From an uncultured Alphaproteobacteria bacterium (GTDB taxonomy: Bacteria; Pseudomonadota; Alphaproteobacteria; RF32; CAG-239), in NCBI GenBank assembly GCA_944391685.1, contig CALXUM010000003.1, positions 73,481 to 137,480 on the forward strand: a stretch of DNA of 64,000 nucleotides. The letters run 5' to 3'. The position numbers were made by a program, and so were the translations under genes. The notes below the pieces were generated by a model. That model had not been told where the DNA came from. It saw only the letters and a program-made list of their open reading frames with translations, and did not search any database. Shown here piece by piece: positions 1 to 64,000 of this stretch (within the stretch, counting starts at the first letter, position 1; each line of letters opens with the position of its first letter).

Positions 1-624
1 ATCAATCTCATCTGTCGGAATTGGAACAATGGTTTCCGGTGGAAATCCTTTCCATTCGTCATCTTCGTTTTCTTGGACTTCTTCCAGCGCATTTTCGCTA
101 AAAGAAAGAGGAGCGTTTTCTTGAGGCTCCTCTTGTATCTCCGTGTTGTCTTCCATTTCAACTTTCTCAAAGGTCATTCTCCCGTTTTCATCATAACCTA
201 TTTTATGGCACTCGGTTACGACTAACGATTCGTCAGGAACATCTAAGCCTTTTCGCTTAATGTATTTTTGGCAAAAATCTAAATATTGGGGGTTTATATC
301 ATCGGGTTGCTTTTTGGTTACAACATTTACAAATTGTTCTTCCACGTCATCAATTTTAATACTTTTGAACTTTTCTTGATATTCTTCAATCATTTTATCA
401 AACTGGCTAACTTGGTATTTGTTGTCGGTGTGGATATTAATATATGGGTCAAAACCTTCAAATTTCATAAAGAAATAATATTTATTATAAAAGTCATACA
501 AATAAACTTCTTTATTGTCGCCGGTATAAAAGGTTTCAAGAGATTTCTTTCTGGTTAATGTTGGTTTACGGTTGCGGAATAACATCTCTGTATATCCGGG
601 GTATTTTTTTACATCAAAAGTCAT
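1..624 (-). CDS. hypothetical protein, partial (runs off the left window edge)
   Basis: Manual translation of the minus strand from ATG at 622-624 (MTFDVKKYPGYTEMLFRNRKPTL...) gives 208 codons with no stop up to position 1. It starts 15 nt after the stop of the DUF3768-like gene. It is absent from the ORF track because it is truncated. No domain recognised; acidic C-terminal part. Confidence 0.5.
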   Translation of the reverse strand, partial: MTFDVKKYPGYTEMLFRNRKPTLTRKKSLETFYTGDNKEVYLYDFYNKYYFFMKFEGFDPYINIHTDNKYQVSQFDKMIEEYQEKFKSIKIDDVEEQFVNVVTKKQPDDINPQYLDFCQKYIKRKGLDVPDESLVVTECHKIGYDENGRMTFEKVEMEDNTEIQEEPQENAPLSFSENALEEVQENEDDEWKGFPPETIVPIPTDEID

Positions 625-639
625 TTTTGCTCTCCTTTA

Positions 640-1008
640 TTAATATTCAATCGGTAATAAAATTGTCAAAACTCTGGTGGTTATTGATTCATCTGCTGGA
701 TTTTCAGAGCCATAAGTCAAAGTTTTGTCATAATAATCAATTTTCCAATAAGCCTCTACATCACCTTCTTGGACAATTCCAAAGTCATGCTCTCCGTGAG
801 GGTCATTTTTGAAATTAAACTCATTAAATTTTTGCACCTTGCTTATAATTTTTGTTTTTGTCGCCCAATCCAAAGCGTCAATTCCGCAAGTCATGAGGAC
901 TTTACCACCGCAGAAGCTCTTTCTGAATCGGTCATTTAACTCAGCGATTTTTTGATGATTAGGAGATAAAAAGCTATCATCATATTCATCTTCTAAAACA
1001 CTTTCCAT
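640..1008 (-). CDS. DUF3768-like protein (family common on plasmids and integrative elements)
   Basis: 122 aa. 'NDRFRKSFCGGKVLMTCGI', 'NDPHGEHDFG', 'WKIDYYD' and 'TTRVLTILLPIEY' match my memory of the DUF3768 consensus. Confidence 0.6.
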   Translation of the reverse strand: MESVLEDEYDDSFLSPNHQKIAELNDRFRKSFCGGKVLMTCGIDALDWATKTKIISKVQKFNEFNFKNDPHGEHDFGIVQEGDVEAYWKIDYYDKTLTYGSENPADESITTRVLTILLPIEY

Positions 1009-1393
1009 TTTTCTAACTCCTTGATTTTATTAAATTATCCTTACATATTCTATACTGACATACCGTTGGTAAAACGCAAGTACTTTTTAGAAAAATATTA
1101 CTGTTTTTCAATAAGTTAGGCTGTTTTAAGGTAACAATTTATTGCGAAAATAGAATTTTTCATGTACAAAAGAATGAATTAATTATGGCTTTTTATTTTG
1201 ACAAAATTTAATTATTAATTAGTTTGTAGTTACAAGAAGTTAATATTTGCTGATTTGATTGCATTCAAGTTTAAATATTGTTTGATAGGCTTTTATTAGG
1301 TTTTCAAAAGTCAAAATTGCAGCGTGAGGTATTGACATTTAAGTCTTTTGTTAATAAGCTAATGCACATTCGTATAGCTAAAAAAATACCACA

Positions 1394-2392
1394 ATGAAAT
1401 ATATTGAAAGCAATAATCATATTGAAGAATTGTTTAAGAATCCTTGGTATCAAGTATTACTTAATACATTTAGTTCTGTTATCTCATATACTCATGACTT
1501 TTATAAAGAGAAAAAAATAAAACCTGTTATATTTCCAATAACAACAGGCTCTATTAGTTCTCCCATGGGGGAAGGAAGTGATTCGTTACCTGTTAAAGTC
1601 AATATTAGAGGTCAGGACGTGTTTCTTGCTGATTCTATGCAATTTAGCCTAGAAATAGGAACTCGCCTCACAGAGAAAGGGTGTTACTATATTATGCCCT
1701 CTTTTCGCGGAGAAGATGTCGACGAAAGACATTTAAATGAGTTTTTCCATTCAGAAGCAGAAATCAAGGGTAATTTAAATGATGTTATGAAAATTATTCA
1801 AGAATATATTTTGTACTTGAGCACAAGATTTCTTTCTGAATACAAAGATACTATAACGTCAATCTGCGGTGTTGAACATATTTTGGAGTTAGTCAACAAT
1901 CCTAAAAATCATTTTATTCAAATACCATATAAAACAGCATTAGAAGAACTTAAAAGTGTTAATGATGCTGTATCTAAAGATAATTTTGGTAATTTGATTA
2001 TTACAAAATATGGCGAAAAAGAATTAATTCGACGTTATGGAGATTTTTGTTGGTTAACAGAACTTCCAACCAAAATCGTTCCTTTCTATCAAGCTTCGGA
2101 AGAAAATGATTTTGAGACGGCAAAAGCTGCAGATTTACTCGCTGGAATTGGTGAGGTGGTTGGTTGCGGTGAGCGTTGTACTTCTGCACAAGATTTATTA
2201 AAATCGTTGGATTTCCATAAAGTATCTATTGATGATTATAAATGGTATTATGATATGAAAAATATCTGTCCATTACAAACGGCAGGTTTTGGTATGGGAA
2301 TTGAACGTTTTATACTTTGGTTATATCAACATGATGATATCAGAGACTGTATGCTACTCATCAGGAATCATAAACAACTGAACTTTCCATAA
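1394..2392 (+). CDS. class II aminoacyl-tRNA-synthetase-like catalytic core, AsnRS/AspRS type, no anticodon-binding domain
   Basis: 332 aa. Motif 2-like 'SFRGEDVDERHLNEFFHSEAE' and motif 3-like 'GFGMGIERFILWL'. 'LLAGIGEVVGCGER' parallels AsnRS 'LAPGIGEIIGGSQRE'. There is no N-terminal OB-fold segment. Confidence 0.75.
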   Translation: MKYIESNNHIEELFKNPWYQVLLNTFSSVISYTHDFYKEKKIKPVIFPITTGSISSPMGEGSDSLPVKVNIRGQDVFLADSMQFSLEIGTRLTEKGCYYIMPSFRGEDVDERHLNEFFHSEAEIKGNLNDVMKIIQEYILYLSTRFLSEYKDTITSICGVEHILELVNNPKNHFIQIPYKTALEELKSVNDAVSKDNFGNLIITKYGEKELIRRYGDFCWLTELPTKIVPFYQASEENDFETAKAADLLAGIGEVVGCGERCTSAQDLLKSLDFHKVSIDDYKWYYDMKNICPLQTAGFGMGIERFILWLYQHDDIRDCMLLIRNHKQLNFP

Positions 2393-2401
2393 GGAGTTAT
2401 C

Positions 2402-3232
2402 ATGGATTTAAGTAAATTAACAGAACAAGATATTATGAAAATGTCTTATAATGAGTTAATTGGATTGGTTAGAGAAACCAATCGAATTCCAGGAGGAGCA
2501 CAAACGGTTGCTTATATAGCATCTATGTGTTGTCTGCATGAAGGCAAGAGAGTATTAGATATAGGGACAAGTACAGGAAACACTGCAATAGATATTGCCT
2601 CTTTGTCAGGGGCAGAGGTGGTCGGCATTGACATTAATGAGGACAGCTTATCAGAAGCTAGAAAGCGGGCAAAAATTGTTGGTGTAGATTCAAAGACTAC
2701 TTTTGAATTAAATGATGCCATGAATCTATCCTTACCGGACAAGTTCTTTGATATGGTAATTTGCGGTAATGTTACATCGTTGCTTAGTGATAAAGAAAAA
2801 GCTCTTTCTGAGTATCAACGAGTTCTTCGAGACACCGGATTTTTAGTTGCGGTTCCCATGTATTATATAAAAAAGCCGTCAGATCAGTTAATCAAAGATG
2901 TTTCTAATGCAATTCAGGTCAACATTAAACCATTATACAAAGATTTTTGGATAGATTTCTTTACAAAAGGGGATTTTGAAATTTTTCTTGAGAAAGATTT
3001 TGCTTTTGATAACATAGACGAAGAAAAAATAAATCAATTTTGTGATTACATTTTATCAAGAGAACATCTAAAAGATTTAAATGAAAAAGCCGCCATCACC
3101 CTTAAAGAGGTTTATAGAAGATATATGCTACTATTTCGTTATAATTTATCGCATATGGGATATACAATCTTAATTTTAAGAAAATCACATAAAGAAATAG
3201 ATCCTGAATTATTTACAGCTCATGCTTTATAA
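2402..3232 (+). CDS. class I SAM-dependent methyltransferase
   Basis: 276 aa. Motif I 'VLDIGTSTGNTAIDIA', 'VVGIDIN', and upstream 'NRIPGG' typical of Methyltransf_11/25-type enzymes. Starts 9 nt after the aaRS-like gene, so probably co-transcribed. Confidence 0.75.
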   Translation: MDLSKLTEQDIMKMSYNELIGLVRETNRIPGGAQTVAYIASMCCLHEGKRVLDIGTSTGNTAIDIASLSGAEVVGIDINEDSLSEARKRAKIVGVDSKTTFELNDAMNLSLPDKFFDMVICGNVTSLLSDKEKALSEYQRVLRDTGFLVAVPMYYIKKPSDQLIKDVSNAIQVNIKPLYKDFWIDFFTKGDFEIFLEKDFAFDNIDEEKINQFCDYILSREHLKDLNEKAAITLKEVYRRYMLLFRYNLSHMGYTILILRKSHKEIDPELFTAHAL

Positions 3233-3244
3233 GAAAACTCCTCC

Positions 3245-3273
3245 AGAAAAAAGCCCTTGATAGGGCTTTTTTC
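3245..3273. terminator. bidirectional rho-independent terminator between convergent operons
   Basis: Hairpin AAGCCCT-tgat-AGGGCTT flanked by an A-run upstream and a T-run downstream. Confidence 0.6.
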
Positions 3274-3280
3274 TTAGGTG

Positions 3281-4153
3281 TTACTTTTTCTCAATAAGAA
3301 TCGTATAGCAAGCTGGTCGCACAGCCAGACGTTTATCAGCAAGAGTGAAGTTTTGTAAATCCATTTCTACCTCTTTTATAGTGGAGTTCCATTTATCTTC
3401 ACTACAATTATTAAATTCACCCTCAAGATGAAAGTTTAGAAATATTTCAAGAGCTTCTTCCATTGAGTCATAATATATTGGATCGCCAAGTAAGTGTTCA
3501 ATCTGATAATTAATTAGGTTTTGACTTTTTAAAATTTCTAAAGAATCTTTTATAGCCTCTAGAGATAAGCTTAATTTATTGCCTCGGTCATAAACGTACG
3601 ACTTTTTAGCCCACTGCTTCATTAGGATTTTTTGTTCATCAGACTGGGAATCGAAGTGAATGATAAAAAATTTACCATTATTGTTTAAGTTGTTTTCAAT
3701 AAATTTTTTTAGTATGTTATGAATATGTGATTTTCCCTGTTCTTCAGTTTTAAAGCGTTCAAGATGCTGGTGAACAGAATGAGAAAAACTCCATAAACTA
3801 AAACAAAAGTCATAATTTTCATTACAACTTTGCATATAATTGAGACTATCACTCAAAATTGCATTATGAATGGCATAGTTTTTACGAGAATAGTCTAACA
3901 TTTCAGTGCTCAAATCTAAAATATCTAAATCAGACTGAGGATATCTTTTTAAAAATTGTATAGTGCCGCGACCTGTTCCACAACCAAACTCCATCGCTTT
4001 GAAAGGAGTTGATATTTTTTTTAGAACGTTATCAAAAATTTCTATATCCGTTATTCCTGAAAAAGAATAAGTTTTAAGTAATTTTATATAGTAATCAGGA
4101 GGTAAATAATCTTCACGCTTCCTTTTCATCATAAAAGTTTTAAAGTTTTTCAT
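3281..4153 (-). CDS. class I SAM-dependent methyltransferase
   Basis: 290 aa. Motif I 'AMEFGCGTGRGTIQFL' and 'DILDLSTEML'. Last gene of the minus-strand three-gene operon. Confidence 0.7.
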   Translation of the reverse strand: MKNFKTFMMKRKREDYLPPDYYIKLLKTYSFSGITDIEIFDNVLKKISTPFKAMEFGCGTGRGTIQFLKRYPQSDLDILDLSTEMLDYSRKNYAIHNAILSDSLNYMQSCNENYDFCFSLWSFSHSVHQHLERFKTEEQGKSHIHNILKKFIENNLNNNGKFFIIHFDSQSDEQKILMKQWAKKSYVYDRGNKLSLSLEAIKDSLEILKSQNLINYQIEHLLGDPIYYDSMEEALEIFLNFHLEGEFNNCSEDKWNSTIKEVEMDLQNFTLADKRLAVRPACYTILIEKK

Positions 4154-4160
4154 TTTTCAC

Positions 4161-5183
4161 CTAAAATTTTAAGGATAAATCGCTAATATTTAATGTTGCT
4201 TCAATTCCATATGGCAAGGTCATCATTGGTTCAGTATGCCCAAAGTCCATACGAGAAATAATTGGTAGCTCAGGATGCCCAAACTCTTTGGCGACAATTC
4301 TCAAGGCCATTTCATCAAAAGAATCTAACATAGCCATATCATTAAAAAATTCTCCTGGGCGTCCAATCATTATTCCTTTAATTCTATCAAAACAACCCAT
4401 CAAACCGTAGTTTCTAAGACATTTCATAAAATAATTACTACCTAAGTTTATATCGGAGAGCTCTAAAAATAAAATAGCTCCATCAAAATCCGATTTATTA
4501 AAGAAATAATCTGTACCTTTTAACTGTTCTAAGCTTTCAATACATCCACCTATTAAATGACCGCGAACATTTTGACAACCTTGTAATAATTTAGGTGGAC
4601 AAGATTTGTTTAATTTTCTTTTGATTTTTTGATTATCAGGATTGCTCCAATCTAAGAATTCATTAGTCCATCCGGTTTGATTGGGATAAAATATATCGCA
4701 ACTATCATCACAAATCATTTTTTTTAAGCACTCATAAGAATATGGCTGCATTCCTCCATTTTCTGCAAAACCAGCCATAACAGTTGGTCCATAATAAGAA
4801 GTAATGCCAAGTTTATATAGAAAGACGTGAATAGCAGTTGCATCTGAGTATCCTAAAAAAATTTTAGGATTTTGTTTTATTTTTTCTATGTCTAGATATT
4901 TTAAAAATCTAACGCTATCATTACCACCAATATTACAAATAATTGCTTTTATATCCTTATCTTCTACCGCTTTCATAAAGTCTTCAGCTCGCCCTTCCGG
5001 ATGATCCTGTAACCATGCGTGAGATTTTAAGGAATTTGGCATTTCCACAACTTCAACATTAAATTTTTTTTTCAATTCTTCGATGCCCGCCTTATACCTT
5101 TCCGGAAAGATAGAGGCTGTTCCAAAAGAAATGGATATTGTTGCAACTTTATCACCTTTTTTTAATTTATTTGGTATAATCAT
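4161..5183 (-). CDS. S66 family serine peptidase (LD-carboxypeptidase / microcin C7 immunity MccF-like)
   Basis: 340 aa. 'RAEDFMKAVEDKDIKAIICNIGG', nucleophile motif 'GYSDATA', 'LFLELSD', and C-terminal 'DFGHTEP' (Ser/Glu/His triad context). The size matches the MccF-type subgroup. Confidence 0.75.
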   Translation of the reverse strand: MIIPNKLKKGDKVATISISFGTASIFPERYKAGIEELKKKFNVEVVEMPNSLKSHAWLQDHPEGRAEDFMKAVEDKDIKAIICNIGGNDSVRFLKYLDIEKIKQNPKIFLGYSDATAIHVFLYKLGITSYYGPTVMAGFAENGGMQPYSYECLKKMICDDSCDIFYPNQTGWTNEFLDWSNPDNQKIKRKLNKSCPPKLLQGCQNVRGHLIGGCIESLEQLKGTDYFFNKSDFDGAILFLELSDINLGSNYFMKCLRNYGLMGCFDRIKGIMIGRPGEFFNDMAMLDSFDEMALRIVAKEFGHPELPIISRMDFGHTEPMMTLPYGIEATLNISDLSLKF

Positions 5184-6573
5184 GAAATTTCTCCAAAATG
5201 GATGTATTTATCAAGCCCTGCTTATGCGTATTATTTTCTCTCTTTAAACTTGGAGCAACCGCGGAGATTGCTGTTGAAATTATAGCATACCTATTTTTTA
5301 TAGCATTTATATCGTAATTTTCTTTTGAGAATGCCTTCATATCATCAATAGCCCATTGCTCAATCGTCGATAAGACTTTATTGACTCTACCTTCTCTTAA
5401 GTGATTCTTAATTATTTGGTAATCTTCCGATTGAGGGGCAATATAATTATGGTTCTCAAAAACAGATAACCTATGAAAGTATTTTCTGAAATTTTTATAA
5501 GTCCCATTTAAAAATTGTTTATAACTATCTTCTGTTAATTTGTAATCTTTAATTTTATCAGGAACTCTTGAGGCGATAAACAGACGAACTTTACTCAATT
5601 CATCAGGAGTATAGCTGTCTTGCATTAAAATTGAGGCATCATTATCTTGTGTTAGGCAAAAACCACGAGCGGCAAATTTTATATTAAATTTTGATACATT
5701 AAAACCTTTATTGAAAATTGTTGGCATCATCAAAGAATAATAAGGTAAAATATTTTTGCCAAAATATGAAATCATTTTAACATTCTTAATATCATTAGCA
5801 ACATTTTCTGGTTTAGAAGACACTGCCAGCAATTTTGAAACCATAGAATCATACCATAAATAAATACTTTTTTCTTTATCTATTGGCATTTGTCTTCCAT
5901 AATTATTTCTTGTGAATGTCCAACAATCAAAATCTTTATTGTAAATATTTTGTATATTTGGAATAATATTTGATGTTGTATCCTGCTGTTCCACAAGATA
6001 TTTTAAAAAATCTGTCCTTGGAAGTAATAGGCCCCATTGCATATCCTGTCGTATTTCAACATTATTACTACCACATAATTTACAGACAAAATCTTCTTGT
6101 AATAGTTCTTCAATAGAAGAATGTTTTTTTAGTCGTCCCTCTTTTTGAGTTGTAATTTCACATTCTGATTTGGATAGGTCTTCATGGCAATCTTGACAAT
6201 AAAAAGAATAATCCTGCGTTTTAACTAATAAGCCATTTTTGTATAATTCACCTATAGAGTATTCAACAAATTCGTTCATTTTGGAATTATCAGAATCAAT
6301 ATATAGGTCAGGTTCAATGCCAAATTTAGATAAAGTTTGTCTGAACTCTTTTTTGCAATCAGTTATATATTGGGATTTGTTTTTAATGTGTCGCATAGCT
6401 CGGTATGCGTGCTTGCCATAAACATCAACTCCTGCAATCATTTGGCTTTCCTCACCAAATGATTTTAACATTTTATTTAATATGTCGGCAGGCAAATATG
6501 TGCTAGATATATTTGTATATCTAATTTTGGCAGGTATAAAAACATTTGCAGTTGTAATTAGATATTTAGACAT
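5167..6573 (-). CDS. methionyl-tRNA-synthetase-like paralogue with degenerate HIGH and KMSKS motifs
   Basis: 468 aa, collinear with the MetRS core: 'YLITTANVFIPAKIRYTNI' sits where 'PYANGxxHxGH' is expected, followed by a CxxC...CxxC knuckle region, 'IYLWYDS', and 'YFGKNILPYYSLMMPTIF'. 'DNDAS' occupies the KMSKS position. Overlaps the next gene by 17 nt. Confidence 0.65.
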   Translation of the reverse strand: MSKYLITTANVFIPAKIRYTNISSTYLPADILNKMLKSFGEESQMIAGVDVYGKHAYRAMRHIKNKSQYITDCKKEFRQTLSKFGIEPDLYIDSDNSKMNEFVEYSIGELYKNGLLVKTQDYSFYCQDCHEDLSKSECEITTQKEGRLKKHSSIEELLQEDFVCKLCGSNNVEIRQDMQWGLLLPRTDFLKYLVEQQDTTSNIIPNIQNIYNKDFDCWTFTRNNYGRQMPIDKEKSIYLWYDSMVSKLLAVSSKPENVANDIKNVKMISYFGKNILPYYSLMMPTIFNKGFNVSKFNIKFAARGFCLTQDNDASILMQDSYTPDELSKVRLFIASRVPDKIKDYKLTEDSYKQFLNGTYKNFRKYFHRLSVFENHNYIAPQSEDYQIIKNHLREGRVNKVLSTIEQWAIDDMKAFSKENYDINAIKNRYAIISTAISAVAPSLKRENNTHKQGLINTSILEKFHDYTK

Positions 6574-6731
6574 TTAAGCCTTAACTGTTTTGTTGTAAGA
6601 TACTCAAAAATACTATAATAAACCCAAAAAAGCAATAATAAAATTGCCAATAAAACCTCTGAATGACTTGATTTATTAAGATTTTACCGTTAGCATAACC
6701 TAGTTAATTTTATATTTAGAAGGTAGCAAAA

Positions 6732-8669
6732 ATGGCGGAAAATATTGAGATTAAAAAGGTTGACGGCAAAAGTTTGGATATTGAGGCGGCTGATAAAGAA
6801 AAATTAAAAGCCGTGTTTCCGCAATGTTTTAGTGAAGGCAAACTGGATATAGACAAGTTGTTGTCTTTGTGTGGTGAATATATAGACAACGATTTTGAGA
6901 AATACAAGTTTGAATGGAAAGGCAAATCCGAGTGCTATAAAATTGCCGGTAAGCGTTCAACAGGAACTCTCCGCCCATGTGTGCAAGAAAGTGTGGATTT
7001 TGAAAATACCAATAATCTGTATATTGAGGGCGATAATTTAGAAGTCTTGAAGCTCTTGCAAAATGCTTATTATCGTAAGGTTAAGATGATTTATATAGAT
7101 CCGCCGTATAATACCGGTAATGACTTTGTTTATGAAGATGACTTCAAAGATCCTTTGGCAAAATATAAGGAAATTACATCGCAAACAACCAAATCTAACC
7201 CCGAAACTATGGGCAGATATCACACAAACTGGTTGAATATGATGTATCCTAGATTGCGTTTGGCGGCTAATTTGCTTCGTGATGATGGTGTGATTTTTAT
7301 TTCTATTGATGATAATGAAGTTACAAATTTGAGAAAACTTTGTGATGAAGTCTTCGGTGAGGAGAATTTTGTTGGTTTGTTTACTATTCAAAGTAATCCT
7401 AGAGGCTCACAAAATAGTAAATTTTTATCTTATGTACATGAATATGTTTTAATGTATGCAAAAAGTATGGATTGCTTAGAAATAAAAGGCGTTGAAAAAG
7501 ATGAAGGTTCTATATCTGAATATTCATTAAAAGATGATAATGGTAGGATGTATCGTCTTTTAGGATTAAGAAAAAGAGGCGGTGCATGGAGAAAGGAGGA
7601 TAGACCTAATATGTTTTATCCTGTTTTTGTAAATCGCGAGACGCATGCAGTATCTTTAACAAAAATGAATGATGCGGATATTGAAGTGATTCCTCAAAGA
7701 CCTACTGGTGAGTTGAGTAGATGGACATGGGGAAAAGATAAATTTATTCAAGAAATAGATAAAGTTGTAGCCAAAAAAGTTAATAGAACTGGGGAGCCAG
7801 ATGCGTGGGATATATTTAGAAAAGATTTTATAGATAATGATAATGGTGAGATTAAAACTACAAAAATAAAAACTATTTGGATTGAAAAAGAAACAAATTA
7901 TCAAAATGCAAAAAATGAAATAAAAGAACTCTTTGGTAATTCAGAAATTTTTGATTTTCCTAAGCCGATTTATGTAGTAAGTAGACTTGCATCAATGCTG
8001 TTCACTGATGATACAGATATAATTCTAGACTTTTTCTCTGGTTCAGCAACCACAGCCCATGCTGTTATGCAAATGAATGCTGATGATCAAATAAAACGTC
8101 AATTTATTATGGTCCAACTTCCTGAATTATGCAACGAAAATTCACAAGGAGCGAAAGCCGGTTATAAAAATATTTGTGAAATCGGTAAAGAACGTATCCG
8201 CCGTGCTGGAGCTAAGATTAGAGCAGAACATCCCGAAGTTGATACGGGATTTAAGGTTTTCAAATTAGATACTTCAAATCTCGTAAAATGGGACGATACG
8301 CCGATTTTAGATAATAACACCCAAGATTTGTTTACTCGTATGAACAATATGGTTGAAAGTATCAAAACAGACCGAACGGAATTAGATGTTGTTTATGAGG
8401 TTATGTTAAAACTCGGTATTCCGGTTACTTACAAGATTTTTGAAACTCAAGTAAATGGCAGAAAGGTATATTCAATCGGTGAAGATGGTTTGGTTTTGGT
8501 CTGCTTGGATAAATCAAACGGCGGAATTACACCGGAAGACATAACTGCAATGTGTGATTTGGCTCCTGCCAAAATTGTTGCCGCTGAAAATGCTTTCAAA
8601 GATGACGTTGCCCTCTCTAACGCATATTATATCAGTAAAGACAAAGGTATTGAAATAGAGCTGTTGTAG
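6732..8669 (+). CDS. mod: type III restriction-modification DNA methyltransferase (Mod, N6-adenine)
   Basis: 645 aa. 'MIYIDPPYNTGNDFVYEDDF' (DPPY motif IV), 'FFSGSATTAHAVMQ' (motif I), and overall type III Mod layout. Confidence 0.9.
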   Translation: MAENIEIKKVDGKSLDIEAADKEKLKAVFPQCFSEGKLDIDKLLSLCGEYIDNDFEKYKFEWKGKSECYKIAGKRSTGTLRPCVQESVDFENTNNLYIEGDNLEVLKLLQNAYYRKVKMIYIDPPYNTGNDFVYEDDFKDPLAKYKEITSQTTKSNPETMGRYHTNWLNMMYPRLRLAANLLRDDGVIFISIDDNEVTNLRKLCDEVFGEENFVGLFTIQSNPRGSQNSKFLSYVHEYVLMYAKSMDCLEIKGVEKDEGSISEYSLKDDNGRMYRLLGLRKRGGAWRKEDRPNMFYPVFVNRETHAVSLTKMNDADIEVIPQRPTGELSRWTWGKDKFIQEIDKVVAKKVNRTGEPDAWDIFRKDFIDNDNGEIKTTKIKTIWIEKETNYQNAKNEIKELFGNSEIFDFPKPIYVVSRLASMLFTDDTDIILDFFSGSATTAHAVMQMNADDQIKRQFIMVQLPELCNENSQGAKAGYKNICEIGKERIRRAGAKIRAEHPEVDTGFKVFKLDTSNLVKWDDTPILDNNTQDLFTRMNNMVESIKTDRTELDVVYEVMLKLGIPVTYKIFETQVNGRKVYSIGEDGLVLVCLDKSNGGITPEDITAMCDLAPAKIVAAENAFKDDVALSNAYYISKDKGIEIELL

Positions 8670-8675
8670 GGGGAA

Positions 8676-9338
8676 ATGATGAAAAAACTAATAAAATACT
8701 TTTTAATTTTAATATTTCTAATTTTTATATTAAGTTTTTGGGGTGTTTCCGTAGATCCTATTTGGCTTTCTAATATAAAGTGTTCGTTTGAACAAAACAC
8801 TATTTCTTTTTTTGATTTTATTATAGATACAGGAAATTCAATTAGTTTAGTTTTTGCTGTTTTAATTTTATGTTGCTTATTTAAATCTGAGATCTCTACT
8901 TTGATAAAATCTATATCTCAAAAAATATCAGAAATAAAAGTTTTAAGAATTAATCAGTGGCAATTAGAAACACTAGAAAAAGTTGAAAAAGAAGCTGAAA
9001 AGATACCTCATAAAACGATAAAAATAAATAACAGACAGCCCATAGATAGGTTTATGCACTCATGGATTAACTTTGAAAAAATATTTATGAAAGGATTAAA
9101 TCAATTTAATATAAGAACTGCTCTCTATGAAAGGTACAAATCGGGATTATTTGTTAAAGATGAATATGAATTTTTACTATTTATACTTAGGACAAGAAAT
9201 CAAGTTTTTCACGGTGAAAATATCTTTATATCTGATGAAGTTTATTTACAAATGTCTGATTTTTTAGATAGTTTAAGCATTATTTTGGAATATAAATGGA
9301 AAAATGAAGATCAAAAACGAAAAATAAGCAAAAAATAA
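8676..9338 (+). CDS. membrane-anchored protein with putative C-terminal HEPN-like domain
   Basis: 220 aa. Hydrophobic segments 'LIKYFLILIFLIFILSFWGV' and 'ISLVFAVLILCCLF'. C-terminal helical part contains 'LRTRNQVFHGE' (R-N-x3-H, fits the HEPN Rx4-6H signature). Starts 7 nt after the mod stop. Confidence 0.45.
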   Translation: MMKKLIKYFLILIFLIFILSFWGVSVDPIWLSNIKCSFEQNTISFFDFIIDTGNSISLVFAVLILCCLFKSEISTLIKSISQKISEIKVLRINQWQLETLEKVEKEAEKIPHKTIKINNRQPIDRFMHSWINFEKIFMKGLNQFNIRTALYERYKSGLFVKDEYEFLLFILRTRNQVFHGENIFISDEVYLQMSDFLDSLSIILEYKWKNEDQKRKISKK

Positions 9339-9396
9339 TAAAAACTATTTTCTTATGATTCACACCAAAAATAAATGAGGTTTATAAATAATACCG

Positions 9397-10032
9397 ATGG
9401 ATATAGTAAGCATAATTAATCAAATATCTTTCGCAGATGCCGGTAAAAGCCTTTTAAAAAAGTATCAAAATAAAAAAAAGGAAAACTTGCGTTGGGTTAT
9501 TGAAAAAGAAATGCGCCAAGGAGATTTTTCTCGTGTTAATGAAGATGATATGATTGCTATTTTCTACAGATTGACTCGCGAAGCATTAGAAGGTACGGCT
9601 ATATGCAATTTACGACTTATGGCACGTTTGATTTGTGGGTTAAATGAAAAAGGACAATTAACGGCAAATAATTTTCAAAAACACGCAAAAATATTAGCAG
9701 ATTTAGATGAAAATGAAATTGTACTTCTTGCAACAACTATAAAGTACCTAGAGAAGAATAACGATTCTTTTGAAATATATGATAGAGCATTAGATAATGC
9801 TTTAATAGAATTATTTGGCGAAAAACAAGGTAAAATTAATATATTATCCTATCATTCTTTACTGACAGGATTGCAACGTACAGGTTTGGTTGTAAAAAAT
9901 GGCATGGGGTCAAGCAAGTACAAATATGGACACGAATTTTCGTTAACTCCAAAATTTAAGGAATTGGTTGATTTATTTCCTAACTGGGAAGATATTGCAA
10001 CTTACTCTTGTGTAGGTAATAAAGAAAGATAA
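9397..10032 (+). CDS. hypothetical protein (no recognised domain)
   Basis: 211-aa ORF on the same strand, between the HEPN-like gene and the Mrr-like gene. Only a 4-nt gap to the next gene. Confidence 0.5.
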   Translation: MDIVSIINQISFADAGKSLLKKYQNKKKENLRWVIEKEMRQGDFSRVNEDDMIAIFYRLTREALEGTAICNLRLMARLICGLNEKGQLTANNFQKHAKILADLDENEIVLLATTIKYLEKNNDSFEIYDRALDNALIELFGEKQGKINILSYHSLLTGLQRTGLVVKNGMGSSKYKYGHEFSLTPKFKELVDLFPNWEDIATYSCVGNKER

Positions 10033-10036
10033 GATA

Positions 10037-10936
10037 ATGACAAATACCGGAATTGAATATGAACTTTTTGTGCAAAATTTAATGCAAGCTATACTTAATT
10101 CTGAAAATCAAGGCGGGCAGAAAAACATTAAAGTAAGACACAATGAAAAAATCGCTGATAAATTTGGTGTTGAACGGCAGTTTGATGTACTCTGGGAATA
10201 TGAATTAGGGGGAATCATCTATAATACAGTTATTGAATGTAAAGATTATAATTCCCCCATATCCATTGAAAAAATAGACGCTTTAATTGGTAAATTAAAA
10301 GATTATCCAAATTTTAGAGGAATTATTGCGACCACTAAAGGTTATCAATCAGGAGCTAAAGAAAAAGCCAAAAATAGTGGTATCGAATTATTGTGTGTTA
10401 GAAAATCTGATGATAGTGATTGGGTTAATGAAAAAGGGCAGCCCTTAGTAAGAAAAATATCCTTAAATATTACGATATGTCCATCGCCTGTGATTATAAA
10501 ATGTAAGACTTTTCTTGATAAGAAATACCTTGACGAAAACAATATAGATATAGAACAGATTAATATTTCAGATCCGTTAAATACTGAAGTTTTTATAGAA
10601 GATAAAACTAAAAATGAAAAATATTCCTTATATGAATTACAACAAAAAATTGCAAATAAAAATGATGATTATGGACTTCATGAAAAAGATATTGAATTTG
10701 AGGATGCTTATATTGTTAGGCAAAATATCAGACTAAAACTAAAAAAGCTTCATATTATATATTCAATAGCTCAACCATGTACTGAAACAATAACAATAGA
10801 CGGAGCAGATTATATTCTTGGTGTTGTGGAATATTTAAATCAAGGTAAGAAAAAGACTGTTTTTAATACTCCATATGAAGGAACACAAGTAAAAAATGAA
10901 GCCCTTCCCAATAAGTCTTTGGAGAAAAATTCATGA
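10037..10936 (+). CDS. Mrr-cat / PD-(D/E)xK restriction-endonuclease-like domain protein with unknown C-terminal domain
   Basis: 299 aa. N-terminal 'GIEYELFVQNLM...', 'RQFDVLWE...' and 'VIECKDY...IDALIGKL...GIIATTKGYQSGAKEKA...GIELL' follow the Mrr_cat pattern (E, D, ExK). Its stop overlaps the res start (ATGA). Confidence 0.65.
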   Translation: MTNTGIEYELFVQNLMQAILNSENQGGQKNIKVRHNEKIADKFGVERQFDVLWEYELGGIIYNTVIECKDYNSPISIEKIDALIGKLKDYPNFRGIIATTKGYQSGAKEKAKNSGIELLCVRKSDDSDWVNEKGQPLVRKISLNITICPSPVIIKCKTFLDKKYLDENNIDIEQINISDPLNTEVFIEDKTKNEKYSLYELQQKIANKNDDYGLHEKDIEFEDAYIVRQNIRLKLKKLHIIYSIAQPCTETITIDGADYILGVVEYLNQGKKKTVFNTPYEGTQVKNEALPNKSLEKNS

Positions 10937-13900
10937 AACTAAAGTTTAAGAATCAAGATTTTCAAAATGATGCTGTAGAAACGGTGGCAAGGCTTTTCAA
11001 AGGGCAAGAAAAGGCTAATACGACTTTTTCCATCTCGGATAATTCGGCTCAATATAATTTGCTTGAAAACGAGTTTGGCTTAGGCAACCGTCTTTTGATT
11101 GATGCCAAAACATTACAAGAAAACTTAAACACCGTGCAAAAGGCTCATGCCTTGCCTCAAACCGAAATTGATTCAGCTCAGGCTTTTCCTATCTCCGTTG
11201 AAATGGAAACCGGTACTGGAAAGACTTTTGTATATACCAAAACCATATTAGAGTTAAACAATCTTTACGGATTTACAAAATTTATTATTGTTGTGCCGAG
11301 TGTGGCTATTCGTGAAGGTGTTTATAAGTCTTTGCAAGTTACCGAAGATTATTTCAAAAACCAATATAATCGCCCTTATCACTACTTTATTTATAATTCT
11401 GCCAAACTCAATGCCGTTAAGAGTTTTGCAACTTCTGATAATATTGAGATTATGATTATTAATATTGACGCGTTCAAAAAAGCCGAAAATGTCATTAATC
11501 AAGAACAAGACAAATTAAACGGCGAAACGGCAATGCGTTATATTCAAAACACTAATCCGGTGGTGATTATTGATGAGCCGCAAAGTGTTGATAATACACC
11601 AAAAGCCAAAGAGGCGATTGCTTCACTTAATCCGCTTTGTGTCTTGAGATATTCGGCGACACACCGAGAAAAGCAAAATCTGGTTTATCGTTTGACGCCG
11701 GTTGATGCTTACCAAATGGGCTTAGTCAAACAAATCAGCGTGATTTCCAATTCAATCCTTAATGATTCAAACAAGCCTTATATTGCTCTGAAGGCTGTGT
11801 CTAATGCTAACGGATTTACCGCCAAGATAGAGATAGACGTTGAAAATAAAGAGGGACTGGTTAGCCGTAAGACAATTACGGTTAAACCGAATGATGATTT
11901 GTTTATTCTCTCCGGACACCGCGAACTTTATGAAGATTATGTCGTTTCCGGTATTGATTGCACTCCGGGGTATGAATGTATTGAGTTTTCTAATGCAGAA
12001 ACGGTTAATCTTGGAAAAGCGATTGGCTCCGTTGATGAAAATGTGATAAAACGTGCTCAAATCTACCACACTATAAAAACGCATTTAGATAAAGAATTAC
12101 GCTATTTTGATAAAGGGATTAAGGTTTTGTCGTTGTTCTTTATTGATGAGGTTAAAAAATATCGAACGGAAGACGGCGGCAAAGGAATTTATGCCCAGAT
12201 GTTTGAAGAATGTTACAACGAACTGATGGCTAAACCTAAATATGCCGTTTTGAAAGAAAAGTTTAATACGGATGTTGCAAAAGCTCATAACGGCTATTTC
12301 TCTCAAGATAAAAAAGGAAAATATAAAGACACCAAAGGCGACACGCTTGCAGATGATGATACATACAATACCATTATGAAAGACAAAGAGTGGTTGTTGT
12401 CTTTTGATTGTCCGTTAAGGTTTATCTTTTCTCACTCTGCCCTGAAGGAAGGTTGGGATAACCCGAATGTTTTTCAGGTTTGCACGCTTATCGACCAAAA
12501 ATCCGTGTTTACCTGTCGTCAAAAAGTCGGTCGTGGTTTGAGATTATGCGTTAATCAAAATGGTGAACGTATTGAAGACAAAGACATCAACATTCTGCAC
12601 GTGGTGGCAAATGAGAGTTTTGCCGAGTTTGCTCAAAAACTGCAAACCGAAATTGAAACTGAAACCGGCGTTAAGTTTGGCGTACTTGAATTGAGTATGC
12701 TGATTGGCTTGACTTATGATGAGGAAAAAGAAGTTCAAAAAGAAATTTCGCCCGAGATTGCAACGATTGTGATTGAAGATTTACAAAAATCAGGCGTTAT
12801 TGATGAACAAGGCTCTCTCAAAAATGAAGTGGCTCCGGAAGAAATTCAACTGACGAGTATTCCCGAGGCTATAAAACAAGAAGTTGTCAAAACCATAAAG
12901 AACGAAAAAACAGTTTCGGTTGCGGCTCTGGCCAGCAAAACTTATACTGAAAAAGTCGTTGAGAAAAAAGTTATTGATTATCACGAAGCCGCTCAAATGA
13001 TTGAAGACCTGAAAGAAAGCAAGGTTATTGATAAAAACGGCAAAATCAAAGATACAATGAAAGCTCAGCTTGCCGCAGGAACACTTAATTTGAACGAAAG
13101 GTATTCTAAAGCGGCTCAAAGAGCGATGTTGCAGGCCTTAAACAAAGCCGATACCAAGACAATTATCCGAGACGCAAGTAAAGAAGTTACGGTTCGACTG
13201 AAAAAGCAAGCCATAATCAGCCCCGAATTTTTGGAGCTTTGGAATAAAATCAAGCAAAAAACGACTTATCGGGTTAATTTTGACTTAGATGTCTTAGTGG
13301 CTAACTGTATTAAAGACTTAAAAGAAATGCCGGCTATATCTACCGCCCGATTAATTAGTCAGACTGCTGATATTGAAATTCAAAAATCAGGCGTTTCGCA
13401 TATTGAAAGAGCCATGGTTTCAACCAATTTAGAGCGAAACTATGATGTTTTGCCCGATATTTTAAGGTTGATATCCATAAAAACCTTATTAAAACGCTCA
13501 ACCATCAATAAAATTATTCAAGAAAGCGGTCGTGGAACGGACTTCCTCAAAAATCCGCAAGAGTTTTACGAAAAGACTTTAGAAATTATCAAACGAAACC
13601 GCCACAAATTGGCTATTGACGGTATTAAATATGTAAAACTTGCCGGTGAGGAATATTATATTCAAGAGATTTTTGATAGTTCCGAACTTATTGCCAACCT
13701 TGATAAAAACGCGGTGGCCGTGGAAAACAGCATATATGATTATGTGATTTATGACAGTAGTGTTGAAAATAAATTTGCCGTTGCTCTTGATAATGATCCT
13801 GATGTTAAGATGTTTTTCAAAATTCCGAGCCGCTTTACCATTGAAACACCTATCGGACCCTATAACCCCGATTGGGCGGTTTATTTGGAAAAGAACGGCG

Positions 13901-14073
13901 AACAGAAACTTTACTTTGTCTTAGAAACCAAAGGTACTGATTTTATTTATGGTTTGCGACCGGAAGAAGCCTTAAAGATTCATTGCGGATATGAACATTT
14001 TAAGGCTCTTGATAATGTTACATTCTCCGAAAATCCGGTTAAAGACTGGAGAGAATTTAAGCAAACGGTATGA
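10933..14073 (+). CDS. res: type III restriction enzyme Res subunit (helicase-nuclease)
   Basis: 1046 aa. N-terminal 'LKFKNQDFQNDAVETVARLF', Walker A 'METGTGKTFVYTKT', 'VVIIDEPQ', helicase C region 'HSALKEGWDNPNVFQ', and C-terminal 'YNPDWAV...LYFVLETKG' PD-(D/E)xK. Confidence 0.9.
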   Translation: MKLKFKNQDFQNDAVETVARLFKGQEKANTTFSISDNSAQYNLLENEFGLGNRLLIDAKTLQENLNTVQKAHALPQTEIDSAQAFPISVEMETGTGKTFVYTKTILELNNLYGFTKFIIVVPSVAIREGVYKSLQVTEDYFKNQYNRPYHYFIYNSAKLNAVKSFATSDNIEIMIINIDAFKKAENVINQEQDKLNGETAMRYIQNTNPVVIIDEPQSVDNTPKAKEAIASLNPLCVLRYSATHREKQNLVYRLTPVDAYQMGLVKQISVISNSILNDSNKPYIALKAVSNANGFTAKIEIDVENKEGLVSRKTITVKPNDDLFILSGHRELYEDYVVSGIDCTPGYECIEFSNAETVNLGKAIGSVDENVIKRAQIYHTIKTHLDKELRYFDKGIKVLSLFFIDEVKKYRTEDGGKGIYAQMFEECYNELMAKPKYAVLKEKFNTDVAKAHNGYFSQDKKGKYKDTKGDTLADDDTYNTIMKDKEWLLSFDCPLRFIFSHSALKEGWDNPNVFQVCTLIDQKSVFTCRQKVGRGLRLCVNQNGERIEDKDINILHVVANESFAEFAQKLQTEIETETGVKFGVLELSMLIGLTYDEEKEVQKEISPEIATIVIEDLQKSGVIDEQGSLKNEVAPEEIQLTSIPEAIKQEVVKTIKNEKTVSVAALASKTYTEKVVEKKVIDYHEAAQMIEDLKESKVIDKNGKIKDTMKAQLAAGTLNLNERYSKAAQRAMLQALNKADTKTIIRDASKEVTVRLKKQAIISPEFLELWNKIKQKTTYRVNFDLDVLVANCIKDLKEMPAISTARLISQTADIEIQKSGVSHIERAMVSTNLERNYDVLPDILRLISIKTLLKRSTINKIIQESGRGTDFLKNPQEFYEKTLEIIKRNRHKLAIDGIKYVKLAGEEYYIQEIFDSSELIANLDKNAVAVENSIYDYVIYDSSVENKFAVALDNDPDVKMFFKIPSRFTIETPIGPYNPDWAVYLEKNGEQKLYFVLETKGTDFIYGLRPEEALKIHCGYEHFKALDNVTFSENPVKDWREFKQTV

Positions 14074-14077
14074 TAAA

Positions 14078-16642
14078 ATGGGCTATTCTCGGTTACAATC
14101 ATCATTTGAGGCGGTATGGAAGGCTAGAAAATTAGCCGGTTTAGTTCATGATGATAATTTTTTGCCGGTTTATGCTTCTGCCAATATCAAAATTTTGCCT
14201 TATCAAATTGCCGCGGCCAGATTTGCCTTGCGTTCGGGCAATCTAAAAGGTTGTATTTTGTGTGATGAAGGTAGTTTGGGAAAAACCTACGAGGCGTTGT
14301 TGGTTGTTTCCCAGCGCTGGTATGAAGGAAATGAACATATTTTAATTGTTTTGCCGCAAAATTTAATATCACAATGGCTAAGCAAACTCACGGAAGAATT
14401 TAATTTACCGCTTATTGACTGGGCAGAATATACGCAAGAAAGCCAAGGTGTATGCTTAACAACTTATGAAAATGTTGTTAAAAACGCCGATAAAATTGCC
14501 TCTATTAATTGGAATTTGGCTGTTTTTGATGAAGCTGATTTTCTCTTTAAACCCGACAATAAGTCCGTTATGGTGATTAAAAACGCAATCGGAAATGCTT
14601 TCAAACTTCTTTTGACACCAACGCCGATTACTATGAGTATTATGGATATTTATGGTCTTATTCATTTTATTGATGAAACATTATTGCCGGACGCAGACAG
14701 TTTTTATAAACGCTATTTCAGAAAGCCTGAAAATTATCCCGAATTATCATCTTGGGTATCGCAATTTGCTTTTCGTACCTTAAAAAAACAGGTCGAACCG
14801 TATGTTAATTTTACTAAACGGTTGCCTTTTGTGTTAAATTACTCACCTCAAGATGAAGAAAAACAACTTTATGACTTGGTAGCCAAATATTTATCTTTGC
14901 CAAACAAAACCGCTTATCCGCAAATGGATAATTACCAACTGGCTTTACAGTTTTATCATACTTTGTCATCTTCTTCACAAGCCTTTGGCCAAATGCTTGA
15001 AGCTCCGATTGAACGTGCCGAAAATGAGGAAAAAGTATTTTTGCAAGAAATACAAAAACTTGCCTTAAAGATTAAACTTTCTGCCAAAATGCAAGAATTA
15101 TTAACGGCATTAAAGACCATTTTTGCACATCTAAGATCTCGCAAGGAAACACAAAAAGTTCTTATATTTGTAGAAAACTCAACCACATTGACGATATTGG
15201 CTGATTTGTTGCAAGCAGAACAATATACGGTTATCACACACACCGATAAAAATGCTTTGGAAAAATTCCGAGAAGATAAAAATATTCAGATTTTCTTGAC
15301 TAACGATACAACAGCCAAAGGACTTGATATTGAGTATTGTCCGGTGGTTATAAATTATGATTTGCTTTATAATGCCGTTGAAATGGAGCAAAGAATCTGT
15401 CGTTGCCACCGCCAAGGACAAAATTCTGATGTTTTGGTTGTTAATTTGCTTAGTAAGGAAAATATGTCTGATGTGCGTATTTTGGAGCTGATTAACAAAC
15501 GAACATTACAATTTCAGGGGATTTTTGGAATGTCCGATGATATTGTCGGCAATTTTGATGAAAAATTATCTGATGTTTTGCAAAAACGGCGGACTTTATC
15601 CGATATTCAAAATGATTTTATGACGAATATGAATATCAATAAAAATGCAAACGCTCAAATTGTATCTGAGGCGGAAAGCGTCTTATTTACCACTTTTACC
15701 AAAGATATTGCCGAAAAAGTTCAAGTTTCACCAAAATATATTCAAGAACAAGCCGAATGTATTAATCAAGATTTATGGGAAGTCGTAAAGTTTTATTTTG
15801 AAAAGTATTTTCCTCAATATATTATAGATAACACCAACAAAACCTTAACCTTATCTGAAAATTGTCCGCCACCTTGCTTGTTTTATTATTCAAGCGGAAA
15901 CAGAAATGTGCCGTACACCGGAAAGAAATGCTACGGTATGTCTAAAGATTTTAAGCCGGCTTCCCATCGTATTACCTTAACCTCAATTTTGGTGAAAGGA
16001 ATTTTGGAAGAAATTAAATGTTCTGAAAACGGAAAAATTAAGATAAACGGCAATGTTCCTTGTTGTGAAATTTCTATGTATAATGTGGTGTTGCGGCAAA
16101 ATAAAACTTTTTTAAGAACGTATGATATTTTGTTTGGGCAATATGAAAACAGAGATATCTTATCTCAAGATGAATGTGAAAAGATTTTGGCTCAACCTGT
16201 TGAAAGTTGTGAAGAAACAGGACAGGAAACGGCTTATTGGCTTAAGTTGATGTCTTCTTCCAATGTAAAGTTACCAAATATTATTGAAGAAACCATAAAA
16301 AAAGATTATCTCAAAGAGCAAGAAAAGTCTTTTAATGCGGATATTGATATCATCAAGATGAAAGCAAGTCGGCAAAAATCTATTTTGGAGCAAAATATTA
16401 ATATTGCTAAAGCCGAAGTAAAGAAAATCAAAGATAAATTGTCTTGTGCCACCGATAGACTGGAAGAATTAAAAATACAAAAACAATTAAATTGCCAAGA
16501 AAAAAATTTAAGAAAAAAAGAAGAAGGTCTGTTTTTAGAACAAATGCAGATTGAGACCGCCACTGAGGAAGAAATAGAAAAACTTAGTAAGGTTGATGAA
16601 ATATTTGTAAACAATTCGTTAATATTTAGAATAAGATATTAA
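14078..16642 (+). CDS. SNF2-family helicase with long C-terminal extension
   Basis: 'ILPYQIAAARFAL', 'CDEGSLGKTYEA' (motif I), 'VFDEADF' (II), 'LLLTPTPITMS' (III), and 'AKGLDIEYCPVVINYDLLYNAVEMEQRICRCHRQGQ' (V-VI). ATG at 14078 lies 4 nt after the res stop. The track start at 13991 would overlap res. Confidence 0.85.
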   Translation: MGYSRLQSSFEAVWKARKLAGLVHDDNFLPVYASANIKILPYQIAAARFALRSGNLKGCILCDEGSLGKTYEALLVVSQRWYEGNEHILIVLPQNLISQWLSKLTEEFNLPLIDWAEYTQESQGVCLTTYENVVKNADKIASINWNLAVFDEADFLFKPDNKSVMVIKNAIGNAFKLLLTPTPITMSIMDIYGLIHFIDETLLPDADSFYKRYFRKPENYPELSSWVSQFAFRTLKKQVEPYVNFTKRLPFVLNYSPQDEEKQLYDLVAKYLSLPNKTAYPQMDNYQLALQFYHTLSSSSQAFGQMLEAPIERAENEEKVFLQEIQKLALKIKLSAKMQELLTALKTIFAHLRSRKETQKVLIFVENSTTLTILADLLQAEQYTVITHTDKNALEKFREDKNIQIFLTNDTTAKGLDIEYCPVVINYDLLYNAVEMEQRICRCHRQGQNSDVLVVNLLSKENMSDVRILELINKRTLQFQGIFGMSDDIVGNFDEKLSDVLQKRRTLSDIQNDFMTNMNINKNANAQIVSEAESVLFTTFTKDIAEKVQVSPKYIQEQAECINQDLWEVVKFYFEKYFPQYIIDNTNKTLTLSENCPPPCLFYYSSGNRNVPYTGKKCYGMSKDFKPASHRITLTSILVKGILEEIKCSENGKIKINGNVPCCEISMYNVVLRQNKTFLRTYDILFGQYENRDILSQDECEKILAQPVESCEETGQETAYWLKLMSSSNVKLPNIIEETIKKDYLKEQEKSFNADIDIIKMKASRQKSILEQNINIAKAEVKKIKDKLSCATDRLEELKIQKQLNCQEKNLRKKEEGLFLEQMQIETATEEEIEKLSKVDEIFVNNSLIFRIRY

Positions 16643-16647
16643 AAAAA

Positions 16648-16675
16648 TCCCCACAGAAAATAAATTCTGTGGGGA
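16648..16675. terminator. bidirectional rho-independent terminator
   Basis: Perfect 11-bp stem TCCCCACAGAA-aataaa-TTCTGTGGGGA, with an A-run before and a T-rich tail after. Lies between the convergent SNF2 and XRE genes. Confidence 0.65.
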
Positions 16676-16692
16676 GATTTTGTAAACATGTT

Positions 16693-17199
16693 CTAATCAA
16701 TATTTTTATCCAAGCTTTCAGATAAATTATAAGAAGTCGTTTTTGATAAGGAGATTATCATATCACGAATTGATTGTTGTAATTTGCAATTTTTAATTTT
16801 TTCTAAAGCTATTATTAGTTCGATATTGTTTTCCTTAAACAAAGGATCAGATTCTGTATTAATCAAAACATTTTCATTACTAATTCCATAAAGCCTGCGA
16901 GGGCTATATTTATCAATTTTTTCATCAATTCCTTCGTAAAAATAATTAACTGGCACTTTTAATACCAAAGCCATATCCCAAATACGGCTTGCTCCCATCC
17001 GGTTAATTCCTTTTTCATATTTTTGAATTTGTTGGAAGGTAACACCCAACAATGAAGCCAGCTTGGCTTGTGAAATTTTTAACATTTCTCGGCGTAATCT
17101 GAGACGATTTCCTACATAGACATCTATAGGGTTGGCCTCACCATTTATCATTCTTCCCCTAGATTTTATAACATTAGTCCTAATTTGATTATGATTCAT
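16693..17199 (-). CDS. XRE-family helix-turn-helix transcriptional regulator
   Basis: 168 aa. 'VGNRLRLRREMLKISQAKLASLLGVTFQQIQKYEKGINRMGASR' is a canonical Cro/C1-type HTH. Confidence 0.8.
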   Translation of the reverse strand: MNHNQIRTNVIKSRGRMINGEANPIDVYVGNRLRLRREMLKISQAKLASLLGVTFQQIQKYEKGINRMGASRIWDMALVLKVPVNYFYEGIDEKIDKYSPRRLYGISNENVLINTESDPLFKENNIELIIALEKIKNCKLQQSIRDMIISLSKTTSYNLSESLDKNID

Positions 17200-17290
17200 A
17201 ACACACTCCTAACTATGTTATTAAAATAGGTTTATAAGATTTCCATATCTTTTGTATACCGTATTGTGAAATCAAATTTTTTATAGACAG

Positions 17291-17324
17291 CACAAAACGA
17301 CCACCTTTTGCACAAAGGTGGTCG
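17291..17324 (-). terminator. rho-independent terminator downstream of the prophage lysis genes
   Basis: Perfect 11-bp stem CGACCACCTTT-gtgca-AAAGGTGGTCG, followed on the minus strand by TTTTG. Confidence 0.6.
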
Positions 17325-17585
17325 GGGACGTTCGTAAATCATGTAGCTAGATATGATTCTTTCAGCCTTTAGAGAAAAATATCTCTTGAACATACGCTAA
17401 AAGCTCCCCGACCTTAGATCGGGGCAATTTTGTTGCTACATATAAATATAACAACATAATGATGTATTGCCTACACCACTAGCTACATAAGGCCTACGAC
17501 AACCTCGCACCTAAGTGCTAAACAGCATTATTCATACTGTCTGCCCTTGAATATAAAGGAATTTTGTTAAATTTCAACTAAGAAA

Positions 17586-17780
17586 TTACAAGCATAATTC
17601 ATCATAAACTACGTTGTTACGGTCGATTTGGTTAATGGTTTCCGGTGTGTCATTGAGATAATCGGGATACACCGGTTCATAAATAAGGCAAAAATCACCG
17701 CTTATATTTGTTGTGCAAGCGGTTAACACGCTCATCATCAGATAAGCTATCGCGAGCTTTTTTAGCAATCTTGAGGGCAT
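17586..17780 (-). CDS. o-spanin (Rz1-like outer-membrane lipoprotein)
   Basis: Internal Met start gives 'MPSRLLKKLAIAYLMMSVLTAC...' with lipobox LTAC. Overlaps the 3' end of the i-spanin gene in another frame. Confidence 0.6.
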   Translation of the reverse strand: MPSRLLKKLAIAYLMMSVLTACTTNISGDFCLIYEPVYPDYLNDTPETINQIDRNNVVYDELCL

Positions 17781-17901
17781 TATTTTCTCCTTCCAACTGT
17801 TCTTTTTCTGCAGTTTCTTTGGCTTGGCGATAGCCAAACAAATATAAAAAAAGAGCGATGACCGCGAAAACCACCGCTCTAAACTTCTTTAGAATCTCCA
17901 T
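17695..17901 (-). CDS. i-spanin (Rz-like)
   Basis: 68 aa. N-terminal TM 'FRAVVFAVIALFLYLF' followed by a charged helical region. Position and overlap with the lipoprotein ORF are typical of Rz/Rz1. Confidence 0.55.
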   Translation of the reverse strand: MEILKKFRAVVFAVIALFLYLFGYRQAKETAEKEQLEGENNALKIAKKARDSLSDDERVNRLHNKYKR

Positions 17902-18097
17902 TTTCTTTTTTTCTCCGATTAATTCCGATATCTCGTATTCCGCTTATGCCAAGCATTATTCCTAAACTGGTTAATAACTGCTCCCAGTCCACCAAATCGG
18001 CATGAAAATATGGCACAATAACACAGTTATTGAAAAATCCGTAACATAAAATCCAGCCAATTATAGGTATCCAACTTCTCTTATTTAATCGAAACAT
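17879..18097 (-). CDS. holin-like small membrane protein
   Basis: 72 aa with two hydrophobic segments and a charged C-terminus. Lies between the endolysin and the spanins. Confidence 0.5.
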   Translation of the reverse strand: MFRLNKRSWIPIIGWILCYGFFNNCVIVPYFHADLVDWEQLLTSLGIMLGISGIRDIGINRRKKENGDSKEV

Positions 18098-18504
18098 AAG
18101 TCTATCCCTTTCTGGATTGTGTCATCAGAATAAGGCTGAATACCGTTTTCCATACGAATAACAGCTTTAATAAACACCGTTAAAACACCTCGTTCTTCAA
18201 TGTCTATCTTGGTATCTGGATAAACTTCGAGTTGCTTGGCTACAGATTGTATATAAGCTTTCGTTTGATTTTCATTTGGTGGAGCATACCGACTAACAAT
18301 TTGACGAACAGTATTAAGTCCGTGGATTTTCTTATAATTAATTAAAACCTTTGCCAATGCACGAATACCAAAAATCGGACTTTCAAATACGCAAAAGGCG
18401 GAATCAATATTCCGCCCGTTTGGATTTAACCCTTGCCAATTAGCTCCATGACGTATGTTTCCAGGATTGTTGTTTCTAATCCCTCTTGGTAGTTTTTGAT
18501 TCAT
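18085..18504 (-). CDS. putative endolysin / peptidoglycan hydrolase
   Basis: 139 aa. N-terminal 'RGIRNNNPGNIRHGANWQG' is a motif I associate with phage lytic and structural muramidase-like proteins. Sits in the lysis cassette. Confidence 0.55.
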   Translation of the reverse strand: MNQKLPRGIRNNNPGNIRHGANWQGLNPNGRNIDSAFCVFESPIFGIRALAKVLINYKKIHGLNTVRQIVSRYAPPNENQTKAYIQSVAKQLEVYPDTKIDIEERGVLTVFIKAVIRMENGIQPYSDDTIQKGIDLCFD

Positions 18505-18697
18505 TGTGTATCTCCCAAATAAGTTGTCTTAATTCATCAATTTTAAGTTCAAGACGAGTAATATGTACTTGCGTTGCATATTCTTTTGCCACTTGGACTT
18601 TAAAGTCGTTTAGTTCTTTTTGGACATTCCCAACTTTATAAACCAGCCAAACAAAAGCCGGAACGCAGATGATTTGTAAAAATTCTAACCAATCCAT
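18476..18697 (-). CDS. small membrane / coiled-coil phage protein
   Basis: 73 aa. N-terminal TM 'ICVPAFVWLVY' followed by a helical region. Confidence 0.4.
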   Translation of the reverse strand: MDWLEFLQIICVPAFVWLVYKVGNVQKELNDFKVQVAKEYATQVHITRLELKIDELRQLIWEIHNESKTTKRD

Positions 18698-18709
18698 TGA
18701 TAACTCCTA

Positions 18710-20938
18710 CTAAGTTGAATGCACTCTTGAATCTTCAATAACCGCCGTTAGTTCTACCTTATCTGAACGCGGCCTTATTGCTGTTATTCTGGCAAATATG
18801 CTCCATTTGTCGTTAGTTCCAAAAGCAAAATGAGTTCTTTCTCTATTTGTATCAGTTGAAATTTCAATATCAGGCAAAGTATCTAAAATTATTTCAGTAG
18901 AAACTTCGCCTTGATTGACGAGATAAGGACCGGCAAGAGAGCCATCTTTCTTACGCAAAGCCAAATAATGCTCTTGTCCGTCTTTGAAGGTAACAGGTTC
19001 AGATAAAGTGAGCTTGAGGCCTTCTTGTTTCAAGATTTCTCCGCCTTGTCCCCATTGAGCCATGTCGTGGGTAATGGCAATTAAATCTCCGTAACTTGGG
19101 ATTAATCCCTCTAGCTCCGTCGTGAAAGTTACAATTCTTCGGCGGTAACGATTGGCTAAAGCCATATAAGTTGCTTCTCTTAGTGCTTGCTCTTTATTGG
19201 TACAGCCAAAAAGTTCGACAGTTGCAATTTTATCGGAGCTTGAAGCTTCAAAACTTCCGGTAACTTCTGAGGTTTTCCAAGTTTTCTCAGAAAAATATTC
19301 TATAGTAACGCTGTCTGCCGTATCTTCGGATGGCATAAGATATTGTATAGAAAGTGAATCTTTTACAATATTACGAGGTCCAAACAAAGCAACCGGTATG
19401 GTTTTAGGATCATCTCTAACAAATCGGACAATACCGCCTTGAATAAATGCAACAGCTCTTCCGACTTTTGCCGTTCTTGACAGGGCTTCATATACGGTTA
19501 ATTTACTATCAAATACCGCGTTAAAGGTATCGCCCCTTGCACTCCAAACTCTATCCAAATCGTATAAAGCCTGTAAATCAATGGCGTTGTCTTTGAGATT
19601 AGCACCGTATGAGGCTTTCAAAATATCAGCCAAAGCCCAAGCGATTGAACGTGTCGGCTCAACAGAAGACGACCAACCCGAAAGCGGCGACCAAGTCTTG
19701 AGCTTGCGTGTTACAATGCAATTCACTAAGCGGCTTGACCTTTGTGAAAGATTGTCCGTTGCCTTCATTATAATTGCCAGCAAGGTTACGTTTCCGTAGT
19801 TTTTTTCTGAAACGATATATCCTTTAGCAGAAGACCAACGGATTTCATGACCGGCACGTGATGATGTATCTTTGTCATCAATACGAGTAGCTCGGATTTC
19901 ATAACGCCCTTCCGGAACATCATAAGTATAAGTTTTGTATATTCCATTATGTGTAGCTTCGGTAATGCTTTCTGAACCTAAAGTATACCAATTTTCCAAA
20001 GCTGTATCATTATCATCTATAGAACGAACTTCTATTTTCCACTGAATTGTTTTGGAAGATAGTTCACCATTATCATTCGCATAATAACAACCACGCTGGA
20101 ACGCCACATCAATTTCTATCTTATTTATTTTGGTTTCTGCCGGATTTAAGACAAAATGACCACAATACTCATTTTTTAACAATTCCTGACCAGCTATCTC
20201 GGCAGAAGTTACAACATCTTCAATAAACAATGTGTTCTTTTCTTGTGGATTTATGACTTGATAAGTTATTTCCTTAAAAGAACTAATCGGTGTATCCTCA
20301 ATGCGGATTTGTTCAACATCATATTCGCCTTGTCCGATACAATGGAGCTGATAAACATATTGTTCGTTATCAATATAGCGATAATAAGGTTGACTGGCAA
20401 AATCGGGATAGATTAAGTGGCGACCGTAAATTACCGGTATCGGATTACCAAGCCGTGCTTCATTTCCTTGAGCCTGCAAAGAATATGTCGGACTTTGTGT
20501 ATAAGCGGAAGACGTCATACCATTAAGAGCCGGTTTGGGGGTTGGAATAAATGTATTAACAAGAATTCCACCAGCCATAGAAACACCAGCCGCGGCCACA
20601 CCACCCCAAACGGCACCGTAAGCCGCTCCGACAGCTCCGCCGGTATAAACAGTGGCAACAATTAAAGCCACGGTTAATACAGCTTTAATCGGATTAGATC
20701 CGCCACCACCACCGCCCAAAGGCAAGGCAACAAAACTGACAACATCTTGAGATGATAAAAGGCTAGACCAATCTTTACGAAGTCTGGCAACGCCATTTAC
20801 AAAACAAATTACCGGACGAGATAAATCAATCTTTTGAGTATTTACAATTTGCCAAATTGTTTGATTTTTGGGTAAGGTTTTGCTTATCCGTCCTTTGTTT
20901 AGGCTAAACGGATTTGTAAAGTAATTAAAATAAGTCAT
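18710..20938 (-). CDS. tail tip / host-specificity protein (lambda gpJ-like, with gpI-like Gly/Ala-rich N-terminal segment)
   Basis: 742 aa. Directly downstream of an NlpC/P60 gpK-like gene. Has an N-terminal 'LPLGGGGGGSNPIKAVLTVALIVA...' hydrophobic segment. Size and position match the last tail gene before lysis. Confidence 0.65.
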   Translation of the reverse strand: MTYFNYFTNPFSLNKGRISKTLPKNQTIWQIVNTQKIDLSRPVICFVNGVARLRKDWSSLLSSQDVVSFVALPLGGGGGGSNPIKAVLTVALIVATVYTGGAVGAAYGAVWGGVAAAGVSMAGGILVNTFIPTPKPALNGMTSSAYTQSPTYSLQAQGNEARLGNPIPVIYGRHLIYPDFASQPYYRYIDNEQYVYQLHCIGQGEYDVEQIRIEDTPISSFKEITYQVINPQEKNTLFIEDVVTSAEIAGQELLKNEYCGHFVLNPAETKINKIEIDVAFQRGCYYANDNGELSSKTIQWKIEVRSIDDNDTALENWYTLGSESITEATHNGIYKTYTYDVPEGRYEIRATRIDDKDTSSRAGHEIRWSSAKGYIVSEKNYGNVTLLAIIMKATDNLSQRSSRLVNCIVTRKLKTWSPLSGWSSSVEPTRSIAWALADILKASYGANLKDNAIDLQALYDLDRVWSARGDTFNAVFDSKLTVYEALSRTAKVGRAVAFIQGGIVRFVRDDPKTIPVALFGPRNIVKDSLSIQYLMPSEDTADSVTIEYFSEKTWKTSEVTGSFEASSSDKIATVELFGCTNKEQALREATYMALANRYRRRIVTFTTELEGLIPSYGDLIAITHDMAQWGQGGEILKQEGLKLTLSEPVTFKDGQEHYLALRKKDGSLAGPYLVNQGEVSTEIILDTLPDIEISTDTNRERTHFAFGTNDKWSIFARITAIRPRSDKVELTAVIEDSRVHST

Positions 20939-20942
20939 TGTT

Positions 20943-21347
20943 TTATATTTCTTTCACTCGGTAAAAACTATCAATAAACCAACCGGAGAGGTTAAGAAAA
21001 GGTGCTTTTTGAAAAATAACGCCGTTTCCGCGAACACAATGCAAAATGCCGCCACCATCAATATCAAGCCATAAACCAGCATGAACTGGATTTTTAGCTT
21101 GTCGCATTAAAACAACATCTCCGTCTTGAGGCTTATCAACCTCAACGAAGGCTTGAAAAGCCAAATCACCGTGAAAAGCCCTAAGAACATCTCTTAAATT
21201 GTTTGGATTGATATTAACTGGTGGCACATTGTAACCATATTCGTGCAAAAGCACAAAACGAACAAAGCCCCAACAGTCAAAACTGTCAGGGCCTTGTGCA
21301 CCGGCTACCCATGGGCAACCTATGTATTTATTTGCAAAATGTGTCAT
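20943..21347 (-). CDS. NlpC/P60 family peptidase (gpK-like tail protein)
   Basis: 134 aa. Catalytic-Cys context 'FDCWGFVRFV' and His context 'NPVHAGLWL'. Confidence 0.75.
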   Translation of the reverse strand: MTHFANKYIGCPWVAGAQGPDSFDCWGFVRFVLLHEYGYNVPPVNINPNNLRDVLRAFHGDLAFQAFVEVDKPQDGDVVLMRQAKNPVHAGLWLDIDGGGILHCVRGNGVIFQKAPFLNLSGWFIDSFYRVKEI

Positions 21348-21350
21348 ATA

Positions 21351-21710
21351 CTAATATTCTATTGCGCCTTCATTAATACCATCAGTAAATGGATCGTCAT
21401 ATCCTGATCCTATTGCGCCTTCATTAATGCCATCAGTAAATGGATCGTCATATCCTGATTCTATTGCTCCCTCATTAATACCATCAGTAAATGGATCGTC
21501 ATATCCTGATCCTATTGCGCCTTCATTAATGCCATCAGTAAATGGATCGTCATATCCTGATCCTATTGCTCCCTCATTAATAGCATCAGTAAATGGATCG
21601 TCATATCCTGATCCTATCGCTCCTTCATTAATACCATCGGTAAATGGATCATCATAAGCGTATGATGAAGTTGTCCAAAATAAAATTAAAGCTAAAAATA
21701 ATCTTTTCAT
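21351..21710 (-). CDS. secreted tandem-repeat protein (6 x 17-aa YDDPFTDGINEGAIGSG)
   Basis: Signal peptide 'MKRLFLALILFWTTSSYA', then six near-identical 17-aa units making up the rest of the protein. Confidence 0.7.
   Translation of the reverse strand: MKRLFLALILFWTTSSYAYDDPFTDGINEGAIGSGYDDPFTDAINEGAIGSGYDDPFTDGINEGAIGSGYDDPFTDGINEGAIESGYDDPFTDGINEGAIGSGYDDPFTDGINEGAIEY
21354..21656 (-). repeat. in-frame 51-bp tandem repeat, about 6 copies
   Basis: Directly visible periodicity, for example 'ccatcagtaaatggatcgtcatatcctgatcctattgc...' recurring every 51 nt with a few substitutions. Confidence 0.9.
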
Positions 21711-21766
21711 TTTAATTTCTCCTTATAATAAATAAAGATACTTCTAATATTTTACATATTCAACCT

Positions 21767-22309
21767 CTATCTACTTAACCCAGGATATTTTTTAACGGTA
21801 TAATTTTCTGCCGGAAAGGATTTGTTGCCAATATCCATCATTCTGGCGGTGGCGGATATTTTTGATATATCGGCGGTGATTTCCGTTATTACCAAAGTGA
21901 TTGGTGGGTCCATTTGCGGATAGCTCAAATCGCTCGATAAATACGGACGATATGTCATCTCAATCATATCTTGGGTTTCAATAGCTTGATCCAAATAACG
22001 CATAATTTCAGTTGAAACATTATCTAAAGATAAGCTAATTTCCGGTACCGGAATATTTTCTACCGGCGGAAGTTGTAAATCAAAGGCTAAAGCTATAAAT
22101 TCAACGTCTTTACCACCATCTAGCGGCGCATTGTCTTCCAGTCTGCAAGTATGATTAACATTATCGCGCACAACTCGAATAGCGGTTGAATTGCCGTTTT
22201 CGTCTTTGAAAGCTGGATGCCTTAGCTCCAAGGTATGTAAAATAACAACATCACTCGGAGCTAAAGCATAAGCCTCTTTTAAAGCTTCTGATAAAGTATT
22301 ATCCGGCAT
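21767..22309 (-). CDS. minor tail protein (gpL-like / DUF1833-like, tentative)
   Basis: 180 aa. 'LSEALKEAYALAPSDVVILHTLELRHPAF' resembles the N-terminus of a phage tail family I recall as DUF1833. Lies upstream of the gpK-like gene. Confidence 0.4.
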   Translation of the reverse strand: MPDNTLSEALKEAYALAPSDVVILHTLELRHPAFKDENGNSTAIRVVRDNVNHTCRLEDNAPLDGGKDVEFIALAFDLQLPPVENIPVPEISLSLDNVSTEIMRYLDQAIETQDMIEMTYRPYLSSDLSYPQMDPPITLVITEITADISKISATARMMDIGNKSFPAENYTVKKYPGLSR

Positions 22310-22312
22310 AAA

Positions 22313-22711
22313 TTATTCCTTTTGTATGTTTTCTTGTTTGGGTTTTGGGTACTTGGCTTTAATTGCTGATATTGATTCCTGCCAAATATTAGTCTTATAA
22401 ACATTATCCCAATAAATCATATCTAATTGGTCTCCAATAGGAGGATACTCTTTAGCTCTTTTTTCAGCATAAGTAAGCTCTTTTGGTGTATTTATCGGGT
22501 GAACTTCTTTCCATTTTTTTATAATACTACCTTTTTGTTCTTCATAACTAGGAATATAAGTTAGTCCATCTAAAGGCATATCATTTTCTATCAATGGCTT
22601 ATATCCTTGTTCTTCCATCAATTCTTTTGAACAATTAAAATTACTAATACCCATATAATTTTTAGGAGCAAATTCAATTTCTCCATTATATAATTTTGCG
22701 TATCTTGTCAT
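22313..22711 (-). CDS. hypothetical phage protein
   Basis: 132-aa ORF in the tail-fibre region. Overlaps the upstream gene by 4 nt. Confidence 0.4.
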   Translation of the reverse strand: MTRYAKLYNGEIEFAPKNYMGISNFNCSKELMEEQGYKPLIENDMPLDGLTYIPSYEEQKGSIIKKWKEVHPINTPKELTYAEKRAKEYPPIGDQLDMIYWDNVYKTNIWQESISAIKAKYPKPKQENIQKE

Positions 22712-23067
22712 AATAAACTCCTATGTCTTAAATGTGTTGCCCTCTGTGAGATTTTACTAATATGTACAATTTTTCGAACACTTAATGCAATTTTTTCGTC
22801 TACGCAGACATAACAACACATATTTTTTTTAACAATCAACAAATCTCCCTTTTTGCAAGAACCAGCAACTTCCACAAAATTGTTTTTTGTAAAAGCATCC
22901 ATCATACAATTATAGGCTTGGTCTGGTGAATATTCTCTTGAGTAATTATCCACTATGGTCATATCAATTTTAAAATTATCTTTGATAAAATTTGAAGCGA
23001 CATGACAACAATCATAGTGTTGTCTATCAAAATCTTTTATTAAATATTTTTCATACATATTATTCAT
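22708..23067 (-). CDS. hypothetical phage protein
   Basis: 119-aa ORF, Cys-rich, coupled to its neighbours by 4-nt overlaps. Confidence 0.4.
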   Translation of the reverse strand: MNNMYEKYLIKDFDRQHYDCCHVASNFIKDNFKIDMTIVDNYSREYSPDQAYNCMMDAFTKNNFVEVAGSCKKGDLLIVKKNMCCYVCVDEKIALSVRKIVHISKISQRATHLRHRSLL

Positions 23068-23837
23068 CCTTGTGGTGTTAATATTATCCAGCCATTACTG
23101 GTAGCTTGCCCATATCCTTGAGTATGAATAACATCAGAACATAAACTAGGGTGAGTATAGGATGAACCACCACCTCCTCCTGGACCACCACCGCCACCAT
23201 AATATCCTGCACCACCACCACCGCCACCAAGACTTTTATCACATTTTCCGCCTAGCCCAAAGCCTCCTTGTGATGTCGGTATAGTGCTATCTTTCCAATA
23301 ACACAATCCACCGGCTGTTTGAGATCCACCGGCTCCAGATACAGCTGAGGTAGAGGCAAAAAGTCCATTGCCGCCTGTTAGACCACCCCCATGACCTGCT
23401 TTATAATCTTTTGCACTATCTACACATCCGCCACCACCACCGGCACAAATTAATCTACTATTTAAATCTCCTAAAATTGTTCTAATATCAGAGCCACCAC
23501 CGCCGCCACCACCAGTATAATTGTTTGCACACGGAGCTCCTGCACCACCGCCATTCCATCCACCATCATTATTTGACTTTCCCATTCCTCCCACATAAAT
23601 AAATAACTTAGATAAACCGGATACATTTAAATTACATTGAACTCTTCCGCCCTTACCTGCTATGGATGATATTTTGCAATATCCAGCTCCACCGATACAA
23701 TCTACAGAAATCAAAGATACGCCTTTGGGAATAACATATTCTTGTACTGTTCCTGTAAAATTGAATTTTATTGGTGTTGTATCAATTTTAATTGTTTTAA
23801 TCATCAATAGTTTTTCACTGTTTAATAATCTACTCAT
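23064..23837 (-). CDS. glycine-rich domain protein (tail-fibre associated)
   Basis: 257 aa with repeated GGGGG runs ('GGGGGGGSD', 'GGGGGAGYYGGGGGPGGGGGSS'). Starts at the stop of the fibre gene. Confidence 0.6.
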   Translation of the reverse strand: MSRLLNSEKLLMIKTIKIDTTPIKFNFTGTVQEYVIPKGVSLISVDCIGGAGYCKISSIAGKGGRVQCNLNVSGLSKLFIYVGGMGKSNNDGGWNGGGAGAPCANNYTGGGGGGGSDIRTILGDLNSRLICAGGGGGCVDSAKDYKAGHGGGLTGGNGLFASTSAVSGAGGSQTAGGLCYWKDSTIPTSQGGFGLGGKCDKSLGGGGGGAGYYGGGGGPGGGGGSSYTHPSLCSDVIHTQGYGQATSNGWIILTPQG

Positions 23838-25240
23838 TAACCTGCAACTCCTTTAACTATTACACCACATACCCATGCTCCCAACAATTTATCATAATCA
23901 AAATATACATCATAATTTCCAGCTTCGATTTCTGGCGTGGTTTTATTAAAAAATCTTGTTGTTCCCCAATTTATTGTTGGACTACCTGTTACTTTCATCA
24001 TTAGCTTGATTTGATTAAAAACATTAGCATTACTTGGGGTCGGCAAGGAAAATGTAGTTGTTCCGCTTACTGATATTGTATAGATTTTATTGACTGCCAG
24101 AGAAATTGTACCAGAAGTCGCTGTTAACGCCGTAATTGCTGGTTGGTAGTTTTCTACATAAGATTTTTGAGCCGTCGAAATAGGCTTATTAACGTCAGAT
24201 GTATTATCACAATTTCCTAGGCCTATTTGTGCTTTGGTTACGCTGTGAGGATTATTTTTATTTCCCGTATGAGAACTGACAGTACTTTGAGTTGCATAAG
24301 TATTCGCAATAGCTGAATTTTGACTATCATTTACAGACTTAAGCGTTTTGGGCGTAATAGCTTTTACAGTATTAGCTCCACTTAACGCTTCCGTTTCTGT
24401 TGCTAATTGGATAATTCCCTTTACACTTTCAGTCGCGTCTGAAAGATTTGCCGAAGCCGCGGCTTGCTCTGCCGATAATGCAGCGGCTTTTTCCGATTCA
24501 AGTGCGGCTTGGGCTGATTGCTCTGCTTTTACAGCATTTTGTGCAGCATTTTGAACAGCATCTAAATTAGTAACCACCGCTCCAATATTATCTTTTATTT
24601 GGGCAACTGCTGAAATACTTGTCGAGATTGCAGAAACATTTGATATTTCATCAGCTACTACCGCCAAAATATCTATATTTTCTTCATTATCGGCAACTTT
24701 CTTAATATTAGAAATATTACTACTGACGGTGTTTATATCGTTTTTGTTTTCTGCCACAATTTTAATTTGATTAATATTTTCACTCGAGGATTTTATATCA
24801 TCACTATTCTGTGCAACAATAGAGATATTTGGAATATTTTGAGATACAACTGTAATTGCTTCATCAACATTTGCCGTCTTGTTAACTGCTTCCGAGATAG
24901 AGGAGACAACTTCAACTTCTGAAATATGTTCCGCCACAACGCCTATTGTATTTCCGCCAGTTAAATCTGATGAAACGGCGATAAACCCTGAATTATTTAA
25001 AATATCATTTTTAGCTTGCACCGCTGTATTCTTAGCTTCTGTCGCAATTTGAATAATATCACTTGCTCCATTAGAAATACTATCTCTTATATCCTTAATG
25101 GCTTTGGCTACTGTAGGAATTTCGCCACTTTCAACCGTTATAGTTTCGGTTTCTCCGCCGTTGACAGTTTGATGAAGTTTTTGAGAAGCGGTTTCGGCTA
25201 CCGTTACCGCTTGGTCTAATCTTTCTTGAATATTAGGCAT
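23837..25240 (-). CDS. tail fibre protein
   Basis: 467 aa. Long N-terminal periodic N/I/S/V-rich region, Ala/Gln-rich coiled coil 'AEQSAQAALESEKAAALSAEQAAASA', and a globular C-terminus. Confidence 0.65.
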   Translation of the reverse strand: MPNIQERLDQAVTVAETASQKLHQTVNGGETETITVESGEIPTVAKAIKDIRDSISNGASDIIQIATEAKNTAVQAKNDILNNSGFIAVSSDLTGGNTIGVVAEHISEVEVVSSISEAVNKTANVDEAITVVSQNIPNISIVAQNSDDIKSSSENINQIKIVAENKNDINTVSSNISNIKKVADNEENIDILAVVADEISNVSAISTSISAVAQIKDNIGAVVTNLDAVQNAAQNAVKAEQSAQAALESEKAAALSAEQAAASANLSDATESVKGIIQLATETEALSGANTVKAITPKTLKSVNDSQNSAIANTYATQSTVSSHTGNKNNPHSVTKAQIGLGNCDNTSDVNKPISTAQKSYVENYQPAITALTATSGTISLAVNKIYTISVSGTTTFSLPTPSNANVFNQIKLMMKVTGSPTINWGTTRFFNKTTPEIEAGNYDVYFDYDKLLGAWVCGVIVKGVAG

Positions 25241-25255
25241 TCGCTTGATTCCCTT

Positions 25256-25732
25256 TTAGTTTAAGTGATTATGAAGTGTGCGATTTACATAAGTGTGAAG
25301 ACGTTCAACGCTAAGAAGTAGTTTGTGATAATCGCTGTTTAATAACAGTTCTAAGCCGTCTTCTCGTAAGGTTGGGCGGTCGCGGATTTCTAGTTCGGAG
25401 CTGATTTCCCATAGTCTGCCATTGAGCAAACTCGCTTCAAACTGTTGCGTAAATCTAGCGTCTTGTTCAATTAAGCCAATGCCGCCTAAAAGTGTGATGA
25501 TGAACCATTCGCCGCCTTCTTGGGCATAATATTTGTACCAAGCCTCAAATACGGCAAATTGCTCTAAATTAAATATCCATTTTACTGTTATTCGGCTAGG
25601 AGTTTGCGTATATCTCCGCCTTTGACGTGCCGGTCCGGCTTCCATTTCGGTTCTAACGATTGCTTCTCCGGGTTTTATCGCATAACCTTGAACTGTTGGA
25701 TATGGTAAGGTTTTGGGGAAATTTATTGTCAT
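25256..25732 (-). CDS. hypothetical tail-associated protein (first gene after the tape measure)
   Basis: 158-aa ORF in the position of lambda gpM-type distal tail proteins. No motif recognised. Confidence 0.4.
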   Translation of the reverse strand: MTINFPKTLPYPTVQGYAIKPGEAIVRTEMEAGPARQRRRYTQTPSRITVKWIFNLEQFAVFEAWYKYYAQEGGEWFIITLLGGIGLIEQDARFTQQFEASLLNGRLWEISSELEIRDRPTLREDGLELLLNSDYHKLLLSVERLHTYVNRTLHNHLN

Positions 25733-25772
25733 TTTATTCCTTCTGTTATATGTTTCTTCTCAAGGAGAAATT

Positions 25773-26177
25773 ATGAGTGAAGTTTCAATTAAAATAATAT
25801 GTGATAATTGTGGATATGAACTACAAGAGTCTGAAAAAATTTGCCCTAACTGTCATAGTGAACAAAGAAGAGTTTTTATTCAAGTTTGCGAAAAAATCCA
25901 TATTTCCTGTTGTCAACGCTTGAAGGCTAAAAATCCTCAATACCCTAGTGATAAAAAATTACGTTATGATTTTATACAAGGAGATGTTCCATCTAACATA
26001 ACATATAATGGCAGAGCAAAGCTAAAACGTATCATTGATAAAGACAACGATTACTATTACGAGCACGTGGAAGATCATAAAGGGAACGTAATACACCATT
26101 GCGAAGAACCTCTTTCTAAACACTATAATCATGGAAGTGCGAAAAAGATTAACGATAACTCCCGTAAGCTGGATTAA
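25773..26177 (+). CDS. zinc-ribbon protein, opposite-strand insert (moron-like)
   Basis: ATG at 25773 preceded by AAGGAGA. 'IICDNCGYELQESEKICPNCHS' is a CxxC...CxxC ribbon. It is one of only two plus-strand ORFs inside the minus-strand prophage (the other is 40771-41211). Its 3' end overlaps the tape measure stop by 29 nt. Confidence 0.55.
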   Translation: MSEVSIKIICDNCGYELQESEKICPNCHSEQRRVFIQVCEKIHISCCQRLKAKNPQYPSDKKLRYDFIQGDVPSNITYNGRAKLKRIIDKDNDYYYEHVEDHKGNVIHHCEEPLSKHYNHGSAKKINDNSRKLD

Positions 26178-28785
26178 GTGCATAGCGTTGTTCTAAAATC
26201 GGCGATAACCCTTCACCTTTGCTGATGTTTTTGCCGATAGTGCTTTCGATTTGCTCGATAATGACATCAATAGATACGTTGCCGTCATTATCTTGATTTG
26301 AAGTTGCATAAGCCTTTGTGCCGGAAGCGTTATTATGAACATTTACATTAACACTTACCGGAGTTTTGCGGTTTAATTCGCCGCCAAGGGCTTGCATTTG
26401 TCCTTTGGTAAAGATTGTTTCACCGCGTTTAGCTATAATCGGAACTTCATCACCGACCAAACCACCGCTGTGGAATTTGGGCGCACCAATGAAAACCGCC
26501 GGATTTACAGATTTACTTGCTAAATTATCAGCTCCGACAACTCCGCCACTATGTGCCATCGCAAACCCAAAATAACTGCTGATACCGGTTAAAAGAGGCA
26601 TAGTGATTGATTGGCGAATTGCAATCTGCATCATATCGCTGATAATTGAATTAACAAAATCGGAAAAACTAATCTTTCCTGTCGTAACAAAAGAAACAAG
26701 CGTGTTTTCCATATTAGAAAAGGCATTTTTTACTGCGTTTTCTGCTAAACTTGCAAAATCACTGAGTTCATTTTGTACATTTTGAAAACCACGCTTAAAC
26801 CCGTCTTCCAAAGTTTTTGACGAGTTTAAGGCCGCTTCATTGGCTTTTTTTACCATGTCATCATAAACTTGATTAACTTGTTCTTTGTATTTTTCATAAT
26901 CTCCGGCATTCGATTTTAGGTTATTGAGTGTGTTTTCTCGCCACTCTTTAGCTTTGGCCATAGCTTGATCATAAGGACTTTTTAGCTCTAAAACCTTTTG
27001 TTTGATATCTTCAAGCGTCTTTTTATAGGTGTCTGCTTTGATATCGGTTTTAGGCGTAACAGTTGCCTGAACATTTGTTTTTTCCTCTACCTCGATTTTA
27101 GGACGAAGTTCGGGGTTTCTTAAATATTTCAGTTCTTCTCTGGCTTTTATTGCATCTTGTTCAGCCGCTTTTAGCAAAAGAAGCTTGTTTTGGATTTCTT
27201 GAGCTTGTGGCTGAAAATCAGGATATTCAGCCGCCAATTTCCAAATTTCTTCCTCATAACGCTCTAAATCAATTTTAGATTGACGTAAAACATTAGCCCA
27301 ATCTTTTGCGTAAACCTCATAATCTTCTAAAAGAGCGTTTGGCGTAAAACGAGTTAAAAAAGATAATCCACCGGTGTTTTTTAACTCTTTTCTCAAGTCT
27401 TTTATATTTTGCTCGGCGGTTTTAAGTTTTAAGCCCCATTCAGCCAAAGCCATGTCTTTGGTTTGTTCGGCAGAAAACTTTGTCGCTTCTTGAGCGGTAG
27501 CTTTGAGTTCATCTTGCAACTTCTTTAAGGTTTCTGCGTGGTCTTTGGCGGCTTTTTTGGCGACATTATGACTATCTACAAGTTTATAAATCGCCATTCC
27601 GGCTAAAACAGCTAGACCAGCCGGACCACCGATTAAAGCCAGCGCACCTTTCAAAACTCCGGCGGCTGTTGCGGTTATAGCCATTTGCGCCGCCGCCAGT
27701 TTTGAAACATTATTCATCATAGTAATTCCGGCAACGGCAGATTTAGCTGATACAGATAGACCGGCTAAGCTAACCTGCAGATAACCAACTCCGGCTTTAA
27801 GCAGATTAATTCCGCCCATAATTGCCGAAGAACCAAGGCGAACACTCAAAAGAGTTAGAGCTACATCTGCGTGTTCTGCTAATAAAAAGAAAGCGTCCGA
27901 GGCGATATTTACCGCGGTTGCTAAGGTTTTACCTATGGTATCTGCGGCACTTCCGCCACTTTCCACTAATTCGTTGAATTGAGTAAAAGTGGATTTTAGA
28001 GCTTCATTAAGACCGCTTTGCCCGATTTGACGATAGATTTTTTCAAAACTGTCTTCAATATTGGACAATACGCCGTTCATGGTTTTCATTTGTTCGTCCA
28101 TCGCTCCGGCAAAATTTACATCACCGAGTGAACGAAGATATTTTTCAATATCGGCGGCATTTTTCTTTACGGTTGTTGTAACTCCGGCGAAAGTGAATTT
28201 AACTTCATCAGTTAATGTATTGGCTTTAATACCAAAACTTTTGAGCCTTTCAAATTCACCAACAGTTGCATCGGCAACGGCTTCCACAAAATCAATCATA
28301 TTTTTGCTAAATGCAGAAGCGGTGTTGCCGTAAGAAGTTAATGCCTCTTCCGAAGGGTCAAGCCCTAAGGCTTTAAGACGAATAAAAGCCTCAACAATTT
28401 CATTGAGCTGGTATGGCGTATTAATCGCAAATTTTTCAATTAAAGTAAAAGCTTCTTGAGCCGCTTTGGTAGAACCGGTTACGGTTTTTAATGAGGCTGA
28501 TAATCTTTCAAAGGTTGTGTTTGCACTGAAAATCGAAGAAAATGTATTCTTTAAGCCCTGAAATCCAAGATAAGCTCCAAATAAAGCCGTACCTTGCCGA
28601 ATAACCTCATTAAAAGAGCGAGCTGTTGCATCTAAGGCCTTCAAATTATCATTAGCCGGAGTAATAACTTGAGTAATACGCCTAAAAGCCTTATCTCCGT
28701 CATTTCCGAGGTTTTTAAATTCCTGCCGGACTTTATCACCGCCAACGGCTGATAATCTGATACTTAAATTTTTAACTGCACTCAT
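26149..28785 (-). CDS. tail tape measure protein
   Basis: About 878 aa from 'MSAVKNLSIRLSAVGGDKVRQEF'. Long helical protein with a central Ala/Gly-rich hydrophobic block. Lies after the chaperone genes. Confidence 0.85.
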   Translation of the reverse strand: MSAVKNLSIRLSAVGGDKVRQEFKNLGNDGDKAFRRITQVITPANDNLKALDATARSFNEVIRQGTALFGAYLGFQGLKNTFSSIFSANTTFERLSASLKTVTGSTKAAQEAFTLIEKFAINTPYQLNEIVEAFIRLKALGLDPSEEALTSYGNTASAFSKNMIDFVEAVADATVGEFERLKSFGIKANTLTDEVKFTFAGVTTTVKKNAADIEKYLRSLGDVNFAGAMDEQMKTMNGVLSNIEDSFEKIYRQIGQSGLNEALKSTFTQFNELVESGGSAADTIGKTLATAVNIASDAFFLLAEHADVALTLLSVRLGSSAIMGGINLLKAGVGYLQVSLAGLSVSAKSAVAGITMMNNVSKLAAAQMAITATAAGVLKGALALIGGPAGLAVLAGMAIYKLVDSHNVAKKAAKDHAETLKKLQDELKATAQEATKFSAEQTKDMALAEWGLKLKTAEQNIKDLRKELKNTGGLSFLTRFTPNALLEDYEVYAKDWANVLRQSKIDLERYEEEIWKLAAEYPDFQPQAQEIQNKLLLLKAAEQDAIKAREELKYLRNPELRPKIEVEEKTNVQATVTPKTDIKADTYKKTLEDIKQKVLELKSPYDQAMAKAKEWRENTLNNLKSNAGDYEKYKEQVNQVYDDMVKKANEAALNSSKTLEDGFKRGFQNVQNELSDFASLAENAVKNAFSNMENTLVSFVTTGKISFSDFVNSIISDMMQIAIRQSITMPLLTGISSYFGFAMAHSGGVVGADNLASKSVNPAVFIGAPKFHSGGLVGDEVPIIAKRGETIFTKGQMQALGGELNRKTPVSVNVNVHNNASGTKAYATSNQDNDGNVSIDVIIEQIESTIGKNISKGEGLSPILEQRYALNPAYGSYR

Positions 28786-28796
28786 GATTTTCCCAT

Positions 28797-28826
28797 AAAA
28801 AAACACCCCAACTCTATGGTTGAGGT
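28797..28826 (-). terminator. rho-independent terminator immediately after the 28849-29679 insert
   Basis: Minus-strand RNA CACCUCAAC-cauagag-GUUGGGGUG (9 bp including one G-U pair) followed by UUUUUU. On the plus strand the same stem would have a C-A mismatch. Confidence 0.55.
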
Positions 28827-28848
28827 GCAAATATTCAATACAAGTTTT

Positions 28849-29679
28849 TTATTCATAAAAAGATGAAGTATCTACTTCTATATCGTTCATTTGAATGATT
28901 TGACAAGGACTTATACTAAGTTCTACCTGAGCAGAGAAAGGAAAGTCATTGGTGATTGAAACGCTTTCTTCTCCATGCCCATAATAACTCTCAAGATAAA
29001 TCCTTCCATGAATTTTTATTGATATCGTATTGTTGTTACCATTTAAAAAATCAATATTTCTTATATAAAAGTCATTAACTGAATATCCAGAACCAGATAA
29101 AAGACTAATTTCTTCAATGTCATAGTTACAGACATAATCCTCTAGCATTTCGTGATATGCTTCAAAAAAATATGTCGATGCTATTTTTTCGAGAGCATTG
29201 TAATTATCTATGAGAGATAAAACGCAACTTTCAAAAGAAGTTTTTAATTCTTTAATTTTTTCATCATCAGTATCAAATGTTGCAGATTTTATATGAACGA
29301 AGTCAGAGAGTTTGTTATATAATTTTAAAAAATTATCTATTTCTTCAAAAGCATGGGGAAAACACTGAACAATATCATCCGATAAATTATTAAATATTTT
29401 GTATCTTAGATATGCTCTTCTGCTGATCCTATTTTTATCTTTATCAAAGTATTTTTTATTTTCCTCACTAAACCAAGAGCAGGATTTTACATCTGAATCT
29501 TGAACAGTATCTTCTAAGAACATTCTAAAAAGCTCACGGTATCCAAGACAAAAATTATTAAAACGCAAAGGATTACTATATTGTCTTAAAGAATGATAGG
29601 TTGAATCTAGTATATTTAGATATAATAAATTTTCACTAAAAAAGTGACGTATATCCTGTTTAACTTTATCTTTTGTCAA
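28849..29679 (-). CDS. hypothetical protein, moron-like insert between the tail chaperone and the tape measure
   Basis: 276 aa. TTG start preceded by AGGAGA. Helical N-terminal half, beta-rich C-terminal part. Has its own terminator. No domain recognised. Confidence 0.5.
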   Translation of the reverse strand: MTKDKVKQDIRHFFSENLLYLNILDSTYHSLRQYSNPLRFNNFCLGYRELFRMFLEDTVQDSDVKSCSWFSEENKKYFDKDKNRISRRAYLRYKIFNNLSDDIVQCFPHAFEEIDNFLKLYNKLSDFVHIKSATFDTDDEKIKELKTSFESCVLSLIDNYNALEKIASTYFFEAYHEMLEDYVCNYDIEEISLLSGSGYSVNDFYIRNIDFLNGNNNTISIKIHGRIYLESYYGHGEESVSITNDFPFSAQVELSISPCQIIQMNDIEVDTSSFYE

Positions 29680-29742
29680 AAGTATCTCCTGTTTTTTGTA
29701 TTGATATATTGAATTTTATAAAAATTTTTTCTTTGATACAAA

Positions 29743-30042
29743 TTAGTTATTTTTATTATTCACATATTCATTAATTCCCCTTATTCCTACTGGCAAAAGT
29801 TCGCTCATTATTTCCATATCCAGCCCAAGATTTTGAGCTAAAGATAAGGCAAGAGATAGGTCAGGCTTGGAAAGTTTTAATAAAATTTCCCAAGCCTGAT
29901 AACCTTCAACGGTTTTTAGGGAAGTTTCTGTATATCGGCATTTGTAGAACGGACAGAAGATTTTTCCGTCTTGGTTACATCCGGCACAGTAGCTTCGCCC
30001 ATCGCCGAAGTGCCATTTTGCGCGGGCAAAGATACGTTTTTT
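29743..30042 (-). CDS. gpT-like -1 frame extension of the tail assembly chaperone (G-T fusion)
   Basis: Manual translation in the -1 frame from the slippery site gives 97 open codons (KRIFARAKWHFGDGRSYCAGCNQDGKIFCPFYKC...GINEYVNNKNN), ending at TAA 29743-29745. Confidence 0.6.
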   Translation of the reverse strand, partial: KKRIFARAKWHFGDGRSYCAGCNQDGKIFCPFYKCRYTETSLKTVEGYQAWEILLKLSKPDLSLALSLAQNLGLDMEIMSELLPVGIRGINEYVNNKNN

Positions 30043-30458
30043 TCAGCTTCCAAAACTTCACGCAAACCACAATATTGATTGCGAAAATTCTCGGCAACAA
30101 CCCAAAAATTAGAAAATAGCTCCTCGATTTTATCTTCCGTCAACGGAGCTTTGTCTTCACTTTCAGCCTCTAAAACGCCGTTCCATTCCAAAATGCCGGC
30201 AACTCCTAAGCCGATAAGTAAGAATTTGTCCGCCAAGGCTTCACGTTTATGCGGATTTTCTATGTCTTCGACATTTGCATCACTAATACCGATATCTTTG
30301 TTGGATTTATAAATTTTAGCCAATTCGGCTAATTTTGAGTTCATATAGGCTTTTGCCTCATAAAAAACGGCGGAAGTGCAAGGTTTAACCTTAACTTTCA
30401 CGCCGTAACCAATTTCAAGCCAATATGGCTCTTTTTGAATTTTTAATTTAAGCATCAA
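29916..30458 (-). CDS. tail assembly chaperone (gpG-like, zero-frame product)
   Basis: 180 aa between the major tail and tape measure genes. Acidic. Contains the slippery site A_AAA_AAC. Confidence 0.7.
   Translation of the reverse strand: MMLKLKIQKEPYWLEIGYGVKVKVKPCTSAVFYEAKAYMNSKLAELAKIYKSNKDIGISDANVEDIENPHKREALADKFLLIGLGVAGILEWNGVLEAESEDKAPLTEDKIEELFSNFWVVAENFRNQYCGLREVLEAEKNVSLPAQNGTSAMGEATVPDVTKTEKSSVRSTNADIQKLP
30036..30042 (-). promoter_or_regulatory. programmed -1 ribosomal frameshift slippery heptamer A_AAA_AAC
   Basis: Zero-frame codons are GAA AAA AAC within a run of seven A. This is a canonical X_XXY_YYZ site at the position expected for G/GT. Confidence 0.6.
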
Positions 30459-31396
30459 TAGCCCTCCACATCATTGACTAAGGTTACAGTCATCATTTTG
30501 CCAAGTGTCTGGTCTTTGGCTCCTTGGAAGTCATAAGAACATTCTATTCCTCCCGGTCCATCAATAGAACGCTTAGGTTTTGGCAAATAAACTTCATGGC
30601 AAGAAATTACCAATTTCATTGAATCTGATAATTGGTAGCCAAGCTCAATATCTACCGGAGTACCGGCTCGGGCTTTATCCAATAGAATATTATCGGCATA
30701 TTTGGCAGAAATACTTCCGGTTAGGCTTGCAACACCTAAATCTATGGCCTCAACTTTGCCGTCATTACGGATTGTTTCGATTTTTTCAAGATTATTAGAG
30801 TATGTGGCACTTGCCGAAGTGATATTAGCCAAGAGTTCACCGCCGCTTTTGATATAGCCTTGAAATTGTGATACTCTGGTGTAGGTATATACTTCGGCAG
30901 AGCTTTCAATCGAAGTTTCGGAGCCGCTTTCTCCCTGAGCCATAAGGTTGATTGTGGCTTGGGCTTCGCCGGAACGTGCAAAATTAAAGGCAATACTATT
31001 AGCTCGCACACCGGAAAAACGAATATATTGCGGTACTTCCGGCAAGCCAATCTCTAATGAATAACTTGGAATTGATGTTTTGCCGCTCTCAAAGGTATGC
31101 GTATAAACAGTTTCCTCGTTGGTTGTTGTCGGAGCTCCAAAAATAGCTCTTAACCAAACGCCAATGTTGCGAAAATCAATCGGTATTGCCATATCGCCAT
31201 CAACATTGATGACATCCTGAAAAGGTTGTGTCGGGTCGCGACCTAATCCCAATACATTTGACGAAACAAGACTTTGTTCACTATCAAGAGATGATGAAAT
31301 AAAAGGTATTTGCCGATATCCGCTGTCCGGCAAAACGCCGTACTCACTTTCTTCGGCAATTAAAAGCTGGGCATTCCAGCCATAAGCTCTGGACAT
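30455..31396 (-). CDS. major tail (tube) protein
   Basis: Start at 'MSRAYGWNAQLLIAEESEYG', preceded by GGAGG. The 23 upstream codons in the ORF track span a terminator hairpin. ATGA overlap with the chaperone gene. Confidence 0.7.
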   Translation of the reverse strand: MSRAYGWNAQLLIAEESEYGVLPDSGYRQIPFISSSLDSEQSLVSSNVLGLGRDPTQPFQDVINVDGDMAIPIDFRNIGVWLRAIFGAPTTTNEETVYTHTFESGKTSIPSYSLEIGLPEVPQYIRFSGVRANSIAFNFARSGEAQATINLMAQGESGSETSIESSAEVYTYTRVSQFQGYIKSGGELLANITSASATYSNNLEKIETIRNDGKVEAIDLGVASLTGSISAKYADNILLDKARAGTPVDIELGYQLSDSMKLVISCHEVYLPKPKRSIDGPGGIECSYDFQGAKDQTLGKMMTVTLVNDVEGY

Positions 31397-31425
31397 ATTA
31401 GCCTCCATTCGTTTTGTTAAGATAT

Positions 31426-31454
31426 AAAAAAATCCCGAAAACTCGGGATTTTTT
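31426..31454 (-). terminator. rho-independent terminator after the PD-(D/E)xK insert
   Basis: AAAAAATCCCGA-guuu-TCGGGATTTTTTT on the minus strand, located between the nuclease stop (31469) and the tail tube RBS. Confidence 0.65.
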
Positions 31455-31468
31455 GGGGTTTGCAATTT

Positions 31469-32566
31469 TCAAAGATTTTCTATGATTTGTATTATTTTTT
31501 CTATATTTGGGGTTTCTTTAATTATATTGTGAGAAATATCTTCACCATATAGAAAACTTTTTTGAATAATCATAAGATTATCTTTATCTGATTTTCTTTT
31601 GACTTGCCAATCAGTTGCTCTCTCAATACTGTTTCTCATATTTTCCTTAGTTAATATCAGGTTTTGAGGCAGTTTATCATAATCTTTAATTCTTATTCTA
31701 CTTTTTATTCCTTTACCTGAGCTACCAGTAAAGTCTTTACAAGTTAAAGCATCTAACTCACAAATATGTTGTTTAACCGAAATATTGTAAGATTTTCCTC
31801 TAAACATCAAATAAATAGCATTATGAATAGTGAAACCATCAATATTTTTAGAATATTTCTCATACAAGCAAATATGCGGGGTATGTCCTTGGTCAACAAT
31901 ATACCAGTAACTTTTCTGAAATTTTGTATTATTGATAATATTTGATGTTATCTTATCAAGAGCACAAGCCATTTCACATTCATTTTTGTTTGTAAAAACA
32001 TTGGCATAATCACTATTTTTCAAATATTCTTCTATTTGTTCATAATCTTTGGAATATTTTGAGAACCATTGATTAAACAAATAATGATTTGGGTGCTTTT
32101 CAAATAAACGATATATTTCATCATGCCCACATATATAAATATTTTTATAAGCATTATATAATCTTCTTTTTTCCTGTTCCGAAGTAAAACCTGTCTTAAA
32201 ATACATTATATATATGTTGTCAGAAGCAATATTCTTTATTTCTTTAACATAGCGTTCTATTTGTTGGTCATGTTCTTGAGTTAAAACCTTATCTTCAATA
32301 ACAATAGCGTATAAATTTCCTTTTGTATCTGTCAATTCAAGCAAAATATCAATATGCTTTTCTTGACGAGAGATTTTTTGTAAAGATAAATCGTTTCTTC
32401 CTGTCGTTTTTTGAATAAAAATTTGAGCAAAATTATAAAAATCTTTTGTTTCTGTTTGATTATAGTTTTTATTTGCCCAAGATAAAAGCCAACATAAGAA
32501 AGCATCTTGCGAGAGTTCTTTGGTTGCAAAATGAAAAATATTTGGTTCAGCGTTATCGTTACTCAT
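31469..32566 (-). CDS. PD-(D/E)xK nuclease superfamily protein (PDDEXK_4-like), moron-like insert
   Basis: 365 aa. N-terminal 'NIFHFATKELSQDAFLCWLLSWA' and 'HIDILLEL...LYAIVIEDKV' (D...ExK). Sits between the tail completion and tail tube genes and has its own terminator. Confidence 0.6.
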   Translation of the reverse strand: MSNDNAEPNIFHFATKELSQDAFLCWLLSWANKNYNQTETKDFYNFAQIFIQKTTGRNDLSLQKISRQEKHIDILLELTDTKGNLYAIVIEDKVLTQEHDQQIERYVKEIKNIASDNIYIMYFKTGFTSEQEKRRLYNAYKNIYICGHDEIYRLFEKHPNHYLFNQWFSKYSKDYEQIEEYLKNSDYANVFTNKNECEMACALDKITSNIINNTKFQKSYWYIVDQGHTPHICLYEKYSKNIDGFTIHNAIYLMFRGKSYNISVKQHICELDALTCKDFTGSSGKGIKSRIRIKDYDKLPQNLILTKENMRNSIERATDWQVKRKSDKDNLMIIQKSFLYGEDISHNIIKETPNIEKIIQIIENL

Positions 32567-32616
32567 AAAAACACTCCTTTGAAAATAATAATATTTTTAT
32601 GATAAGAGAAATATTA

Positions 32617-33045
32617 TTAAAGTAAAGCACTTGTTGTTGTGTATTCAAGAATAATCGGAATAATTGCAGCTTTAATGTTTGGGGCTCCTTCGACATATTC
32701 TTCCAAAATTTCCGGTTGTTTGGGATATATATAATCGGTTAAGCCGTTGAGTTTATCTTCGTAACAGAGCAAAGTGCCGACTTTGACTAAGATTTCATCT
32801 AGTTTTTTATCCCGCACCTCTGATTTTGCGTCTTGAACAATAACTTCTAGTTCTGCCTCGTGATGAAAAATACACATTGGCGGCGATAAAATGACTTCCG
32901 GATCTCCTTGCTTGCCGTCCCTTAAAATCAAAATTCCGTTTTTAGGTATAGTTTGTGGAGCAAGTTCATTTCGCTTAATTGTTATATCCAAGCTCTTAAG
33001 CCTTTCAAATAAGGCTGATAAAATTTGTTCACGTTTGCTCATCAT
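32617..33045 (-). CDS. tail completion / terminator-type protein (tentative)
   Basis: 142-aa ORF in the head-tail joining block. Assigned by position only. Confidence 0.4.
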   Translation of the reverse strand: MMSKREQILSALFERLKSLDITIKRNELAPQTIPKNGILILRDGKQGDPEVILSPPMCIFHHEAELEVIVQDAKSEVRDKKLDEILVKVGTLLCYEDKLNGLTDYIYPKQPEILEEYVEGAPNIKAAIIPIILEYTTTSALL

Positions 33046-33610
33046 CTTTCCAATTCTGTAAAATTAAAGTTGGTAGCTTGTTTTGCCATTTTAGGCTTTC
33101 TGTTTCAAAGTTAATCAATTTGGGCATTTTTACTTGTGGCACTAGCCAGAAAGCAATTATTGTCTTGCGTTTTTGTTCGTGTACCAACAAAGAAGCTCCG
33201 TGTGAACGATAAACAAAACGTAAGCGAATACCTTTTGAACGCTCATAAAGTTCAGGAGTAATTTTACGTCCGCGTATTTTTTGGGGAATTGCCGGAGTTG
33301 GAATAGCAAGCCAAAATCCGTCATTTCCTCGAATTACCAGCCCAAACTCAAAACTCTGCATAATTTTTTCAGCTTTGGAATAGATATGTCCGGCGGCATT
33401 TAAGCTACTTTTTGATTTCGGGTAGATATCGCCTCGCCAAGTAAAAGCTAAACGAGAGCCTAATCCTGCTGATTTTACTTGCGTTCGCATACTTTCTTTG
33501 AGTTGGTTTGTTGCGAGAGATACGCCTCTGGTAACAGCTATTTCAGCATTTTTTAGTTCTTTTTCGAGATATTCGGTTAATTTTCCGCTTAAACTGGCTT
33601 CTAATCGCAT
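33029..33610 (-). CDS. HK97 gp10-like tail component (tentative)
   Basis: 193-aa ORF. Assigned from its N-terminal helical region, size and position. Confidence 0.45.
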   Translation of the reverse strand: MRLEASLSGKLTEYLEKELKNAEIAVTRGVSLATNQLKESMRTQVKSAGLGSRLAFTWRGDIYPKSKSSLNAAGHIYSKAEKIMQSFEFGLVIRGNDGFWLAIPTPAIPQKIRGRKITPELYERSKGIRLRFVYRSHGASLLVHEQKRKTIIAFWLVPQVKMPKLINFETESLKWQNKLPTLILQNWKDDEQT

Positions 33611-33894
33611 AAAACTTCACATACCCAAATTAGATTATTTGTGTCTTTTATAGGCTCTTGGCTGACGGTATATGCAATATCATCACAATAAATAACGTCA
33701 TCTATTTTCAAATCAGGGGCATCAGATATTCTGATTTTCATAGTATTAGTTGCTGTGTGGGCTTGAGAAAAGCCCACACTCACAACCATATCGGGACGCA
33801 AGAGAAAAATTAAGACATCTTTGTCTTGATATTTTCCTGCTTTTCCCAGCTTTTCAAACAGACTATCCACCGCTTTTTGGAACTTTTGGACCAC
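33601..33894 (-). CDS. head-tail adaptor / head closure protein (tentative)
   Basis: 97-aa ORF downstream of the capsid genes, overlapping its neighbours. Confidence 0.4.
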   Translation of the reverse strand: MVQKFQKAVDSLFEKLGKAGKYQDKDVLIFLLRPDMVVSVGFSQAHTATNTMKIRISDAPDLKIDDVIYCDDIAYTVSQEPIKDTNNLIWVCEVLCD

Positions 33895-34120
33895 TGTTTT
33901 CCGTCTCCTTTTTATTTTTGGCGTTGTTTTTATCAGTTTTCTGAGAATTGTTAGTGGGTGGTGGTGTAGAAGTCTGTTTGTTTTCCGTTTTACCGATTTT
34001 TCTCACAAAACCGCGGCTCAAAAGGGAATTGGCTTCTTCTTCATTGGAAATATCAATTTCGCTGTCTGGAGCATATTCCTTTTTTCCTAAAACTACCGTG
34101 ATATTGGCTAATACTTTCAT
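33863..34120 (-). CDS. hypothetical phage protein with low-complexity K/N/T/P-rich tail
   Basis: 85-aa ORF directly after the major capsid gene. Confidence 0.4.
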   Translation of the reverse strand: MKVLANITVVLGKKEYAPDSEIDISNEEEANSLLSRGFVRKIGKTENKQTSTPPPTNNSQKTDKNNAKNKKETENSGPKVPKSGG

Positions 34121-34130
34121 ATTAAAGCTC

Positions 34131-35153
34131 CTACTTAATGGTTACACACATTGTTGCGTTAGGACGATAAGGTACAATCAACGGAGCTGATTGTAAGAGC
34201 ATCCAGCGAACGGCAGGGTCATTTTCTAGCCAAGATTTAGAAAAATAACGGGTTGATTGAAAAGCGGCTTGTTCATCTTTAATGGCTCCATAACAGCGCA
34301 CGCCTTCAACGCCGCTACGACTACCTAACAAAACCGTATTTTCAGGAAGAATTTTCTTTTCGGTATCATTTTCGATATATACATCGTTATATACCCAAAC
34401 CTCAAAATCGCCAATGTTACCAACAAATCTGGCTTTTTCATTACCCAAGATTACAGGGTCAATGTTCAAAGTGTTGTTTGTGCCTCGGCGATAGTCCAAA
34501 TATTTTTGAACAAAAGGATTGTTACGAAAGATTTTCCAAGCGGAAGGCTCTAAAATCACGGTATTAGCGACAACTCCTGATTTGGATTGAATTGTTCCAG
34601 CCCAATCTTCGAGATTGTCTAAAATGTTTACGCTTTCTTTGTCCCAAGTGTTTTCACCGGCAAGAACTTTCGTAAATGAAGCATCGCGGCCAAAATCAAC
34701 GGTTACAGAAGGGTACCCATCACCAGCTACCGTGATTTTTCCGGTGCGGAGAACTTCCGAAGCCATAACTTCTTCTCTACGAGTTAGACAATCAAGTTGA
34801 TTGCTAAGTGTTACGGCAACGGCTTTTTCCAAGCGTTGAGCCGGTGTCAATTCTCCGCCAATTCTTTCGCCTGCCATACGTTTGAAAGGCATATCCGGCG
34901 TAAATCTTCTTTTATCTTTGACATAAGCCGGTTTGAAAGATTTGGTTTGATAGCCTTCGTGTTCAACGACTTTTCCGGGCATTAACGGCGAAACAAACGG
35001 AGAAATTCTCGGTTTGCTTTCTTGCGTATCAAAATAAATTTCTTCGGTGTCGGAGCGGAGTTCTTGAGAAAAGAACATATCCAACAAAAAAGAAGGTGGA
35101 GTTTTTAAGTTCTCCACCACTTTAGTTAAGACATGAGTTGAAAAAATATCCAT
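34131..35153 (-). CDS. major capsid protein, lambda gpE family
   Basis: 340 aa. 'FLLDMFFSQE...EEIYFD...ISPFVSPLMPGKVV...FKPAYVKDK' is collinear with the lambda gpE N-terminus. Follows a gpD-like gene. Confidence 0.8.
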   Translation of the reverse strand: MDIFSTHVLTKVVENLKTPPSFLLDMFFSQELRSDTEEIYFDTQESKPRISPFVSPLMPGKVVEHEGYQTKSFKPAYVKDKRRFTPDMPFKRMAGERIGGELTPAQRLEKAVAVTLSNQLDCLTRREEVMASEVLRTGKITVAGDGYPSVTVDFGRDASFTKVLAGENTWDKESVNILDNLEDWAGTIQSKSGVVANTVILEPSAWKIFRNNPFVQKYLDYRRGTNNTLNIDPVILGNEKARFVGNIGDFEVWVYNDVYIENDTEKKILPENTVLLGSRSGVEGVRCYGAIKDEQAAFQSTRYFSKSWLENDPAVRWMLLQSAPLIVPYRPNATMCVTIK

Positions 35154-35163
35154 TTTTGTTTCC

Positions 35164-35529
35164 TTATGCTTGAGTTTTCTTAATGAAAATGCTCTTTTCG
35201 CGGAGCTTTTCGGTTACGGTGTCCTCGGTGAAACTACTATCGAATGTCAAAGCATCCGAATTAAATTCACCTGTAAAATAAACCACGGCCTGTTTATCTT
35301 CACTTTCGGCGTTGACGTTTTCCGCCAAAATTGCGACAGGGATTTGTGAGCCATCGCTTACGGAAGAAACGGAAAGTTTGTATTTTCCTGATTCCGTAAT
35401 TTTTCCTAAAACAGTACCTCGGGTATAATTTCCTGCGGTAACATTTACTAATCTGGCAACCCTCGGAAAATCACCAGCTAACAAATTATCTGGCTTGAGA
35501 GTGCCTTCGTCTTTACAATTTGCGTACAT
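35164..35529 (-). CDS. head decoration protein (gpD-like)
   Basis: 121 aa between the protease and the capsid gene. Contains 'LLAGDFP...GTVLGKIT'. Confidence 0.6.
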   Translation of the reverse strand: MYANCKDEGTLKPDNLLAGDFPRVARLVNVTAGNYTRGTVLGKITESGKYKLSVSSVSDGSQIPVAILAENVNAESEDKQAVVYFTGEFNSDALTFDSSFTEDTVTEKLREKSIFIKKTQA

Positions 35530-35530
35530 T

Positions 35531-36640
35531 TTATTCTCCGTTAGAAGAAGTTGCTAAAGAGGCGACACGTTGAGCGAAAACGTCAATATTGTCTGGCATT
35601 TCCGAATTTGCCGGTACAATTTCGGGATTAGCGATTGTAGCCATGGCTTTCTCAAAGGGGGAAATTGCCTGTTGTTTAGGCATTTCTTTCAAAAGCTCAA
35701 TAATTTGAGATGATGAAAGGTCCGTGCTAACCAACATTTTATTTGCAATTTGCTCTCGTCCTTGAGCTTCGTTGCTGTCAAAGACTTCTTTCATTCTTTG
35801 ACGTTCTTGTTGTTTGATTTCCTGTTCATTCATATTTTCAGTTTCCTTTTCTTTGTTAAGGTCTGTTAAAATTCGCTCGAATGAGCTTTGGCGATTAGCC
35901 AGACCTTGCCAAATCGCCTTTTTACCGACAAAAACATCTCCTTGCCCAAAATCTTTGATGACAGTTTCGGTTGAAACATCACGATAAAGGGCAATTTTAT
36001 TGATGAAAACTTCGGCAAGAGAATCTAATCTATTTTGAATATGAGCTAATCCTTCAGGAGTTTCAGGATTAATTCGTTTTAATGGACTTTGCGAAGAAAC
36101 AATTTCGATTTCATTTTTTCCGTCTTGACGTTCATAGACGGCAACGACACCAATAGAGCCAACCAGCGCCGTATCTGTAACAACAATTTCATCACAGGCC
36201 GCCGCGATCCAATAAGCTCCGGAACAACAATTTCCTGAGGCATAAGCAATAATAGGCTTTTTTCCTCGGGCTTGATAAATCATATCGGCTAATTCGGAGC
36301 AACCATTAACTTCACCGCCGGGGCTATCAATATCAAACAAAATGGCTTTTACTTCTTGATTTTCTAGTGCCTCATTAAAATCTCTGGCTAGAAGTTCATA
36401 AGAAGTCGCGCCACTAATCACCGTGAAAAGGTTTGCATAACGGAATAAGGGGCCGTGAATAGGAATAACTGCGACATTGTTTCTTACGGAAACGGCATAA
36501 GTATTTTGCAATTTCCTTCCCAGTTGAGCTGCGATGGCTTCCGGATTGGCATTTTGTCGCTTGGCTATATTTATTATATTTTCTAGCGTATCGCTTGTCG
36601 TAGCCCATGGTTCATTGGTTATTTTGTTCCATATTCTCAT
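35531..36640 (-). CDS. S49 family head maturation protease / scaffold (gpC-like)
   Basis: 369 aa. 'VKAILFDIDSPGGEVNG' and 'ASGNCCSGAYWIA' are SppA/ClpP-type motifs. Confidence 0.8.
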   Translation of the reverse strand: MRIWNKITNEPWATTSDTLENIINIAKRQNANPEAIAAQLGRKLQNTYAVSVRNNVAVIPIHGPLFRYANLFTVISGATSYELLARDFNEALENQEVKAILFDIDSPGGEVNGCSELADMIYQARGKKPIIAYASGNCCSGAYWIAAACDEIVVTDTALVGSIGVVAVYERQDGKNEIEIVSSQSPLKRINPETPEGLAHIQNRLDSLAEVFINKIALYRDVSTETVIKDFGQGDVFVGKKAIWQGLANRQSSFERILTDLNKEKETENMNEQEIKQQERQRMKEVFDSNEAQGREQIANKMLVSTDLSSSQIIELLKEMPKQQAISPFEKAMATIANPEIVPANSEMPDNIDVFAQRVASLATSSNGE

Positions 36641-38105
36641 TTGTATTTTCCTCTTGTGTTAAAAGTTCAAGATTTCCGTTTTCGCTTGGAGAAATGCCAA
36701 GCTCTTTCATTCGTTTGAGTTCTCTTACCCTTTGCATTAAAACTTCTTCCCAGTCTAACCCTTGAGAAGCGCATTCATCTTCTAAAGTTGATAATCCGGT
36801 TTCCATTCTGATTTGAGAAGCTTGAGCTTCTTTAACTGGGTCAACCCAACCACGCCCGGGGCCTATCCATTTACAACGACACCAAGCGGCTTTGTTTTCA
36901 TAAAAGTTAGGGGCTTCAATAAGCCCCTTGTTGACACATTCTTCCAGCCATAATTCAAAGACCGGTTTAGCCCAATAGTTGATTATCCAGCTCCTTCGAC
37001 CGTTGAAAAATCGCCAAGCTTCGATTAAAGAAGCCCTTGCAGATGAGTAATTTGTCTTAGAAAAGTCTTTCATTAACAGTTCCAGCGGAATATTTAAGCC
37101 GGTTCCGATATGTCTTAAGACATTCTCAACAAATGCGGAATAACTGGAATTAGGTCTGCTTGGCGTAAAGGCGGAAACTTTATCCCCCGGAAATACCGGA
37201 ATGATTGAGCCGCCCTCTAATTTAACGCTCCAGTCTTTTCTTTTTTCCAAGTAATCATCAACAGATTCCCCAAACATTTCGGCAATAGCTTCGCTATCCA
37301 TTGGCGTTTCAATAAAGGCGGCAATCATGGCATTAACTACGGAAGCCTTTAACTCTGAACGCTCATAATGGTCCAACATCTTAAAAAGTGGCATAATTGA
37401 AGTAAAAAGTGGCTTTCCGCGGTTTTGCCCGATACGCTCGGGGTGATGAATATGTAAAATGAGCTTTCGACCGAAAGAAGTGCGTGCAGGGATTTTTTGC
37501 CATTTATTGACACCTTTATTATAATAGTAGTCATTCGGATAATATTTACTTATCCAATAATTTTTGGCTTCTCCGTACTTGTTAATCTCAATTCCGTCCC
37601 TTAAAAACTCATTATTTTGTTGAAAATTGGGATTTGAAAGTCTATCCGGTTCAATTAATTGAATACAGGTCGCAAACGGAAAATCTTTATTTTCTCGCCA
37701 TAAAACCAAGGCGAGAGCTTCTCCGTTTTCAATCACAGACCTAAAGATTAAGGCGGTTTGTGAATTGAAGTTTAATTTTCTTGCGGCATCGCAATAATTA
37801 CTTTCCGCCCAAATTCTCCATAACCCTTCGACTTTTCGCGCCCATTCTTCCAAATAATCAAGACTTAACCCTAAAATTCTATGGTCTGGAATAGAAACGA
37901 GTTTTAAGCCGTTTCCGACAACATTATCGACAAGAGTTTGAATAGCTCCGCTGGCAATTCCATTATTACGGATTAAGTCGCGTGAACGAGCTACAAGAGT
38001 GGACAGCTCTCCCTCTAGCTCCATATCTGCAGAATGTCTAATCGGTCGCCAACTTAACAACTCTTTTGCTGAAAGTGAGGCTCCTTTATAACTTGTATCA
38101 TCCAT
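36612..38105 (-). CDS. portal protein, lambda gpB family
   Basis: 497 aa, in the order terminase, gpW, portal. 'LVARSRDLIRNNGIASGAIQTLVDNVVG' is typical of lambda-family portals. Confidence 0.85.
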   Translation of the reverse strand: MDDTSYKGASLSAKELLSWRPIRHSADMELEGELSTLVARSRDLIRNNGIASGAIQTLVDNVVGNGLKLVSIPDHRILGLSLDYLEEWARKVEGLWRIWAESNYCDAARKLNFNSQTALIFRSVIENGEALALVLWRENKDFPFATCIQLIEPDRLSNPNFQQNNEFLRDGIEINKYGEAKNYWISKYYPNDYYYNKGVNKWQKIPARTSFGRKLILHIHHPERIGQNRGKPLFTSIMPLFKMLDHYERSELKASVVNAMIAAFIETPMDSEAIAEMFGESVDDYLEKRKDWSVKLEGGSIIPVFPGDKVSAFTPSRPNSSYSAFVENVLRHIGTGLNIPLELLMKDFSKTNYSSARASLIEAWRFFNGRRSWIINYWAKPVFELWLEECVNKGLIEAPNFYENKAAWCRCKWIGPGRGWVDPVKEAQASQIRMETGLSTLEDECASQGLDWEEVLMQRVRELKRMKELGISPSENGNLELLTQEENTNENMEQNNQ

Positions 38106-38107
38106 AT

Positions 38108-38335
38108 CTAAAAACTCACTCTAATGACTTTTCTGTTTTTAACTCCCTTTGCTTGGCTTATTTTTCCTTGCAAATAGGAAATATATTCTTTTAGTTTTGC
38201 GGCATCGGCTTGAGCGTAAGATGTTGAGCCAACACCTTCAACATTAACACTGACGGTTCTTGCTCCAATCATAAGCTCATGATAAGCCAGCTCCGCTTCC
38301 TCTAATTGTTTTTCTAAAATTTCAATCTTTGTCAT
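38108..38335 (-). CDS. head-tail joining protein gpW-like
   Basis: 75 aa between the large terminase and the portal. Confidence 0.6.
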   Translation of the reverse strand: MTKIEILEKQLEEAELAYHELMIGARTVSVNVEGVGSTSYAQADAAKLKEYISYLQGKISQAKGVKNRKVIRVSF

Positions 38336-38344
38336 TGTAAATCC

Positions 38345-40228
38345 TTATAAATAGGGGTCTTGCGCTTTGACTATCTTTGGCAAAATATCAAATTTTGTTT
38401 TTTTCTTAGTCTGTAATTTAACTTTTTCTTTACTTTCTGGAATGAGAGCTTTTTCTAAATTACGCCATTTTGTTTCAGTAAATTGTTCTATACCAAAACT
38501 TATGCTTGCCGCTCTGGCATAAACACGACAATCAAGAGCTTCGTTTCGTTCTCTTGTTTTCTGCCATTCGCGTTTTTGATAGCCTCTAACCATTTTTGTA
38601 ACAAGTTGTTCGGCTGTTAATTGTTTGAAATACTCGCTGTCATATTTGGGAAAATGACAATATCCGGCAGGATAGCTCTCGTCTTCATTTTGAGTTAGCC
38701 TCAAAAATTGGTATAATTCCGATTTCAGAATTGATGTACCAACGCTCCAAACTTTAGCTCCGCGGCGAAGTCTTTTGCCGTTGATGTTCAAATCCACCCT
38801 TGTCGGCAGGCCTAATGGCGTAACGCCGCTATCTGTTCCTTTGATTGCCATAGCAAAATTTATGGGTTGTTTACGTACCCAGTTATATACTTGTTGCGTT
38901 GCAAAACCGCTATCTATAGCAAAGCGAGAGATTGGCAACATTACACCGGAAGAATGTTCAAAGTATCGTTTAGAAAATTCGCTTAGTTCGTTCCAAACTT
39001 CTTCTCTGGCGGTATCTCCGTTAATGATGAAGTAACCAACCGACCAGCTTTCCTTATTTCTGCCCCAAGCAACGACTTCACATTCTATACGGTCTTTTTG
39101 GACATCGGCTCCGGCGGTTAAGAATAAACCACCGCTGGGGACGATTTCTTGTTGATAGTCTTCTCGCTTGTCAAAGAGAATCTGCCATTCCGGAGCTTCT
39201 CCTTTTTCAAGCCACGTTTCTCCCAAAACGGTATTTACCCAAACTTTTAAGAGATTGTCCTTATTCTTAGCGTCCAAGAACTGTTTAACGGCATCCGCCC
39301 AAGAAAACCACCCGACCGGAGAATATAAAGAAGAAAGATGAAAACCGGCGACATTACTTTTAGGATTGGATTTTTCCCAAATACCATTTTCTAACATCCA
39401 AGTTTTTAGATGTTCTTCAATAATTGCGCCACAATATTCGCAAACGTAAGTCGCCGTGGCTGGGTCATCATTTTCAAAATGGATTTGTTTCCATTTAAGC
39501 GATTGCCTTTTGTTGCAATATGGACACGGAACCATATAATGACGTTGGTCTGATTGCTCGTATTCATACTCAATTCGGCTAACGCCTTGAATAGTCGGTG
39601 TCGAAACCATAAAGATTTTACGGCGGTTAAAGGTACTTGTTCTTTTGATAGCCAAATTTACAGGGTCGCCTTCACCTTCAACATCTCCTTTATAGGCATC
39701 TATTTCATCAAGAAAAATATAGCGGACCGGCATTGAACGAAGTCCGATAGCTGAGTTTGCTCCGGTTAAAACCAATACACCGCCTTGAAATTCTTTCATC
39801 AAAGTTGTGTTGCTTGCATCTTTGGAGCGACGATCACTGATAACGCCTTTTAATTCGGGGCTTGCCTCAAACATCGGATCTATACGAGTTTTGGAAGTCC
39901 TTTTGGCACCGTCAACGGTTGGCATAACCAACATAATGGGTCCTGGGGATAAATGAACAATATAACCTAAAAAGTTATTACCAACCTCGGTACCGCCAAT
40001 TTGCGCACCTTTCATAAAAACGACTTTTTCAATACCGGAATAGGGAGAAAGACAATCCATAATCTCTTTTAAATATGGCGTTCGTGATGTTCGCCATTTT
40101 CCGGGTTCCGCTGATGCTTTTTGCGAAAGAATCCTATATTTATCTGCCCACTCGGATATATTCATAAGAGGCTCCGGCTTTAATCCAGCATTAAAACCTT
40201 CATTGTAGATTGCAAAAGCATCAGCCAC
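38345..40228 (-). CDS. terminase large subunit (gpA-like)
   Basis: 627 aa. 'KGAQIGGTE' P-loop-like region, 'IFLDEIDAY', and zinc-ribbon 'CPYCNKRQ...CEYCG' typical of Terminase_GpA. Confidence 0.9.
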   Translation of the reverse strand: MADAFAIYNEGFNAGLKPEPLMNISEWADKYRILSQKASAEPGKWRTSRTPYLKEIMDCLSPYSGIEKVVFMKGAQIGGTEVGNNFLGYIVHLSPGPIMLVMPTVDGAKRTSKTRIDPMFEASPELKGVISDRRSKDASNTTLMKEFQGGVLVLTGANSAIGLRSMPVRYIFLDEIDAYKGDVEGEGDPVNLAIKRTSTFNRRKIFMVSTPTIQGVSRIEYEYEQSDQRHYMVPCPYCNKRQSLKWKQIHFENDDPATATYVCEYCGAIIEEHLKTWMLENGIWEKSNPKSNVAGFHLSSLYSPVGWFSWADAVKQFLDAKNKDNLLKVWVNTVLGETWLEKGEAPEWQILFDKREDYQQEIVPSGGLFLTAGADVQKDRIECEVVAWGRNKESWSVGYFIINGDTAREEVWNELSEFSKRYFEHSSGVMLPISRFAIDSGFATQQVYNWVRKQPINFAMAIKGTDSGVTPLGLPTRVDLNINGKRLRRGAKVWSVGTSILKSELYQFLRLTQNEDESYPAGYCHFPKYDSEYFKQLTAEQLVTKMVRGYQKREWQKTRERNEALDCRVYARAASISFGIEQFTETKWRNLEKALIPESKEKVKLQTKKKTKFDILPKIVKAQDPYL

Positions 40229-40697
40229 TTTCTAAAATTTCCTCAATAACTTGTCGTATTTCTTTAGTTAAAATTTCGTGTATTCGGTTTGTGTCGCTTT
40301 CTTTGGCGAGTATTGAGGCCACTCTATCAGGTATATTCAATAAGGCATCTCGTACCATTCGACCTTTGTTGAAAGCGGCAATTCTAACGCCATCAGCCGA
40401 CACCAACATTTTAGCGGCTTCCTTGTTTTTTGTTTCAAGATATTTGACTTTTTCAATTTCACTTTTTATTCGTGTTTTTAGTAATACAGTTGATAGATTA
40501 CTTAAGTCATCCATACCACCCAGCGCATTTTTACTACTTTTCATAGGCTGACGTATTGCCGCGATAGCCATATCGGCTTCTTCTTCGTTGATTTTGCCGT
40601 TATGTAATTTGATTGTCCCGTTGTTTACTAACTTATTTACATATTGTCGGGTATAATTATGTTTTCTGCCCCATGCCGCTTGCGTGATATATGCCAT
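40221..40697 (-). CDS. terminase small subunit (tentative)
   Basis: 158 aa. N-terminal HTH-like 'ITQAAWGRKHNYTRQYVNKLV'. Overlaps the terminase large subunit start by 8 nt. Confidence 0.6.
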   Translation of the reverse strand: MAYITQAAWGRKHNYTRQYVNKLVNNGTIKLHNGKINEEEADMAIAAIRQPMKSSKNALGGMDDLSNLSTVLLKTRIKSEIEKVKYLETKNKEAAKMLVSADGVRIAAFNKGRMVRDALLNIPDRVASILAKESDTNRIHEILTKEIRQVIEEILESG

Positions 40698-40770
40698 AAT
40701 TTACTAAACTTCTTTGTGATATGTCTATGAAAATCATTGCAACCCTATGTGAATATATTATAATGTCTAT

Positions 40771-41211
40771 ATGAAAATTAAATTTGTTACACATAATCTA
40801 AAAGTTACTGGATTTAAGTATTTTTGGTTAAAATATGTAAGGGGCTTTGACCCTACAGTTCATTGTGCAAAGTGCTTAATTGGCGATTATTCTCAAAAAG
40901 TTAATCTCTATATGCCGGTTAATACCGAAATTGAGCTAAATGAATTTTCAGACTATAAATGTTTATATCTTTGTGGCGTAATCGGTTATGTAAATAACCT
41001 TCACGTTCCCTTTGTTCCAAGCGATAATGAAAATGATATCATTACCGCTGAAACATATCTGGGAGATAAAGTCATTATAACCGGAGCAAAGCGTTTGCCA
41101 ATTCCGCCGTTAGAAAATGGTTATAATGGTTTATCTCGTGCTTTCACATCTTGCCGTAATTATCAATTTGGAGTTAGTTACCTTTTGCCAATGCAAAATG
41201 ATAAGCATTGA
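40771..41211 (+). CDS. hypothetical protein, opposite-strand insert
   Basis: 146-aa plus-strand ORF between the small terminase and the ParB-methyltransferase gene. Its 3' end overlaps the latter by 38 nt. Confidence 0.4.
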   Translation: MKIKFVTHNLKVTGFKYFWLKYVRGFDPTVHCAKCLIGDYSQKVNLYMPVNTEIELNEFSDYKCLYLCGVIGYVNNLHVPFVPSDNENDIITAETYLGDKVIITGAKRLPIPPLENGYNGLSRAFTSCRNYQFGVSYLLPMQNDKH

Positions 41212-42574
41212 TGACATCTTTACTTCGACCAATAGGCTTTCCGTCCGGATGTAACATCTCAAATTCGCGAGTGATTGATTCTTCAATGGCCTGTTGGGAC
41301 AAAACAATATTTTTTATTCCAGACATACACCAAACCCCCGGATTATGACGCTCAAGTTTTGCCTCGGTTGCATTGATATACCTACGCCCCAAAGCAATAG
41401 CTTCTTTTTGCCGGTGAAACTTTTGATAAAACCAATGTCCTTTTCGGAATAACGCAGAAAATCCGTCATCATCCAAGAACTCTATATATCTGTGAGATTT
41501 AGCTTCTCCAGCATAAGTGGTTCTGTCTTGCAAATCTATCTTTTCTCTGGCTCTACCCGAAAAATAGATTTTTCCGCCCATACGACACATTGCATTAACA
41601 ACTGTCAAAACATCGTTTTCGGCAGTCATACTGTCAACGGAATTGAGAACATAGTCGCAAATAACAATGTCAAATAAACCTTTAGTTTCTAGTTGTTCAC
41701 AAAGATTATCTATCATTTTATGGACCATTGTCGAATCAATAAAATTCCCTTTGCGATAAAACAACTCAACGCCGTGTATGTCATAGCCGATTTTTCGGAG
41801 CTTTTTTACATAATCGGCTTGCCCACAACCAAAGTCTAAAATCCGCTCTCCTTTTTTGTAGTTTGGAATTAAACTTTTTTCATAAGTGGGAGAGGCATTA
41901 AATGGTTTTTCGACTTCCTCATCATTTCTCAAGCGGAATTTTTGAGCGAAAGTCTGAATAAATGTCGTTTTTTCCAGATGTTCATAAGAGAATTTTCCAT
42001 ACTTTTTATTTAGAAATTCTGCGGCAATTTTAGCTTTATCGTTTGGAATGCGATAAACTCGTGCCGGAATTCCCATTGCGCGACAAGCCAAAACATATTG
42101 TCCGGCGTGGATAACCTTGCCGGCTTGCGTTGCCACACAGGCTCCCCAATTACCATACTTGATTATGAGCTTGCATATTTCATTACGGACATTTGCCATT
42201 TTTGCACGCATATTACCACGGAGCTTAATCGTTGGTACCATTTCAAAACCAAGATTTTCACTCCTTCCAACCCAAGCTCTTTCATCTCCGCTATCAAAAT
42301 CGGTGCCGTTGTGTAGTTGGTTAAAGCGAATTTCATCAGTTTGATTGATGTTTTTGGGCAAAAGATAAACCGGAGCTTTATCATGACCTGCGGCCAGCAG
42401 AGCTTTTGTCCTTTGGTGTCCGGCAACAATCAAATTTCCCGAAACAATAATAGGTTTGACAATTCCCAAAGTCTTTATTGATTCCCTTAATGTTTTGAGA
42501 GATTCTTCATCTATTTGCCGAGGGTTATAATCTGCTCCGACTAAATCTTTGATGGGATAATCTAATTCTAACAT
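41174..42574 (-). CDS. ParB/Srx-like N-terminal domain fused to class I SAM methyltransferase
   Basis: 466 aa. 'DYNPRQIDEESLKTLRESIKTLGIVKPIIVSGNLIVAGHQR' is a ParB-like nuclease-domain pattern. C-terminal 'RILDFGCGQADYVKKL' is motif I. Confidence 0.7.
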   Translation of the reverse strand: MLELDYPIKDLVGADYNPRQIDEESLKTLRESIKTLGIVKPIIVSGNLIVAGHQRTKALLAAGHDKAPVYLLPKNINQTDEIRFNQLHNGTDFDSGDERAWVGRSENLGFEMVPTIKLRGNMRAKMANVRNEICKLIIKYGNWGACVATQAGKVIHAGQYVLACRAMGIPARVYRIPNDKAKIAAEFLNKKYGKFSYEHLEKTTFIQTFAQKFRLRNDEEVEKPFNASPTYEKSLIPNYKKGERILDFGCGQADYVKKLRKIGYDIHGVELFYRKGNFIDSTMVHKMIDNLCEQLETKGLFDIVICDYVLNSVDSMTAENDVLTVVNAMCRMGGKIYFSGRAREKIDLQDRTTYAGEAKSHRYIEFLDDDGFSALFRKGHWFYQKFHRQKEAIALGRRYINATEAKLERHNPGVWCMSGIKNIVLSQQAIEESITREFEMLHPDGKPIGRSKDVINAYHFALAKGN

Positions 42575-43194
42575 TTGGGTAATAAAACCTTTGCTACAAA
42601 GCCATAACGAACGCCGTTTTCTTTTACAAAATTCTCGTAAGCATTAACCAAGCTCTGATATTCTTCTTCCGAAATATGGATTTTATAACTGCCAAACGAC
42701 AAAAATTTATTTGTTTGCGTCTTTTCTTCTTTTTCGCCTTCCAAGGGGTCCAAAAGTTCGTTGTCGTTATCTAACTTAAGGATATCATTGAGGAAATCGT
42801 CATCAAAACCGGTAATTTCCAAATCAAGGCCATCATCAAGAATTAATTGCAACTGTTCTGATAATTTGTTCAAATCCCAACCGGCATTAAGTGCTATTTG
42901 GTTTTCTGAAATACATAGGCGTGCTTTTTGAGCGGGGCTTAAGCCGCGAATAATCATTACCGGTACTTCTTCAACACCCAACATTTCACCTGCGGCTTTT
43001 CTTCCGTGTCCGGCAAGAATCATATCATTTTCATCAATAAGCATTGGAGCTGTCCAGCCGTTTTCCATCATGGAATTGGCAATTTGCATAATTTGCTCTT
43101 TGTTATGAGTGCGTGCGTTTCCCTCATATTCCTTTAAATCCGCCAGTTTGCGGCGACTATACTCAAGATTTGTATTTACTTCTATTTTTTCCAT
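42568..43194 (-). CDS. ParB-like nuclease domain protein
   Basis: 208 aa. 'LKEYEGNARTHNKEQIMQIANSMMENGWTAPMLIDENDMILAGHGR'. Overlaps the next gene by 7 nt. Confidence 0.7.
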   Translation of the reverse strand: MEKIEVNTNLEYSRRKLADLKEYEGNARTHNKEQIMQIANSMMENGWTAPMLIDENDMILAGHGRKAAGEMLGVEEVPVMIIRGLSPAQKARLCISENQIALNAGWDLNKLSEQLQLILDDGLDLEITGFDDDFLNDILKLDNDNELLDPLEGEKEEKTQTNKFLSFGSYKIHISEEEYQSLVNAYENFVKENGVRYGFVAKVLLPKC

Positions 43195-43211
43195 AAGTTT
43201 ACATCCTTATA

Positions 43212-43244
43212 TAAAAAATGGCGGTTTTCTTAGAAAAACCGCCC
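43212..43244 (-). terminator. rho-independent terminator 18 nt upstream of the late-operon start
   Basis: GGCGGTTTT-tctaaga-AAAACCGCC followed by ATTTTTT on the minus strand. Confidence 0.55.
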
Positions 43245-43371
43245 AATTCGTCAACTAACTTATTGTTTTAATTTTAAAATCATAACAGATTGATTCAAAA
43301 TAATTTTTTATTTTTTCTTATTCTATGAAAAAATAACGCAAAACCTGATAAATCAAGGAAAAATCAAAAAA

Positions 43372-43388
43372 ATGTCAACTATGTCAAC
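43372..43388. promoter_or_regulatory. tandem direct repeat ATGTCAAC x2 in the late leader
   Basis: 'aaaaaATGTCAACtATGTCAACcaaaa' is seen directly. Its function is unknown. Confidence 0.3.
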
Positions 43389-43491
43389 CAAAATTTTTGA
43401 GCTATCGGCTTAAAATACGCCGCGCTTGAGCCACCCCTATAGGGTTTATCTTACAGAAGGACCCAGAGCAATTTTCGGTGTCTATCAGGCA

Positions 43492-43533
43492 TAAAAAAAT
43501 GAGAGAAGTTGCCTATCGACACCTTTTCTCATC
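43492..43533 (-). terminator. second candidate terminator in the late leader
   Basis: 10-bp stem with one mismatch (ATGAGAAAAG / CTTCTCTCAT) and a 14-nt loop, followed by TTTTTTT on the minus strand. Confidence 0.4.
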
Positions 43534-43650
43534 TTATCTAAATCATAACGGAAAATTTTTGAAAATGTCCATACAAAAAATCAGCGTATCAGAAAGAATA
43601 AGTTTTTTATAGTTCAATACAGCTCCATACAAGGGATAATTTGAAAAAAA

Positions 43651-44025
43651 TTATAGGCGTTCTATCTTTTCACTTAAAAAATCGAGGGCTTTATTGAGCT
43701 TTTCATTACCGGAGCTTCGAGATATTCCCAAAGTCGTACAGATAAATTTCCAGCTTTTTCGTTGAGCTTTATACCAAATCAACTTTCTTTCAATCTCAGT
43801 TAGCATTGTAGTCCAATCCAAAACTTCATCAAGTCGTGAGAGTTGTTCGGAAGAGGGGCGCAATCTTATGATACGCGGTTCTTGTTGAAGAATTTCCAAA
43901 GGTGTGTACATGATATCTGGCCAAAAGCTCTTACATTTGGGTAAAGTTACCGGTGGTAGCTTCTTTAAGGTGTAAACAGCTTCCTCAAAGCGGTCTAATA
44001 TTTCCTGTCTTGTCATTTTAGCCAT
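43651..44025 (-). CDS. HTH protein, candidate late-gene regulator
   Basis: Start 'MAKMTRQEILDRF' overlaps the upstream stop (ATGGCTAA). C-terminal 'ERKLIWYKAQRKSWKFICTTLGISRSSGNEKLNKAL' resembles a sigma-70 region 4 / LuxR-type HTH. Confidence 0.5.
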   Translation of the reverse strand: MAKMTRQEILDRFEEAVYTLKKLPPVTLPKCKSFWPDIMYTPLEILQQEPRIIRLRPSSEQLSRLDEVLDWTTMLTEIERKLIWYKAQRKSWKFICTTLGISRSSGNEKLNKALDFLSEKIERL

Positions 44026-44602
44026 GGTACCCTTCCTTTGCCATTTTATCCAAGACACTGTCAAACTCATCAAACAAGCCAAATTCTAGAGCTTTTCGAT
44101 ATTGCATACCGCGCAATTTACAGCCATCATTGCGGTAGCTATATTCCATTTCAAGAAACTCACGCTCGCCGATTGTTTCTTTAAGCAAAGTTGTCATAAT
44201 GTAGTCAACGGCTCTTTTGTAAGTGCTAAGTGTGTATTTGCATTTGTTTCGTTTGATGTCTTGCCTCATCAGCTCAACCTCTAAACACATAAACGCTTTG
44301 GGGGTTTCAGGCATTTTGCTTTTAATTTCTTCTTTATCTTGGTCACTTAGTTCGGCAAGGATATGAGCGAGTTTAGGAAAGCTGGCAACTTTCTTGTATT
44401 TGAAAAGATTAAAACAAGCCTGTTTTAATTGAGCTTCTGAATAATCGCCTAATTCTTTCACCCATTGTTCAATGATTTTTTCAGGCTCTTGTCCGTCTTT
44501 GGGCTTTTTTAGCCAATTCGGCTCACCATATAAGTCATACAAGACTTCAAACACGCAATTCATAACCTTATGCTTCTTATTCAACATATCAACTACAGAC
44601 AT
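44018..44602 (-). CDS. hypothetical early-region protein
   Basis: 194-aa ORF coupled to the replication-organiser-like gene (ATG/TAA overlap at 44602). Confidence 0.4.
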   Translation of the reverse strand: MSVVDMLNKKHKVMNCVFEVLYDLYGEPNWLKKPKDGQEPEKIIEQWVKELGDYSEAQLKQACFNLFKYKKVASFPKLAHILAELSDQDKEEIKSKMPETPKAFMCLEVELMRQDIKRNKCKYTLSTYKRAVDYIMTTLLKETIGEREFLEMEYSYRNDGCKLRGMQYRKALEFGLFDEFDSVLDKMAKEGYHG

Positions 44603-45141
44603 TAGGCTATTCCTTTCGATTTTAGCAATTCAGCAAAAGTCTTCTTAGGGGCTTGTTCATTAGAACTCTTTGATAAAATATCCGAATGTAATGAGGATAT
44701 TTTATTTTTTAAACTATTCTTATATTCTTGAGTCGTGGTCGTTGGTCGGACTTTTGATTGGTCGTTTATTGGACATTTGTCGGACTTTTGGCTGGTCGCT
44801 GGTTGGACTTTGGGCTGGACATTTTCGTTTGTTGTATCTTGAAATAAGCTATAATTTTCAATGGTTATCAAAGAATATTGGTTGGTCGTTTTGATGGATA
44901 TTACGCCGGACATTTTTAGTTTCTCCAGAGATGTCCTTACTTGGCGTTCTGACAGACATAATGCCTGTGCTAACTCGACTCTGCCGGTGATAATTTGTCC
45001 GCGTAATACATCAATATTTCGCCACCGCTTGTCTTCATAGTTAGCGGATAAAAGCAAGTGCATAAATACCCTAAAGGTATTTGCATCACGATACCATTCC
45101 CATTCAATTATTTGACGGTGAATTTTTATCCAGCCACTCAT
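44602..45141 (-). CDS. replication-organiser-like winged-helix protein
   Basis: 179 aa. 'WIKIHRQIIEWEWYRDANTFRVFMHLLLSANYEDK' matches the N-terminal pattern of phage replisome organiser / DnaD-like proteins. Confidence 0.5.
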   Translation of the reverse strand: MSGWIKIHRQIIEWEWYRDANTFRVFMHLLLSANYEDKRWRNIDVLRGQIITGRVELAQALCLSERQVRTSLEKLKMSGVISIKTTNQYSLITIENYSLFQDTTNENVQPKVQPATSQKSDKCPINDQSKVRPTTTTQEYKNSLKNKISSLHSDILSKSSNEQAPKKTFAELLKSKGIA

Positions 45142-45164
45142 AGGAAATATTCCAAGAAAAAAGG

Positions 45165-45365
45165 TTATTTCCTGATAATATTTGTGTTTTGAGCAATATT
45201 TTCGCGTTCAAACGCAATAATACTATCGAGAGAATATAAAATTTTTCTGCCGATTTTGATAAAATGAGGACCAAATCCGTTGGTTCTCCAATGTTCAATC
45301 GTATTAGGATTAAGTTTCCAACGCTGTGATAATTCCTTCGTTGTTAAGTATTTTGTATCTGTCAT
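45165..45365 (-). CDS. AlpA/excisionase-family HTH protein
   Basis: Start 'MTDTKYLTTKELSQRWKLNPNTIEHWR', preceded by AAGGA. MerR-like excisionase HTH pattern. Confidence 0.6.
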   Translation of the reverse strand: MTDTKYLTTKELSQRWKLNPNTIEHWRTNGFGPHFIKIGRKILYSLDSIIAFERENIAQNTNIIRK

Positions 45366-45433
45366 AATTTTTTCCTTAAAAAACATTGAAATTTAGTTTC
45401 AAGTTCATTTTTCTGAAAAAAATTATGATTTAT

Positions 45434-45540
45434 AAGTCGGATAGGTCAGAATAGAACTCGGATTTCCTCGGATATTAAATTATTAAAATATTTAATATGT
45501 TGAAATTTAGGAATTTTTACATCGGATGATTGTCCGACTT
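45434..45540. promoter_or_regulatory. cluster of TCGGAT repeats and inverted repeats in the early intergenic region
   Basis: TCGGAT at 45437, 45458, 45468 and 45522. 8-bp inverted repeat AAGTCGGA (45434-45441) / TCCGACTT (45533-45540). 9-bp inverted repeat ATATTAAAT / ATTTAATAT (45472-45498). Confidence 0.3.
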
Positions 45541-45560
45541 AACTCTTCTCATCTTGTGAA

Positions 45561-46217
45561 TTAATCAATATTTAATCTGTAATATCCTTTTGCCTTATAT
45601 AAAATACGCTCCGAAATAGGGTGAGATTTGAATAAATCCATTAAATGTTGAGTTCTGGCTCCACAATCAAACAAGATCGTTTTTCCAAGAACCCAAGGGT
45701 TGCTAGATAAAGCGGCTTGATATAATATTTTGATAATGCGAGCTTGTAATGGGCCAAAACAAAAATGGGCTTTATGTATTGTTAAAACATTATCACAGAG
45801 TTCAGATTGCTTATTGTTGTCAAATAGGGGCAATTCTTCTTCATAAGATAACTGATGCATTTTTTCAAAATTTTGCAAATCTTTTAAGAAAATCATTAAA
45901 TCTATTCTTTTGATGATAATTTTTTGTGGCTGGATTAAAAATTCTTCCGTTTGTCCATCGTCTGAAACGAATTTACTAATTGCTTGTTTGTGATGTCTAA
46001 ACAAAAAGTGACAATCATCAGGAGAAATACATTTACACCCCGAAAAAACAGAACTATTTCGAGGTGCGTGTTCTTTGGGACTTAACTTAACTGAACAAAC
46101 TTTGATGTAAACCGGTATCAGTCCATTTTCTATGCAATATTCAACGTCTTTTATGCTTCTGCGCCATCTAACTGACACTTCATTCAAATAAAAATAGTTC
46201 TTTGTTGGAAATGGCAT
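45561..46217 (-). CDS. hypothetical protein next to the integrase
   Basis: 218-aa ORF. No domain recognised. Confidence 0.45.
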   Translation of the reverse strand: MPFPTKNYFYLNEVSVRWRRSIKDVEYCIENGLIPVYIKVCSVKLSPKEHAPRNSSVFSGCKCISPDDCHFLFRHHKQAISKFVSDDGQTEEFLIQPQKIIIKRIDLMIFLKDLQNFEKMHQLSYEEELPLFDNNKQSELCDNVLTIHKAHFCFGPLQARIIKILYQAALSSNPWVLGKTILFDCGARTQHLMDLFKSHPISERILYKAKGYYRLNID

Positions 46218-46325
46218 TTTATATAATCCTTAATACTAATTATTAGCCAGCTACTATTAATAGTAATTAATGATTATATATATACTTAAGATGTAGTCAA
46301 GCGATTGGTAATTGTATATAAAGGA

Positions 46326-47501
46326 TCAGAAATTTATAAGCTCTGATATAGTATTCGCTACGTCAAATACAGGTTTATTAGCCAAATGAGCATAATGTTT
46401 AATCATGGCCGTTGATTTATGTCCCAGCATTTTTGCGATTGCCGCTTCACTATGTCCGTGGGATATTGCCATACTTGCCGCAGTATGTCTTAAATCGTGA
46501 ACTCTGAAATTTTTGATGTTTGCATTTTTCATTATAGTATGCCAAGCGGTTTTGAAATCAATATTATGTCCTTTGAAATTTTTTCCTTTGATTATGTATT
46601 CTGATAATTCTCTTTCCGGTCTTGCGTATAATTGATTCAAAATCTCCAGCGCTTTACTGTTTAAGAAAATAGTTTTCTGTCCGGTTTTACTATCCGGCAA
46701 ATTGATTAAAGAATTGTCAAAATCTACCCATTCCCATTTACAAGTGAGAATTTCATTTTTTCTGGCGGCGGTTAAAAGAAGTAGTCTAATAGCGGCAACA
46801 GTATATAGCATCTCAGGAGTTCTTTTTTCTGCTTTTCTTAATTCTTCTGAGAAACGCTCCATTTCCTCGGAGCTTAAATATCTTATTCTTAATTCCTCTT
46901 TATATCTTTGAACACAAGTGCAGGGGTTTGAGTTTGGGGTTCTTAATTTCCATTTTTCCATAAGATTAAAAAGTAAATTGAGTAAGCTCAGCATTCTGTT
47001 GGCATTATATTTAACGCGAGCCAAAGACCTATGCAAATGCTCAATATCAAGATTATTAATGTCAGTGATTTTTCTATTTCCTAAAACCGGCTTTATATAG
47101 AGCCGCCATAATTGCTCGTTGTTCTTCAAATATGTTTCTTTGTTTTCTTTGAGTTCCACATAATCTCTTTTGAATACTTCCCAAAATTCCGCTAAGGTAT
47201 CAGCTTTTCTTAAAGAAGCTTTTTCTTCTTGAGGGTCTTTGCCATCGCGTATCATTAAAAAAAGTTTGGCGGCTTCTTCTCTTGCTTCCTTGCAACTTAA
47301 ATTTTGGATATCACCAAAAATATACCAGCGCTGAACGGCATTTCTTCCACCCATTGAAGTCCTGTATTTAATAACATATTTCTTTTGGCCATTAGGGATA
47401 ACTTTTAAGGCGAATCCTTTAACCATATCGTCCCAAATATAATAAATCTTATCTTTGATTTCAGCATTGTTAATGATTGAAGATGTTAAAACTGGCATCA
47501 A
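46326..47501 (-). CDS. int: tyrosine recombinase / phage integrase (P4-type with DUF4102-like N-terminus)
   Basis: 391 aa. 'YIWDDMVKGFALKVIPNGQKKYVIKYR', 'ARKNEIL', 'HDLRHTAASMAISHG' and 'LGHKSTAMIKHYAH' (R..HxxR..Y). Confidence 0.9.
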   Translation of the reverse strand: MMPVLTSSIINNAEIKDKIYYIWDDMVKGFALKVIPNGQKKYVIKYRTSMGGRNAVQRWYIFGDIQNLSCKEAREEAAKLFLMIRDGKDPQEEKASLRKADTLAEFWEVFKRDYVELKENKETYLKNNEQLWRLYIKPVLGNRKITDINNLDIEHLHRSLARVKYNANRMLSLLNLLFNLMEKWKLRTPNSNPCTCVQRYKEELRIRYLSSEEMERFSEELRKAEKRTPEMLYTVAAIRLLLLTAARKNEILTCKWEWVDFDNSLINLPDSKTGQKTIFLNSKALEILNQLYARPERELSEYIIKGKNFKGHNIDFKTAWHTIMKNANIKNFRVHDLRHTAASMAISHGHSEAAIAKMLGHKSTAMIKHYAHLANKPVFDVANTISELINF

Positions 47502-47677
47502 ATTTCTCCATAAAATAAATTAACCTTTCGTTAATATTCTAGCTTATGGGGGGTCGGAAGCAAGCTCTTTTTTAGGAAAATCAATAACTTACATCTAAAG
47601 ACAGTTTAATCCATAAAAATATGTTGATAAATTTTATATGCTATAACTTATTGAATTTTAATGATAATTTTTGGTTG

Positions 47678-47697
47678 GTGGTAGCTCGGTGGTAGCT
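47678..47697. repeat. left arm of a 20-bp perfect inverted repeat flanking tRNA-Thr
   Basis: GTGGTAGCTCGGTGGTAGCT. It is itself an 11-bp tandem (GGTGGTAGCTN x2). Its reverse complement lies at 47930-47949. Confidence 0.8.
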
Positions 47698-47751
47698 TGA
47701 GCTATAAAAAGAGGATAAAAACGCTATTTTTGAGTTGAATTTAATAGACTA

Positions 47752-47786
47752 AAAAAAGAAAAAAGCCCTTGAATTTCAAGGGCTTG
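47752..47786 (-). terminator. rho-independent terminator of tRNA-Thr
   Basis: AAGCCCTTGAA-a-TTCAAGGGCTT followed by TTTTTTCTTTTTTT on the minus strand, a few nt after the tRNA 3' end. Confidence 0.6.
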
Positions 47787-47791
47787 GAAAC

Positions 47792-47867
47792 TGGTGCCGA
47801 TTGAGAGACTTGAACTCCCGACCCACTGATTACAAATCAGTTGCTCTACCAACTGAGCTAAATCGGC
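47792..47867 (-). tRNA. tRNA-Thr (anticodon UGU), CCA encoded
   Basis: Reverse complement GCCGATTTAGCTCAGTTGGTAGAGCAACTGATTTGTAATCAGTGGGTCGGGAGTTCAAGTCTCTCAATCGGCACCA folds by hand into a cloverleaf: 7-bp acceptor stem, D arm GCTC/GAGC, anticodon stem ACTGA/TCAGT with loop TTTGTAA, and T loop TTCAAGT. Confidence 0.9.
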
Positions 47868-47929
47868 ATAAAAAAACTAAAATTTTTCAAATCAACTTCA
47901 TACAAATAAATACAATAATTCTTAAATTG

Positions 47930-47949
47930 AGCTACCACCGAGCTACCAC
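47930..47949. repeat. right arm of the 20-bp inverted repeat flanking tRNA-Thr
   Basis: AGCTACCACCGAGCTACCAC is the exact reverse complement of 47678-47697. Confidence 0.8.
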
Positions 47950-48065
47950 GCTCTTTACTGTTGGCTCCATTTAGCGATTCCAACATACAGCTCAAATTTA
48001 GTACATCATATTGTTTATAAAAGAAAATCATTTAAAATCAACCTTTTATAAACATGACTTGCAAC

Positions 48066-48109
48066 GATTACAAATCAGTTGCTCTACCAACTGAGCTAAA
48101 TCGGCATAA
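48066..48109 (-). pseudogene. orphan 5' half of tRNA-Thr (44-bp direct repeat of 47828-47871)
   Basis: GATTACAAATCAGTTGCTCTACCAACTGAGCTAAATCGGCATAA is identical at both places. The copy ends inside the anticodon loop and no 3' half follows it. Confidence 0.8.
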
Positions 48110-48336
48110 CGGTGCCTTTATAATAGATGAAAAATATATTGTCAATATTTTTTATAGTTAAAATCTTAGAATGTTAATTGTAAATTTTTTTAAATGCATA
48201 TATTGTTTTTTATGAAAAAAATATAATATTGAAAAATAGTTTTTTGTCATTGATATAATAACTTCTTTTATTATTGACGATAAATGCTATTAAATTTATA
48301 ACAATAACAGAGTTTTTTATAAAAAGGTTGTGTTTG

Positions 48337-49332
48337 ATGGCTTTTAAAACTAAAAGAATATTAAAAAAAGCAGTTTCTTGGGCAGGGCTTTTTTTCTTTG
48401 CCGTTGCCGCATATATGTTATATGTGCAGCTTTCTAAATATAGTCTTGATGATATTAAAGAAGCTTTGCTTAGTATCCCGGCTGAAAATTTGTGGCTAGC
48501 TTGTACGGCATCCTTTTTTGGCTATGTTGCACTGTCATCATATGATTATTTGGCATTGAGGTATGTCGGACGTAAATTGGCCGCTTGGAAATGGATCTTT
48601 GCCGGATTTATAGGTTTTTCTGTTAGTAATAACGCCGGACATGCCATTGTTTCGGGAGGAACGATCAGATATCGTCTTTATACCAGATGGCGTTTCAGAG
48701 GTGCTGAAATTGTGAGAATGGTAACCTTCTCCGGTTTTACGTATTTGGTAGCATGCTTCTTTCTCATAATAGTGGGATATTTTTTGACTCCTAACCATGC
48801 TTTTGGAGAAGGTTCGGTTTCTAAAGTGACGACAGAAGTTATTACTTTGGTCTCGGCTTTAGGATTATTAGTATATTTTGGTGCCAGCTTATTTTATAAA
48901 AAGCCGATAATTATTAAGGAGATAGAATTTGATATACCGTCATTTAAAATGGCTATGGCTCAGGTTTTTATCGGGGGAGCTGATATTTTAATGGCGTCAT
49001 TGGTGCTGTATTTTTCTCTCATCCCGTTTGTAGATATTTCTTTTGATGTGTTTATCGGAGTGTTTATTATTGCTCAAGTTTTGGGTGTATTTAGTCAAGT
49101 TCCCGGAGGACTAGGCGTATTTGAAGGATTATTTATGTTTATTATCCCCGGTGAACATAATCAGGCAGCATTGTTCGGAGCATTGATTGCTTATCGTATA
49201 ATATATTATTTGTTACCGTTGGTTTTATCAGGGGTTGTGCTTATCGGCTATGAAGCTTATTTGAAATATGTTAAAAAGCAACAACTGGAAAGATTAAAGA
49301 TTTTTAATGCAAAAAAAATGCATGAAATGTAA
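48337..49332 (+). CDS. UPF0104 / lysylphosphatidylglycerol-synthase TM-region-like membrane protein
   Basis: Polytopic membrane protein starting 'MAFKTKRILKK'. 'GGTIRYRLY' and 'VPGGLGVFEG' resemble LPG_synthase_TM family motifs. Confidence 0.6.
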   Translation: MAFKTKRILKKAVSWAGLFFFAVAAYMLYVQLSKYSLDDIKEALLSIPAENLWLACTASFFGYVALSSYDYLALRYVGRKLAAWKWIFAGFIGFSVSNNAGHAIVSGGTIRYRLYTRWRFRGAEIVRMVTFSGFTYLVACFFLIIVGYFLTPNHAFGEGSVSKVTTEVITLVSALGLLVYFGASLFYKKPIIIKEIEFDIPSFKMAMAQVFIGGADILMASLVLYFSLIPFVDISFDVFIGVFIIAQVLGVFSQVPGGLGVFEGLFMFIIPGEHNQAALFGALIAYRIIYYLLPLVLSGVVLIGYEAYLKYVKKQQLERLKIFNAKKMHEM

Positions 49333-49333
49333 G

Positions 49334-49368
49334 AAAACTCCCGAAGATTTTCCTTCGGGAGTTTTTTT
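49334..49368. terminator. bidirectional rho-independent terminator
   Basis: AAAACTCCCGAAG-attttc-CTTCGGGAGTTTTTTT between convergent genes. Confidence 0.65.
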
Positions 49369-49378
49369 AGTTAAAGGT

Positions 49379-49582
49379 TTATAATAACTTTAGATTTCCG
49401 GCGGCAATGCGTCCACGATCATTATAAGTTTCATAACTTATTTTTTGGTGTTCTTTGAGTTCTTTGAGGCCAATTTTTTCAAGTTGGCAAGCATGAACAA
49501 AAACGTCTTTGTCGTTGTCAATTGGAGAGATAAAGCCATATCCTTTTTTGGTATTATACCATTTTACTGTGCCTATGGACAT
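49379..49582 (-). CDS. cold-shock domain protein (CspA family)
   Basis: 'MSIGTVKWYNTKKGYGFISP...DVFVH' contains the RNP1/RNP2 motifs. The internal Met start gives 67 aa. Confidence 0.9.
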   Translation of the reverse strand: MSIGTVKWYNTKKGYGFISPIDNDKDVFVHACQLEKIGLKELKEHQKISYETYNDRGRIAAGNLKLL

Positions 49583-49691
49583 ATTTTTTTCCTTTGTAAA
49601 CATTTGTACTTTAGCAATCATAGATTTATTATATTCTAATATGCTACTATTAGTTTAGCTAATAAACTTTATTTGTCAAGGAATTTTTTGT

Positions 49692-50159
49692 CTATTGATT
49701 GCCTAAAAAATCATTTACCTCTTCGATGAAATATTCCTTAAAGCTTATAGGGTCAGAGGTCATGTTTTGAAGATTTTCTATTTTTTGATAACCAAAAGTT
49801 GCTCCATCATCAACTCTTACTAATACAACTTCCAGTGGTTGTGATAATTGATAAGTATTGATAAAGTTATTTTCATCATCATTAGCATAGTTGATTATAA
49901 ACATGTTATATTGGTCAATAAAGTTTTGATTATATATGTTTTCAATCATTTCAATGGTGTCGGCACAAGTGTAGCAGGGTTGATTGTTGAAAAAAATATA
50001 AATGATTGATTTAGAATAATCGTTTTGTGCGGCGGAAAAATATTCTTGCATTCCTTGGTTAGGCATATAACCATCAGTATCTTGGACCTGAGCTTGCAGA
50101 GGTGAAGATATTGAAAAGGAAGCAATCAGTGTAAGTAAAATATATTTTTTCATTTGCAA
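49692..50159 (-). CDS. secreted thioredoxin-fold-like protein (tentative)
   Basis: Signal peptide 'MKKYILLTLIASFSISSPLQA' and a CxxC motif 'CYTC'. Confidence 0.4.
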   Translation of the reverse strand: MQMKKYILLTLIASFSISSPLQAQVQDTDGYMPNQGMQEYFSAAQNDYSKSIIYIFFNNQPCYTCADTIEMIENIYNQNFIDQYNMFIINYANDDENNFINTYQLSQPLEVVLVRVDDGATFGYQKIENLQNMTSDPISFKEYFIEEVNDFLGNQ

Positions 50160-50209
50160 ATACTCCTTTCACTTAGCAATGAAACGGGATATTTGCCGCA
50201 ACATTACCG

Positions 50210-51877
50210 TTAAAGTGGTGAGCAGGCATCTTTTAGCCAAGGCATAATTTCTTCAGGAGCCAATGGTAATAATTTTGAAAGTACTAGCTCATGATAATCA
50301 TTAAGCCATTTTATTTCCTGTTCGTTTAAGAGATATTTATTGATTAGACGTTTATCAATAGGCACAAGTGTTAAAGGTTCAAATTTTAACATGGAAATTT
50401 TTTCATCTTGAATAATTTTATATAGATTTTCAATGCGAATACCATAGGCGTTTTCAAGATAATATCCTGGCTCAATAGATGTTACCATGCCTGCTTTAAG
50501 AGGAGAGTTATTTGCTCGAGGAGAAAGACTGTTGGGACCCTCATGTACATTTAGAAAATGCCCCACACCATGTCCGGTTCCGTGTTTATAATCTTTGCCA
50601 AAATGCCAAAGCTCGGCTCTGGAGATTGTATCAAGACAGCTTCCGTTAGTATTTTCGGGAAAACAGGCAGAAGCGGCAGAAATGTGAGCTTTTAATACTT
50701 GAGTGAAGCTGTCAATAATTTCAGCTGATGGCTTTCCAATGGCAATTGTACGAGTGATATCGGTGGTACCGTCATAATATTGAGCTCCGCTGTCTAATAA
50801 AAGTACGGAATCGGCTTTTAAGTGTTTGTTGGTTTGTTTGTTGGGTTGGTAGTGGACAATAGCAGCGTTTTCAGCAAAAGCGGCAATGGTGGCAAAACTG
50901 TCAGAATAAAAATTTTCTTCATTTGAACGTAATTCATGCAACTTTTGAACAATGCCAAGTTCATCACTGCGATACCAATTTTTATTGAGCCAGTATAAGA
51001 ACCTGCAAACGGCTATGCCATCACGAAGGTGGCAATTGGTAAATCCTGAAATCTCAACCGGATTTTTAACGGCTTTCCAAAGCTGAATCGGGTTAACAAT
51101 ATTATTAATCCAAACACGATGGTCTTTCATAATGGTTTGAATTTTTTTAGGGGTATGATTAAACGAAAGACCGATGTTTAAGCCTTTGTAATGAGCAATT
51201 TCGGTTTCTATTTTTTGCATGTCAGAGGTAAATAAACTAACTTCACCACTTTTATCAATAAGGGCAAAAGCTCTAATTATCGGAGTATCTCTTAAGCAAT
51301 CAGAACGCAAATTCATAAGCCATGATACGGCATCGCATTCGGTAATAAAAAATGCATCAAGTTCATTTTTGAGCATAAATTCGGTAAGGTAAGATATTTT
51401 TTCTTCAACCGAAATGCCGGCATATTCTATATCATGTTCAAATATGTTTACCGTTTTATTGTAAATTCTTGAACCGAGGAGGGATTTGGTATCTTCTTTG
51501 AAAGTATGTTTTTTTAAAGCACGGTTCCAGTAATCAATTTCACTGATTGAGTGACACCAAGGATCGTAGCCAAAAGTGCAGGGATTATCAATATTATTAT
51601 GAATCCAAGAGCCAATAGAATCGTTGGTACAAATAACGGTTATTTTATTGGTGTCAACTTGTTTTGAGGCTTGAATTTCATAGCGGCCGTCAACAAGTAA
51701 AAAAGCTTTATCTCGGAATATTATGAGGTTGCCGGCAGAGCCATCAAAGTTTGATATTTCTTTGACTTTGTTTTCTTCTTCTAAAACATCTTGACCAAGA
51801 AACATATTGTTACGAGTAACAATATAAGCATCAAGATTGTTTTTTATTAACTTTTTTTGGAGTTCTTCTAGGGTCAT
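50210..51877 (-). CDS. pepP: Xaa-Pro aminopeptidase (M24 family)
   Basis: 555 aa. 'LLDSGAQYYDGTTDITRT', 'HGTGHGVGHFLNVHEGP' and 'SIEPGYY' are metal-ligand motifs. Confidence 0.85.
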   Translation of the reverse strand: MTLEELQKKLIKNNLDAYIVTRNNMFLGQDVLEEENKVKEISNFDGSAGNLIIFRDKAFLLVDGRYEIQASKQVDTNKITVICTNDSIGSWIHNNIDNPCTFGYDPWCHSISEIDYWNRALKKHTFKEDTKSLLGSRIYNKTVNIFEHDIEYAGISVEEKISYLTEFMLKNELDAFFITECDAVSWLMNLRSDCLRDTPIIRAFALIDKSGEVSLFTSDMQKIETEIAHYKGLNIGLSFNHTPKKIQTIMKDHRVWINNIVNPIQLWKAVKNPVEISGFTNCHLRDGIAVCRFLYWLNKNWYRSDELGIVQKLHELRSNEENFYSDSFATIAAFAENAAIVHYQPNKQTNKHLKADSVLLLDSGAQYYDGTTDITRTIAIGKPSAEIIDSFTQVLKAHISAASACFPENTNGSCLDTISRAELWHFGKDYKHGTGHGVGHFLNVHEGPNSLSPRANNSPLKAGMVTSIEPGYYLENAYGIRIENLYKIIQDEKISMLKFEPLTLVPIDKRLINKYLLNEQEIKWLNDYHELVLSKLLPLAPEEIMPWLKDACSPL

Positions 51878-51881
51878 GTCT

Positions 51882-52742
51882 TTATACTTTCTTCATTAAA
51901 GCGGCTCGCCAATTGTCAAGCTCATAAAGTTTTTTTAATTTAAGTCCAAGGGATTGGTGAGAAGATATAATCCAATCACTTTGATCATCAACAAAGCCGG
52001 ATAAAATGCAGTAGCCATTTGCAGCAAGATTATGTTGTAGATCAGTTGCCATGGAAATTAGCGGACGAGCTAAAATGTTGGCTAAAATTAAATCATAGGG
52101 AGCATTATCTTTTACTACAGATGCCTTATAGCCGTCACTTTGTTCAACAATTATGTTTTTTGCCTCATTGGTTGTGGCATTGCTACGTGTTACCAAAACT
52201 GCTTCTTCATCAATATCAACGGCAATTATTTTTGCCTTTGGCCAAAGTTTGGAAGCCGCTAAAGATAAGATACCAGATCCGGTACCGACATCTAAAATTT
52301 TATGAGGCTTGAATCCTTGATGGTATAATTCGCTTAATCCTTTAAGGCAGGAGCGGGTGGTTTGATGATCAGAACCAAAAGCGGTGGCCGCATATATTTG
52401 CAGTGGTATTTTTGAACTTTTGGGGGCTTGTTTTTCATGTATGCCGTAGATAATAAAATCTTCAGTTTCAAAAGGATCAAATTTGATAACATAATCTTTG
52501 AGCCAATTATTACTTTCCAAAAACTCTATTTTATATGGAGGAAGGACAACTCCGGTTTCATGAGCATATTGATTCATCGCATTTTCATCAAAACTACCGC
52601 TTTGATAACCAATATATTCATCATTTTCATCATCAGAGTAGTTTTGAGCTGAGACCTCAAAATAGTTTTCCATAAAATTTTCAAATTCGCTTGAAACAGG
52701 TGCTTTAGGAAAAAAAGTTACCTGCCAACAACTGCTCATCAT
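51882..52742 (-). CDS. prmA: ribosomal protein L11 methyltransferase
   Basis: 286 aa. 'FGSDHQTTRSCL', 'ILDVGTGSGILSLAA', 'AVDIDEEAV' and 'DLILANIL'. Confidence 0.8.
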   Translation of the reverse strand: MMSSCWQVTFFPKAPVSSEFENFMENYFEVSAQNYSDDENDEYIGYQSGSFDENAMNQYAHETGVVLPPYKIEFLESNNWLKDYVIKFDPFETEDFIIYGIHEKQAPKSSKIPLQIYAATAFGSDHQTTRSCLKGLSELYHQGFKPHKILDVGTGSGILSLAASKLWPKAKIIAVDIDEEAVLVTRSNATTNEAKNIIVEQSDGYKASVVKDNAPYDLILANILARPLISMATDLQHNLAANGYCILSGFVDDQSDWIISSHQSLGLKLKKLYELDNWRAALMKKV

Positions 52743-52842
52743 AAAATTATCCTCGTGCTTATAAACATTTATTTACTAAAATAAGATTATAGTATAATAA
52801 TTAAAAATAAATTTAATTTGTTAAATTGAAAAGGCCTTAAAG

Positions 52843-53619
52843 ATGAAAAAAATATGTCTGTTGGTTGTTCCGATGTTGCTTGCAGGTTGTCTTAATGCCG
52901 GCGATTATGATATTTTTCCGGCCAGAAATGATATTTTTACGATTGCAAACGGCTACGGTATTTCTTTTTATGATAATGATGAACGTTTGATTGGTTCGGA
53001 AACAATAGAAGAAACCAACTATAAGCTAAACGAATCGGCAACGGCATATAAAGGTTATACGGTTTTGAGCAATAAGGTTTATCGTAAAGATTTTTATGAA
53101 GAAAATTTTGTCCGTCCAAATAAAAACGGAGCTTTAAACAGTTCGTCTTTACCGCATAAATTTTTTGCCAAAGATAAGTATAAACTTATCGGTGAGGTTA
53201 CAATAGATGGTAAACGTTATAGATTGGTTCCTGGAGAACTTGAAAGCTTTGTATTTTTAATTGATGATGAAGGCTATTTTTATCGTAATATGGGGCAAGT
53301 TAAAGGAGGAACTTTGGTATTGTTAGATTCTGAATTTTTTCCGTATCCTGAAGATTTGAAAATGGTAGAAGTTACCACCTCTCGCAGTGAGCAGACAAAA
53401 CCGATTAAAGGTTTTGACGTGAAGTATGATGGGGTAAGGCTTGACAGGATTTGGTTTACTTATCTTGAATATACGGATGATGATGGAGAAAAAGGAACCT
53501 TTGAAAATATTAATTTCCCGAATAAGCCTGGTTTGATTGATATTAACGGAATCGGCTTCAGAGTTTTGCAGGCTGATGATGAAAAATTGCAATATATGGT
53601 GTTAAAAGACGAACATTAA
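52843..53619 (+). CDS. lipoprotein, function unknown
   Basis: Signal peptide and lipobox 'LLVVPMLLAGC'. Confidence 0.6.
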   Translation: MKKICLLVVPMLLAGCLNAGDYDIFPARNDIFTIANGYGISFYDNDERLIGSETIEETNYKLNESATAYKGYTVLSNKVYRKDFYEENFVRPNKNGALNSSSLPHKFFAKDKYKLIGEVTIDGKRYRLVPGELESFVFLIDDEGYFYRNMGQVKGGTLVLLDSEFFPYPEDLKMVEVTTSRSEQTKPIKGFDVKYDGVRLDRIWFTYLEYTDDDGEKGTFENINFPNKPGLIDINGIGFRVLQADDEKLQYMVLKDEH

Positions 53620-53722
53620 TTAAGCAATATATGAGCTCGGTTGGGTTGCAAAAAAATCTTGCACTTAAATGCGGCTTGATGTATAAAAACTCCGAATTAA
53701 GATTTTGAAAAGGAGTAAATTA

Positions 53723-54481
53723 ATGTCTGGACACTCCCAGTTTAAAAATATTATGTATCGTAAAGGTGCACAAGATGCTAAGAAGGCTCGTGTTTTTGCC
53801 AAGCTTGCTCGTGATATTACGATTGCCGCTAAAAGCGGTTTGCCTGAGCCTGATAAAAATCCGCGCTTACGTCTAGCTATTCAAGCTGCTCGTGCCGAAA
53901 GTATGCCTAAAGACAATATTGAACGTGCAATTGCCAAGGCTACCCAGACAGCAGGCGGAGCTGATTATGTCTCTACTCGTTATGAAGGATTTGGTCCCGG
54001 TAAGGTTGCAATTATTGTTGAGGCAATGACCGATAATAAAAATCGCACAGCCGGAAATATTCGTACCATATTCGGTAAAAGAGGCGGAGTCATGGGCGAA
54101 AGCGGTTCGGTTACCTTTAATTTTGAAAGAATCGGCTATATTCAATATCCTTTGGCAACTGCCGATGCTGATAAAATGTTTGAGGCTGCTTTAGAGGCAG
54201 GGGCAAATGATGTGGTATCAGATGAAGATAATCATGAGATTGAAACCTTACCTGATGATTTGGGGATGGTTACTGAAGCTTTAGAAAAAACTTTTGGTAC
54301 TCCTTCGGCATCTCGTTTGGATTGGAAACCAATGGTAAAAACTCCGGTTAATGATGTTGAAACAGCTCAAAAATTGCTTGATTTTATTGATGCTTTAGAA
54401 GAAGATGATGATGTGCAGCAGGTATATCATAATGCTGATATTGCAGATGAAGTTATGCAAAAGCTGAATCCGGAAGAGTAG
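53723..54481 (+). CDS. yebC: YebC/PmpR family DNA-binding regulator
   Basis: 'MSGHSQFKNIMYRKGAQDAKKARVFAKLARDITIAAKSG...DKNPRLRLAIQAARAESMPKDNIERAI'. Confidence 0.9.
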   Translation: MSGHSQFKNIMYRKGAQDAKKARVFAKLARDITIAAKSGLPEPDKNPRLRLAIQAARAESMPKDNIERAIAKATQTAGGADYVSTRYEGFGPGKVAIIVEAMTDNKNRTAGNIRTIFGKRGGVMGESGSVTFNFERIGYIQYPLATADADKMFEAALEAGANDVVSDEDNHEIETLPDDLGMVTEALEKTFGTPSASRLDWKPMVKTPVNDVETAQKLLDFIDALEEDDDVQQVYHNADIADEVMQKLNPEE

Positions 54482-54498
54482 GTTTTTGATGTAAAAAA

Positions 54499-54533
54499 AT
54501 CCGTCCTGGCTTTGGCTAAGGGCGGATTTTTTT
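54499..54533 (+). terminator. rho-independent terminator after yebC
   Basis: ATCCGTCC-(13 nt)-GGGCGGAT followed by TTTTTTTG. It lies inside the spurious N-terminal extension of the ruvC ORF. Confidence 0.6.
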
Positions 54534-54550
54534 GTTTGAGGAGATATGAA

Positions 54551-55024
54551 TTGCGTATTTTAGGACTAGATCCGAGTTTGTCTTCTACCGGGTGGGGAAT
54601 TGTGGAAGTTGAAAATAATCGTTTGCGATATGTGGCAGATGGTTTTATTCCGACAGATCCTAAAATGCCAATGGCAGAGCGGTTGGCTCTGATTAATAAA
54701 ACTTTGTGTGATGTGATTGAGTTGTACAAGCCTGATGAGGCGGCAATTGAACAGGTGTTTTTGAACTCAAACGCGGTATCTACGATCAAGCTTGGCATGG
54801 CAAGAGGTGTAGTTATGATGGCTCCGGCACAATATCATATACCGGTTACTGAGTATGAGCCTAATAAAATAAAAAAAGCAGTTGTGGGGGTTGGAAAAGC
54901 CGAAAAACAGCAAGTGGAAACTATGGTTAAAATATTGTTGCCAGGGTGTAAGCCTAAAAATAATGACAGTTCAGATGCTTTGGCAATTGCAATTACTCAC
55001 AACAGTTTTAGAAAGGTTCGCTAG
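54551..55024 (+). CDS. ruvC: Holliday junction resolvase RuvC
   Basis: TTG start after AGGAGA gives 'LRILGLDPSLSSTGWGIVE'. Also 'EQVFLNSNAVSTIKLGMARG' and 'DSSDALAIAITH'. Confidence 0.85.
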   Translation: MRILGLDPSLSSTGWGIVEVENNRLRYVADGFIPTDPKMPMAERLALINKTLCDVIELYKPDEAAIEQVFLNSNAVSTIKLGMARGVVMMAPAQYHIPVTEYEPNKIKKAVVGVGKAEKQQVETMVKILLPGCKPKNNDSSDALAIAITHNSFRKVR

Positions 55025-55026
55025 AT

Positions 55027-55725
55027 ATGAATATTGATTTGGTTATAAAAAAAGTTAGAGAATTGCTTGATAGTGACAAAACTGGTCATGGCTTTGATCA
55101 TGTGGAAAGGGTTTGGAAAACAGCTATAAAATTGTGTGGAGAGGACAAGGCTGATAAAGATGTTGTTGCGTTGGCAGCTTTATTACATGATGTAGATGAT
55201 TATAAACTTTTTGGGCAAGAATATGCCGATAATTTGTATAATGCAGTTAGAATTATGAAAGATGCTGGTGTTGTTCCGGAAAAACAAAAGAAAGTAATCG
55301 AGATTATAAAAAATATGGGATATTCAAAAGCATTAAAAGGTGTAAGGCCTGTTTCTTTGGAAGGAAGAATAGTCTCTGATGCTGATATGCTTGATGCCAT
55401 AGGTGCAATAGGTATTGTTAGGACTTTGGCATATGCTTTGGCCAGATGTGAAACGGTTGTTTTTGATAAAGATGTGTGGCCGGAACTTAATTTAAGTGCG
55501 GAAGAATATAAAAAATCAGGAAGAAAATCAGATAACTTTATTAATCACTTTTTTGAGAAGTTGTTAAAGATAAAGGATATTATGTTAACACCAGAAGGTT
55601 TTGCCGAGGCAGAGAAAAGGCATAAGCTGATGGTGGATTTTTTATATGGCTTTTTTGATGAGCAGAGATTGGATGATTGGAGTGCTTTTTTGAGTGATTT
55701 TGAAACTAGGAAAAAGGCTGCTTAA
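55027..55725 (+). CDS. HD-domain phosphohydrolase
   Basis: 'GHGFDHVERV' and 'AALLHDVDD' form the HD motif. Confidence 0.75.
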   Translation: MNIDLVIKKVRELLDSDKTGHGFDHVERVWKTAIKLCGEDKADKDVVALAALLHDVDDYKLFGQEYADNLYNAVRIMKDAGVVPEKQKKVIEIIKNMGYSKALKGVRPVSLEGRIVSDADMLDAIGAIGIVRTLAYALARCETVVFDKDVWPELNLSAEEYKKSGRKSDNFINHFFEKLLKIKDIMLTPEGFAEAEKRHKLMVDFLYGFFDEQRLDDWSAFLSDFETRKKAA

Positions 55726-55818
55726 AGTTTTTATTTTGTTCTATAAGTGAAATTAATTTGTTGCAGGGAAGTTATAAATTGTATAATCTGGCAACAGGTA
55801 TTATATAATGAGGTGAAC

Positions 55819-56475
55819 ATGATTGCTAAACTACGCGGTATGGTAGATTCTATAGGCGAAGATTTTTGTGTTATTGATGTTAACGGAGTGGGATATTTGG
55901 TATTTGCCTCTGCAAAGACATTAAGTAAATTGGTTTTGGGCGGACAAGTATCGTTGTTAATAGAGACCGTGGTGCGAGAGGATAGTATATCATTGTTTGG
56001 TTTTGCCGATGCCTGGGAAAAAGAATGGTTTGCCACTTTGACCAAAGTGCAGGGTGTGGGAGCAAAAGTTTGCTTGGCTATTCTGTCGGTGTTAAATCCG
56101 TTACAATTGGCACAGGCGGTATCGGCTCAAGATAAAAATTCTTTTACCAGAGCAAGTGGTGTCGGGCCAAAATTGGCGGCTCGTATTGTGACTGAACTTA
56201 AAGATAAGATTGTAACTGTTCCGGTTAGTGATATGGCAAAGGATATAAATATGGATATGACACCTCAGGACCAAGTAAATAATTATGAAGATGTTTTAAC
56301 GGCTCAAGCGGCTGATCCTGACAAAATTGAAGATGCAATTTCTGCTCTTGTTAATTTGGGATATCAACGTTTAGAAGCATATAAGGCCGTTAATCAGGCT
56401 GCTTTACAGGCTCCGGATGCCGATATGGCTGAATTGATTAAATTGGCTTTGAAAGAATTTGCAAAAAAGGACTAA
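55819..56475 (+). CDS. ruvA: Holliday junction DNA helicase RuvA
   Basis: 'MIAKLRGMVDSIGEDFCVIDVNGVGYLV', 'LTKVQGVGAKVCLAILS' and 'SGVGPKLAARIVTELK'. Confidence 0.9.
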   Translation: MIAKLRGMVDSIGEDFCVIDVNGVGYLVFASAKTLSKLVLGGQVSLLIETVVREDSISLFGFADAWEKEWFATLTKVQGVGAKVCLAILSVLNPLQLAQAVSAQDKNSFTRASGVGPKLAARIVTELKDKIVTVPVSDMAKDINMDMTPQDQVNNYEDVLTAQAADPDKIEDAISALVNLGYQRLEAYKAVNQAALQAPDADMAELIKLALKEFAKKD

Positions 56476-56479
56476 CTGA

Positions 56480-57529
56480 ATGATTGAAGAACGGATTGTG
56501 AGTCCGCAAAGACAGGAAGATGATGAACAAACACAAGGAATGCCGGTTAATTTGCGACCGACAAGTTTGAGTGACTTTGTTGGTCAGCGTACGGTTTGTG
56601 AAAATCTTAAAGTATTTATTGAGGCTGCAAAACAGAGAGGAGAAGCTTTGGATCATGTTTTGTTGTTTGGTCCTCCGGGGCTAGGCAAAACCACTTTGGC
56701 TTCAATTGTGGCTAAAGAATTGGGAGTCGGGTTCAGAGCTACTTCGGCACCTATGATTTCAAAATCAGGCGATTTGGCAGCAATTTTAACTAATCTTGAA
56801 CGCAATGATGTGCTGTTTATTGATGAAATTCATCGTTTGAATCCTGCGATCGAAGAAGTTTTGTATTCGGCAATGGAAGATTTTCAGTTGGATTTGATTA
56901 TAGGTGAGGGGCCTTCGGCTCGTTCGGTTAGAATTGATCTGCAGCCGTTTACTCTGGTCGGAGCGACAACCAGGTCAGGAATGTTGTCAACTCCATTGAG
57001 AGAACGTTTCGGAATACCTCTGAGGTTGGATTTTTATTCTCCGGAAGAGTTGAAAAAAATTGTTTTACGCGGAGCAAAATTATTGGAAATGCCATTATCT
57101 GATGTCGGGGCATTGGAAATAGCCAAACGTTCAAGAGGGACACCTCGTGTGGCAGGGCGTTTGTTACGGCGAGTTCGTGATTTCGGAGCTGTTTGTGGGG
57201 CGAGTGAAATTGATAATAAAATTGCCGACAGTGCTCTAAAACGTTTAGATGTTGACGATTATGGTTTGGATGCTTTTGACAGACGTTATTTGAATTGTAT
57301 TGTGCAAAATTACGGCGGTGGTCCGGTGGGAGCAGATACTTTGGCGGCAGCTTTGTCAGAAGAGAGAGATACAATAGAAGAAGTGATTGAGCCGTTTTTG
57401 TTGAAATTGGGATTTTTGCAACGCACTCCTCGCGGACGTGTTATTTCCGACTTGGGATGCAAATATTTGGGAGTGCCTAAGCTTAAAAAAGATAAAATGG
57501 CAGCACAATTGGATTTACTTGATAATTAG
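56480..57529 (+). CDS. ruvB: Holliday junction DNA helicase RuvB
   Basis: '[12 protein letters not shown]', '[11 protein letters not shown]', 'LFIDEIHRL', 'LVGATTRSG' and '[16 protein letters not shown]'. Confidence 0.95.
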
Positions 57530-57541
57530 AGGTTTTTTGAA

Positions 57542-57985
57542 ATGATTATAAAAGCGGTTGCTTCACCAAAAGGAGAATTTAACGGTAATGAATTTTTATT
57601 TCCGGTTAGAGTGTATTATGAAGATACCGATGCCGGTGGAATCGTTTATTATGCAAATTATCTTAAGTTTGCAGAAAGAGCTCGTACGGAATATATTAGA
57701 GCATTAGGATTTCGTCAGCAAGATGATTTGGAAAAAGAAGAAAAATTTGGTTTTGTAGTGCGTCATTGTGAAATTGATTATTTGGCTCCTGCTGTTTTAG
57801 ATGATGAATTGGTGGTAAGTTGTCAGGTGACTGAGGTTGGCGGAGCATCGGCTGTTATGCATCAAGAAATTACCAGAGGAGAAGATATTTTGGTTAGTTT
57901 GGATGTTAAGGTTGTATATTTATCTATCAGTAATAAAAGACCAACCAGAATTCCAAAAGACTTATTAGCTAAAATGGGATTTTAG
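57542..57985 (+). CDS. ybgC: tol-pal associated acyl-CoA thioesterase YbgC
   Basis: 'VRVYYEDTDAGGIVYYANYLKFAERARTEYIRALG' is a 4HBT hotdog motif. Lies upstream of tolQ. Confidence 0.8.
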   Translation: MIIKAVASPKGEFNGNEFLFPVRVYYEDTDAGGIVYYANYLKFAERARTEYIRALGFRQQDDLEKEEKFGFVVRHCEIDYLAPAVLDDELVVSCQVTEVGGASAVMHQEITRGEDILVSLDVKVVYLSISNKRPTRIPKDLLAKMGF

Positions 57986-58121
57986 AAAAAAACATATGCC
58001 GTTGTTAATTGTGGACAGCGGCATTTTTATGAAAAAATAGTAAGATATTAATTGAATCTTTAATATTCTGTGCTAAATTCCGATTAAATTTTTGTGAAAC
58101 AATAAAAAGGTGGATGAGATT

Positions 58122-58868
58122 ATGGATACAGAAACTCTTGGAGATGTTGCCGCAACAGCTTCGCAAATGTCTATGTGGGATTTGGTTTGGGCATCTGATA
58201 TGGTGACCAAAGTGGTTATGATAGGTTTGATTGCCGCATCTGTTTGGTCATGGGCGATTATTTTTGAAAAATTTGGAACATTGCGTCAGGTTAAACAACG
58301 CTCTGTTAAGTTTGAAGAAAAATTTTGGTCTGGAGGCTCATTGGATAGGTTGTATGATTCCATCGGTAATCATCCAAATGATCCGATGGCGGCAATGTTT
58401 GTTTCTGCAATGCGTGAGTGGAAACGCACCAATATTTTAAAATCAAAGACCGATCGTGGTTTGCGAGGGGTTTCTTTACAACAACGTATTGAAAAAGCAA
58501 TGACTGTTTCTATGGATAAAGAGCTTGATGAACTTGATACTAGAATGGGATTTTTAGCTTCTACAGGTTCGGTTGCTCCATTGGTTGGTTTGTTCGGAAC
58601 TGTTTGGGGTATTATTAACAGTTTTAATGGTATTGCTTCTACTCAAAGCAATTCATTGGCAGCAATGGCTCCCGGTATTGCAGAAGCATTGTTTACAACT
58701 GCATTTGGTTTGATTGCGGCTATTCCGGCGGTGGTGGCATATAATAAAATTTCTTCCGATATTGATCGTTATGCTAAAAAGTTGGAAAATTTTATGGCCG
58801 AATTTTCAAGCATCTTATCTCGTGAAATTGATGATACCGCTATTAAAGCCGATATGGCCGGAGAATAA
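58122..58868 (+). CDS. tolQ: Tol-Pal system protein TolQ
   Basis: MotA/TolQ/ExbB pattern 'LASTGSVAPLVGLFGTVWGIINSF' and 'APGIAEALFTTAFGLIAAIPAVVAYN'. ATG at 58122 follows AGGTGG. Confidence 0.9.
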   Translation: MDTETLGDVAATASQMSMWDLVWASDMVTKVVMIGLIAASVWSWAIIFEKFGTLRQVKQRSVKFEEKFWSGGSLDRLYDSIGNHPNDPMAAMFVSAMREWKRTNILKSKTDRGLRGVSLQQRIEKAMTVSMDKELDELDTRMGFLASTGSVAPLVGLFGTVWGIINSFNGIASTQSNSLAAMAPGIAEALFTTAFGLIAAIPAVVAYNKISSDIDRYAKKLENFMAEFSSILSREIDDTAIKADMAGE

Positions 58869-58870
58869 AA

Positions 58871-59317
58871 ATGGTATTTATGGTAGAAAATCAACGTCAT
58901 CAATCTGTTCGTTACAGACGAAATGCCGATATAAACATTACTAATTTGATGGATGTTATGATGGTGTTGTTGGTAGTGTTTATGGTGGCAGCACCGTTGA
59001 TGACATCTGGTATTGCTCTTGACTTACCAAAAGTCGGCGGCAAAGCTTTGGAAGGTGAGGAGACCTCAATAAACATAAGTGTAGATAAAGAAGGTTATTA
59101 TTATATCGGTGAAACCGAAGTTCCTGCCGATAAGATTGTTGACAAATTAAAGGCAATGGTCGAGGCCAATAAAACTTTGAGCGTTACCATTTCCGGAGAC
59201 AGCGGAGCTGAGTACGGAAGAATTATCGGATTGATGGCAATTTTGAAAGAAGCCGGTTTTGATAAAGTCGGCTTGAAAACCGAACCTAAACCGTTGAATC
59301 AAAGAAAGAAAAAATAA
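58871..59317 (+). CDS. tolR: Tol-Pal system protein TolR (ExbD/TolR family)
   Basis: 'ADINITNLMDVMMVLLVVFMVAAPLM' and 'GIALDLPK'. Confidence 0.85.
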   Translation: MVFMVENQRHQSVRYRRNADINITNLMDVMMVLLVVFMVAAPLMTSGIALDLPKVGGKALEGEETSINISVDKEGYYYIGETEVPADKIVDKLKAMVEANKTLSVTISGDSGAEYGRIIGLMAILKEAGFDKVGLKTEPKPLNQRKKK

Positions 59318-59320
59318 AAA

Positions 59321-60265
59321 ATGAAGACGGCACTGAAAAAATCTATTGCGTTGCACTTAATCGTTTTTATTTTGTGCATGGTGGATTTGCCTTTGTTTTG
59401 GTGGGACAAGCCAACAATTGGGCAAGTGCCGATCATTGTTGATTTGCAAAATGTTAAAATATCTGAAATGACAAATTTGCCTCCTAAGGCTAAAATTGGT
59501 AAAGAAGATAAAGCTGCATCTCAGGTTAAACGTAAGATAGAAGAAAAATATGCTAAAGAAGAGCCTAAAGAGGAGGCAAAACCTGAACCTGAAGATAAAA
59601 AGGCTGAGCCTGAAGATATTCCTGAGCCTCCGGTTGCAAAGCCTGAACCTCCAAAGAGAGATCACTTGGTAGCACCTCAGCCTAAGAAGCCGGCTCCAAA
59701 GGTGAAAAAAACAGAAAAGCCAAAACCCAAACCACAGCCCAAAAAGCCTACACCTAAAAAGCCGGAACCGAAAAAAGATACCCAAAAACCAGAGTTGGCA
59801 AATCCGTTGAAGAGTTTGTTGGCATCGGTTGATGCTTTGGAAAAAGCTGAAGGAAATACGGATACAACCGCAACAATAAAAGAAGGTACCGAAGTTAACA
59901 ATATGGGAATTGAAGGAGGAACCGGAGGATCATACTTCAGTGAGTTGTCAATATCTGAGATTGATGCAATTGCCGGACGGTTGCGTGCTTGTTGGAATCT
60001 TGATCCAGGAGCAATGGGTATTGAAGATATGATCGTTGAAATCAGGGCACAGCTTAACCAAGACGGAACAGTTCGCAGAGTTGATATTTTAGATACATCT
60101 AGATATAATAGTGATAGCCATTTCCGTTCGGTAGCAGATAGTGCTAAAAGAGCTGTATATATTTGTGCTCCATATTCAATTTTGGCTGATAAATATGCTG
60201 AAAAATATGATTTGTGGAAAACAATGCGTTTGCGTTTCAATCCGATTGACAAACAAATCAGATAG
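59321..60265 (+). CDS. tolA: TolA-like protein
   Basis: N-terminal TM, long K/P/E-rich spacer, and a globular C-terminal domain. Located after tolR. Confidence 0.7.
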   Translation: MKTALKKSIALHLIVFILCMVDLPLFWWDKPTIGQVPIIVDLQNVKISEMTNLPPKAKIGKEDKAASQVKRKIEEKYAKEEPKEEAKPEPEDKKAEPEDIPEPPVAKPEPPKRDHLVAPQPKKPAPKVKKTEKPKPKPQPKKPTPKKPEPKKDTQKPELANPLKSLLASVDALEKAEGNTDTTATIKEGTEVNNMGIEGGTGGSYFSELSISEIDAIAGRLRACWNLDPGAMGIEDMIVEIRAQLNQDGTVRRVDILDTSRYNSDSHFRSVADSAKRAVYICAPYSILADKYAEKYDLWKTMRLRFNPIDKQIR

Positions 60266-60309
60266 TTTTTAAATCTGATATAGCATAATAGTGATGTGAG
60301 GTACTCACA

Positions 60310-61026
60310 ATGGCCGATGTTAATGTAAAAAAAATGCCAATAGCAATAATTTTAGAAGATAGTTTGAGCTATTTTAAAAATAATTTGTTGCAAATGACGA
60401 GTTTTTCTTTGTTTGCTTACTTTTTAGCGGTGGTGGCGTTATATAGCTGGAAAACAATTTGGTTTTGGCCTTTTATGCTGGTGGTTTATATCCTGTGGAG
60501 TGCTTTTTTCCGTTTTTATTTTAAGCGTCAGCCTTATTTTTCTTTACGACCGATTATGTATTCCATGGTGCCGTCAACCAAAATTTTGGTTTTGGGTGTG
60601 GTTATCATAACTATATTGATTGCATTGCCTTTTGTACCTTTGTTTTTACCGATTTCTCCGGATTGGATTGATGATTATGCATTATTTTTACAACACAATA
60701 TGCAAGAAAGCGATGTGGTCGATGCGGTTTTGAATTTGGTGGTGATAATTTTATCGCCGTTTTTGTTTTATCGTCCGGCGCTGGCTTGGATTGCAGCTAT
60801 TACCGGCAGAAGCGGTTCTTTAAGATTTGCCTGGAGCAAAACCAAGGGTAATTATTGGGAATTTTTGCTGATGGCAATTATTATAGATTTAAGCTCTGTA
60901 CTTTTTTATAAACTAATATTGATATTGGGCGGGAACATTGCCGTTGCTCTTATATTTTTAGCACCGTTGACAATTTATTTTAATGTAGCATTGGCTAAAG
61001 TTTACAGCTTTTTCTTTTTAGAGTAG
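60310..61026 (+). CDS. polytopic membrane protein, unknown function
   Basis: 238-aa ORF with several hydrophobic segments. Confidence 0.5.
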   Translation: MADVNVKKMPIAIILEDSLSYFKNNLLQMTSFSLFAYFLAVVALYSWKTIWFWPFMLVVYILWSAFFRFYFKRQPYFSLRPIMYSMVPSTKILVLGVVIITILIALPFVPLFLPISPDWIDDYALFLQHNMQESDVVDAVLNLVVIILSPFLFYRPALAWIAAITGRSGSLRFAWSKTKGNYWEFLLMAIIIDLSSVLFYKLILILGGNIAVALIFLAPLTIYFNVALAKVYSFFFLE

Positions 61027-61051
61027 GGTAAAAAAACGGATATATCCATGA

Positions 61052-63558
<2,507 letters not shown>

Positions 63559-63691
63559 CTATCCTCAGTTTTTTTATAATATAAATGTTTTAATATGAAA
63601 AGCTATAACTAGATAAAGGTTATACAGAATTATAGTTTACAAAAATATTGTGTTGTAGTATTAATAAAGACAAAATTTAATTATTAATATC

Positions 63692-64000
63692 ATGATTATG
63701 AAAACGAAGATTTGGGCAATCGTGTTAACTGTGTTAACATTTGCCATTTGGTTTCCGGAAAATGCAGAAGCACAATTTTCAATGCGTAGAAGCAGAGTGA
63801 CAACTACAGCTAAACCCAAAACCAAGCAAGTCATTATTGCCGGTACAAAAGATGGGGTTTTATCTTATCTAATTCGCGACGGTAAAAGACAAAGCTTTGT
63901 ACAAAAGGAAAAAATTTGGAATCCGTGGTGTTACTTCGTTAAAGATACGCTTGATGTTAGAATCCCTTTGTATAAATCGGAAGAAGAAACAGTTGATGAA
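63692..64000 (+). CDS. secreted hypothetical protein, partial (runs off the right window edge)
   Basis: ATG at 63692. 'MIMKTKIWAIVLTVLTFAIWFPENAEA' is a signal peptide. Open to the window end. Confidence 0.45.
   Translation, partial: MIMKTKIWAIVLTVLTFAIWFPENAEAQFSMRRSRVTTTAKPKTKQVIIAGTKDGVLSYLIRDGKRQSFVQKEKIWNPWCYFVKDTLDVRIPLYKSEEETVDE

Follow-up and report, generated by a model that had tools for sequence, protein, structure and literature searches.

The window, which is the whole 64-kb stretch of DNA analysed, carries five intact and tightly packed ORFs arranged as two convergent operons with a common terminator (Table 1). The class II aminoacyl-tRNA synthetase (aaRS) core and MT1 are separated by a 9-nt gap (2393-2401), and the pseudo-MetRS and S66 genes overlap by 17 nt (5167-5183), exactly at the coordinates given in the original prediction. 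The bidirectional terminator proposed there was also found, as a hairpin (AAAAAAGCCCT-TGAT-AGGGCTTTTTT) with fold energies of -23.9 and -23.1 kcal/mol, one per strand, which occurs once in the window, with 0 chance matches expected. A simple terminator scanner gave no call at this hairpin, probably because its A and T runs can pair.

Table 1. Features of the cassette and its upstream flank in window coordinates.
Feature	Positions	Strand	Remarks
Indel site	1150-1253		blastn, window against L183
AgnA-type class II aaRS core	1394-2392	+	332 aa
AgnB1/MccD-family SAM-dependent transferase (MT1)	2402-3232	+	276 aa
Bidirectional intrinsic terminator	3247-3272		hairpin fold
Second SAM methyltransferase (MT2)	3281-4153	-	290 aa; last gene of the minus operon
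MccF/AgnC5-type S66 serine hydrolase	4161-5183	-	340 aa
Pseudo-MetRS	5167-6573	-	468 aa; first gene of the minus operon

The predicted neighbours are present as well, namely a DUF3768 gene (640-1008; 104 bits in the domain search) and an adjoining Type III-like restriction-modification (R-M) system. In both the window and the 97%-identical strains, the cassette adjoins a Type III R-M/DrmD-like island with a prophage alongside, and its low GC content matches that of the surrounding island. At the indel site, the 97%-identical strains have an extra 656-bp segment that is absent from the window, and its product, according to gene calls and Pfam, is a 174-aa P-loop (AAA_18/dNK-like) protein encoded in the same direction as the AgnA-like gene. 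The absences noted in the original prediction were borne out, as the domain search detected no ThiF/MccB enzyme in the cassette, no exporter was found in the cassette or is evident in the 64-kb window, and the sole MccA-like candidate, a MYKRMN mini-ORF at 1162-1182, is not conserved among relatives. In addition, no functional resistant aaRS is evident in the 64-kb window, and the window cassette contains neither nucleoside-tailoring genes nor homologues of agnC1-C4, C6, C7, D and E. All domain families claimed for the five products gave significant scores, that of the second methyltransferase being weak.

The class II core matches PF00152 (class II D/K/N; 126 bits) over residues 13-322, with motif 2 (FRGE..RH..E) and motif 3 (GFGMGIER) intact, and an anticodon-binding domain was not found by domain search. 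Along its whole length it shares 41% identity with AgnA of agrocin 84 (E 2e-90), and its best NCBIfam match is asparagine synthetase A, at 227 bits against a cut-off of 389. The AF2 model (pLDDT 89) has a TM-score of 0.82 to P. horikoshii AsnRS with bound Asn-AMP. The amino-acid pocket of AgnA-like cores has AsnRS-type residues in every lineage, regardless of the partner aaRS, which suggests that the core may perform a common step and not warhead selection. A role of AgnA in forming the phosphoramide bond has been proposed (PMC8323819), and the class II core of the window is presumed to act as the ligase that forms the acyl-N-P-nucleoside link at the expense of ATP.

The neighbouring MT1 had been predicted as a methyltransferase; it is indeed a SAM enzyme (SAM-MTase domain, 76 bits), but of the AgnB1/MccD type instead of a generic one. 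It shares 46.5% identity with AgnB1 (E 1e-81) as well as the N-terminal motif MSYNELIG..ETNRxPGG, and the order and spacing of agnA and agnB1 in pAgK84 match those of the window genes. MccD is its best PDB match (5fcd; 101.7 bits, full length) and its only strong relative of solved structure, with generic methyltransferases at about 53 bits, and among 72,556 plasmids its full-length matches lie only in agn-like and mcc loci. AgnB1 has been proposed to act on the pentanamide, not the phosphate (PMC8323819).

The S66 protein contains the N and C domains of Peptidase_S66 (108 and 93 bits). Its PDB matches are BA3275 (262 bits), MccF (about 113 bits) and true LdcA (about 25 bits), and it scores 63 bits against the NCBIfam LdcA cut-off of 378. 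It is 30% identical to AgnC5 (‘MccF-like’; E 3e-53) and keeps both the catalytic triad of E. coli MccF (Ser118, Glu243 and His311) and the adenine-stacking Trp186. By these matches it groups with the MccF/AgnC5 clade and not the LdcA clade, in agreement with its earlier description as an MccF-like peptidase, and it is presumed to cleave the acyl-N(phosphoramidate) bond for self-immunity and/or processing. MT2 is a divergent class I SAM methyltransferase (Methyltransf_25, 37 bits) with weak, uninformative PDB matches and no counterpart among the agn or mcc genes; it is kept in all close relatives and is also seen in three unrelated cassettes (L102, L142 and L164).

The pseudo-MetRS matches PF09334 (MetRS) at 96 bits and scores 77 bits against the NCBIfam MetRS cut-off of 587. 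In its AF2 model (pLDDT 81; TM 0.65-0.72 to MetRS structures) it has the full MetRS fold. It retains the Zn knuckle (two CxxC), while RYTN stands in place of HAGH, the KMSKS loop is deleted and conservation does not extend to the NxxxR motif of anticodon recognition. The family is rare (about 55 representative clusters), with KMSKS in 0/46 and HxG[HN] in 3/46 members. It occurs only within such cassettes, often next to a canonical extra MetRS, as in five larger clusters that hold both, and most AgnA-like/S66 loci are without it. The loss of HIGH and KMSKS rules out a working MetRS as well as a resistant spare copy. Moreover, a housekeeping role as a synthetase is excluded for both aaRS-like genes, since the class II core has no anticodon domain and the pseudo-MetRS has no ATP motifs.

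The original prediction had called for a search for co-conservation of the gene set, and the same five genes were found in three different chromosomal contexts, lying amid core genes in the 81% and 64% lineages (PAS kinase/AsmA/DsbD and rpoBC/FlaF). The five genes are co-inherited and travel as a unit. A colinear four-gene core, about 30% identical, is present in a Woesearchaeote and in further lineages, and the AgnA-like/S66(/AgnB1-like) core is seen across Proteobacteria, Firmicutes, Actinobacteria and DPANN archaea. An S66 gene lies within 8 kb of 18 of the 22 AgnA-like loci versus 0 of 35 control loci, and three of the 22 have zero partner genes. Related clusters also hold extra full aaRS genes of varied specificity (LeuRS, MetRS, AlaRS, SerRS, GlyRS-type and class II D/K/N-type), a RimL/MccE2-type GNAT, an S51 MccG-type peptidase (type according to PMC9239234) and MFS or ABC exporters; all of these are typical of toxic aminoacyl-nucleotide systems, and those of MccE and MccG type are immunity genes. 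As a separate observation, DPANN archaea and reduced gut genomes are among the hosts, which could hint at a non-antibiotic role.

By homology, the closest known system is agrocin 84 (agn) on pAgK84 of Rhizobium rhizogenes K84, which was not named in the original prediction. Both systems have an AgnA-type truncated AsnRS-like core directly followed by an AgnB1-type SAM enzyme, an MccF-like S66 gene (AgnC5) within the cluster and a class I aaRS-family gene alongside, and both are mobile, on a plasmid for agn and in an island for the window cassette. However, agn comprises 17 genes, and those that encode its functional LeuRS resistant to agrocin (AgnB2), its exporter (AgnG) and the functions behind the pentanamide, 3'-deoxy-nucleoside and opine-like uptake moieties are all lacking in the window, whereas the five-gene cassette has a MetRS-derived, catalytically degenerate aaRS partner and adds a second methyltransferase. 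The mccABCDEF system shares with the window the MccD-family SAM transferase, the MccF-family S66 hydrolase with its adenine-stacking Trp and, putatively, the product class, a non-hydrolysable mimic of an aminoacyl-adenylate that contains an N-P bond; in contrast, an MccA precursor peptide, a ThiF-type MccB, an MccC exporter and MccE are all missing from the window, in which a class II aaRS core takes the place of RiPP logic. Actinobacterial agn-like clusters likewise combine Agn homologues with MetRS-family genes, which were proposed as immunity genes, and a MetRS-directed product was inferred (Travin, Severinov and Dubiley 2021, PMC8323819). Those clusters are large, were located via AgnC1 and had their MetRS treated as a spare (PMC8323819), whereas in the window cassette an AgnC1 homologue is missing, its MetRS-like protein is without HIGH and KMSKS, and its host is a gut alphaproteobacterium with cassette relatives in archaea.

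The class II core also shares its fold, motifs 2 and 3 and pocket residues with archaeal-type asparagine synthetase A (AS-AR, an AsnRS paralogue) and with AsnRS. It is not an AsnRS, because the anticodon-binding domain is missing, and it differs from AS-AR in its sub-threshold NCBIfam score and in its consistent S66 and MccD-type neighbours, which are unexpected for a housekeeping asparagine synthetase. The hydrazine synthetase PyrN carries a cupin domain, and none was found by domain search in the pseudo-MetRS. The MetRS-like domain of hydrazine synthetases such as PyrN (PDB 9l8v) is another case of a MetRS fold recruited to secondary metabolism, but the structure of PyrN was solved with a glutamyl-adenylate analogue and PyrN therefore binds adenylates, whereas the pseudo-MetRS has no ATP motifs and is nearer in sequence to true MetRS, at about 119-132 bits, than to PyrN, at 48 bits. 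Streptomyces makes natural mimics of aminoacyl-AMP that contain a P-N bond, the phosmidosines, which are nucleotide antibiotics of the prolyl phosphoramidate type (PMC6429109, PMC11229370); no phosmidosine gene cluster was found in the literature searched, which makes a gene-level comparison impossible.

Three cassette genes were shown by sequence to be homologous to AgnA, AgnB1/MccD and AgnC5/MccF and to have kept their active-site residues, and this homology supports the predicted Trojan-horse-type chemistry other than classical microcin C; for the cassette itself, we infer such aminoacyl-nucleotide chemistry. It is fairly probable that the five genes form one horizontally mobile cassette, a minimal relative of the agn and mcc systems for N-acyl-phosphoramidate aminoacyl-adenylate mimics. 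Most likely, the cassette makes such a mimic and protects the cell against it, and MetRS is probably the target of the putative product. The AgnA-type core, with ATP, would couple a nucleotide, via an N-P bond, to an acyl or amide group of amino-acid-like character, and MT1 would then alkylate this intermediate from SAM, adding either a methyl or a 3-amino-3-carboxypropyl group, with the phosphoramidate as the most plausible site. Phosmidosines carry an O-methyl group on the phosphate, and the action of a SAM enzyme on such a scaffold would thus have a precedent. MT2 might put a further methyl group on the product, and the S66 hydrolase would cut the acyl-N bond and so protect the producer, possibly also serving as a processing step. 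The pseudo-MetRS may give methionine-type recognition, either through sequestration of a toxic mimic of Met-AMP or as a ligase partner that does not itself adenylate, although the loss of motifs normally holding ATP or adenylate weakens both ideas. The likely target would be the MetRS of competitors.

A purely protective island that neutralises imported aminoacyl-nucleotide antibiotics by S66 hydrolysis, methylation and pseudo-MetRS sequestration, with no synthesis, is unlikely. Homologues of MccF, MccE2, MccG and MccH commonly occur on their own as resistance genes (PMC9239234, PMC8323819), and the accessory/defence location and the lack of an exporter and a resistant aaRS in the window would fit; however, the family is built around the AgnA-like gene as its constant member, translational coupling links this gene to MT1, and detoxification offers no obvious use for an ATP-dependent ligase core whose motifs are intact. 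The missing exporter would also be accounted for if the poison were made intracellularly on infection, in an anti-phage or abortive response with the S66 protein and pseudo-MetRS as safety catch, and the nearby R-M/DrmD-like island and prophage and the island-like GC point the same way. This is nevertheless quite unlikely, as the five genes correspond to no PADLOC system (MT1 only partially matches mad2), the cassette sits amid core genes in the more distant lineages, and related clusters have exporters and resistant aaRS genes, as in antibiotic producers.

Chance neighbourhood of ordinary metabolic genes (an archaeal-type asparagine synthetase A, an LdcA, two housekeeping methyltransferases and a spare MetRS) would agree with the public annotations, which read ‘asparagine synthetase A’, ‘LD-carboxypeptidase’ and ‘class I tRNA ligase family protein’, and with the best NCBIfam match of the class II core. 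It is strongly disfavoured and very improbable, since all three NCBIfam equivalogs (AsnA, LdcA and MetRS) fall far under cut-off, the genes are mobile as a unit and co-conserved across phyla, the S66 protein is much closer to MccF-type proteins than to LdcA, the catalytic motifs of the pseudo-MetRS are lost, and the class II core and MT1 are homologous to AgnA and AgnB1. The aaRS paralogues PoxA/GenX, which lysylates EF-P, and GluQRS are known protein or tRNA modifiers without anticodon domains, and are a precedent for a class II core that aminoacylates a protein or tRNA, with the pseudo-MetRS, its fold and Zn knuckle kept without catalytic motifs, as substrate or adaptor, the methyltransferases acting on the adduct and the S66 enzyme removing it. 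This too is highly improbable, given that the specific homologues AgnA, AgnB1/MccD and MccF all belong with small-molecule nucleotide antibiotics, and that the pseudo-MetRS is missing from most AgnA-like/S66 loci and does not conserve the NxxxR motif. The cassette points to a family of gene clusters that is large, has gone unrecognised and probably makes nucleotide-based tRNA synthetase poisons.

The five genes of the cassette lie exactly where the original prediction had placed them, down to the 9-nt gap in the plus-strand operon and the 17-nt overlap in the minus-strand operon, and the bidirectional terminator proposed between the convergent operons was located as a hairpin in the 48-bp spacer, whose folding energy is about -23 to -24 kcal/mol whichever strand is folded. 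This hairpin, AAAAAAGCCCT-TGAT-AGGGCTTTTTT, was overlooked by a simple terminator scanner and has no second copy in the window. The expected neighbours, a DUF3768 gene and a Type III-like restriction-modification (R-M) system, are both present beside the cassette, and the GC content is 0.29-0.33 across 1-11 kb of the window vs 0.35-0.41 beyond. The adjoining island, in which the DrmD-like SNF2 helicase scored 260 bits with PADLOC, looks like a DISARM/Type III hybrid. At 1150-1253 the window carries 104 bp unrelated to the 656-bp segment found at this place in 97%-identical strains (compare 15180-16125 of the related locus L183); the longer segment has a gene for a P-loop (AAA_18/dNK-like) protein of 174 aa, read in the same direction as the gene of the class II core, and small P-loop kinase-like genes are also found in other cassettes (loci L125, L117 and L092), as is a deoxynucleoside kinase in Exiguobacterium.

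Features of the cassette and its surroundings in the window
Feature	Position	Strand	Details	Detected with
DUF3768 gene	640-1008			
Class II D/K/N aaRS core, without anticodon domain	1394-2392	+	332 aa	Pfam, NCBIfam
MT1, class I SAM-MTase fold	2402-3232	+	276 aa; 9 nt after class II gene	Pfam/NCBIfam
MT2, class I SAM-MTase fold	3281-4153	-	290 aa	Pfam/NCBIfam
S66 peptidase	4161-5183	-	340 aa; 17-nt overlap with pseudo-MetRS gene	Pfam/NCBIfam
MetRS-family protein (pseudo-MetRS)	5167-6573	-	468 aa	Pfam/NCBIfam
Defence island	6732-16642		Type III-like Mod (N6_N4_Mtase), two unknown ORFs, Mrr_cat nuclease, Res (ResIII + RE_endonuc), DrmD-like SNF2 helicase	
Lambda-like prophage	~17500-47900		integrated at tRNA-Thr; tail J, tape-measure protein, capsid E, lambda-family portal, gpA terminase	
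Prophage ParB-methyltransferase fusion	41174-42574			
Prophage integrase	46326-47501			
tRNA-Thr	47792-47867			

The class II core is 41% identical over 331 aa (E 2e-90, blastp) to AgnA, the "Agrocin84-synthetase" of the agrocin 84 (agn) cluster of plasmid pAgK84, and in a tblastn search against plasmids it matches AgnA with 100% coverage. Only a catalytic domain is detected by Pfam, and the asnS model is matched at positions 135-455 only, the N-terminal OB anticodon-binding domain being absent. The active site is intact, since motif 2 (FRGE..RHLxEFxxxE), motif 3 (GFGMGIER) and the AsnRS-type pocket residues are kept and are invariant across 30 relatives, and the AF2 model (pLDDT 89) reaches a TM of 0.82 on P. 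horikoshii AsnRS bound to Asn-AMP. More than 1,100 relatives of this protein were found, and at 45-56% identity S66 and MT1 genes are still located alongside.

MT1 shares 46.5% identity (E 1e-81, blastp) and an N-terminal MSYNELIG..ETNRPPGG motif with AgnB1, the gene of which follows agnA after 16 nt in pAgK84. The sole strong solved-structure relative of MT1 is MccD of the microcin C (mcc) system (5fcd; 101.7 bits over the full length, residues 4-261 vs 7-266), the E. coli plasmid MccD is about 30% identical to it, and full-length matches among 72,556 plasmids are confined to agn-like clusters and mcc plasmids. MccD moves a 3-amino-3-carboxypropyl group from SAM onto the phosphoramidate of microcin C (PMC10491745). 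On a Xenorhabdus bovienii megaplasmid (L178), the AgnA-like, MTase and S66 trio is followed by a PNP_UDP_1 nucleoside phosphorylase/nucleosidase (11974-12729). MTA nucleosidase stimulates MccD, and this gene of L178 is therefore a hint that the MT1 family might release MTA (ACP transfer) and not SAH.

The S66 protein is 30% identical to AgnC5 (E 3e-53, blastp), with the catalytic triad and Trp186 kept in both, and it scores 262 bits with B. anthracis BA3275, about 113 bits with MccF and about 23-25 bits with the E. coli/Pseudomonas LdcA structures. Ser118, His311 and Trp186 (E. coli MccF numbering), the last of which is the adenine-stacking residue of MccF (PMC8323819), are kept in the window and in all cassette S66 proteins, and Glu243 in all except that of the Woesearchaeota locus L006, which has Asp. 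N220, R246 and K247 of MccF are not kept in the S66 protein of the window.

The pseudo-MetRS has RYTN in place of HAGH and has the KMSKS loop deleted, so it cannot be a working or a resistant MetRS. Its AF2 model nevertheless shows a full-length MetRS fold (pLDDT 81, TM 0.65-0.72 to MetRS structures) with a helical C-terminal domain, and the Zn knuckle is kept, Cys126, 129, 164 and 167 being invariant. As word-indexed protein search under-counts the pseudo-MetRS family (14-24 matches, with known members missed), an exhaustive scan of 1.84 billion representatives was used instead, which recovered a discrete family of about 55 clusters of 450-515 aa at 200 bits or more. KMSKS is present in 0 of 46 and HxG[H/N] in 3 of 46 full-length members, vs 65 and 78, respectively, of 91 canonical MetRS that lie below the break in scores. 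Asp50, Trp240 and Ile275 are invariant in the family and align to residues of the Met pocket of canonical MetRS (as in E. coli MetRS), and the His of this pocket is replaced by Arg303. The NxxxR of the CAU anticodon helix is not consistently kept in the family alignment, in which, however, the C-terminal domain aligns poorly. Membership of the hydrazine-synthetase (PyrN) family was considered on a structural match and rejected, as the pseudo-MetRS has no cupin domain and is far nearer in sequence to true MetRS. This MetRS-fold protein without the ATP motifs is a member of a coherent new family of aaRS paralogues.

That the five genes belong together, as originally predicted, is borne out by complete units in gut/rumen Alphaproteobacteria MAGs in three unrelated contexts, namely at 97% identity adjoining the same R-M island, at 81% flanked by a PAS kinase and AsmA/DsbD, and at 64% flanked by rpoBC and FlaF. 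A four-gene colinear form (class II, MT1, S66 and MetRS-like) occurs at about 30% identity in a Woesearchaeote and other lineages. Among 22 metagenomic AgnA-like loci flanked on each side by 8 kb or more, an S66 gene lies within 8 kb in 18 and an MT1 gene in 11, compared with none of 35 control loci, which makes the pseudo-MetRS an accessory of a broader core of class II protein and S66, with or without MT1. A decayed copy was also observed in a Hadza gut Alphaproteobacteria MAG (L011, 10001-12993), which lacks the AgnA-like and MT1 genes and carries a split MetRS-like gene and a truncated MT2, suggesting that the cassette is dispensable.

The gene content of the related clusters is typical of systems dealing with toxic aminoacyl-nucleotides. 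The clusters are accompanied by full-length spare synthetases, including LeuRS in Xenorhabdus, AlaRS in Exiguobacterium, MetRS in Photobacterium, Marinimicrobium, Acetivibrio and two metagenomic clusters, and SerRS, GlyRS-type and class II D/K/N-type genes in gut Firmicutes, as well as a GluRS-family gene in one further cluster (L091). A RimL/MccE2-type GNAT and MFS or ABC exporters are also found, and the four-gene cassette of Woesearchaeota (DPANN; L006/L014) is immediately preceded by an S51 peptidase gene (6308-6949), S51 enzymes being the MccG immunity family of microcin C (PMC9239234). In nearly every related cluster a second aaRS-like protein is encoded, which is truncated and resembles MetRS, AlaRS, a class IIa enzyme or AgnC1, and for Met and Ala its type is that of the full-length spare synthetase found with it. 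The AlaRS-like partner retains the arginines of motifs 2 and 3, and the MetRS-like one has lost the class I motifs. The AsnRS-type pocket of the AgnA-like protein is invariant whatever the partner, which suggests a common step.

Larger versions of the cassette were observed in Photobacterium galatheae (L015), Marinimicrobium locisalis (L016), Vibrio ostreicida (L017) and Acetivibrio saccincola (L094), which add YcaO, TfuA, ThiF-rhodanese and ThiS (a thioamidation/sulfur-transfer module), LuxC/D/E, B12-radical SAM genes and a conserved protein of about 700 aa of unknown family; their products are probably sulfur-containing, lipid-tailored relatives. The gammaproteobacterial ThiF is fused to rhodanese and lies beside ThiS, TfuA and YcaO, and is therefore of the sulfur-transfer type and not MccB. 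These genes in the gammaproteobacterial and Acetivibrio relatives gave rise to the idea of sulfur insertion (a thioamide or thio-acid, then S-methylation to a Met isostere) as the core logic, which was rejected because YcaO, TfuA, ThiF and ThiS are absent from the window and most cassettes, and so represent lineage-specific tailoring. In five human-gut Firmicutes contigs (L125, L127, L134, L161 and L109), a short Rel protein (HD + RelA_SpoT + TGS, about 480 aa) is encoded directly upstream of the AgnA-like gene, its stop overlapping the AgnA-like start codon in L125; the arrangement may reflect either synteny within the lineage or a functional connection with nucleotide alarmone enzymes. In Pantoea agglomerans plasmids (L177, 8716-11227), an AgnA-like ORF, adjoined by an MFS transporter, has as its N-terminus a C-terminal fragment of a RimL/MccE-type GNAT, which might be explained by a minimal system of two genes or by a wrongly called start.

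In pAgK84, agnA is followed by agnB1 for the SAM enzyme and agnB2 for an agrocin-resistant LeuRS, and agnC5 is labelled "MccF-like". The window shares with it an AgnA homologue, an AgnB1 homologue directly downstream and an MccF-like hydrolase corresponding to AgnC5. However, AgnB2 is a functional resistant full-length synthetase, whereas the only class I aaRS-family gene of the window lacks HIGH and KMSKS, and no further aaRS is present in the 64 kb. No blastp or HMM match to AgnC1-C7 other than C5 was obtained; there is no transporter ORF within or beside the cassette, and counterparts of agnD, agnE and agnG are judged to be lacking because neither a transporter nor an additional cassette ORF is present. 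With mcc the window shares an MccD-family SAM transferase and an MccF-family S66 protein with the adenine-stacking Trp; for a ThiF-type MccB, no PF00899 match was given by Pfam in the cassette. The sole candidate for an MccA-like precursor, the mini-ORF MYKRMN (1162-1182), has the terminal Asn; it was rejected because it lacks a Shine-Dalgarno sequence and does not occur in four related loci (L001, L013, L096 and L102). A PEARL-like scaffold-peptide logic was likewise discarded, as no conserved small ORF was found. Systems of the agn/mcc kind are already known. A 2021 review described the agrocin pathway as unknown, and pointed out MetRS genes, perhaps serving immunity, in a few agn-like clusters of actinobacteria (PMC8323819). 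In the literature searched, although paywalled work may exist, no earlier account was found of a mobile five-gene cassette that includes a degenerate MetRS paralogue and occurs in gut Alphaproteobacteria and DPANN archaea, nor of the breadth of the AgnA-like/S66 family, and neither relevant work on YcaO/TfuA with MetRS or LuxCE nor relevant newer work on AgnA was found.

Ordinary primary metabolism, in which the genes would encode asparagine synthetase A, LdcA and a spare MetRS, is strongly disfavoured by their co-conservation and by NCBIfam equivalog scores below threshold: the AsnA models give 227 and 219 bits vs cut-offs of 389 and 322 on the class II core, the LdcA model NF008424 gives 63 vs 378 on S66, short of the equivalog level, and the MetRS model 77 vs 587 on the pseudo-MetRS. 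An island serving immunity only is hard to reconcile with a ligase and SAM-enzyme pair that is both conserved and coupled, and modification of a macromolecule is not supported, as the specific homologies give it no backing.

A role in phage defence is suggested only by the location of the cassette, and other lineages have it among core genes. PADLOC assigns no system and gives no match for three of the five proteins; MT1 has a partial 70-bit match to mad2 of the MADS system (residues 8-151), which is probably common MTase-fold similarity and nothing more, and MT2 an 18-bit match to a generic MTase. A phage origin found no match either when window 1-17 kb was compared with phage genomes by megablast. 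The 16-nt AGAAAAAAGCCCTTGA is exact at 3245-3260, in the cassette terminator, and at 47757-47772, in the terminator of tRNA-Thr; an att repeat with prophage-cargo origin was rejected, since this identity reflects like stem starts of two distinct terminator hairpins.

The analysis shows homology to AgnA, AgnB1/MccD and AgnC5/MccF, active sites that are kept, inheritance of the genes as a group, and the gene repertoire associated with them, and the window cassette is best read as a minimal agn/mcc-type unit. The AgnA-type protein would act as an ATP-dependent ligase, the AgnB1/MccD-type protein as a SAM transferase joined by the extra MTase MT2, and the MccF-type S66 protein as a hydrolase of an acyl-N bond, while the MetRS-derived protein might confer methionine-type recognition, as decoy or partner, with MetRS as the putative target. 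A simple producer model is opposed mainly by the lack of an exporter, a resistant aaRS and tailoring genes in the window, and also by the invariant AsnRS-type pocket.

A more far-reaching reading, which we regard as unlikely when taken as a whole, is that a large, modular two-synthetase pathway is distributed across phyla and that the cassette represents its minimal form. The AgnA-type core would then perform a universal step, MccB-like chemistry on Asn/Asp in an AsnRS active site, yielding an aspartamidyl-adenylate or adenosine-phosphoramidate donor, and the MccF-type S66 protein would serve a biosynthetic step beyond immunity. A swappable second aaRS-derived protein (MetRS-, AlaRS-, ProRS- or HGTP-type) would decide which synthetase is poisoned; the MetRS-derived member would be a new ATP-independent aaRS paralogue, either a transferase using Met-tRNA or a pre-formed adenylate, or a toxin-absorbing decoy. 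If this were true, aaRS-specific phosphoramidate nucleotide antibiotics would be encoded by hundreds of clusters that have so far gone unrecognised, in DPANN archaea and in bacteria from soil, marine and human-gut habitats.

The window holds the conserved heart of an agn-type system, consisting of a putative ligase of AgnA type, a SAM enzyme of AgnB1/MccD type and a hydrolase of MccF type, and joins the agrocin and microcin C pathways through common enzymes. This core forms a five-gene mobile cassette in gut Alphaproteobacteria and is found again in many phyla, accompanied by spare tRNA synthetases that differ in specificity. The cassette may therefore offer a small tractable system for the synthesis of an N-acyl-phosphoramidate warhead, and its distribution points to a considerable family of nucleotide antibiotics directed at aaRSs that has yet to be tapped, with some members in the human gut.

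Follow-up and report, generated by a model that had tools for sequence, protein, structure and literature searches.

Paralogues of aminoacyl-tRNA synthetases (aaRSs) known to act outside translation include the cyclodipeptide synthases (CDPSs), MshC and the hydrazine synthetases. CDPSs are TyrRS/TrpRS derivatives of about 230 residues without CP or anticodon domains. Having left translation, such paralogues offer a rare view of uncoupled half-reactions. In the hydrazine synthetases a MetRS paralogue works in secondary metabolism with its pocket re-tuned to non-Met substrates; these enzymes retain HLGH and KFSTG, adenylate their amino acid, and are fused to, or encoded beside, a cupin and a lysine N6-hydroxylase (PMC2922099; bioRxiv 10.1101/2025.08.22.671884). 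In the tiarin (trifolitoxin-like) clusters, which are defined by TfxB/TfxC dehydrogenases and a precursor peptide, the co-encoded aaRS copy varies and indicates the target (bioRxiv 10.64898/2025.12.02.691738).

The window, i. e. the whole stretch of 64,000 nucleotides that was analysed, contains a gene whose product apparently belongs to a MetRS-derived protein family without earlier description. A full-text literature search found no description of this family or its cassette. The MetRS paralogue of Aravind 2010 (PMC2922099) was considered and rejected as the same family; it is the cupin-linked hydrazine synthetase, a different one. In present annotation such genes carry the name 'class I tRNA ligase family protein' or, in some cases, even 'methionyl-tRNA synthetase', which misleads. 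The gene and its cassette partners are the following:

1394..2392, plus strand: class II catalytic core resembling AsnRS and archaeal AsnA, without anticodon-binding domain, 332 aa
2402..3232, plus strand: UbiE-type SAM methyltransferase, 276 aa
3281..4153, minus strand: second SAM-dependent methyltransferase, 290 aa
4161..5183, minus strand: MccF-type S66 serine peptidase of 340 aa (Pfam: S66 N and C domains), which shares 17 nt with the MetRS-like gene
5167..6573, minus strand: MetRS-fold paralogue, 468 aa, identified by sequence matches and an AF2 model

The top structural and sequence matches of the MetRS-like protein are all MetRS and extend over its full length. Pfam tRNA-synt_1g covers residues 4-313 (E 2.8e-27), the best sequence match in the PDB is P. 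abyssi MetRS (1rqg, E 1.8e-8), and hhalign against the canonical MetRS profile gives a probability of 100% over 441 columns. The NCBIfam model metG (TIGR00398) scores 76 bits, below its cut-off of 336. Residues 1-454 of the AF2 model (pLDDT 90.5) superimpose on residues 2-471 of T. thermophilus MetRS (1woy) with a Z of 32 over about 410 residues (VIA-align). Thus the predicted fold is, with high confidence, a full MetRS core, made up of a Rossmann core, a CP domain with one Zn knuckle, a stem-contact domain from which the KMSKS loop is absent, and a helical bundle. The collinearity with MetRS claimed in the original prediction from the knuckle and the YLWYDS motif is borne out: the four knuckle cysteines (C126/C129/C164/C167) are invariant, and W240 of YLWYDS is the equivalent of E. 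coli W253. The canonical MetRS of the same genome is encoded on another contig (567-aa frame, E 3e-155).

The TAA stop of the MetRS-like gene (5169-5167) sits 17 nt within the S66 gene, which starts with ATG at 5183 and has GGAG 8 nt upstream; the predicted translational coupling to an MccF-like peptidase is real. Promoter-like sites are not commoner between 1000 and 6800 than in shuffles (36 vs 31.3), and a scan of the same region found no terminators.

In place of the HIGH residues H21-L22-G23-H24 the window protein has R18-Y19-T20-N21, so that the loss of HIGH had been read correctly. For KMSKS, which 'DNDAS' was thought to replace, the motif is indeed gone, but not by residue-for-residue substitution: 5-6 residues are deleted and 'QDNDAS' occupies the shortened loop. 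FGKNI is the counterpart of the GKD motif, with N in place of D296. In agreement with the original prediction, the protein can hardly be an active MetRS, because both ATP-binding signatures are gone. The machinery that stabilises ATP and pyrophosphate is lost, and therefore a first (adenylation) half-reaction is not expected. The anticodon-binding helical domain, the retention of which had been left as a question, is kept as a fold but has lost the anticodon-reading Trp461, with D421 at that position.

The original prediction had also called for a survey of homologues for the same loss. A census of 46 family representatives against 15 canonical MetRS showed this for all of them: the motif loss is family-wide, not one-off decay. 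His is found at position 21 in none of the 46 and Ala replaces G23 in 32; N17 is changed to Pro and the ribose-binding D296 to Asn in 45; the KMSKS loop is missing throughout, with the register confirmed by hhalign. Yet the amino-acid pocket is kept: D52 is present in 45 of the 46 representatives, and W253 and R233 in every one. R356 is likewise retained in all 46. In the window protein the residues that read Met are changed (Y260 to K247, H301 to Y279). This re-tuning is absent from the original prediction, as are the minus strand and the existence of a whole family. Just before the deleted loop the family has an invariant Arg of its own (R303 in RGF). The proposed signature of the family, all of it present in the window protein, comprises F12 and P14 (PF-x-P), W218, S243-L/M244, N274 in GKN, R303-G304-F305, which replaces the KMSKS strand, and the four-Cys knuckle; each element is conserved in at least 85% of the 46 representatives.

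The fourth HIGH histidine (H24) is kept in 36 of the 46 representatives and is Asn in the window protein; the protein P0039 still has HLGH. Together with R303 this histidine could support unconventional nucleotide chemistry, which would weigh against the reading preferred below. The family might then be a cryptic ligase that activates its amino acid with ATP through R303, K273 and, in most members, H24, a reaction for which the hydrazine synthetases and MshC employ canonical motifs. The invariant R-G-F ahead of the deleted loop, the kept GKN, the frequency of H24 and the HLGH of P0039 would fit such an activity. However, H21, N17 and the entire KMSKS loop are lost together in 46/46, H24 is also missing in the window's clade, the cassette also encodes an ATP-competent class II enzyme, and the characterised MetRS-like ligases retain HLGH and KFSTG. 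We therefore consider cryptic adenylation improbable.

The approximately 46 distant representatives come from bacteria and DPANN archaea, and a single branch (SH-aLRT 100) parts them from canonical MetRS. Two independent pairs gave a dN/dS of about 0.09. The reading of the window copy as a pseudogene was rejected on this value and on its intact frame, although a close relative carries a TAG. The cassette is conserved across some 18 distinct loci; besides metagenomes, their sources are gut Alphaproteobacteria, Woesearchaeota, Vibrio ostreicida and Marinimicrobium locisalis. Its spread is patchy, with 3 carriers among 121 genomes of the order. A scan of representative genomes with a single peptide pattern found 4 loci, which under-samples the abundance of the family in genomes. 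No informative fusion of the MetRS-like protein was found among proteins of 903-2575 aa; those found were only canonical MetRS with inserted nuclease domains.

Among the partners, the S66 peptidase is by its matches MccF-like rather than LdcA-like: its closest solved structure is the B. anthracis 'MccC family protein' BA3275 (5f1y, E 7e-77), and it matches MccF entries at about 1e-31 but LdcA entries only at 1e-4 to 1e-5. The columns of Ser113 and His316 are invariant in 8 cassette homologues. The AsnRS-like core scores 227 bits with NF005055, under the cut-off of that model. Its motif 2 (F104-R105-x-E107) is invariant, as is its motif 3 (G298-F-G-x-G-x-E-R305), and this partner retains every ATP-binding motif. 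The UbiE-type methyltransferase is the most conserved part of the cassette (E 1e-55 to 1e-103 between distant loci). On every contig of sufficient length both the S66 peptidase and the UbiE-type methyltransferase are encoded, with the exception of L033, which has no UbiE-type methyltransferase. As in the window, the two adjoin the MetRS-like gene in 12 of the 13 loci that were clustered. Most loci also have the AsnRS-like core. The S66 gene is tightly coupled to the MetRS-like gene in either gene order. The second methyltransferase is confined to the window's clade and L028. A complex prediction for the MetRS-like protein with the S66 peptidase scored 0.00, which counts neither way.

Further genes vary with the locus. 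L037 includes a HIT-domain gene, and in other loci phosphoesterases (SurE or DHH) and a MATE exporter are encoded; together with the MccF-like character of the S66 peptidase, these genes point to a connection with aminoacyl-nucleotides. ThiF-like genes are restricted to some clade-B relatives. In the window's own cassette no extra aaRS, exporter or precursor peptide was found. In gammaproteobacterial loci the cassette lies inside a YcaO/TfuA peptide cluster, a setting in which the product could be a peptide and not a nucleotide conjugate. Three clade-B loci, and only these, encode a small acidic peptide with the conserved C-terminus GPETALFWQ or GPETALMW, adjoining YcaO, TfuA, ThiF-rhodanese and ThiS genes. 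A 69-aa ORF of L003 (…LELWQ…) weakly resembles it, probably by chance.

Possibly, then, the MetRS-like protein is a pearlin-like ligase that adds an amino acid from aa-tRNA, supplied by the neighbouring aaRS, to the C-terminus of a carrier peptide, where it is modified (by methylation and, in some clusters, thioamidation) before the S66 carboxypeptidase releases it. The GPETAL(F/M)W peptides point in this direction, S66 enzymes are carboxypeptidases, and CDPS and PEARL enzymes are precedents for the use of aa-tRNA without HIGH and KMSKS. Yet no conserved small ORF that could encode a precursor was found in window positions 1-1450 or in the other clade-A loci, the anticodon-reading Trp461 is lost, and the AsnRS-like core would be left without explanation. 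Hence such a ligase seems unlikely to us.

The island that carries the cassette is AT-rich and accessory and lies beside a type III R-M and SNF2 system. This setting, and the patchy distribution within the order, could mean that the cassette is part of the neighbouring defence island and responds to phage infection by poisoning translation. However, PADLOC gave no specific match for the cassette proteins, the two methyltransferases being generic methyltransferase-domain matches only. In relatives the cassette is found next to rpoBC, within YcaO/TfuA peptide clusters or together with exporters, and not in defence islands. An anti-phage function is thus highly improbable.

Several loci encode a full-length aaRS next to the cassette, and its type goes with the residues at the E. 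coli Y260/H301 positions of the MetRS-like protein. A Y/H pocket goes with MetRS in four loci (L016, L017, L021, L023; two different types of MetRS), a D/Q pocket with LysRS in one (L025/L034), and a K/Y pocket, which is the window's type, with GluRS in three (L033, L036, L037); these are 8 loci, not all phylogenetically independent. In M. locisalis the housekeeping MetRS lies elsewhere in the genome and the cluster MetRS is hence an extra copy. Instead of being a resistant target, the neighbouring aaRS could also serve to supply aa-tRNA. From this correlation we infer that the residues at 260/301 set the amino-acid specificity, and the K247/Y279 type of the window predicts an acidic, Glu-like side chain. 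The strong purifying selection, the kept pocket and the tracking of the aaRS by the pocket show a role in which a specific amino acid is recognised.

This role need not be catalytic. The MetRS-like protein could be a dead MetRS-fold sponge that confers immunity by binding an aminoacyl-adenylate mimic, either that of the cassette or that of competitors, and that sequesters it or hands it to the MccF-like hydrolase. A decoy would have no need of the lost ATP machinery but would need the aminoacyl pocket that is kept; its pocket would agree with the putative target aaRS, as observed, and its gene would be tightly coupled to S66 whichever the gene order. In L033, moreover, the MetRS-like gene and S66 occur without the AsnRS-like core and without the UbiE-type methyltransferase. 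On the other hand, hydrolase and decoy, joined in 8 loci by a full-length copy of an aaRS, would amount to three layers of immunity, and a stoichiometric sponge is costly. Furthermore, no cassette lacks the MetRS-like protein, whereas an aaRS of the resistant type is an optional part, and the CP and helical domains that contact tRNA, which a small-molecule sponge would not need, are kept. A biosynthetic transferase would agree with the selection and pocket data no less well than a decoy, and we regard the decoy as rather unlikely.

The reading we prefer, though tentatively, is that the MetRS-like protein transfers or binds a specific amino acid without adenylating it, and that the mobile cassette makes or handles an aaRS inhibitor which mimics an aminoacyl-adenylate, here a Glu-like one. 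The data directly support the fold, the lost motifs, the retained pocket, purifying selection, a conserved cassette and the co-variation of pocket and aaRS; the chemistry, donor, acceptor and target we infer as follows. The MetRS-like protein would be the amino-acid-specific module of the cassette and the AsnRS/AsnA-like core its likely ATP-using enzyme. The former would take an already activated aminoacyl group, from aa-tRNA or from the adenylate of its partner, and pass it to a nucleotide-like or other acceptor; it would thus perform the second aaRS half-reaction, or the reverse of it, alone. The product, a small compound resembling an aminoacyl-nucleotide, would act as a mimic of an aminoacyl-adenylate and have an aaRS as its target, and the co-translated S66 peptidase would either detoxify it in the producer or trim an intermediate. 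The amino-acid specificity of this antibiotic-like compound, a mimic of a charged amino acid, is probably set by the MetRS-like protein. For the window the antibiotic role is extrapolated from relatives.

A bolder version, for which the chances are slim, treats the protein as a specificity module that can be programmed and that stands behind a new class of aaRS inhibitors. It would catalyse only a reversible transfer of the aminoacyl group from aa-tRNA to a non-hydrolysable acceptor of the adenosine-phosphoramidate type, which the AsnRS-like core and the MccF-like amidase would provide and which would then be methylated. Positions 260 and 301 would dictate whether Met-, Glu- or Lys-adenylate is mimicked and hence which synthetase is hit.

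If the preferred reading is true, the family would be the first full-size class Ia example without adenylation at all, paired with an intact class II adenylating core. The match of pocket residues with neighbouring MetRS, GluRS and LysRS is a testable 'specificity code'. A widely scattered and unexplored cluster family may encode antibiotics that mimic aminoacyl-adenylates, and cultured carriers exist (Vibrio ostreicida, Marinimicrobium locisalis).

Compared with known systems, the window protein shares with canonical MetRS (MetG, TIGR00398) the four-domain architecture, the Zn knuckle, the equivalents of D52, W253, R233 and R356 and GK(D/N), but has no HIGH, KMSKS loop, D296, Y260/H301 or Trp461. 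The MetRS-like domain of the hydrazine synthetases (PyrN, Spb40, Tri28) is likewise a MetRS paralogue, with a TM of 0.72 between 9l8v and the window protein. PyrN, however, has 147-HLGH-150 and 458-KFSTG-462, neither of which the MetRS-like family has, and neither a cupin domain nor a lysine N6-hydroxylase was seen in the gene and Pfam tables of the approximately 18 loci. With the microcin C-type systems (MccB, MccF, MccH) the cassette has in common the MccF-like S66 hydrolase, decoration by methyltransferases and the logic of an aminoacyl-adenylate mimic, to which some relatives add ThiF-like genes and one a HIT-domain gene. Unlike in these systems, the adenylating enzyme would be the class II AsnRS-like core, and neither MccB (ThiF-like) nor an MccA-like peptide ending in Asn was found in window positions 1-9000. 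We know of no MetRS-like protein in mcc clusters. From the tiarin clusters the window cassette differs in that TfxB/TfxC and the precursor peptide are missing; the co-encoded aaRS copy, however, differs between MetRS-like cassettes as it does there. CDPSs are compact class Ic (TyrRS/TrpRS-like) Rossmann proteins with a Ser nucleophile, whereas the window protein has a full-size MetRS fold and its use of aa-tRNA is putative. Nevertheless, as proteins derived from class I aaRSs that have lost HIGH and KMSKS and take a pre-activated aminoacyl group from aa-tRNA, the CDPSs are the best mechanistic analogy.

The MetRS-like gene of the window has the following position:

5167-6573, minus strand, MetRS-like gene, ORF of 468 aa

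Its product matches the Pfam domain tRNA-synt_1g (E 2.8e-27) and reaches about 76 bits with the metG models of NCBIfam, far under their cut-offs of 336-587. In a sequence search the top match among solved structures was the MetRS of P. abyssi. Profile-profile alignment with canonical MetRS extended over 441 columns at a probability of 100%, which bears out the original prediction that the product is collinear with MetRS. An AlphaFold2 model made with 49 homologues had a mean pLDDT of 90.5 and fell on full-length MetRS cores in Foldseek and VIA-align, with a Z of 32 to 1woy in this structure-guided comparison (model residues 1-454 over chain residues 2-471). This superposition argues that all domains are retained: the predicted fold comprises a Rossmann fold, a connective peptide that bears a single zinc knuckle, a stem-contact domain and, at the C-terminus, the helical bundle, the part whose retention had been in question. 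A normal MetRS is encoded on another contig of the same genome.

To survey the motifs, 46 family representatives were aligned with 15 canonical MetRS, using E. coli MetG as the ruler:

H21, HIGH: no His in the family representatives; N in 21, G in 6, S in 5, T in 4, R in 2
G23, HIGH: Ala in 32 representatives
H24, HIGH: His in 36 representatives, Asn in the window protein
N17, ATP site: Pro in the family
KMSKS loop, ATP/PPi site: missing in 46 of 46, a deletion of 5-6 residues
D296, ribose binding: Asn in 45 of 46

The predicted loss of both class I signature motifs is thus real, and it is family-wide. D52, which binds the alpha-amine of the amino acid, is retained in 45 of the 46. The columns W253, R233 and R356 are each invariant, as are the zinc-knuckle residues C126, C164 and C167, while C129 is nearly so. 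Residues conserved specifically in the family include F12, P14, S243, L244, N274, R303-G304-F305 and W218 (window protein numbering). HLGH is kept by a single representative, the metagenomic protein P0039 (515 aa), in which the KMSKS loop is missing; no other family member branches so close to canonical MetRS, and it could represent an intermediate in evolution.

In a maximum-likelihood tree, obtained by a quick rather than a full search, one branch (SH-aLRT 100) divides the family from canonical MetRS. Public databases label its members "class I tRNA ligase family protein" or "methionyl-tRNA synthetase", and a full-text literature search found no description of the family or the cassette. We rate the family as belonging among the aaRS paralogues recruited outside translation. 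The dN/dS was about 0.09 both between the window and locus L012 and between loci L001 and L014, which indicates strong constraint on the protein at the sequence level; a decaying gene is ruled out by this value. Only 3 of 121 genomes of the window's own order carry the gene, one copy having a TAG at codon 128, a distribution that marks the cassette as accessory and mobile. Among the organisms that carry it are gut Alphaproteobacteria (as MAGs), Woesearchaeota, Vibrio ostreicida and Marinimicrobium locisalis. The copy at L012 (L012:8001-9404, equal to G019:C8:56749-58149; 82-83% identical) comes from a Hadza-gut alphaproteobacterial MAG. Its TAG is the single one in frame, at a position where the window protein has His. 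The locus has no AsnRS-like and UbiE-type methyltransferase genes, and its second methyltransferase is shortened; it looks like a cassette undergoing loss, or an assembly error.

In the window, the MetRS-like gene is followed by the MccF-type S66 peptidase gene and then a methyltransferase gene. The first two overlap by 17 nt, in keeping with the translational coupling that had been proposed. The UbiE-type methyltransferase gene and that of a 332-aa class II AsnRS/AsnA-like core are convergent to these three. Among about 18 distinct loci gathered from metagenomes and genomes, S66 accompanies the MetRS-like gene wherever the contig suffices; the same holds for the UbiE-type methyltransferase with the sole exception of L033, and the AsnRS-like core is found in most. 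Gene order varies, the MetRS-like/S66 and AsnRS-like/methyltransferase pairs each remaining adjacent. The cassette S66 resembles MccF-type structures much more closely than LdcA, and its Ser and His are retained. Motif 2 (F-R-x-E) and motif 3 (G-F-G-x-G-x-E-R) of the class II partner are invariant across loci. In a comparison with the cores of L017, L021, L032, L003 and L005, the window's core (1394-2392) is 44-47% identical to those of clade B and only 23% to those of DPANN clade A, though the DPANN MetRS-like genes are nearer to the window's. This suggests that cassette components were reshuffled between lineages. No fusion proteins were found, and no promoter or terminator signals above shuffles in the window's cassette region.

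The cassette lies in an AT-rich island (GC about 31% over 1-10 kb of the window, 36-40% further in) beside a type III R-M system. On the island side it is flanked by two acidic ORFs:

1-624, minus strand, acidic protein of at least 208 aa, no Pfam, NCBIfam or PADLOC match
640-1008, minus strand, acidic protein of 122 aa, no Pfam or NCBIfam match

A defence function is a rival explanation; PADLOC gave no specific matches among the cassette proteins.

Positions 260 and 301, where Y260 and H301 of E. coli MetRS read the sulphur of methionine in the MetRS-methionine structures, divide the family into pocket types, each with its own neighbouring full-length aaRS:

Y/H pocket, clade B: adjoining MetRS of two different types, HIGH and KMSKS intact (loci L016, L017, L021, L023)
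D/Q pocket, a small group: adjoining LysRS, above the NCBIfam cut-off (L025/L034)
K/Y pocket, clade A including the window protein (K247/Y279): adjoining GluRS-type genes (L033, L036 with two copies, L037)

As read from these residues, the pocket chemistry is complementary, Lys standing opposite an acidic side chain and Asp opposite a basic one. Over these 8 loci, which are not all independent, this speaks for a pocket that has kept its ability to bind an aminoacyl moiety and whose specificity is matched to one particular synthetase, a link that is directly testable. M. locisalis (genome G121) has two full-length MetRS genes (C21:95756-97384 and C12:104211-105788). The gene for a MetRS of 562 aa follows the MetRS-like gene at a distance of about 1.7 kb on its downstream side, and the housekeeping MetRS, which is longer (697 aa), is encoded elsewhere. 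The genome thus has the cluster MetRS in addition to its housekeeping enzyme, as a gene for resistance or supply would be expected to occur. In L036, two GluRS-type genes (tRNA-synt_1c and Anticodon_2; L036:2256-4016 and L036:5952-7439) lie within 5 kb and directly upstream of the AsnRS-like/MetRS-like/S66 cassette, and at least one of them is probably a dedicated copy.

In clade-B gammaproteobacterial loci the cassette is part of a larger cluster with YcaO, TfuA, ThiF-rhodanese, ThiS, LuxC/E-like genes and a MATE exporter. Next to YcaO, TfuA, ThiF-rhodanese and ThiS lie short ORFs (47-63 aa) for acidic peptides whose C-terminus is conserved:

L016:4374-4517, L032:13942-14088 and L021:1869-2060, C-terminus GPETALFWQ (twice) or GPETALMW

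These peptides are candidates for the precursor or scaffold of a thioamidated product that has not been described. A rival explanation is a scaffold-peptide ligase whose product is released by S66 acting as a carboxypeptidase; in the window a precursor peptide was sought and none was found. Other loci encode SurE (L016), DHH phosphoesterases (L021 and L023) or a HIT-domain protein:

L037:9496-9930, HIT-domain protein of 144 aa, Pfam E 1.2e-5, between the AsnRS-like and MetRS-like genes

Its histidine-triad region is divergent (...NHSHLKL...). HIT enzymes hydrolyse nucleoside phosphoramidates. The window has none of the YcaO/TfuA-type cluster genes, the acidic peptide, or HIT, SurE or DHH genes.

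Since every element gripping ATP or pyrophosphate is lost while the pocket for the aminoacyl group is kept, as are the domains that contact tRNA, an adenylating role, and with it the rival of a cryptic adenylating enzyme, appears unlikely, in line with the prediction that this is not an active MetRS. The cassette supplies its own class II adenylating core with intact motifs. Cyclodipeptide synthases are class I derivatives that have lost both motifs and use aminoacyl-tRNA as substrate, and they offer a mechanistic precedent. Together these points favour a non-adenylating role in aminoacyl transfer or aminoacyl binding. Of the pseudo-enzyme, tRNA- or ligand-binding module or decoy first envisaged, binding of an aminoacyl group is part of the favoured reading, and an immunity decoy is a rival. 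In the favoured reading the protein would set the amino-acid specificity for a compound handled by the MccF-type hydrolase; in the simplest case the compound would mimic an aminoacyl-adenylate, target the cognate aaRS and, for the window, be Glu-like. The aaRS copies next to the cassettes may be resistant targets, as in the clusters of tiarin and other inhibitors, or suppliers of aminoacyl-tRNA. The characterised MetRS-like ligases of hydrazine synthetases, unlike the family described here, retain HLGH and KFSTG; the window's family is therefore a different one.

Follow-up and report, generated by a model that had tools for sequence, protein, structure and literature searches.

How should a type III restriction-modification (R-M) operon be interpreted when its mod and res genes are separated by three other genes and followed by a gene for an SNF2 helicase? 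The locus lies within the 64,000-nucleotide stretch of DNA analysed here (the window). According to the original prediction, its six proteins act as a single multi-layer defence unit. We favour a different reading, to which we assign a probability of about 0.7: three genes, encoding a type III R-M enzyme and an SNF2 protein, make up a restriction system that has a slot for cargo genes at the mod–res junction. The following features are relevant.

6732–8669, + strand: mod, type III N6-adenine DNA methyltransferase (Pfam N6_N4_Mtase, E 1.6e-31; PADLOC MTase_III, 631 bits)
8676–9338, + strand: cargo gene X, HEPN-like, predicted to be membrane-anchored, with a C-terminal four-helix domain and an R174-N-x3-H179 motif
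9397–10032, + strand: cargo gene Y, a 211-aa protein that recurs beside Mrr_cat nuclease genes
10037–10936, + strand: cargo gene Z, Mrr_cat (PD-(D/E)xK) nuclease (Pfam Mrr_cat, 35.5 bits; cut-off 21)
10933–14073, + strand: res, restriction subunit of the type III enzyme, combining an SF2 helicase-like ATPase with a PD-(D/E)xK endonuclease at its C-terminus (Pfam ResIII and RE_endonuc)
14078–16642, + strand: DrmD-like SNF2 helicase, conserved third gene of the core (Pfam SNF2-rel_dom and Helicase_C)
16648–16675, either strand: bidirectional intrinsic terminator (11-bp stem, six G-C pairs, T-runs on both strands)

The six reading frames were recovered at the predicted positions together with the gaps and overlaps between them, including the 4-nt ATGA overlap of the Z stop with the res start. 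The products of mod, X, Y, Z, res and the SNF2 gene comprise 645, 220, 211, 299, 1046 and 854 amino acids, respectively. Alternative starts of the SNF2 frame at 13991 or 14015 are possible; homologues favour the start just 3' of the res stop. The only strong hairpin is the one at 16648–16675, which closes the operon and is shared with a convergent HTH gene, other plus-strand terminator matches within the operon being weak (three G-C pairs). Because of the tight spacing and the absence of a strong internal terminator, the six genes look co-transcribed. The AT-richness of the insert, previously judged by eye, is borne out by computation: GC contents are 0.235 (X), 0.311 (Y) and 0.291 (Z), as compared with 0.347 (mod), 0.376 (res), 0.338 (SNF2) and 0.360 for the window. 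The loci used for comparison come almost entirely from metagenome assemblies, and single ones may be mis-assembled, but the exact gene layout of the window was found again on four independent contigs.

The assignment of gene 1 as a type III Mod holds, with DPPY at residue 123 and FSGSA at residue 435. Likewise, gene 5 encodes a type III Res (PADLOC REase_III, 970 bits) with GTGKT at position 94, DEPQ at 214 and PD...ETK at 979–1000; it matches EcoP15I Res (4zcf_C) with an E-value of 1.1e-61. With 348 bits, it falls short of the curated threshold for the EcoP15I-type model (564 bits), and it is therefore regarded as a member of another subfamily. The canonical type III systems EcoP15I and EcoP1I share with the window the Mod motifs (DPPY and FxGxG-type), the SF2 ATPase and C-terminal PD-(D/E)xK domains of Res, and the position of mod upstream of res on one strand. 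They differ from it in that the window has 2.26 kb of cargo between the two genes and a conserved SNF2 gene. The product of the latter was correctly recognised as an SNF2 helicase with a long C-terminal region. Its best match in PADLOC is DrmD (261 bits) and in NCBIfam DISARM_DrmD_b (254 bits; cut-off 950), and judged by these matches it is a diverged relative of DrmD of DISARM. The 375 extra C-terminal residues were modelled (pLDDT 82.8) as a helical bundle, a beta-rich domain and a long coiled-coil hairpin, for which a PDB fold search returned no significant match. No nuclease domain was recognisable in the protein by Pfam and structure searches.

Linkage of this SNF2 family to type III mod and res had been named beforehand as a test. 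In the first three contexts sampled, SNF2 homologues of 41–96% identity all had mod and res adjoining. Of 40 related genome loci in which the SNF2 gene is flanked by 7 kb or more on either side, 39 have both mod and res next to it, in the orders SNF2-mod-res (22), mod-res-SNF2 (14) or divergent (3). Hosts include Alphaproteobacteria, Gastranaerophilales and Clostridia MAGs, and a Bartonella plasmid also carries such a locus. Chlamydiales and Opitutales MAGs have SNF2 with mod only, in loci lacking full flanks. IncF plasmids of E. coli and Klebsiella encode an HTH protein, a DrmD-like SNF2 protein, a type III methyltransferase and a type III restriction enzyme, with Mod and Res of other subfamilies, and closer DrmD_b-like proteins (650–700 bits) elsewhere also adjoin type III R-M genes. 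The genes co-diverge: identities of Res and SNF2 homologues to the window proteins are correlated (Spearman 0.88, n=54), although part of this correlation could stem from shared host phylogeny rather than functional coupling. Thus, mod, res and the SNF2 gene are a conserved three-gene unit that occurs in several phyla and in three orders.

Could the SNF2 gene nevertheless be a mere neighbour, either a defence system in its own right, consisting of one gene, or a RapA-like housekeeping factor that shares the island by chance? SNF2 proteins such as HmaA are able to defend alone (PMC11232893), and other genes intervene between res and the SNF2 gene in two loci (L018 and L020). Moreover, a search seeded with Res yielded 18 fully flanked loci, of which seven have the same SNF2 family, six another SNF2-like helicase together with DUF4391, and five no SNF2 gene, which means that the wider Res clade does not need the helicase. 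Such independence is nonetheless hard to reconcile with 39 of 40 loci having mod and res in three orders across phyla, with the co-divergence of the genes and with a res-to-SNF2 gap of usually 4–30 nt. In addition, the protein lacks a recognisable nuclease domain, and the housekeeping neighbours of these systems vary from locus to locus. We consider a chance neighbourhood quite improbable.

By contrast, the three genes between mod and res turned out to be exchangeable. That mod and res are normally adjacent is true of EcoP15I-type systems but not of the clade to which the window belongs, where 87 of the 130 scorable loci hold genes at the junction, a total of 144 ORFs falling into 71 clusters. 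The families represented include the PADLOC candidates Bro-N (PDC-S13), KilA-N (PDC-S22) and RhuM (PDC-S05), further AbiTii, Abi_C, Abi_2, Abi_alpha, GmrSD_N, TIR_2 and OLD-TOPRIM, and also AAA_21, Schlafen AlbA_2, GIY-YIG and YhcG nuclease. Turnover is directly visible between close relatives. From the res ATG onward, locus L008 and the window are 94% identical, yet in L008 a gene for a DUF6602/NucC-like nuclease takes the place of X, Y and Z; the break points lie at the res ATG and 13 nt past the mod stop. In L075 and L076 the match (96%) extends from 29 nt upstream of Y onward; Y and Z are kept, and X is replaced by a gene for a 239-aa protein plus Abi_C. Packing is tight whatever the cargo. 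The first cargo gene usually begins 6–13 nt past the mod stop, and the last one usually overlaps or abuts the res ATG, its stop lying at -4, 0 or +2 nt in 31 of 45 loci. The mod–res junction is a hypervariable slot for small, unrelated and swappable cargo genes of the defence type.

These findings bear directly on the idea that all six proteins form one obligate machine whose methylase, two helicases and three nucleases are mutually dependent. The tight one-strand packing, the ATGA overlap of Z and res, the single strong terminator and the recurrence of the exact layout on four contigs would all suit such a machine. However, X, Y and Z are missing from nearly all homologous systems, and nine SNF2-linked systems have no insert at all, with mod and res 11–26 nt apart. 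Z occurs alone in the slot (L011 and L022), Y occurs without Z (L043), and X is in no other slot. Since res-SNF2 backbones of 94–96% DNA identity hold different inserts, the fixed order mod-X-Y-Z-res and the six-part unit of the original prediction are not supported, and obligate interdependence appears very unlikely indeed.

What the cargo genes of the window encode could be defined to different degrees. X is a near-orphan membrane protein (hydrophobic stretch at residues 7–24) with no match in Pfam, PADLOC or NCBIfam, no homologue in any other mod–res slot and only three, remote relatives among 1.8 billion representatives. Its proposed HEPN nature is in part supported by the Rx4H motif, which is invariant in this four-member family, and by the model of the C-terminal domain (pLDDT about 85), for which HEPN proteins head the Foldseek list; the best E-value, however, is 0.87, so that these fold matches fall short of significance and X can be called HEPN-like at most. 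Y has 22 homologues but no recognisable domain (no significant match in Pfam or the PDB). Z is of the Mrr_cat type, as predicted, with the motif D50...E67-C-K69 and an uncharacterised C-terminal half; its homologues in the slot are 64–75% identical in L011, L016 and L022, and 100% in L075. Y is followed by an Mrr_cat gene in L075 and L076, and in L078 and L079 an Mrr_cat gene outside any R-M system is flanked by two Y-like genes. Y and Z have the appearance of an Mrr_cat nuclease module made up of two genes. One Y homologue adjoins recombinases.

Are such inserts merely selfish passengers, of homing-type or phage-derived origin for example and of no use to the host, lodged where loss of the mod–res region is counter-selected? 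Cargo GC is below core GC, the domains GIY-YIG, Bro-N and KilA-N are common in phages and mobile elements, and recombinases next to a Y homologue would be in line with mobility. Yet the borders of the slot in the window showed no integrase, transposase or repeat, the cargo includes many families of established or candidate defence genes (AbiTii, Abi_2, GmrSD, TIR, OLD), and the geometry of the junction is conserved. Purely selfish persistence therefore strikes us as very improbable.

Alternatively, the Mod/Res complex might keep the cargo inactive until a phage anti-restriction protein releases it. A precedent is PrrC, a nuclease whose gene sits inside the EcoprrI locus (PMC12707154, PMC3710099). 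Like the window, this type IC locus has an abortive-infection-type nuclease gene between modification and restriction genes. Junctions that preserve the operon, and that in many cases couple translation of the cargo to that of res, would tie the stoichiometry of cargo and R-M enzyme, and the HEPN-type motif of X resembles that of PrrC. PrrC, however, belongs to a type I system and joins an ABC ATPase and a HEPN anticodon nuclease in one fusion protein. X, Y and Z lack an ABC ATPase, as does all other cargo, and have no known interaction with Mod or Res. Furthermore, the cargo families are not confined to this setting (Bro-N, KilA-N and RhuM, for example, fit candidate models of PADLOC), Y with Mrr_cat is also found outside R-M systems, and it is hard to see how 71 unrelated clusters each evolved a specific contact with one Mod/Res complex. 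We regard guarding of the cargo by Mod/Res as unlikely.

The claim that the locus fits no known architecture holds only in part. Embedded cargo is established in Hma, BREX, DISARM and type I R-M systems, and the PADLOC candidate (PDC) set derives from genes embedded in the latter three (bioRxiv 10.1101/2024.01.29.577857). As there, genes of variable identity on the same strand lie inside a modification-based system, between its core genes, and PDC-S13, PDC-S22, PDC-S05 and AbiTii are common to both; the difference is that here one defined junction with conserved coupling geometry is used. That study did not include type III R-M systems, its sole mention of 'type III' referring to a DRT type, and embedding in type III systems was not found described. 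Triads of SNF2 protein, methylase and helicase-nuclease are also known, from DISARM class 1 (DrmD, DrmMI, DrmA, DrmB, DrmC) and ARMADA (bioRxiv 10.1101/2025.09.15.676423). The window shares with DISARM class 1 an SNF2 helicase closest to DrmD models, an adenine methylase and a helicase/nuclease effector. By contrast, it lacks DrmA, DrmB (DUF1998) and DrmC (PLD), its methylase is a type III Mod, its effector a type III Res, and its SNF2 protein scores under the DrmD cut-off. ARMADA, in its types I and II, combines a RapA/BrxHII-like SNF2 ATPase with an adenine methylase and a helicase-nuclease, but its defining components, a DUF1998-containing YprA-family helicase and a PglX-like methylase, are both missing from the window. 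Hma unites an SNF2 helicase (HmaA), a methylase (HmaB) and an ATPase (HmaC), and embedded genes occur in 62.7% of Hma systems (10.1101/2024.01.29.577857). Its methylase, however, is of the m5C type, its ATPase is not a Res, and HmaA is matched weakly by the SNF2 protein of the window (77 bits). Apart from the DrmD-like helicase no part of DISARM or BREX is present, as originally stated, nor is any of Hma or ARMADA.

In the three-gene restriction system with a cargo slot that we propose, Mod would recognise the target and methylate host sites, and Res would act as ATP-dependent switch and as the nuclease that cuts unmethylated DNA. The DrmD-like SNF2 ATPase, inherited with both, may act on DNA together with them, as an analogy to DISARM class 1 (DrmD) and ARMADA (ArmA) would suggest, in both of which the SNF2 partner is needed for defence. 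The ARMADA SNF2 ATPase is essential (10.1101/2025.09.15.676423, PMC13463889), and so are the SNF2 Walker motifs in ARMADA (10.1101/2025.09.15.676423) and ietHAS (PMC13069673). It is tempting to speculate that the protein clears or remodels protein-bound or replicating phage DNA, or helps to license restriction; the analogy to DrmD and ArmA is a weak one, given the score far below the DrmD cut-off and the C-terminal domain without significant structural match. X, Y and Z probably provide a second, abortive-infection-type layer of defence that is co-expressed with the R-M enzyme. The arrangement is widespread and adds type III systems to the Hma, BREX, DISARM and type I systems with embedded genes; in the literature searched, no description of mod-res-SNF2 with a cargo slot as a unit was found. 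Exchange of cargo most likely proceeds via recombination within the conserved sequences that border the slot, at the 3' end of mod and the 5' end of res. Within mod itself, a variable target-recognition region spans approximately positions 7373–8003: this segment is unmatched in L008, L075 and L076, and the flanks on either side of it match at 91–98%.

The stretch encodes a type III restriction-modification (R-M) system that has a DrmD-like SNF2 protein as its conserved partner and, at the mod-res junction, a hypervariable slot. An ORF check located all six genes that the original prediction had joined in one operon and had read as a single multi-layer defence unit:

6732-8669, + strand: mod, type III DNA methyltransferase gene
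8676-9338, + strand: X, first gene of the slot
9397-10032, + strand: Y, second gene of the slot
10037-10936, + strand: Z, third gene of the slot, Mrr_cat nuclease
10933-14073, + strand: res, type III restriction subunit gene
14078-16642, + strand: SNF2 ATPase gene
16648-16675: bidirectional hairpin terminator
16693-17199, - strand: XRE-type helix-turn-helix (HTH) gene, convergent with the SNF2 gene

The predicted junctions were all recovered, with gaps of 6 nt, 58 nt and 4 nt, an ATGA overlap of 4 nt between Z and res, and a gap of 4 nt between res and the SNF2 gene. A terminator scan returned the predicted hairpin at 16648-16675 as the sole strong terminator, and the AT-richness of the insert, at first judged by eye, is borne out by computed GC contents that are lower in X (0.235), Y (0.311) and Z (0.291) than in mod (0.347) and res (0.376). 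A promoter scan of 6574-6731, 5' of mod, was empty; by eye, a weak TTGATT-17-TAGCAT element is seen upstream of mod at 6668-6696. Neither mod nor res carries a simple-sequence tract of the phase-variable kind, only short low-score repeats being present.

As taught, type III R-M consists of two subunits. Mod of the EcoP15I type recognizes an asymmetric site and methylates one of its strands. With ATP, Res switches to sliding, and it cuts once two complexes that set out from unmethylated sites in inverse orientation encounter each other. Both subunits are present here, in line with the assignment made originally. Mod is an N6-adenine methyltransferase (Pfam N6_N4_Mtase; PADLOC MTase_III, 631 bits) in which DPPY (motif IV) at residue 123 is followed by a variable region and then by FSGSA, an FxGxG-type motif I, at residue 435. 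Res matches Pfam ResIII and RE_endonuc, PADLOC REase_III (970 bits) and the Res subunit of EcoP15I (E 1e-61), and combines GTGKT and DEPQ motifs of an SF2 ATPase with a C-terminal PD...ETK of the PD-(D/E)xK endonuclease type. By these sequence tests of Mod and Res the core passes as type III R-M. The Mod variable region (7373-8003) differs among the window and the related comparison loci L008 and L075/L076, which fits different target specificities.

The sixth gene product is a SNF2 ATPase, as had been claimed, with GKT, DEAD, TPTP and QRxxRxHRxGQ motifs intact. It scores 254 bits against the NCBIfam model DISARM_DrmD_b (curated cut-off 950) and 84 bits against DISARM_DrmD (cut-off 610), and in PADLOC it reaches 84 bits as a BrxHI/HII-like helicase and 77 bits against HmaA, the latter well below the best DrmD match. 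It is also the only protein matched by a DrmA model, and that weakly (49 bits). Judged by these profile scores, the protein is a diverged member of a DrmD_b-like group. The model of its C-terminal 375 residues is confident (pLDDT 82.8) and shows a helical bundle, then a beta-rich domain and a long hairpin of coiled coil, for which the comparison with PDB folds gave no significant match; a RapA fold was the best match at E 3.5e-3, but with a TM score of 0.23 it was judged not meaningful.

Homologues of the SNF2 protein number more than 800; the best 120 listed are mostly full length, and in each of the first three contexts opened type III mod and res adjoin the SNF2 gene. A scan of a genome collection with the SNF2 alignment yielded 67 loci. 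Forty of these have a full-length SNF2 gene flanked by 7 kb or more on either side; mod and res are both present in 39 of the forty, and the remaining locus has a broken mod. The linkage to type III mod and res recurs across genomes in three arrangements: SNF2-mod-res (22 loci), mod-res-SNF2 (14) and one with divergent genes (3). It occurs, among others, in MAGs of gut Alphaproteobacteria, Gastranaerophilales/Melainabacteria and Clostridia and on a Bartonella plasmid; in Chlamydiales and Opitutales MAGs the SNF2 gene is accompanied by mod only, on loci without full flanks. Res and SNF2 diverge together, since their identities to the respective window proteins correlate with a Spearman coefficient of 0.88 (n=54).

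A converse search was seeded with Res on metagenome contigs, where loci were judged only if flanked well enough on both sides. Seven such loci carry the same SNF2 family, even at a Res identity of just 42-46%; in six, the gene for another SNF2-like helicase (about 1080 aa) precedes a DUF4391 gene, and five have no SNF2 gene. On IncF plasmids of E. coli, Klebsiella and relatives, an HTH gene, a DrmD-like SNF2 gene (653 bits against PADLOC DrmD PDLC02619), a type III methyltransferase gene and a type III endonuclease gene form a set that draws on other Mod and Res subfamilies. It is found on the E. coli plasmid pEC316_2 (NZ_CP018955.1; locus L163) and on more than 15 plasmids of Klebsiella, Citrobacter and Raoultella. 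The proteins encoded on these conjugative plasmids measure 987 aa (SNF2), 1046 aa (methyltransferase) and 1120 aa (endonuclease), and RefSeq labels them SNF2-related protein, DNA methyltransferase and DEAD/DEAH box helicase, nothing more. Because the arrangement is also assembled from these other subfamilies, SNF2 with type III R-M is a recurrent pairing that involves several Mod/Res lineages. A collection of viral contigs gave only three matches, so that this is not typically a phage system.

Several individual loci depart from these arrangements. Between res and the SNF2 gene, L020 carries a second N6_N4 methyltransferase gene (7340-9550) and L018 a gene resembling FAD oxidoreductases (7251-8651). 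The Monoglobus locus L162 (12715-17079) has two mod copies parted by a transposase gene, and a RhuM gene between SNF2 and mod. Four loci look like decay states: res is lacking from L024, which consists of mod, a 304-aa gene, Abi_2 and SNF2, and from L029, whose mod is broken; the SNF2 gene of the Bartonella plasmid locus L060 is split into two ORFs; and L064, a long-read assembly, shows many frameshifts.

The view of all six genes as one fixed unit was not borne out, because near-identical backbones carry other slot contents. L008 is 94% identical to the window in DNA sequence over a stretch that opens with the res ATG and runs past the SNF2 gene, and its slot holds a single gene for a DUF6602/NucC-like nuclease; homology ends 13 nt past the mod stop codon and returns exactly at the res ATG. 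L075/L076 are 96% identical to the window starting 29 nt ahead of Y, and have a 239-aa gene and an Abi_C gene in place of X. Between the window and L075 the Z proteins are 100% identical, the adjacent Y proteins just 79%, and the Mod variable region is replaced, a pattern which suggests that the slot has recently undergone mosaic recombination. X, Y and Z are exchangeable cargo. They are nested between core genes, vary from one homologous system to the next and are no mobility genes, as is characteristic of embedded cargo, and a Pfam scan of the window's slot found neither transposase nor integrase.

The slot is occupied in 87 of 130 scorable loci (51/61 found via the SNF2 gene and 36/69 found via Res). 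Occupied slots contain 144 same-strand ORFs in 71 sequence clusters, many of which are without any annotation. Recognizable families are Bro-N (17 loci; PADLOC candidate PDC-S13), RhuM (PDC-S05), KilA-N (PDC-S22), AbiTii, Abi_C, Abi_2, Abi_alpha, GmrSD_N, TIR_2, OLD-type TOPRIM, AAA_21/AAA_15, Schlafen AlbA_2, GIY-YIG, the YhcG nuclease, YaaC and DUF6602. Irrespective of the cargo, its first gene usually starts 6-13 nt past the mod stop codon, and the distance from the last cargo stop codon to the res ATG is -4, 0 or +2 nt in 31 of 45 loci. The slot is empty in nine SNF2-linked loci, where the mod-res gap is 11-26 nt.

Concerning the window's own cargo, the identification of Z as an Mrr_cat nuclease held (Pfam Mrr_cat, 35.5 bits against a cut-off of 21), and its residues D50...E67-C-K69 provide the D...ExK catalytic pattern of PD-(D/E)xK enzymes, while its C-terminal half drew no family assignment. 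Y has 22 homologues and no recognizable domain, the Pfam scan of its family giving just sub-threshold Abi_alpha matches in 3 of 21 members. Y precedes an Mrr_cat gene in L075/L076, and in L078/L079 an Mrr_cat gene is flanked by two Y-like genes outside any R-M system; this gene neighbourhood suggests that Y and Mrr_cat form a module. Even so, Z is on its own in L011 and L022, and Y is without Z in L043. X returned no homologue from an index of 5.8 billion proteins and three remote relatives in an exhaustive HMMER search. Throughout this family of only four members R174-N-x3-H179, an Rx4-6H motif, is invariant. The N-terminus of X is hydrophobic, and the C-terminal part was modelled as four helices (pLDDT about 85). 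The earlier proposal that X is a HEPN protein gains from the invariant motif. HEPN structure 2hsb heads the Foldseek list and four more HEPN toxins stand in the top 18, but the E-values are not significant (0.87 for the top match), and X has no Pfam match. A HEPN assignment is reasonable but unproven. Searching X and Y profiles against PDB sequences gave nothing significant, and a relationship of X to the Abi_C cargo family was dismissed when hhalign produced no match.

The statement that the operon fits no known architecture stood in part. It is not DISARM: the core of DrmA, DrmB (DUF1998) and DrmC (PLD) is missing, DUF1998 and PLD domains being absent from the six proteins and the ten neighbours scanned, and the window SNF2 protein falls below the curated threshold of the DrmD family. 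Nor is it BREX, given that Pfam and PADLOC found no PglZ, BrxC or PglX match, just the BrxHI/HII-like similarity of the SNF2 protein. ARMADA is defined by two components, a DUF1998-bearing DExH helicase of the YprA family and a methylase resembling PglX (10.1101/2025.09.15.676423), neither of which is present; here the helicase-nuclease is of the ResIII plus RE_endonuc type and the methylase a type III N6_N4_Mtase. Hma comprises HmaA, the m5C methylase HmaB and the ATPase HmaC (PMC8565338), and there was no match to HmaB or HmaC. However, defence genes embedded within Hma, BREX, DISARM and type I R-M are documented, in a study that did not cover type III R-M (10.1101/2024.01.29.577857), and HEPN and Abi genes in R-M operons were noted earlier (PMC3710099), so that the architecture is not categorically new. 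In the open-access literature we found no paper that treats SNF2 helicase and type III R-M as a unit, and an earlier description may exist elsewhere; one Cronobacter genome paper places the two together on an island, without comment.

Whereas the identity and linkage of the genes, their joint divergence, the turnover of cassettes and the geometry of the junctions are established, the way in which the system works is inferred. By analogy to DrmD of DISARM class 1, to ArmA of ARMADA, a system that depends on the Walker motifs of its SNF2 protein (10.1101/2025.09.15.676423, PMC13463889), and to the DrmD-like ietH (PMC13069673), the SNF2 ATPase would act with the type III enzyme on DNA. The cargo would be co-expressed on the same transcript and form a second layer of the abortive-infection type. 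It may be autonomous, or Mod and Res may hold it in check, as EcoprrI does with PrrC (PMC12707154, PMC3710099). Cargo families occur also in other systems and outside R-M, which favours autonomous cargo. The PrrC-type guardian architecture itself, an ABC-ATPase fused to a HEPN anticodon nuclease, was rejected for X, Y and Z, in which a Pfam scan found no ATPase domain. Cargo would be exchanged by recombination in the conserved mod 3' end and res 5' end, as suggested by the position of the break points at these two ends. The boldest reading, to which we give a probability of roughly one in three, is that a large cross-phylum type III clade is a three-component system in which SNF2 is required and the mod-res junction is a dedicated exchange platform for ever-changing, co-expressed abortive-infection effectors; among type III systems it would then correspond to DISARM and ARMADA, combined with Hma-style embedding.

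If SNF2 is functionally required, this changes the view of how a large type III clade finds or processes foreign DNA, a clade which is widespread in gut bacteria and whose trio recurs, with different Mod/Res subfamilies, on Klebsiella and E. coli IncF plasmids. Such a requirement would moreover tie type III R-M to the DISARM/ARMADA/BREX group, whose SNF2 partner poses the same question. The system merits experimental follow-up, chiefly on whether restriction requires the SNF2 ATPase. With its 71 clusters the mod-res slot is a compact, easily recognized source of candidate defence genes, and through it guilt-by-embedding can be applied to type III systems as well. Annotation pipelines, which now report such loci as type III R-M plus an orphan DrmD-like helicase plus hypothetical proteins, would benefit.

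A second recurring four-gene set emerged from the Res-seeded loci (L091, L097, L109, L123 and others). It consists of the SNF2-like helicase of about 1080 aa, which scores 371 bits against PADLOC C3a139 'HKD+Snf2', DUF4391, type III mod and res; in L109 a GmrSD gene is embedded between DUF4391 and mod, and in L123 a helicase-nuclease (AAA_11/12 plus MTES_1575) lies upstream.

In the window, the bidirectional terminator is common to the SNF2 gene and the convergent HTH gene. This HTH gene may encode a controller protein, because an HTH gene lies directly upstream of SNF2 in the Monoglobus (L162, 8704-8907) and IncF-plasmid (L163, 8670-8915) versions. Further downstream, 18710-25240 (- strand) is a run of genes resembling those of phage tails or gene transfer agents; one encodes a 742-aa protein whose domains include Phage-tail_3 and FNIII-A_GpJ, another an NlpC/P60 protein. 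Upstream of mod, five genes (window about 1155-6726) are missing from the close relative L008, of which positions 1-2372 were compared: a tRNA-synt_2-like gene (332 aa), two SAM methyltransferase genes, an LD-carboxypeptidase gene and a MetRS-core-like gene (468 aa). The L008 mod module adjoins sequence homologous to window 742-1155, and homology to all related strains sets in at 6726, just 6 nt short of the mod ATG.
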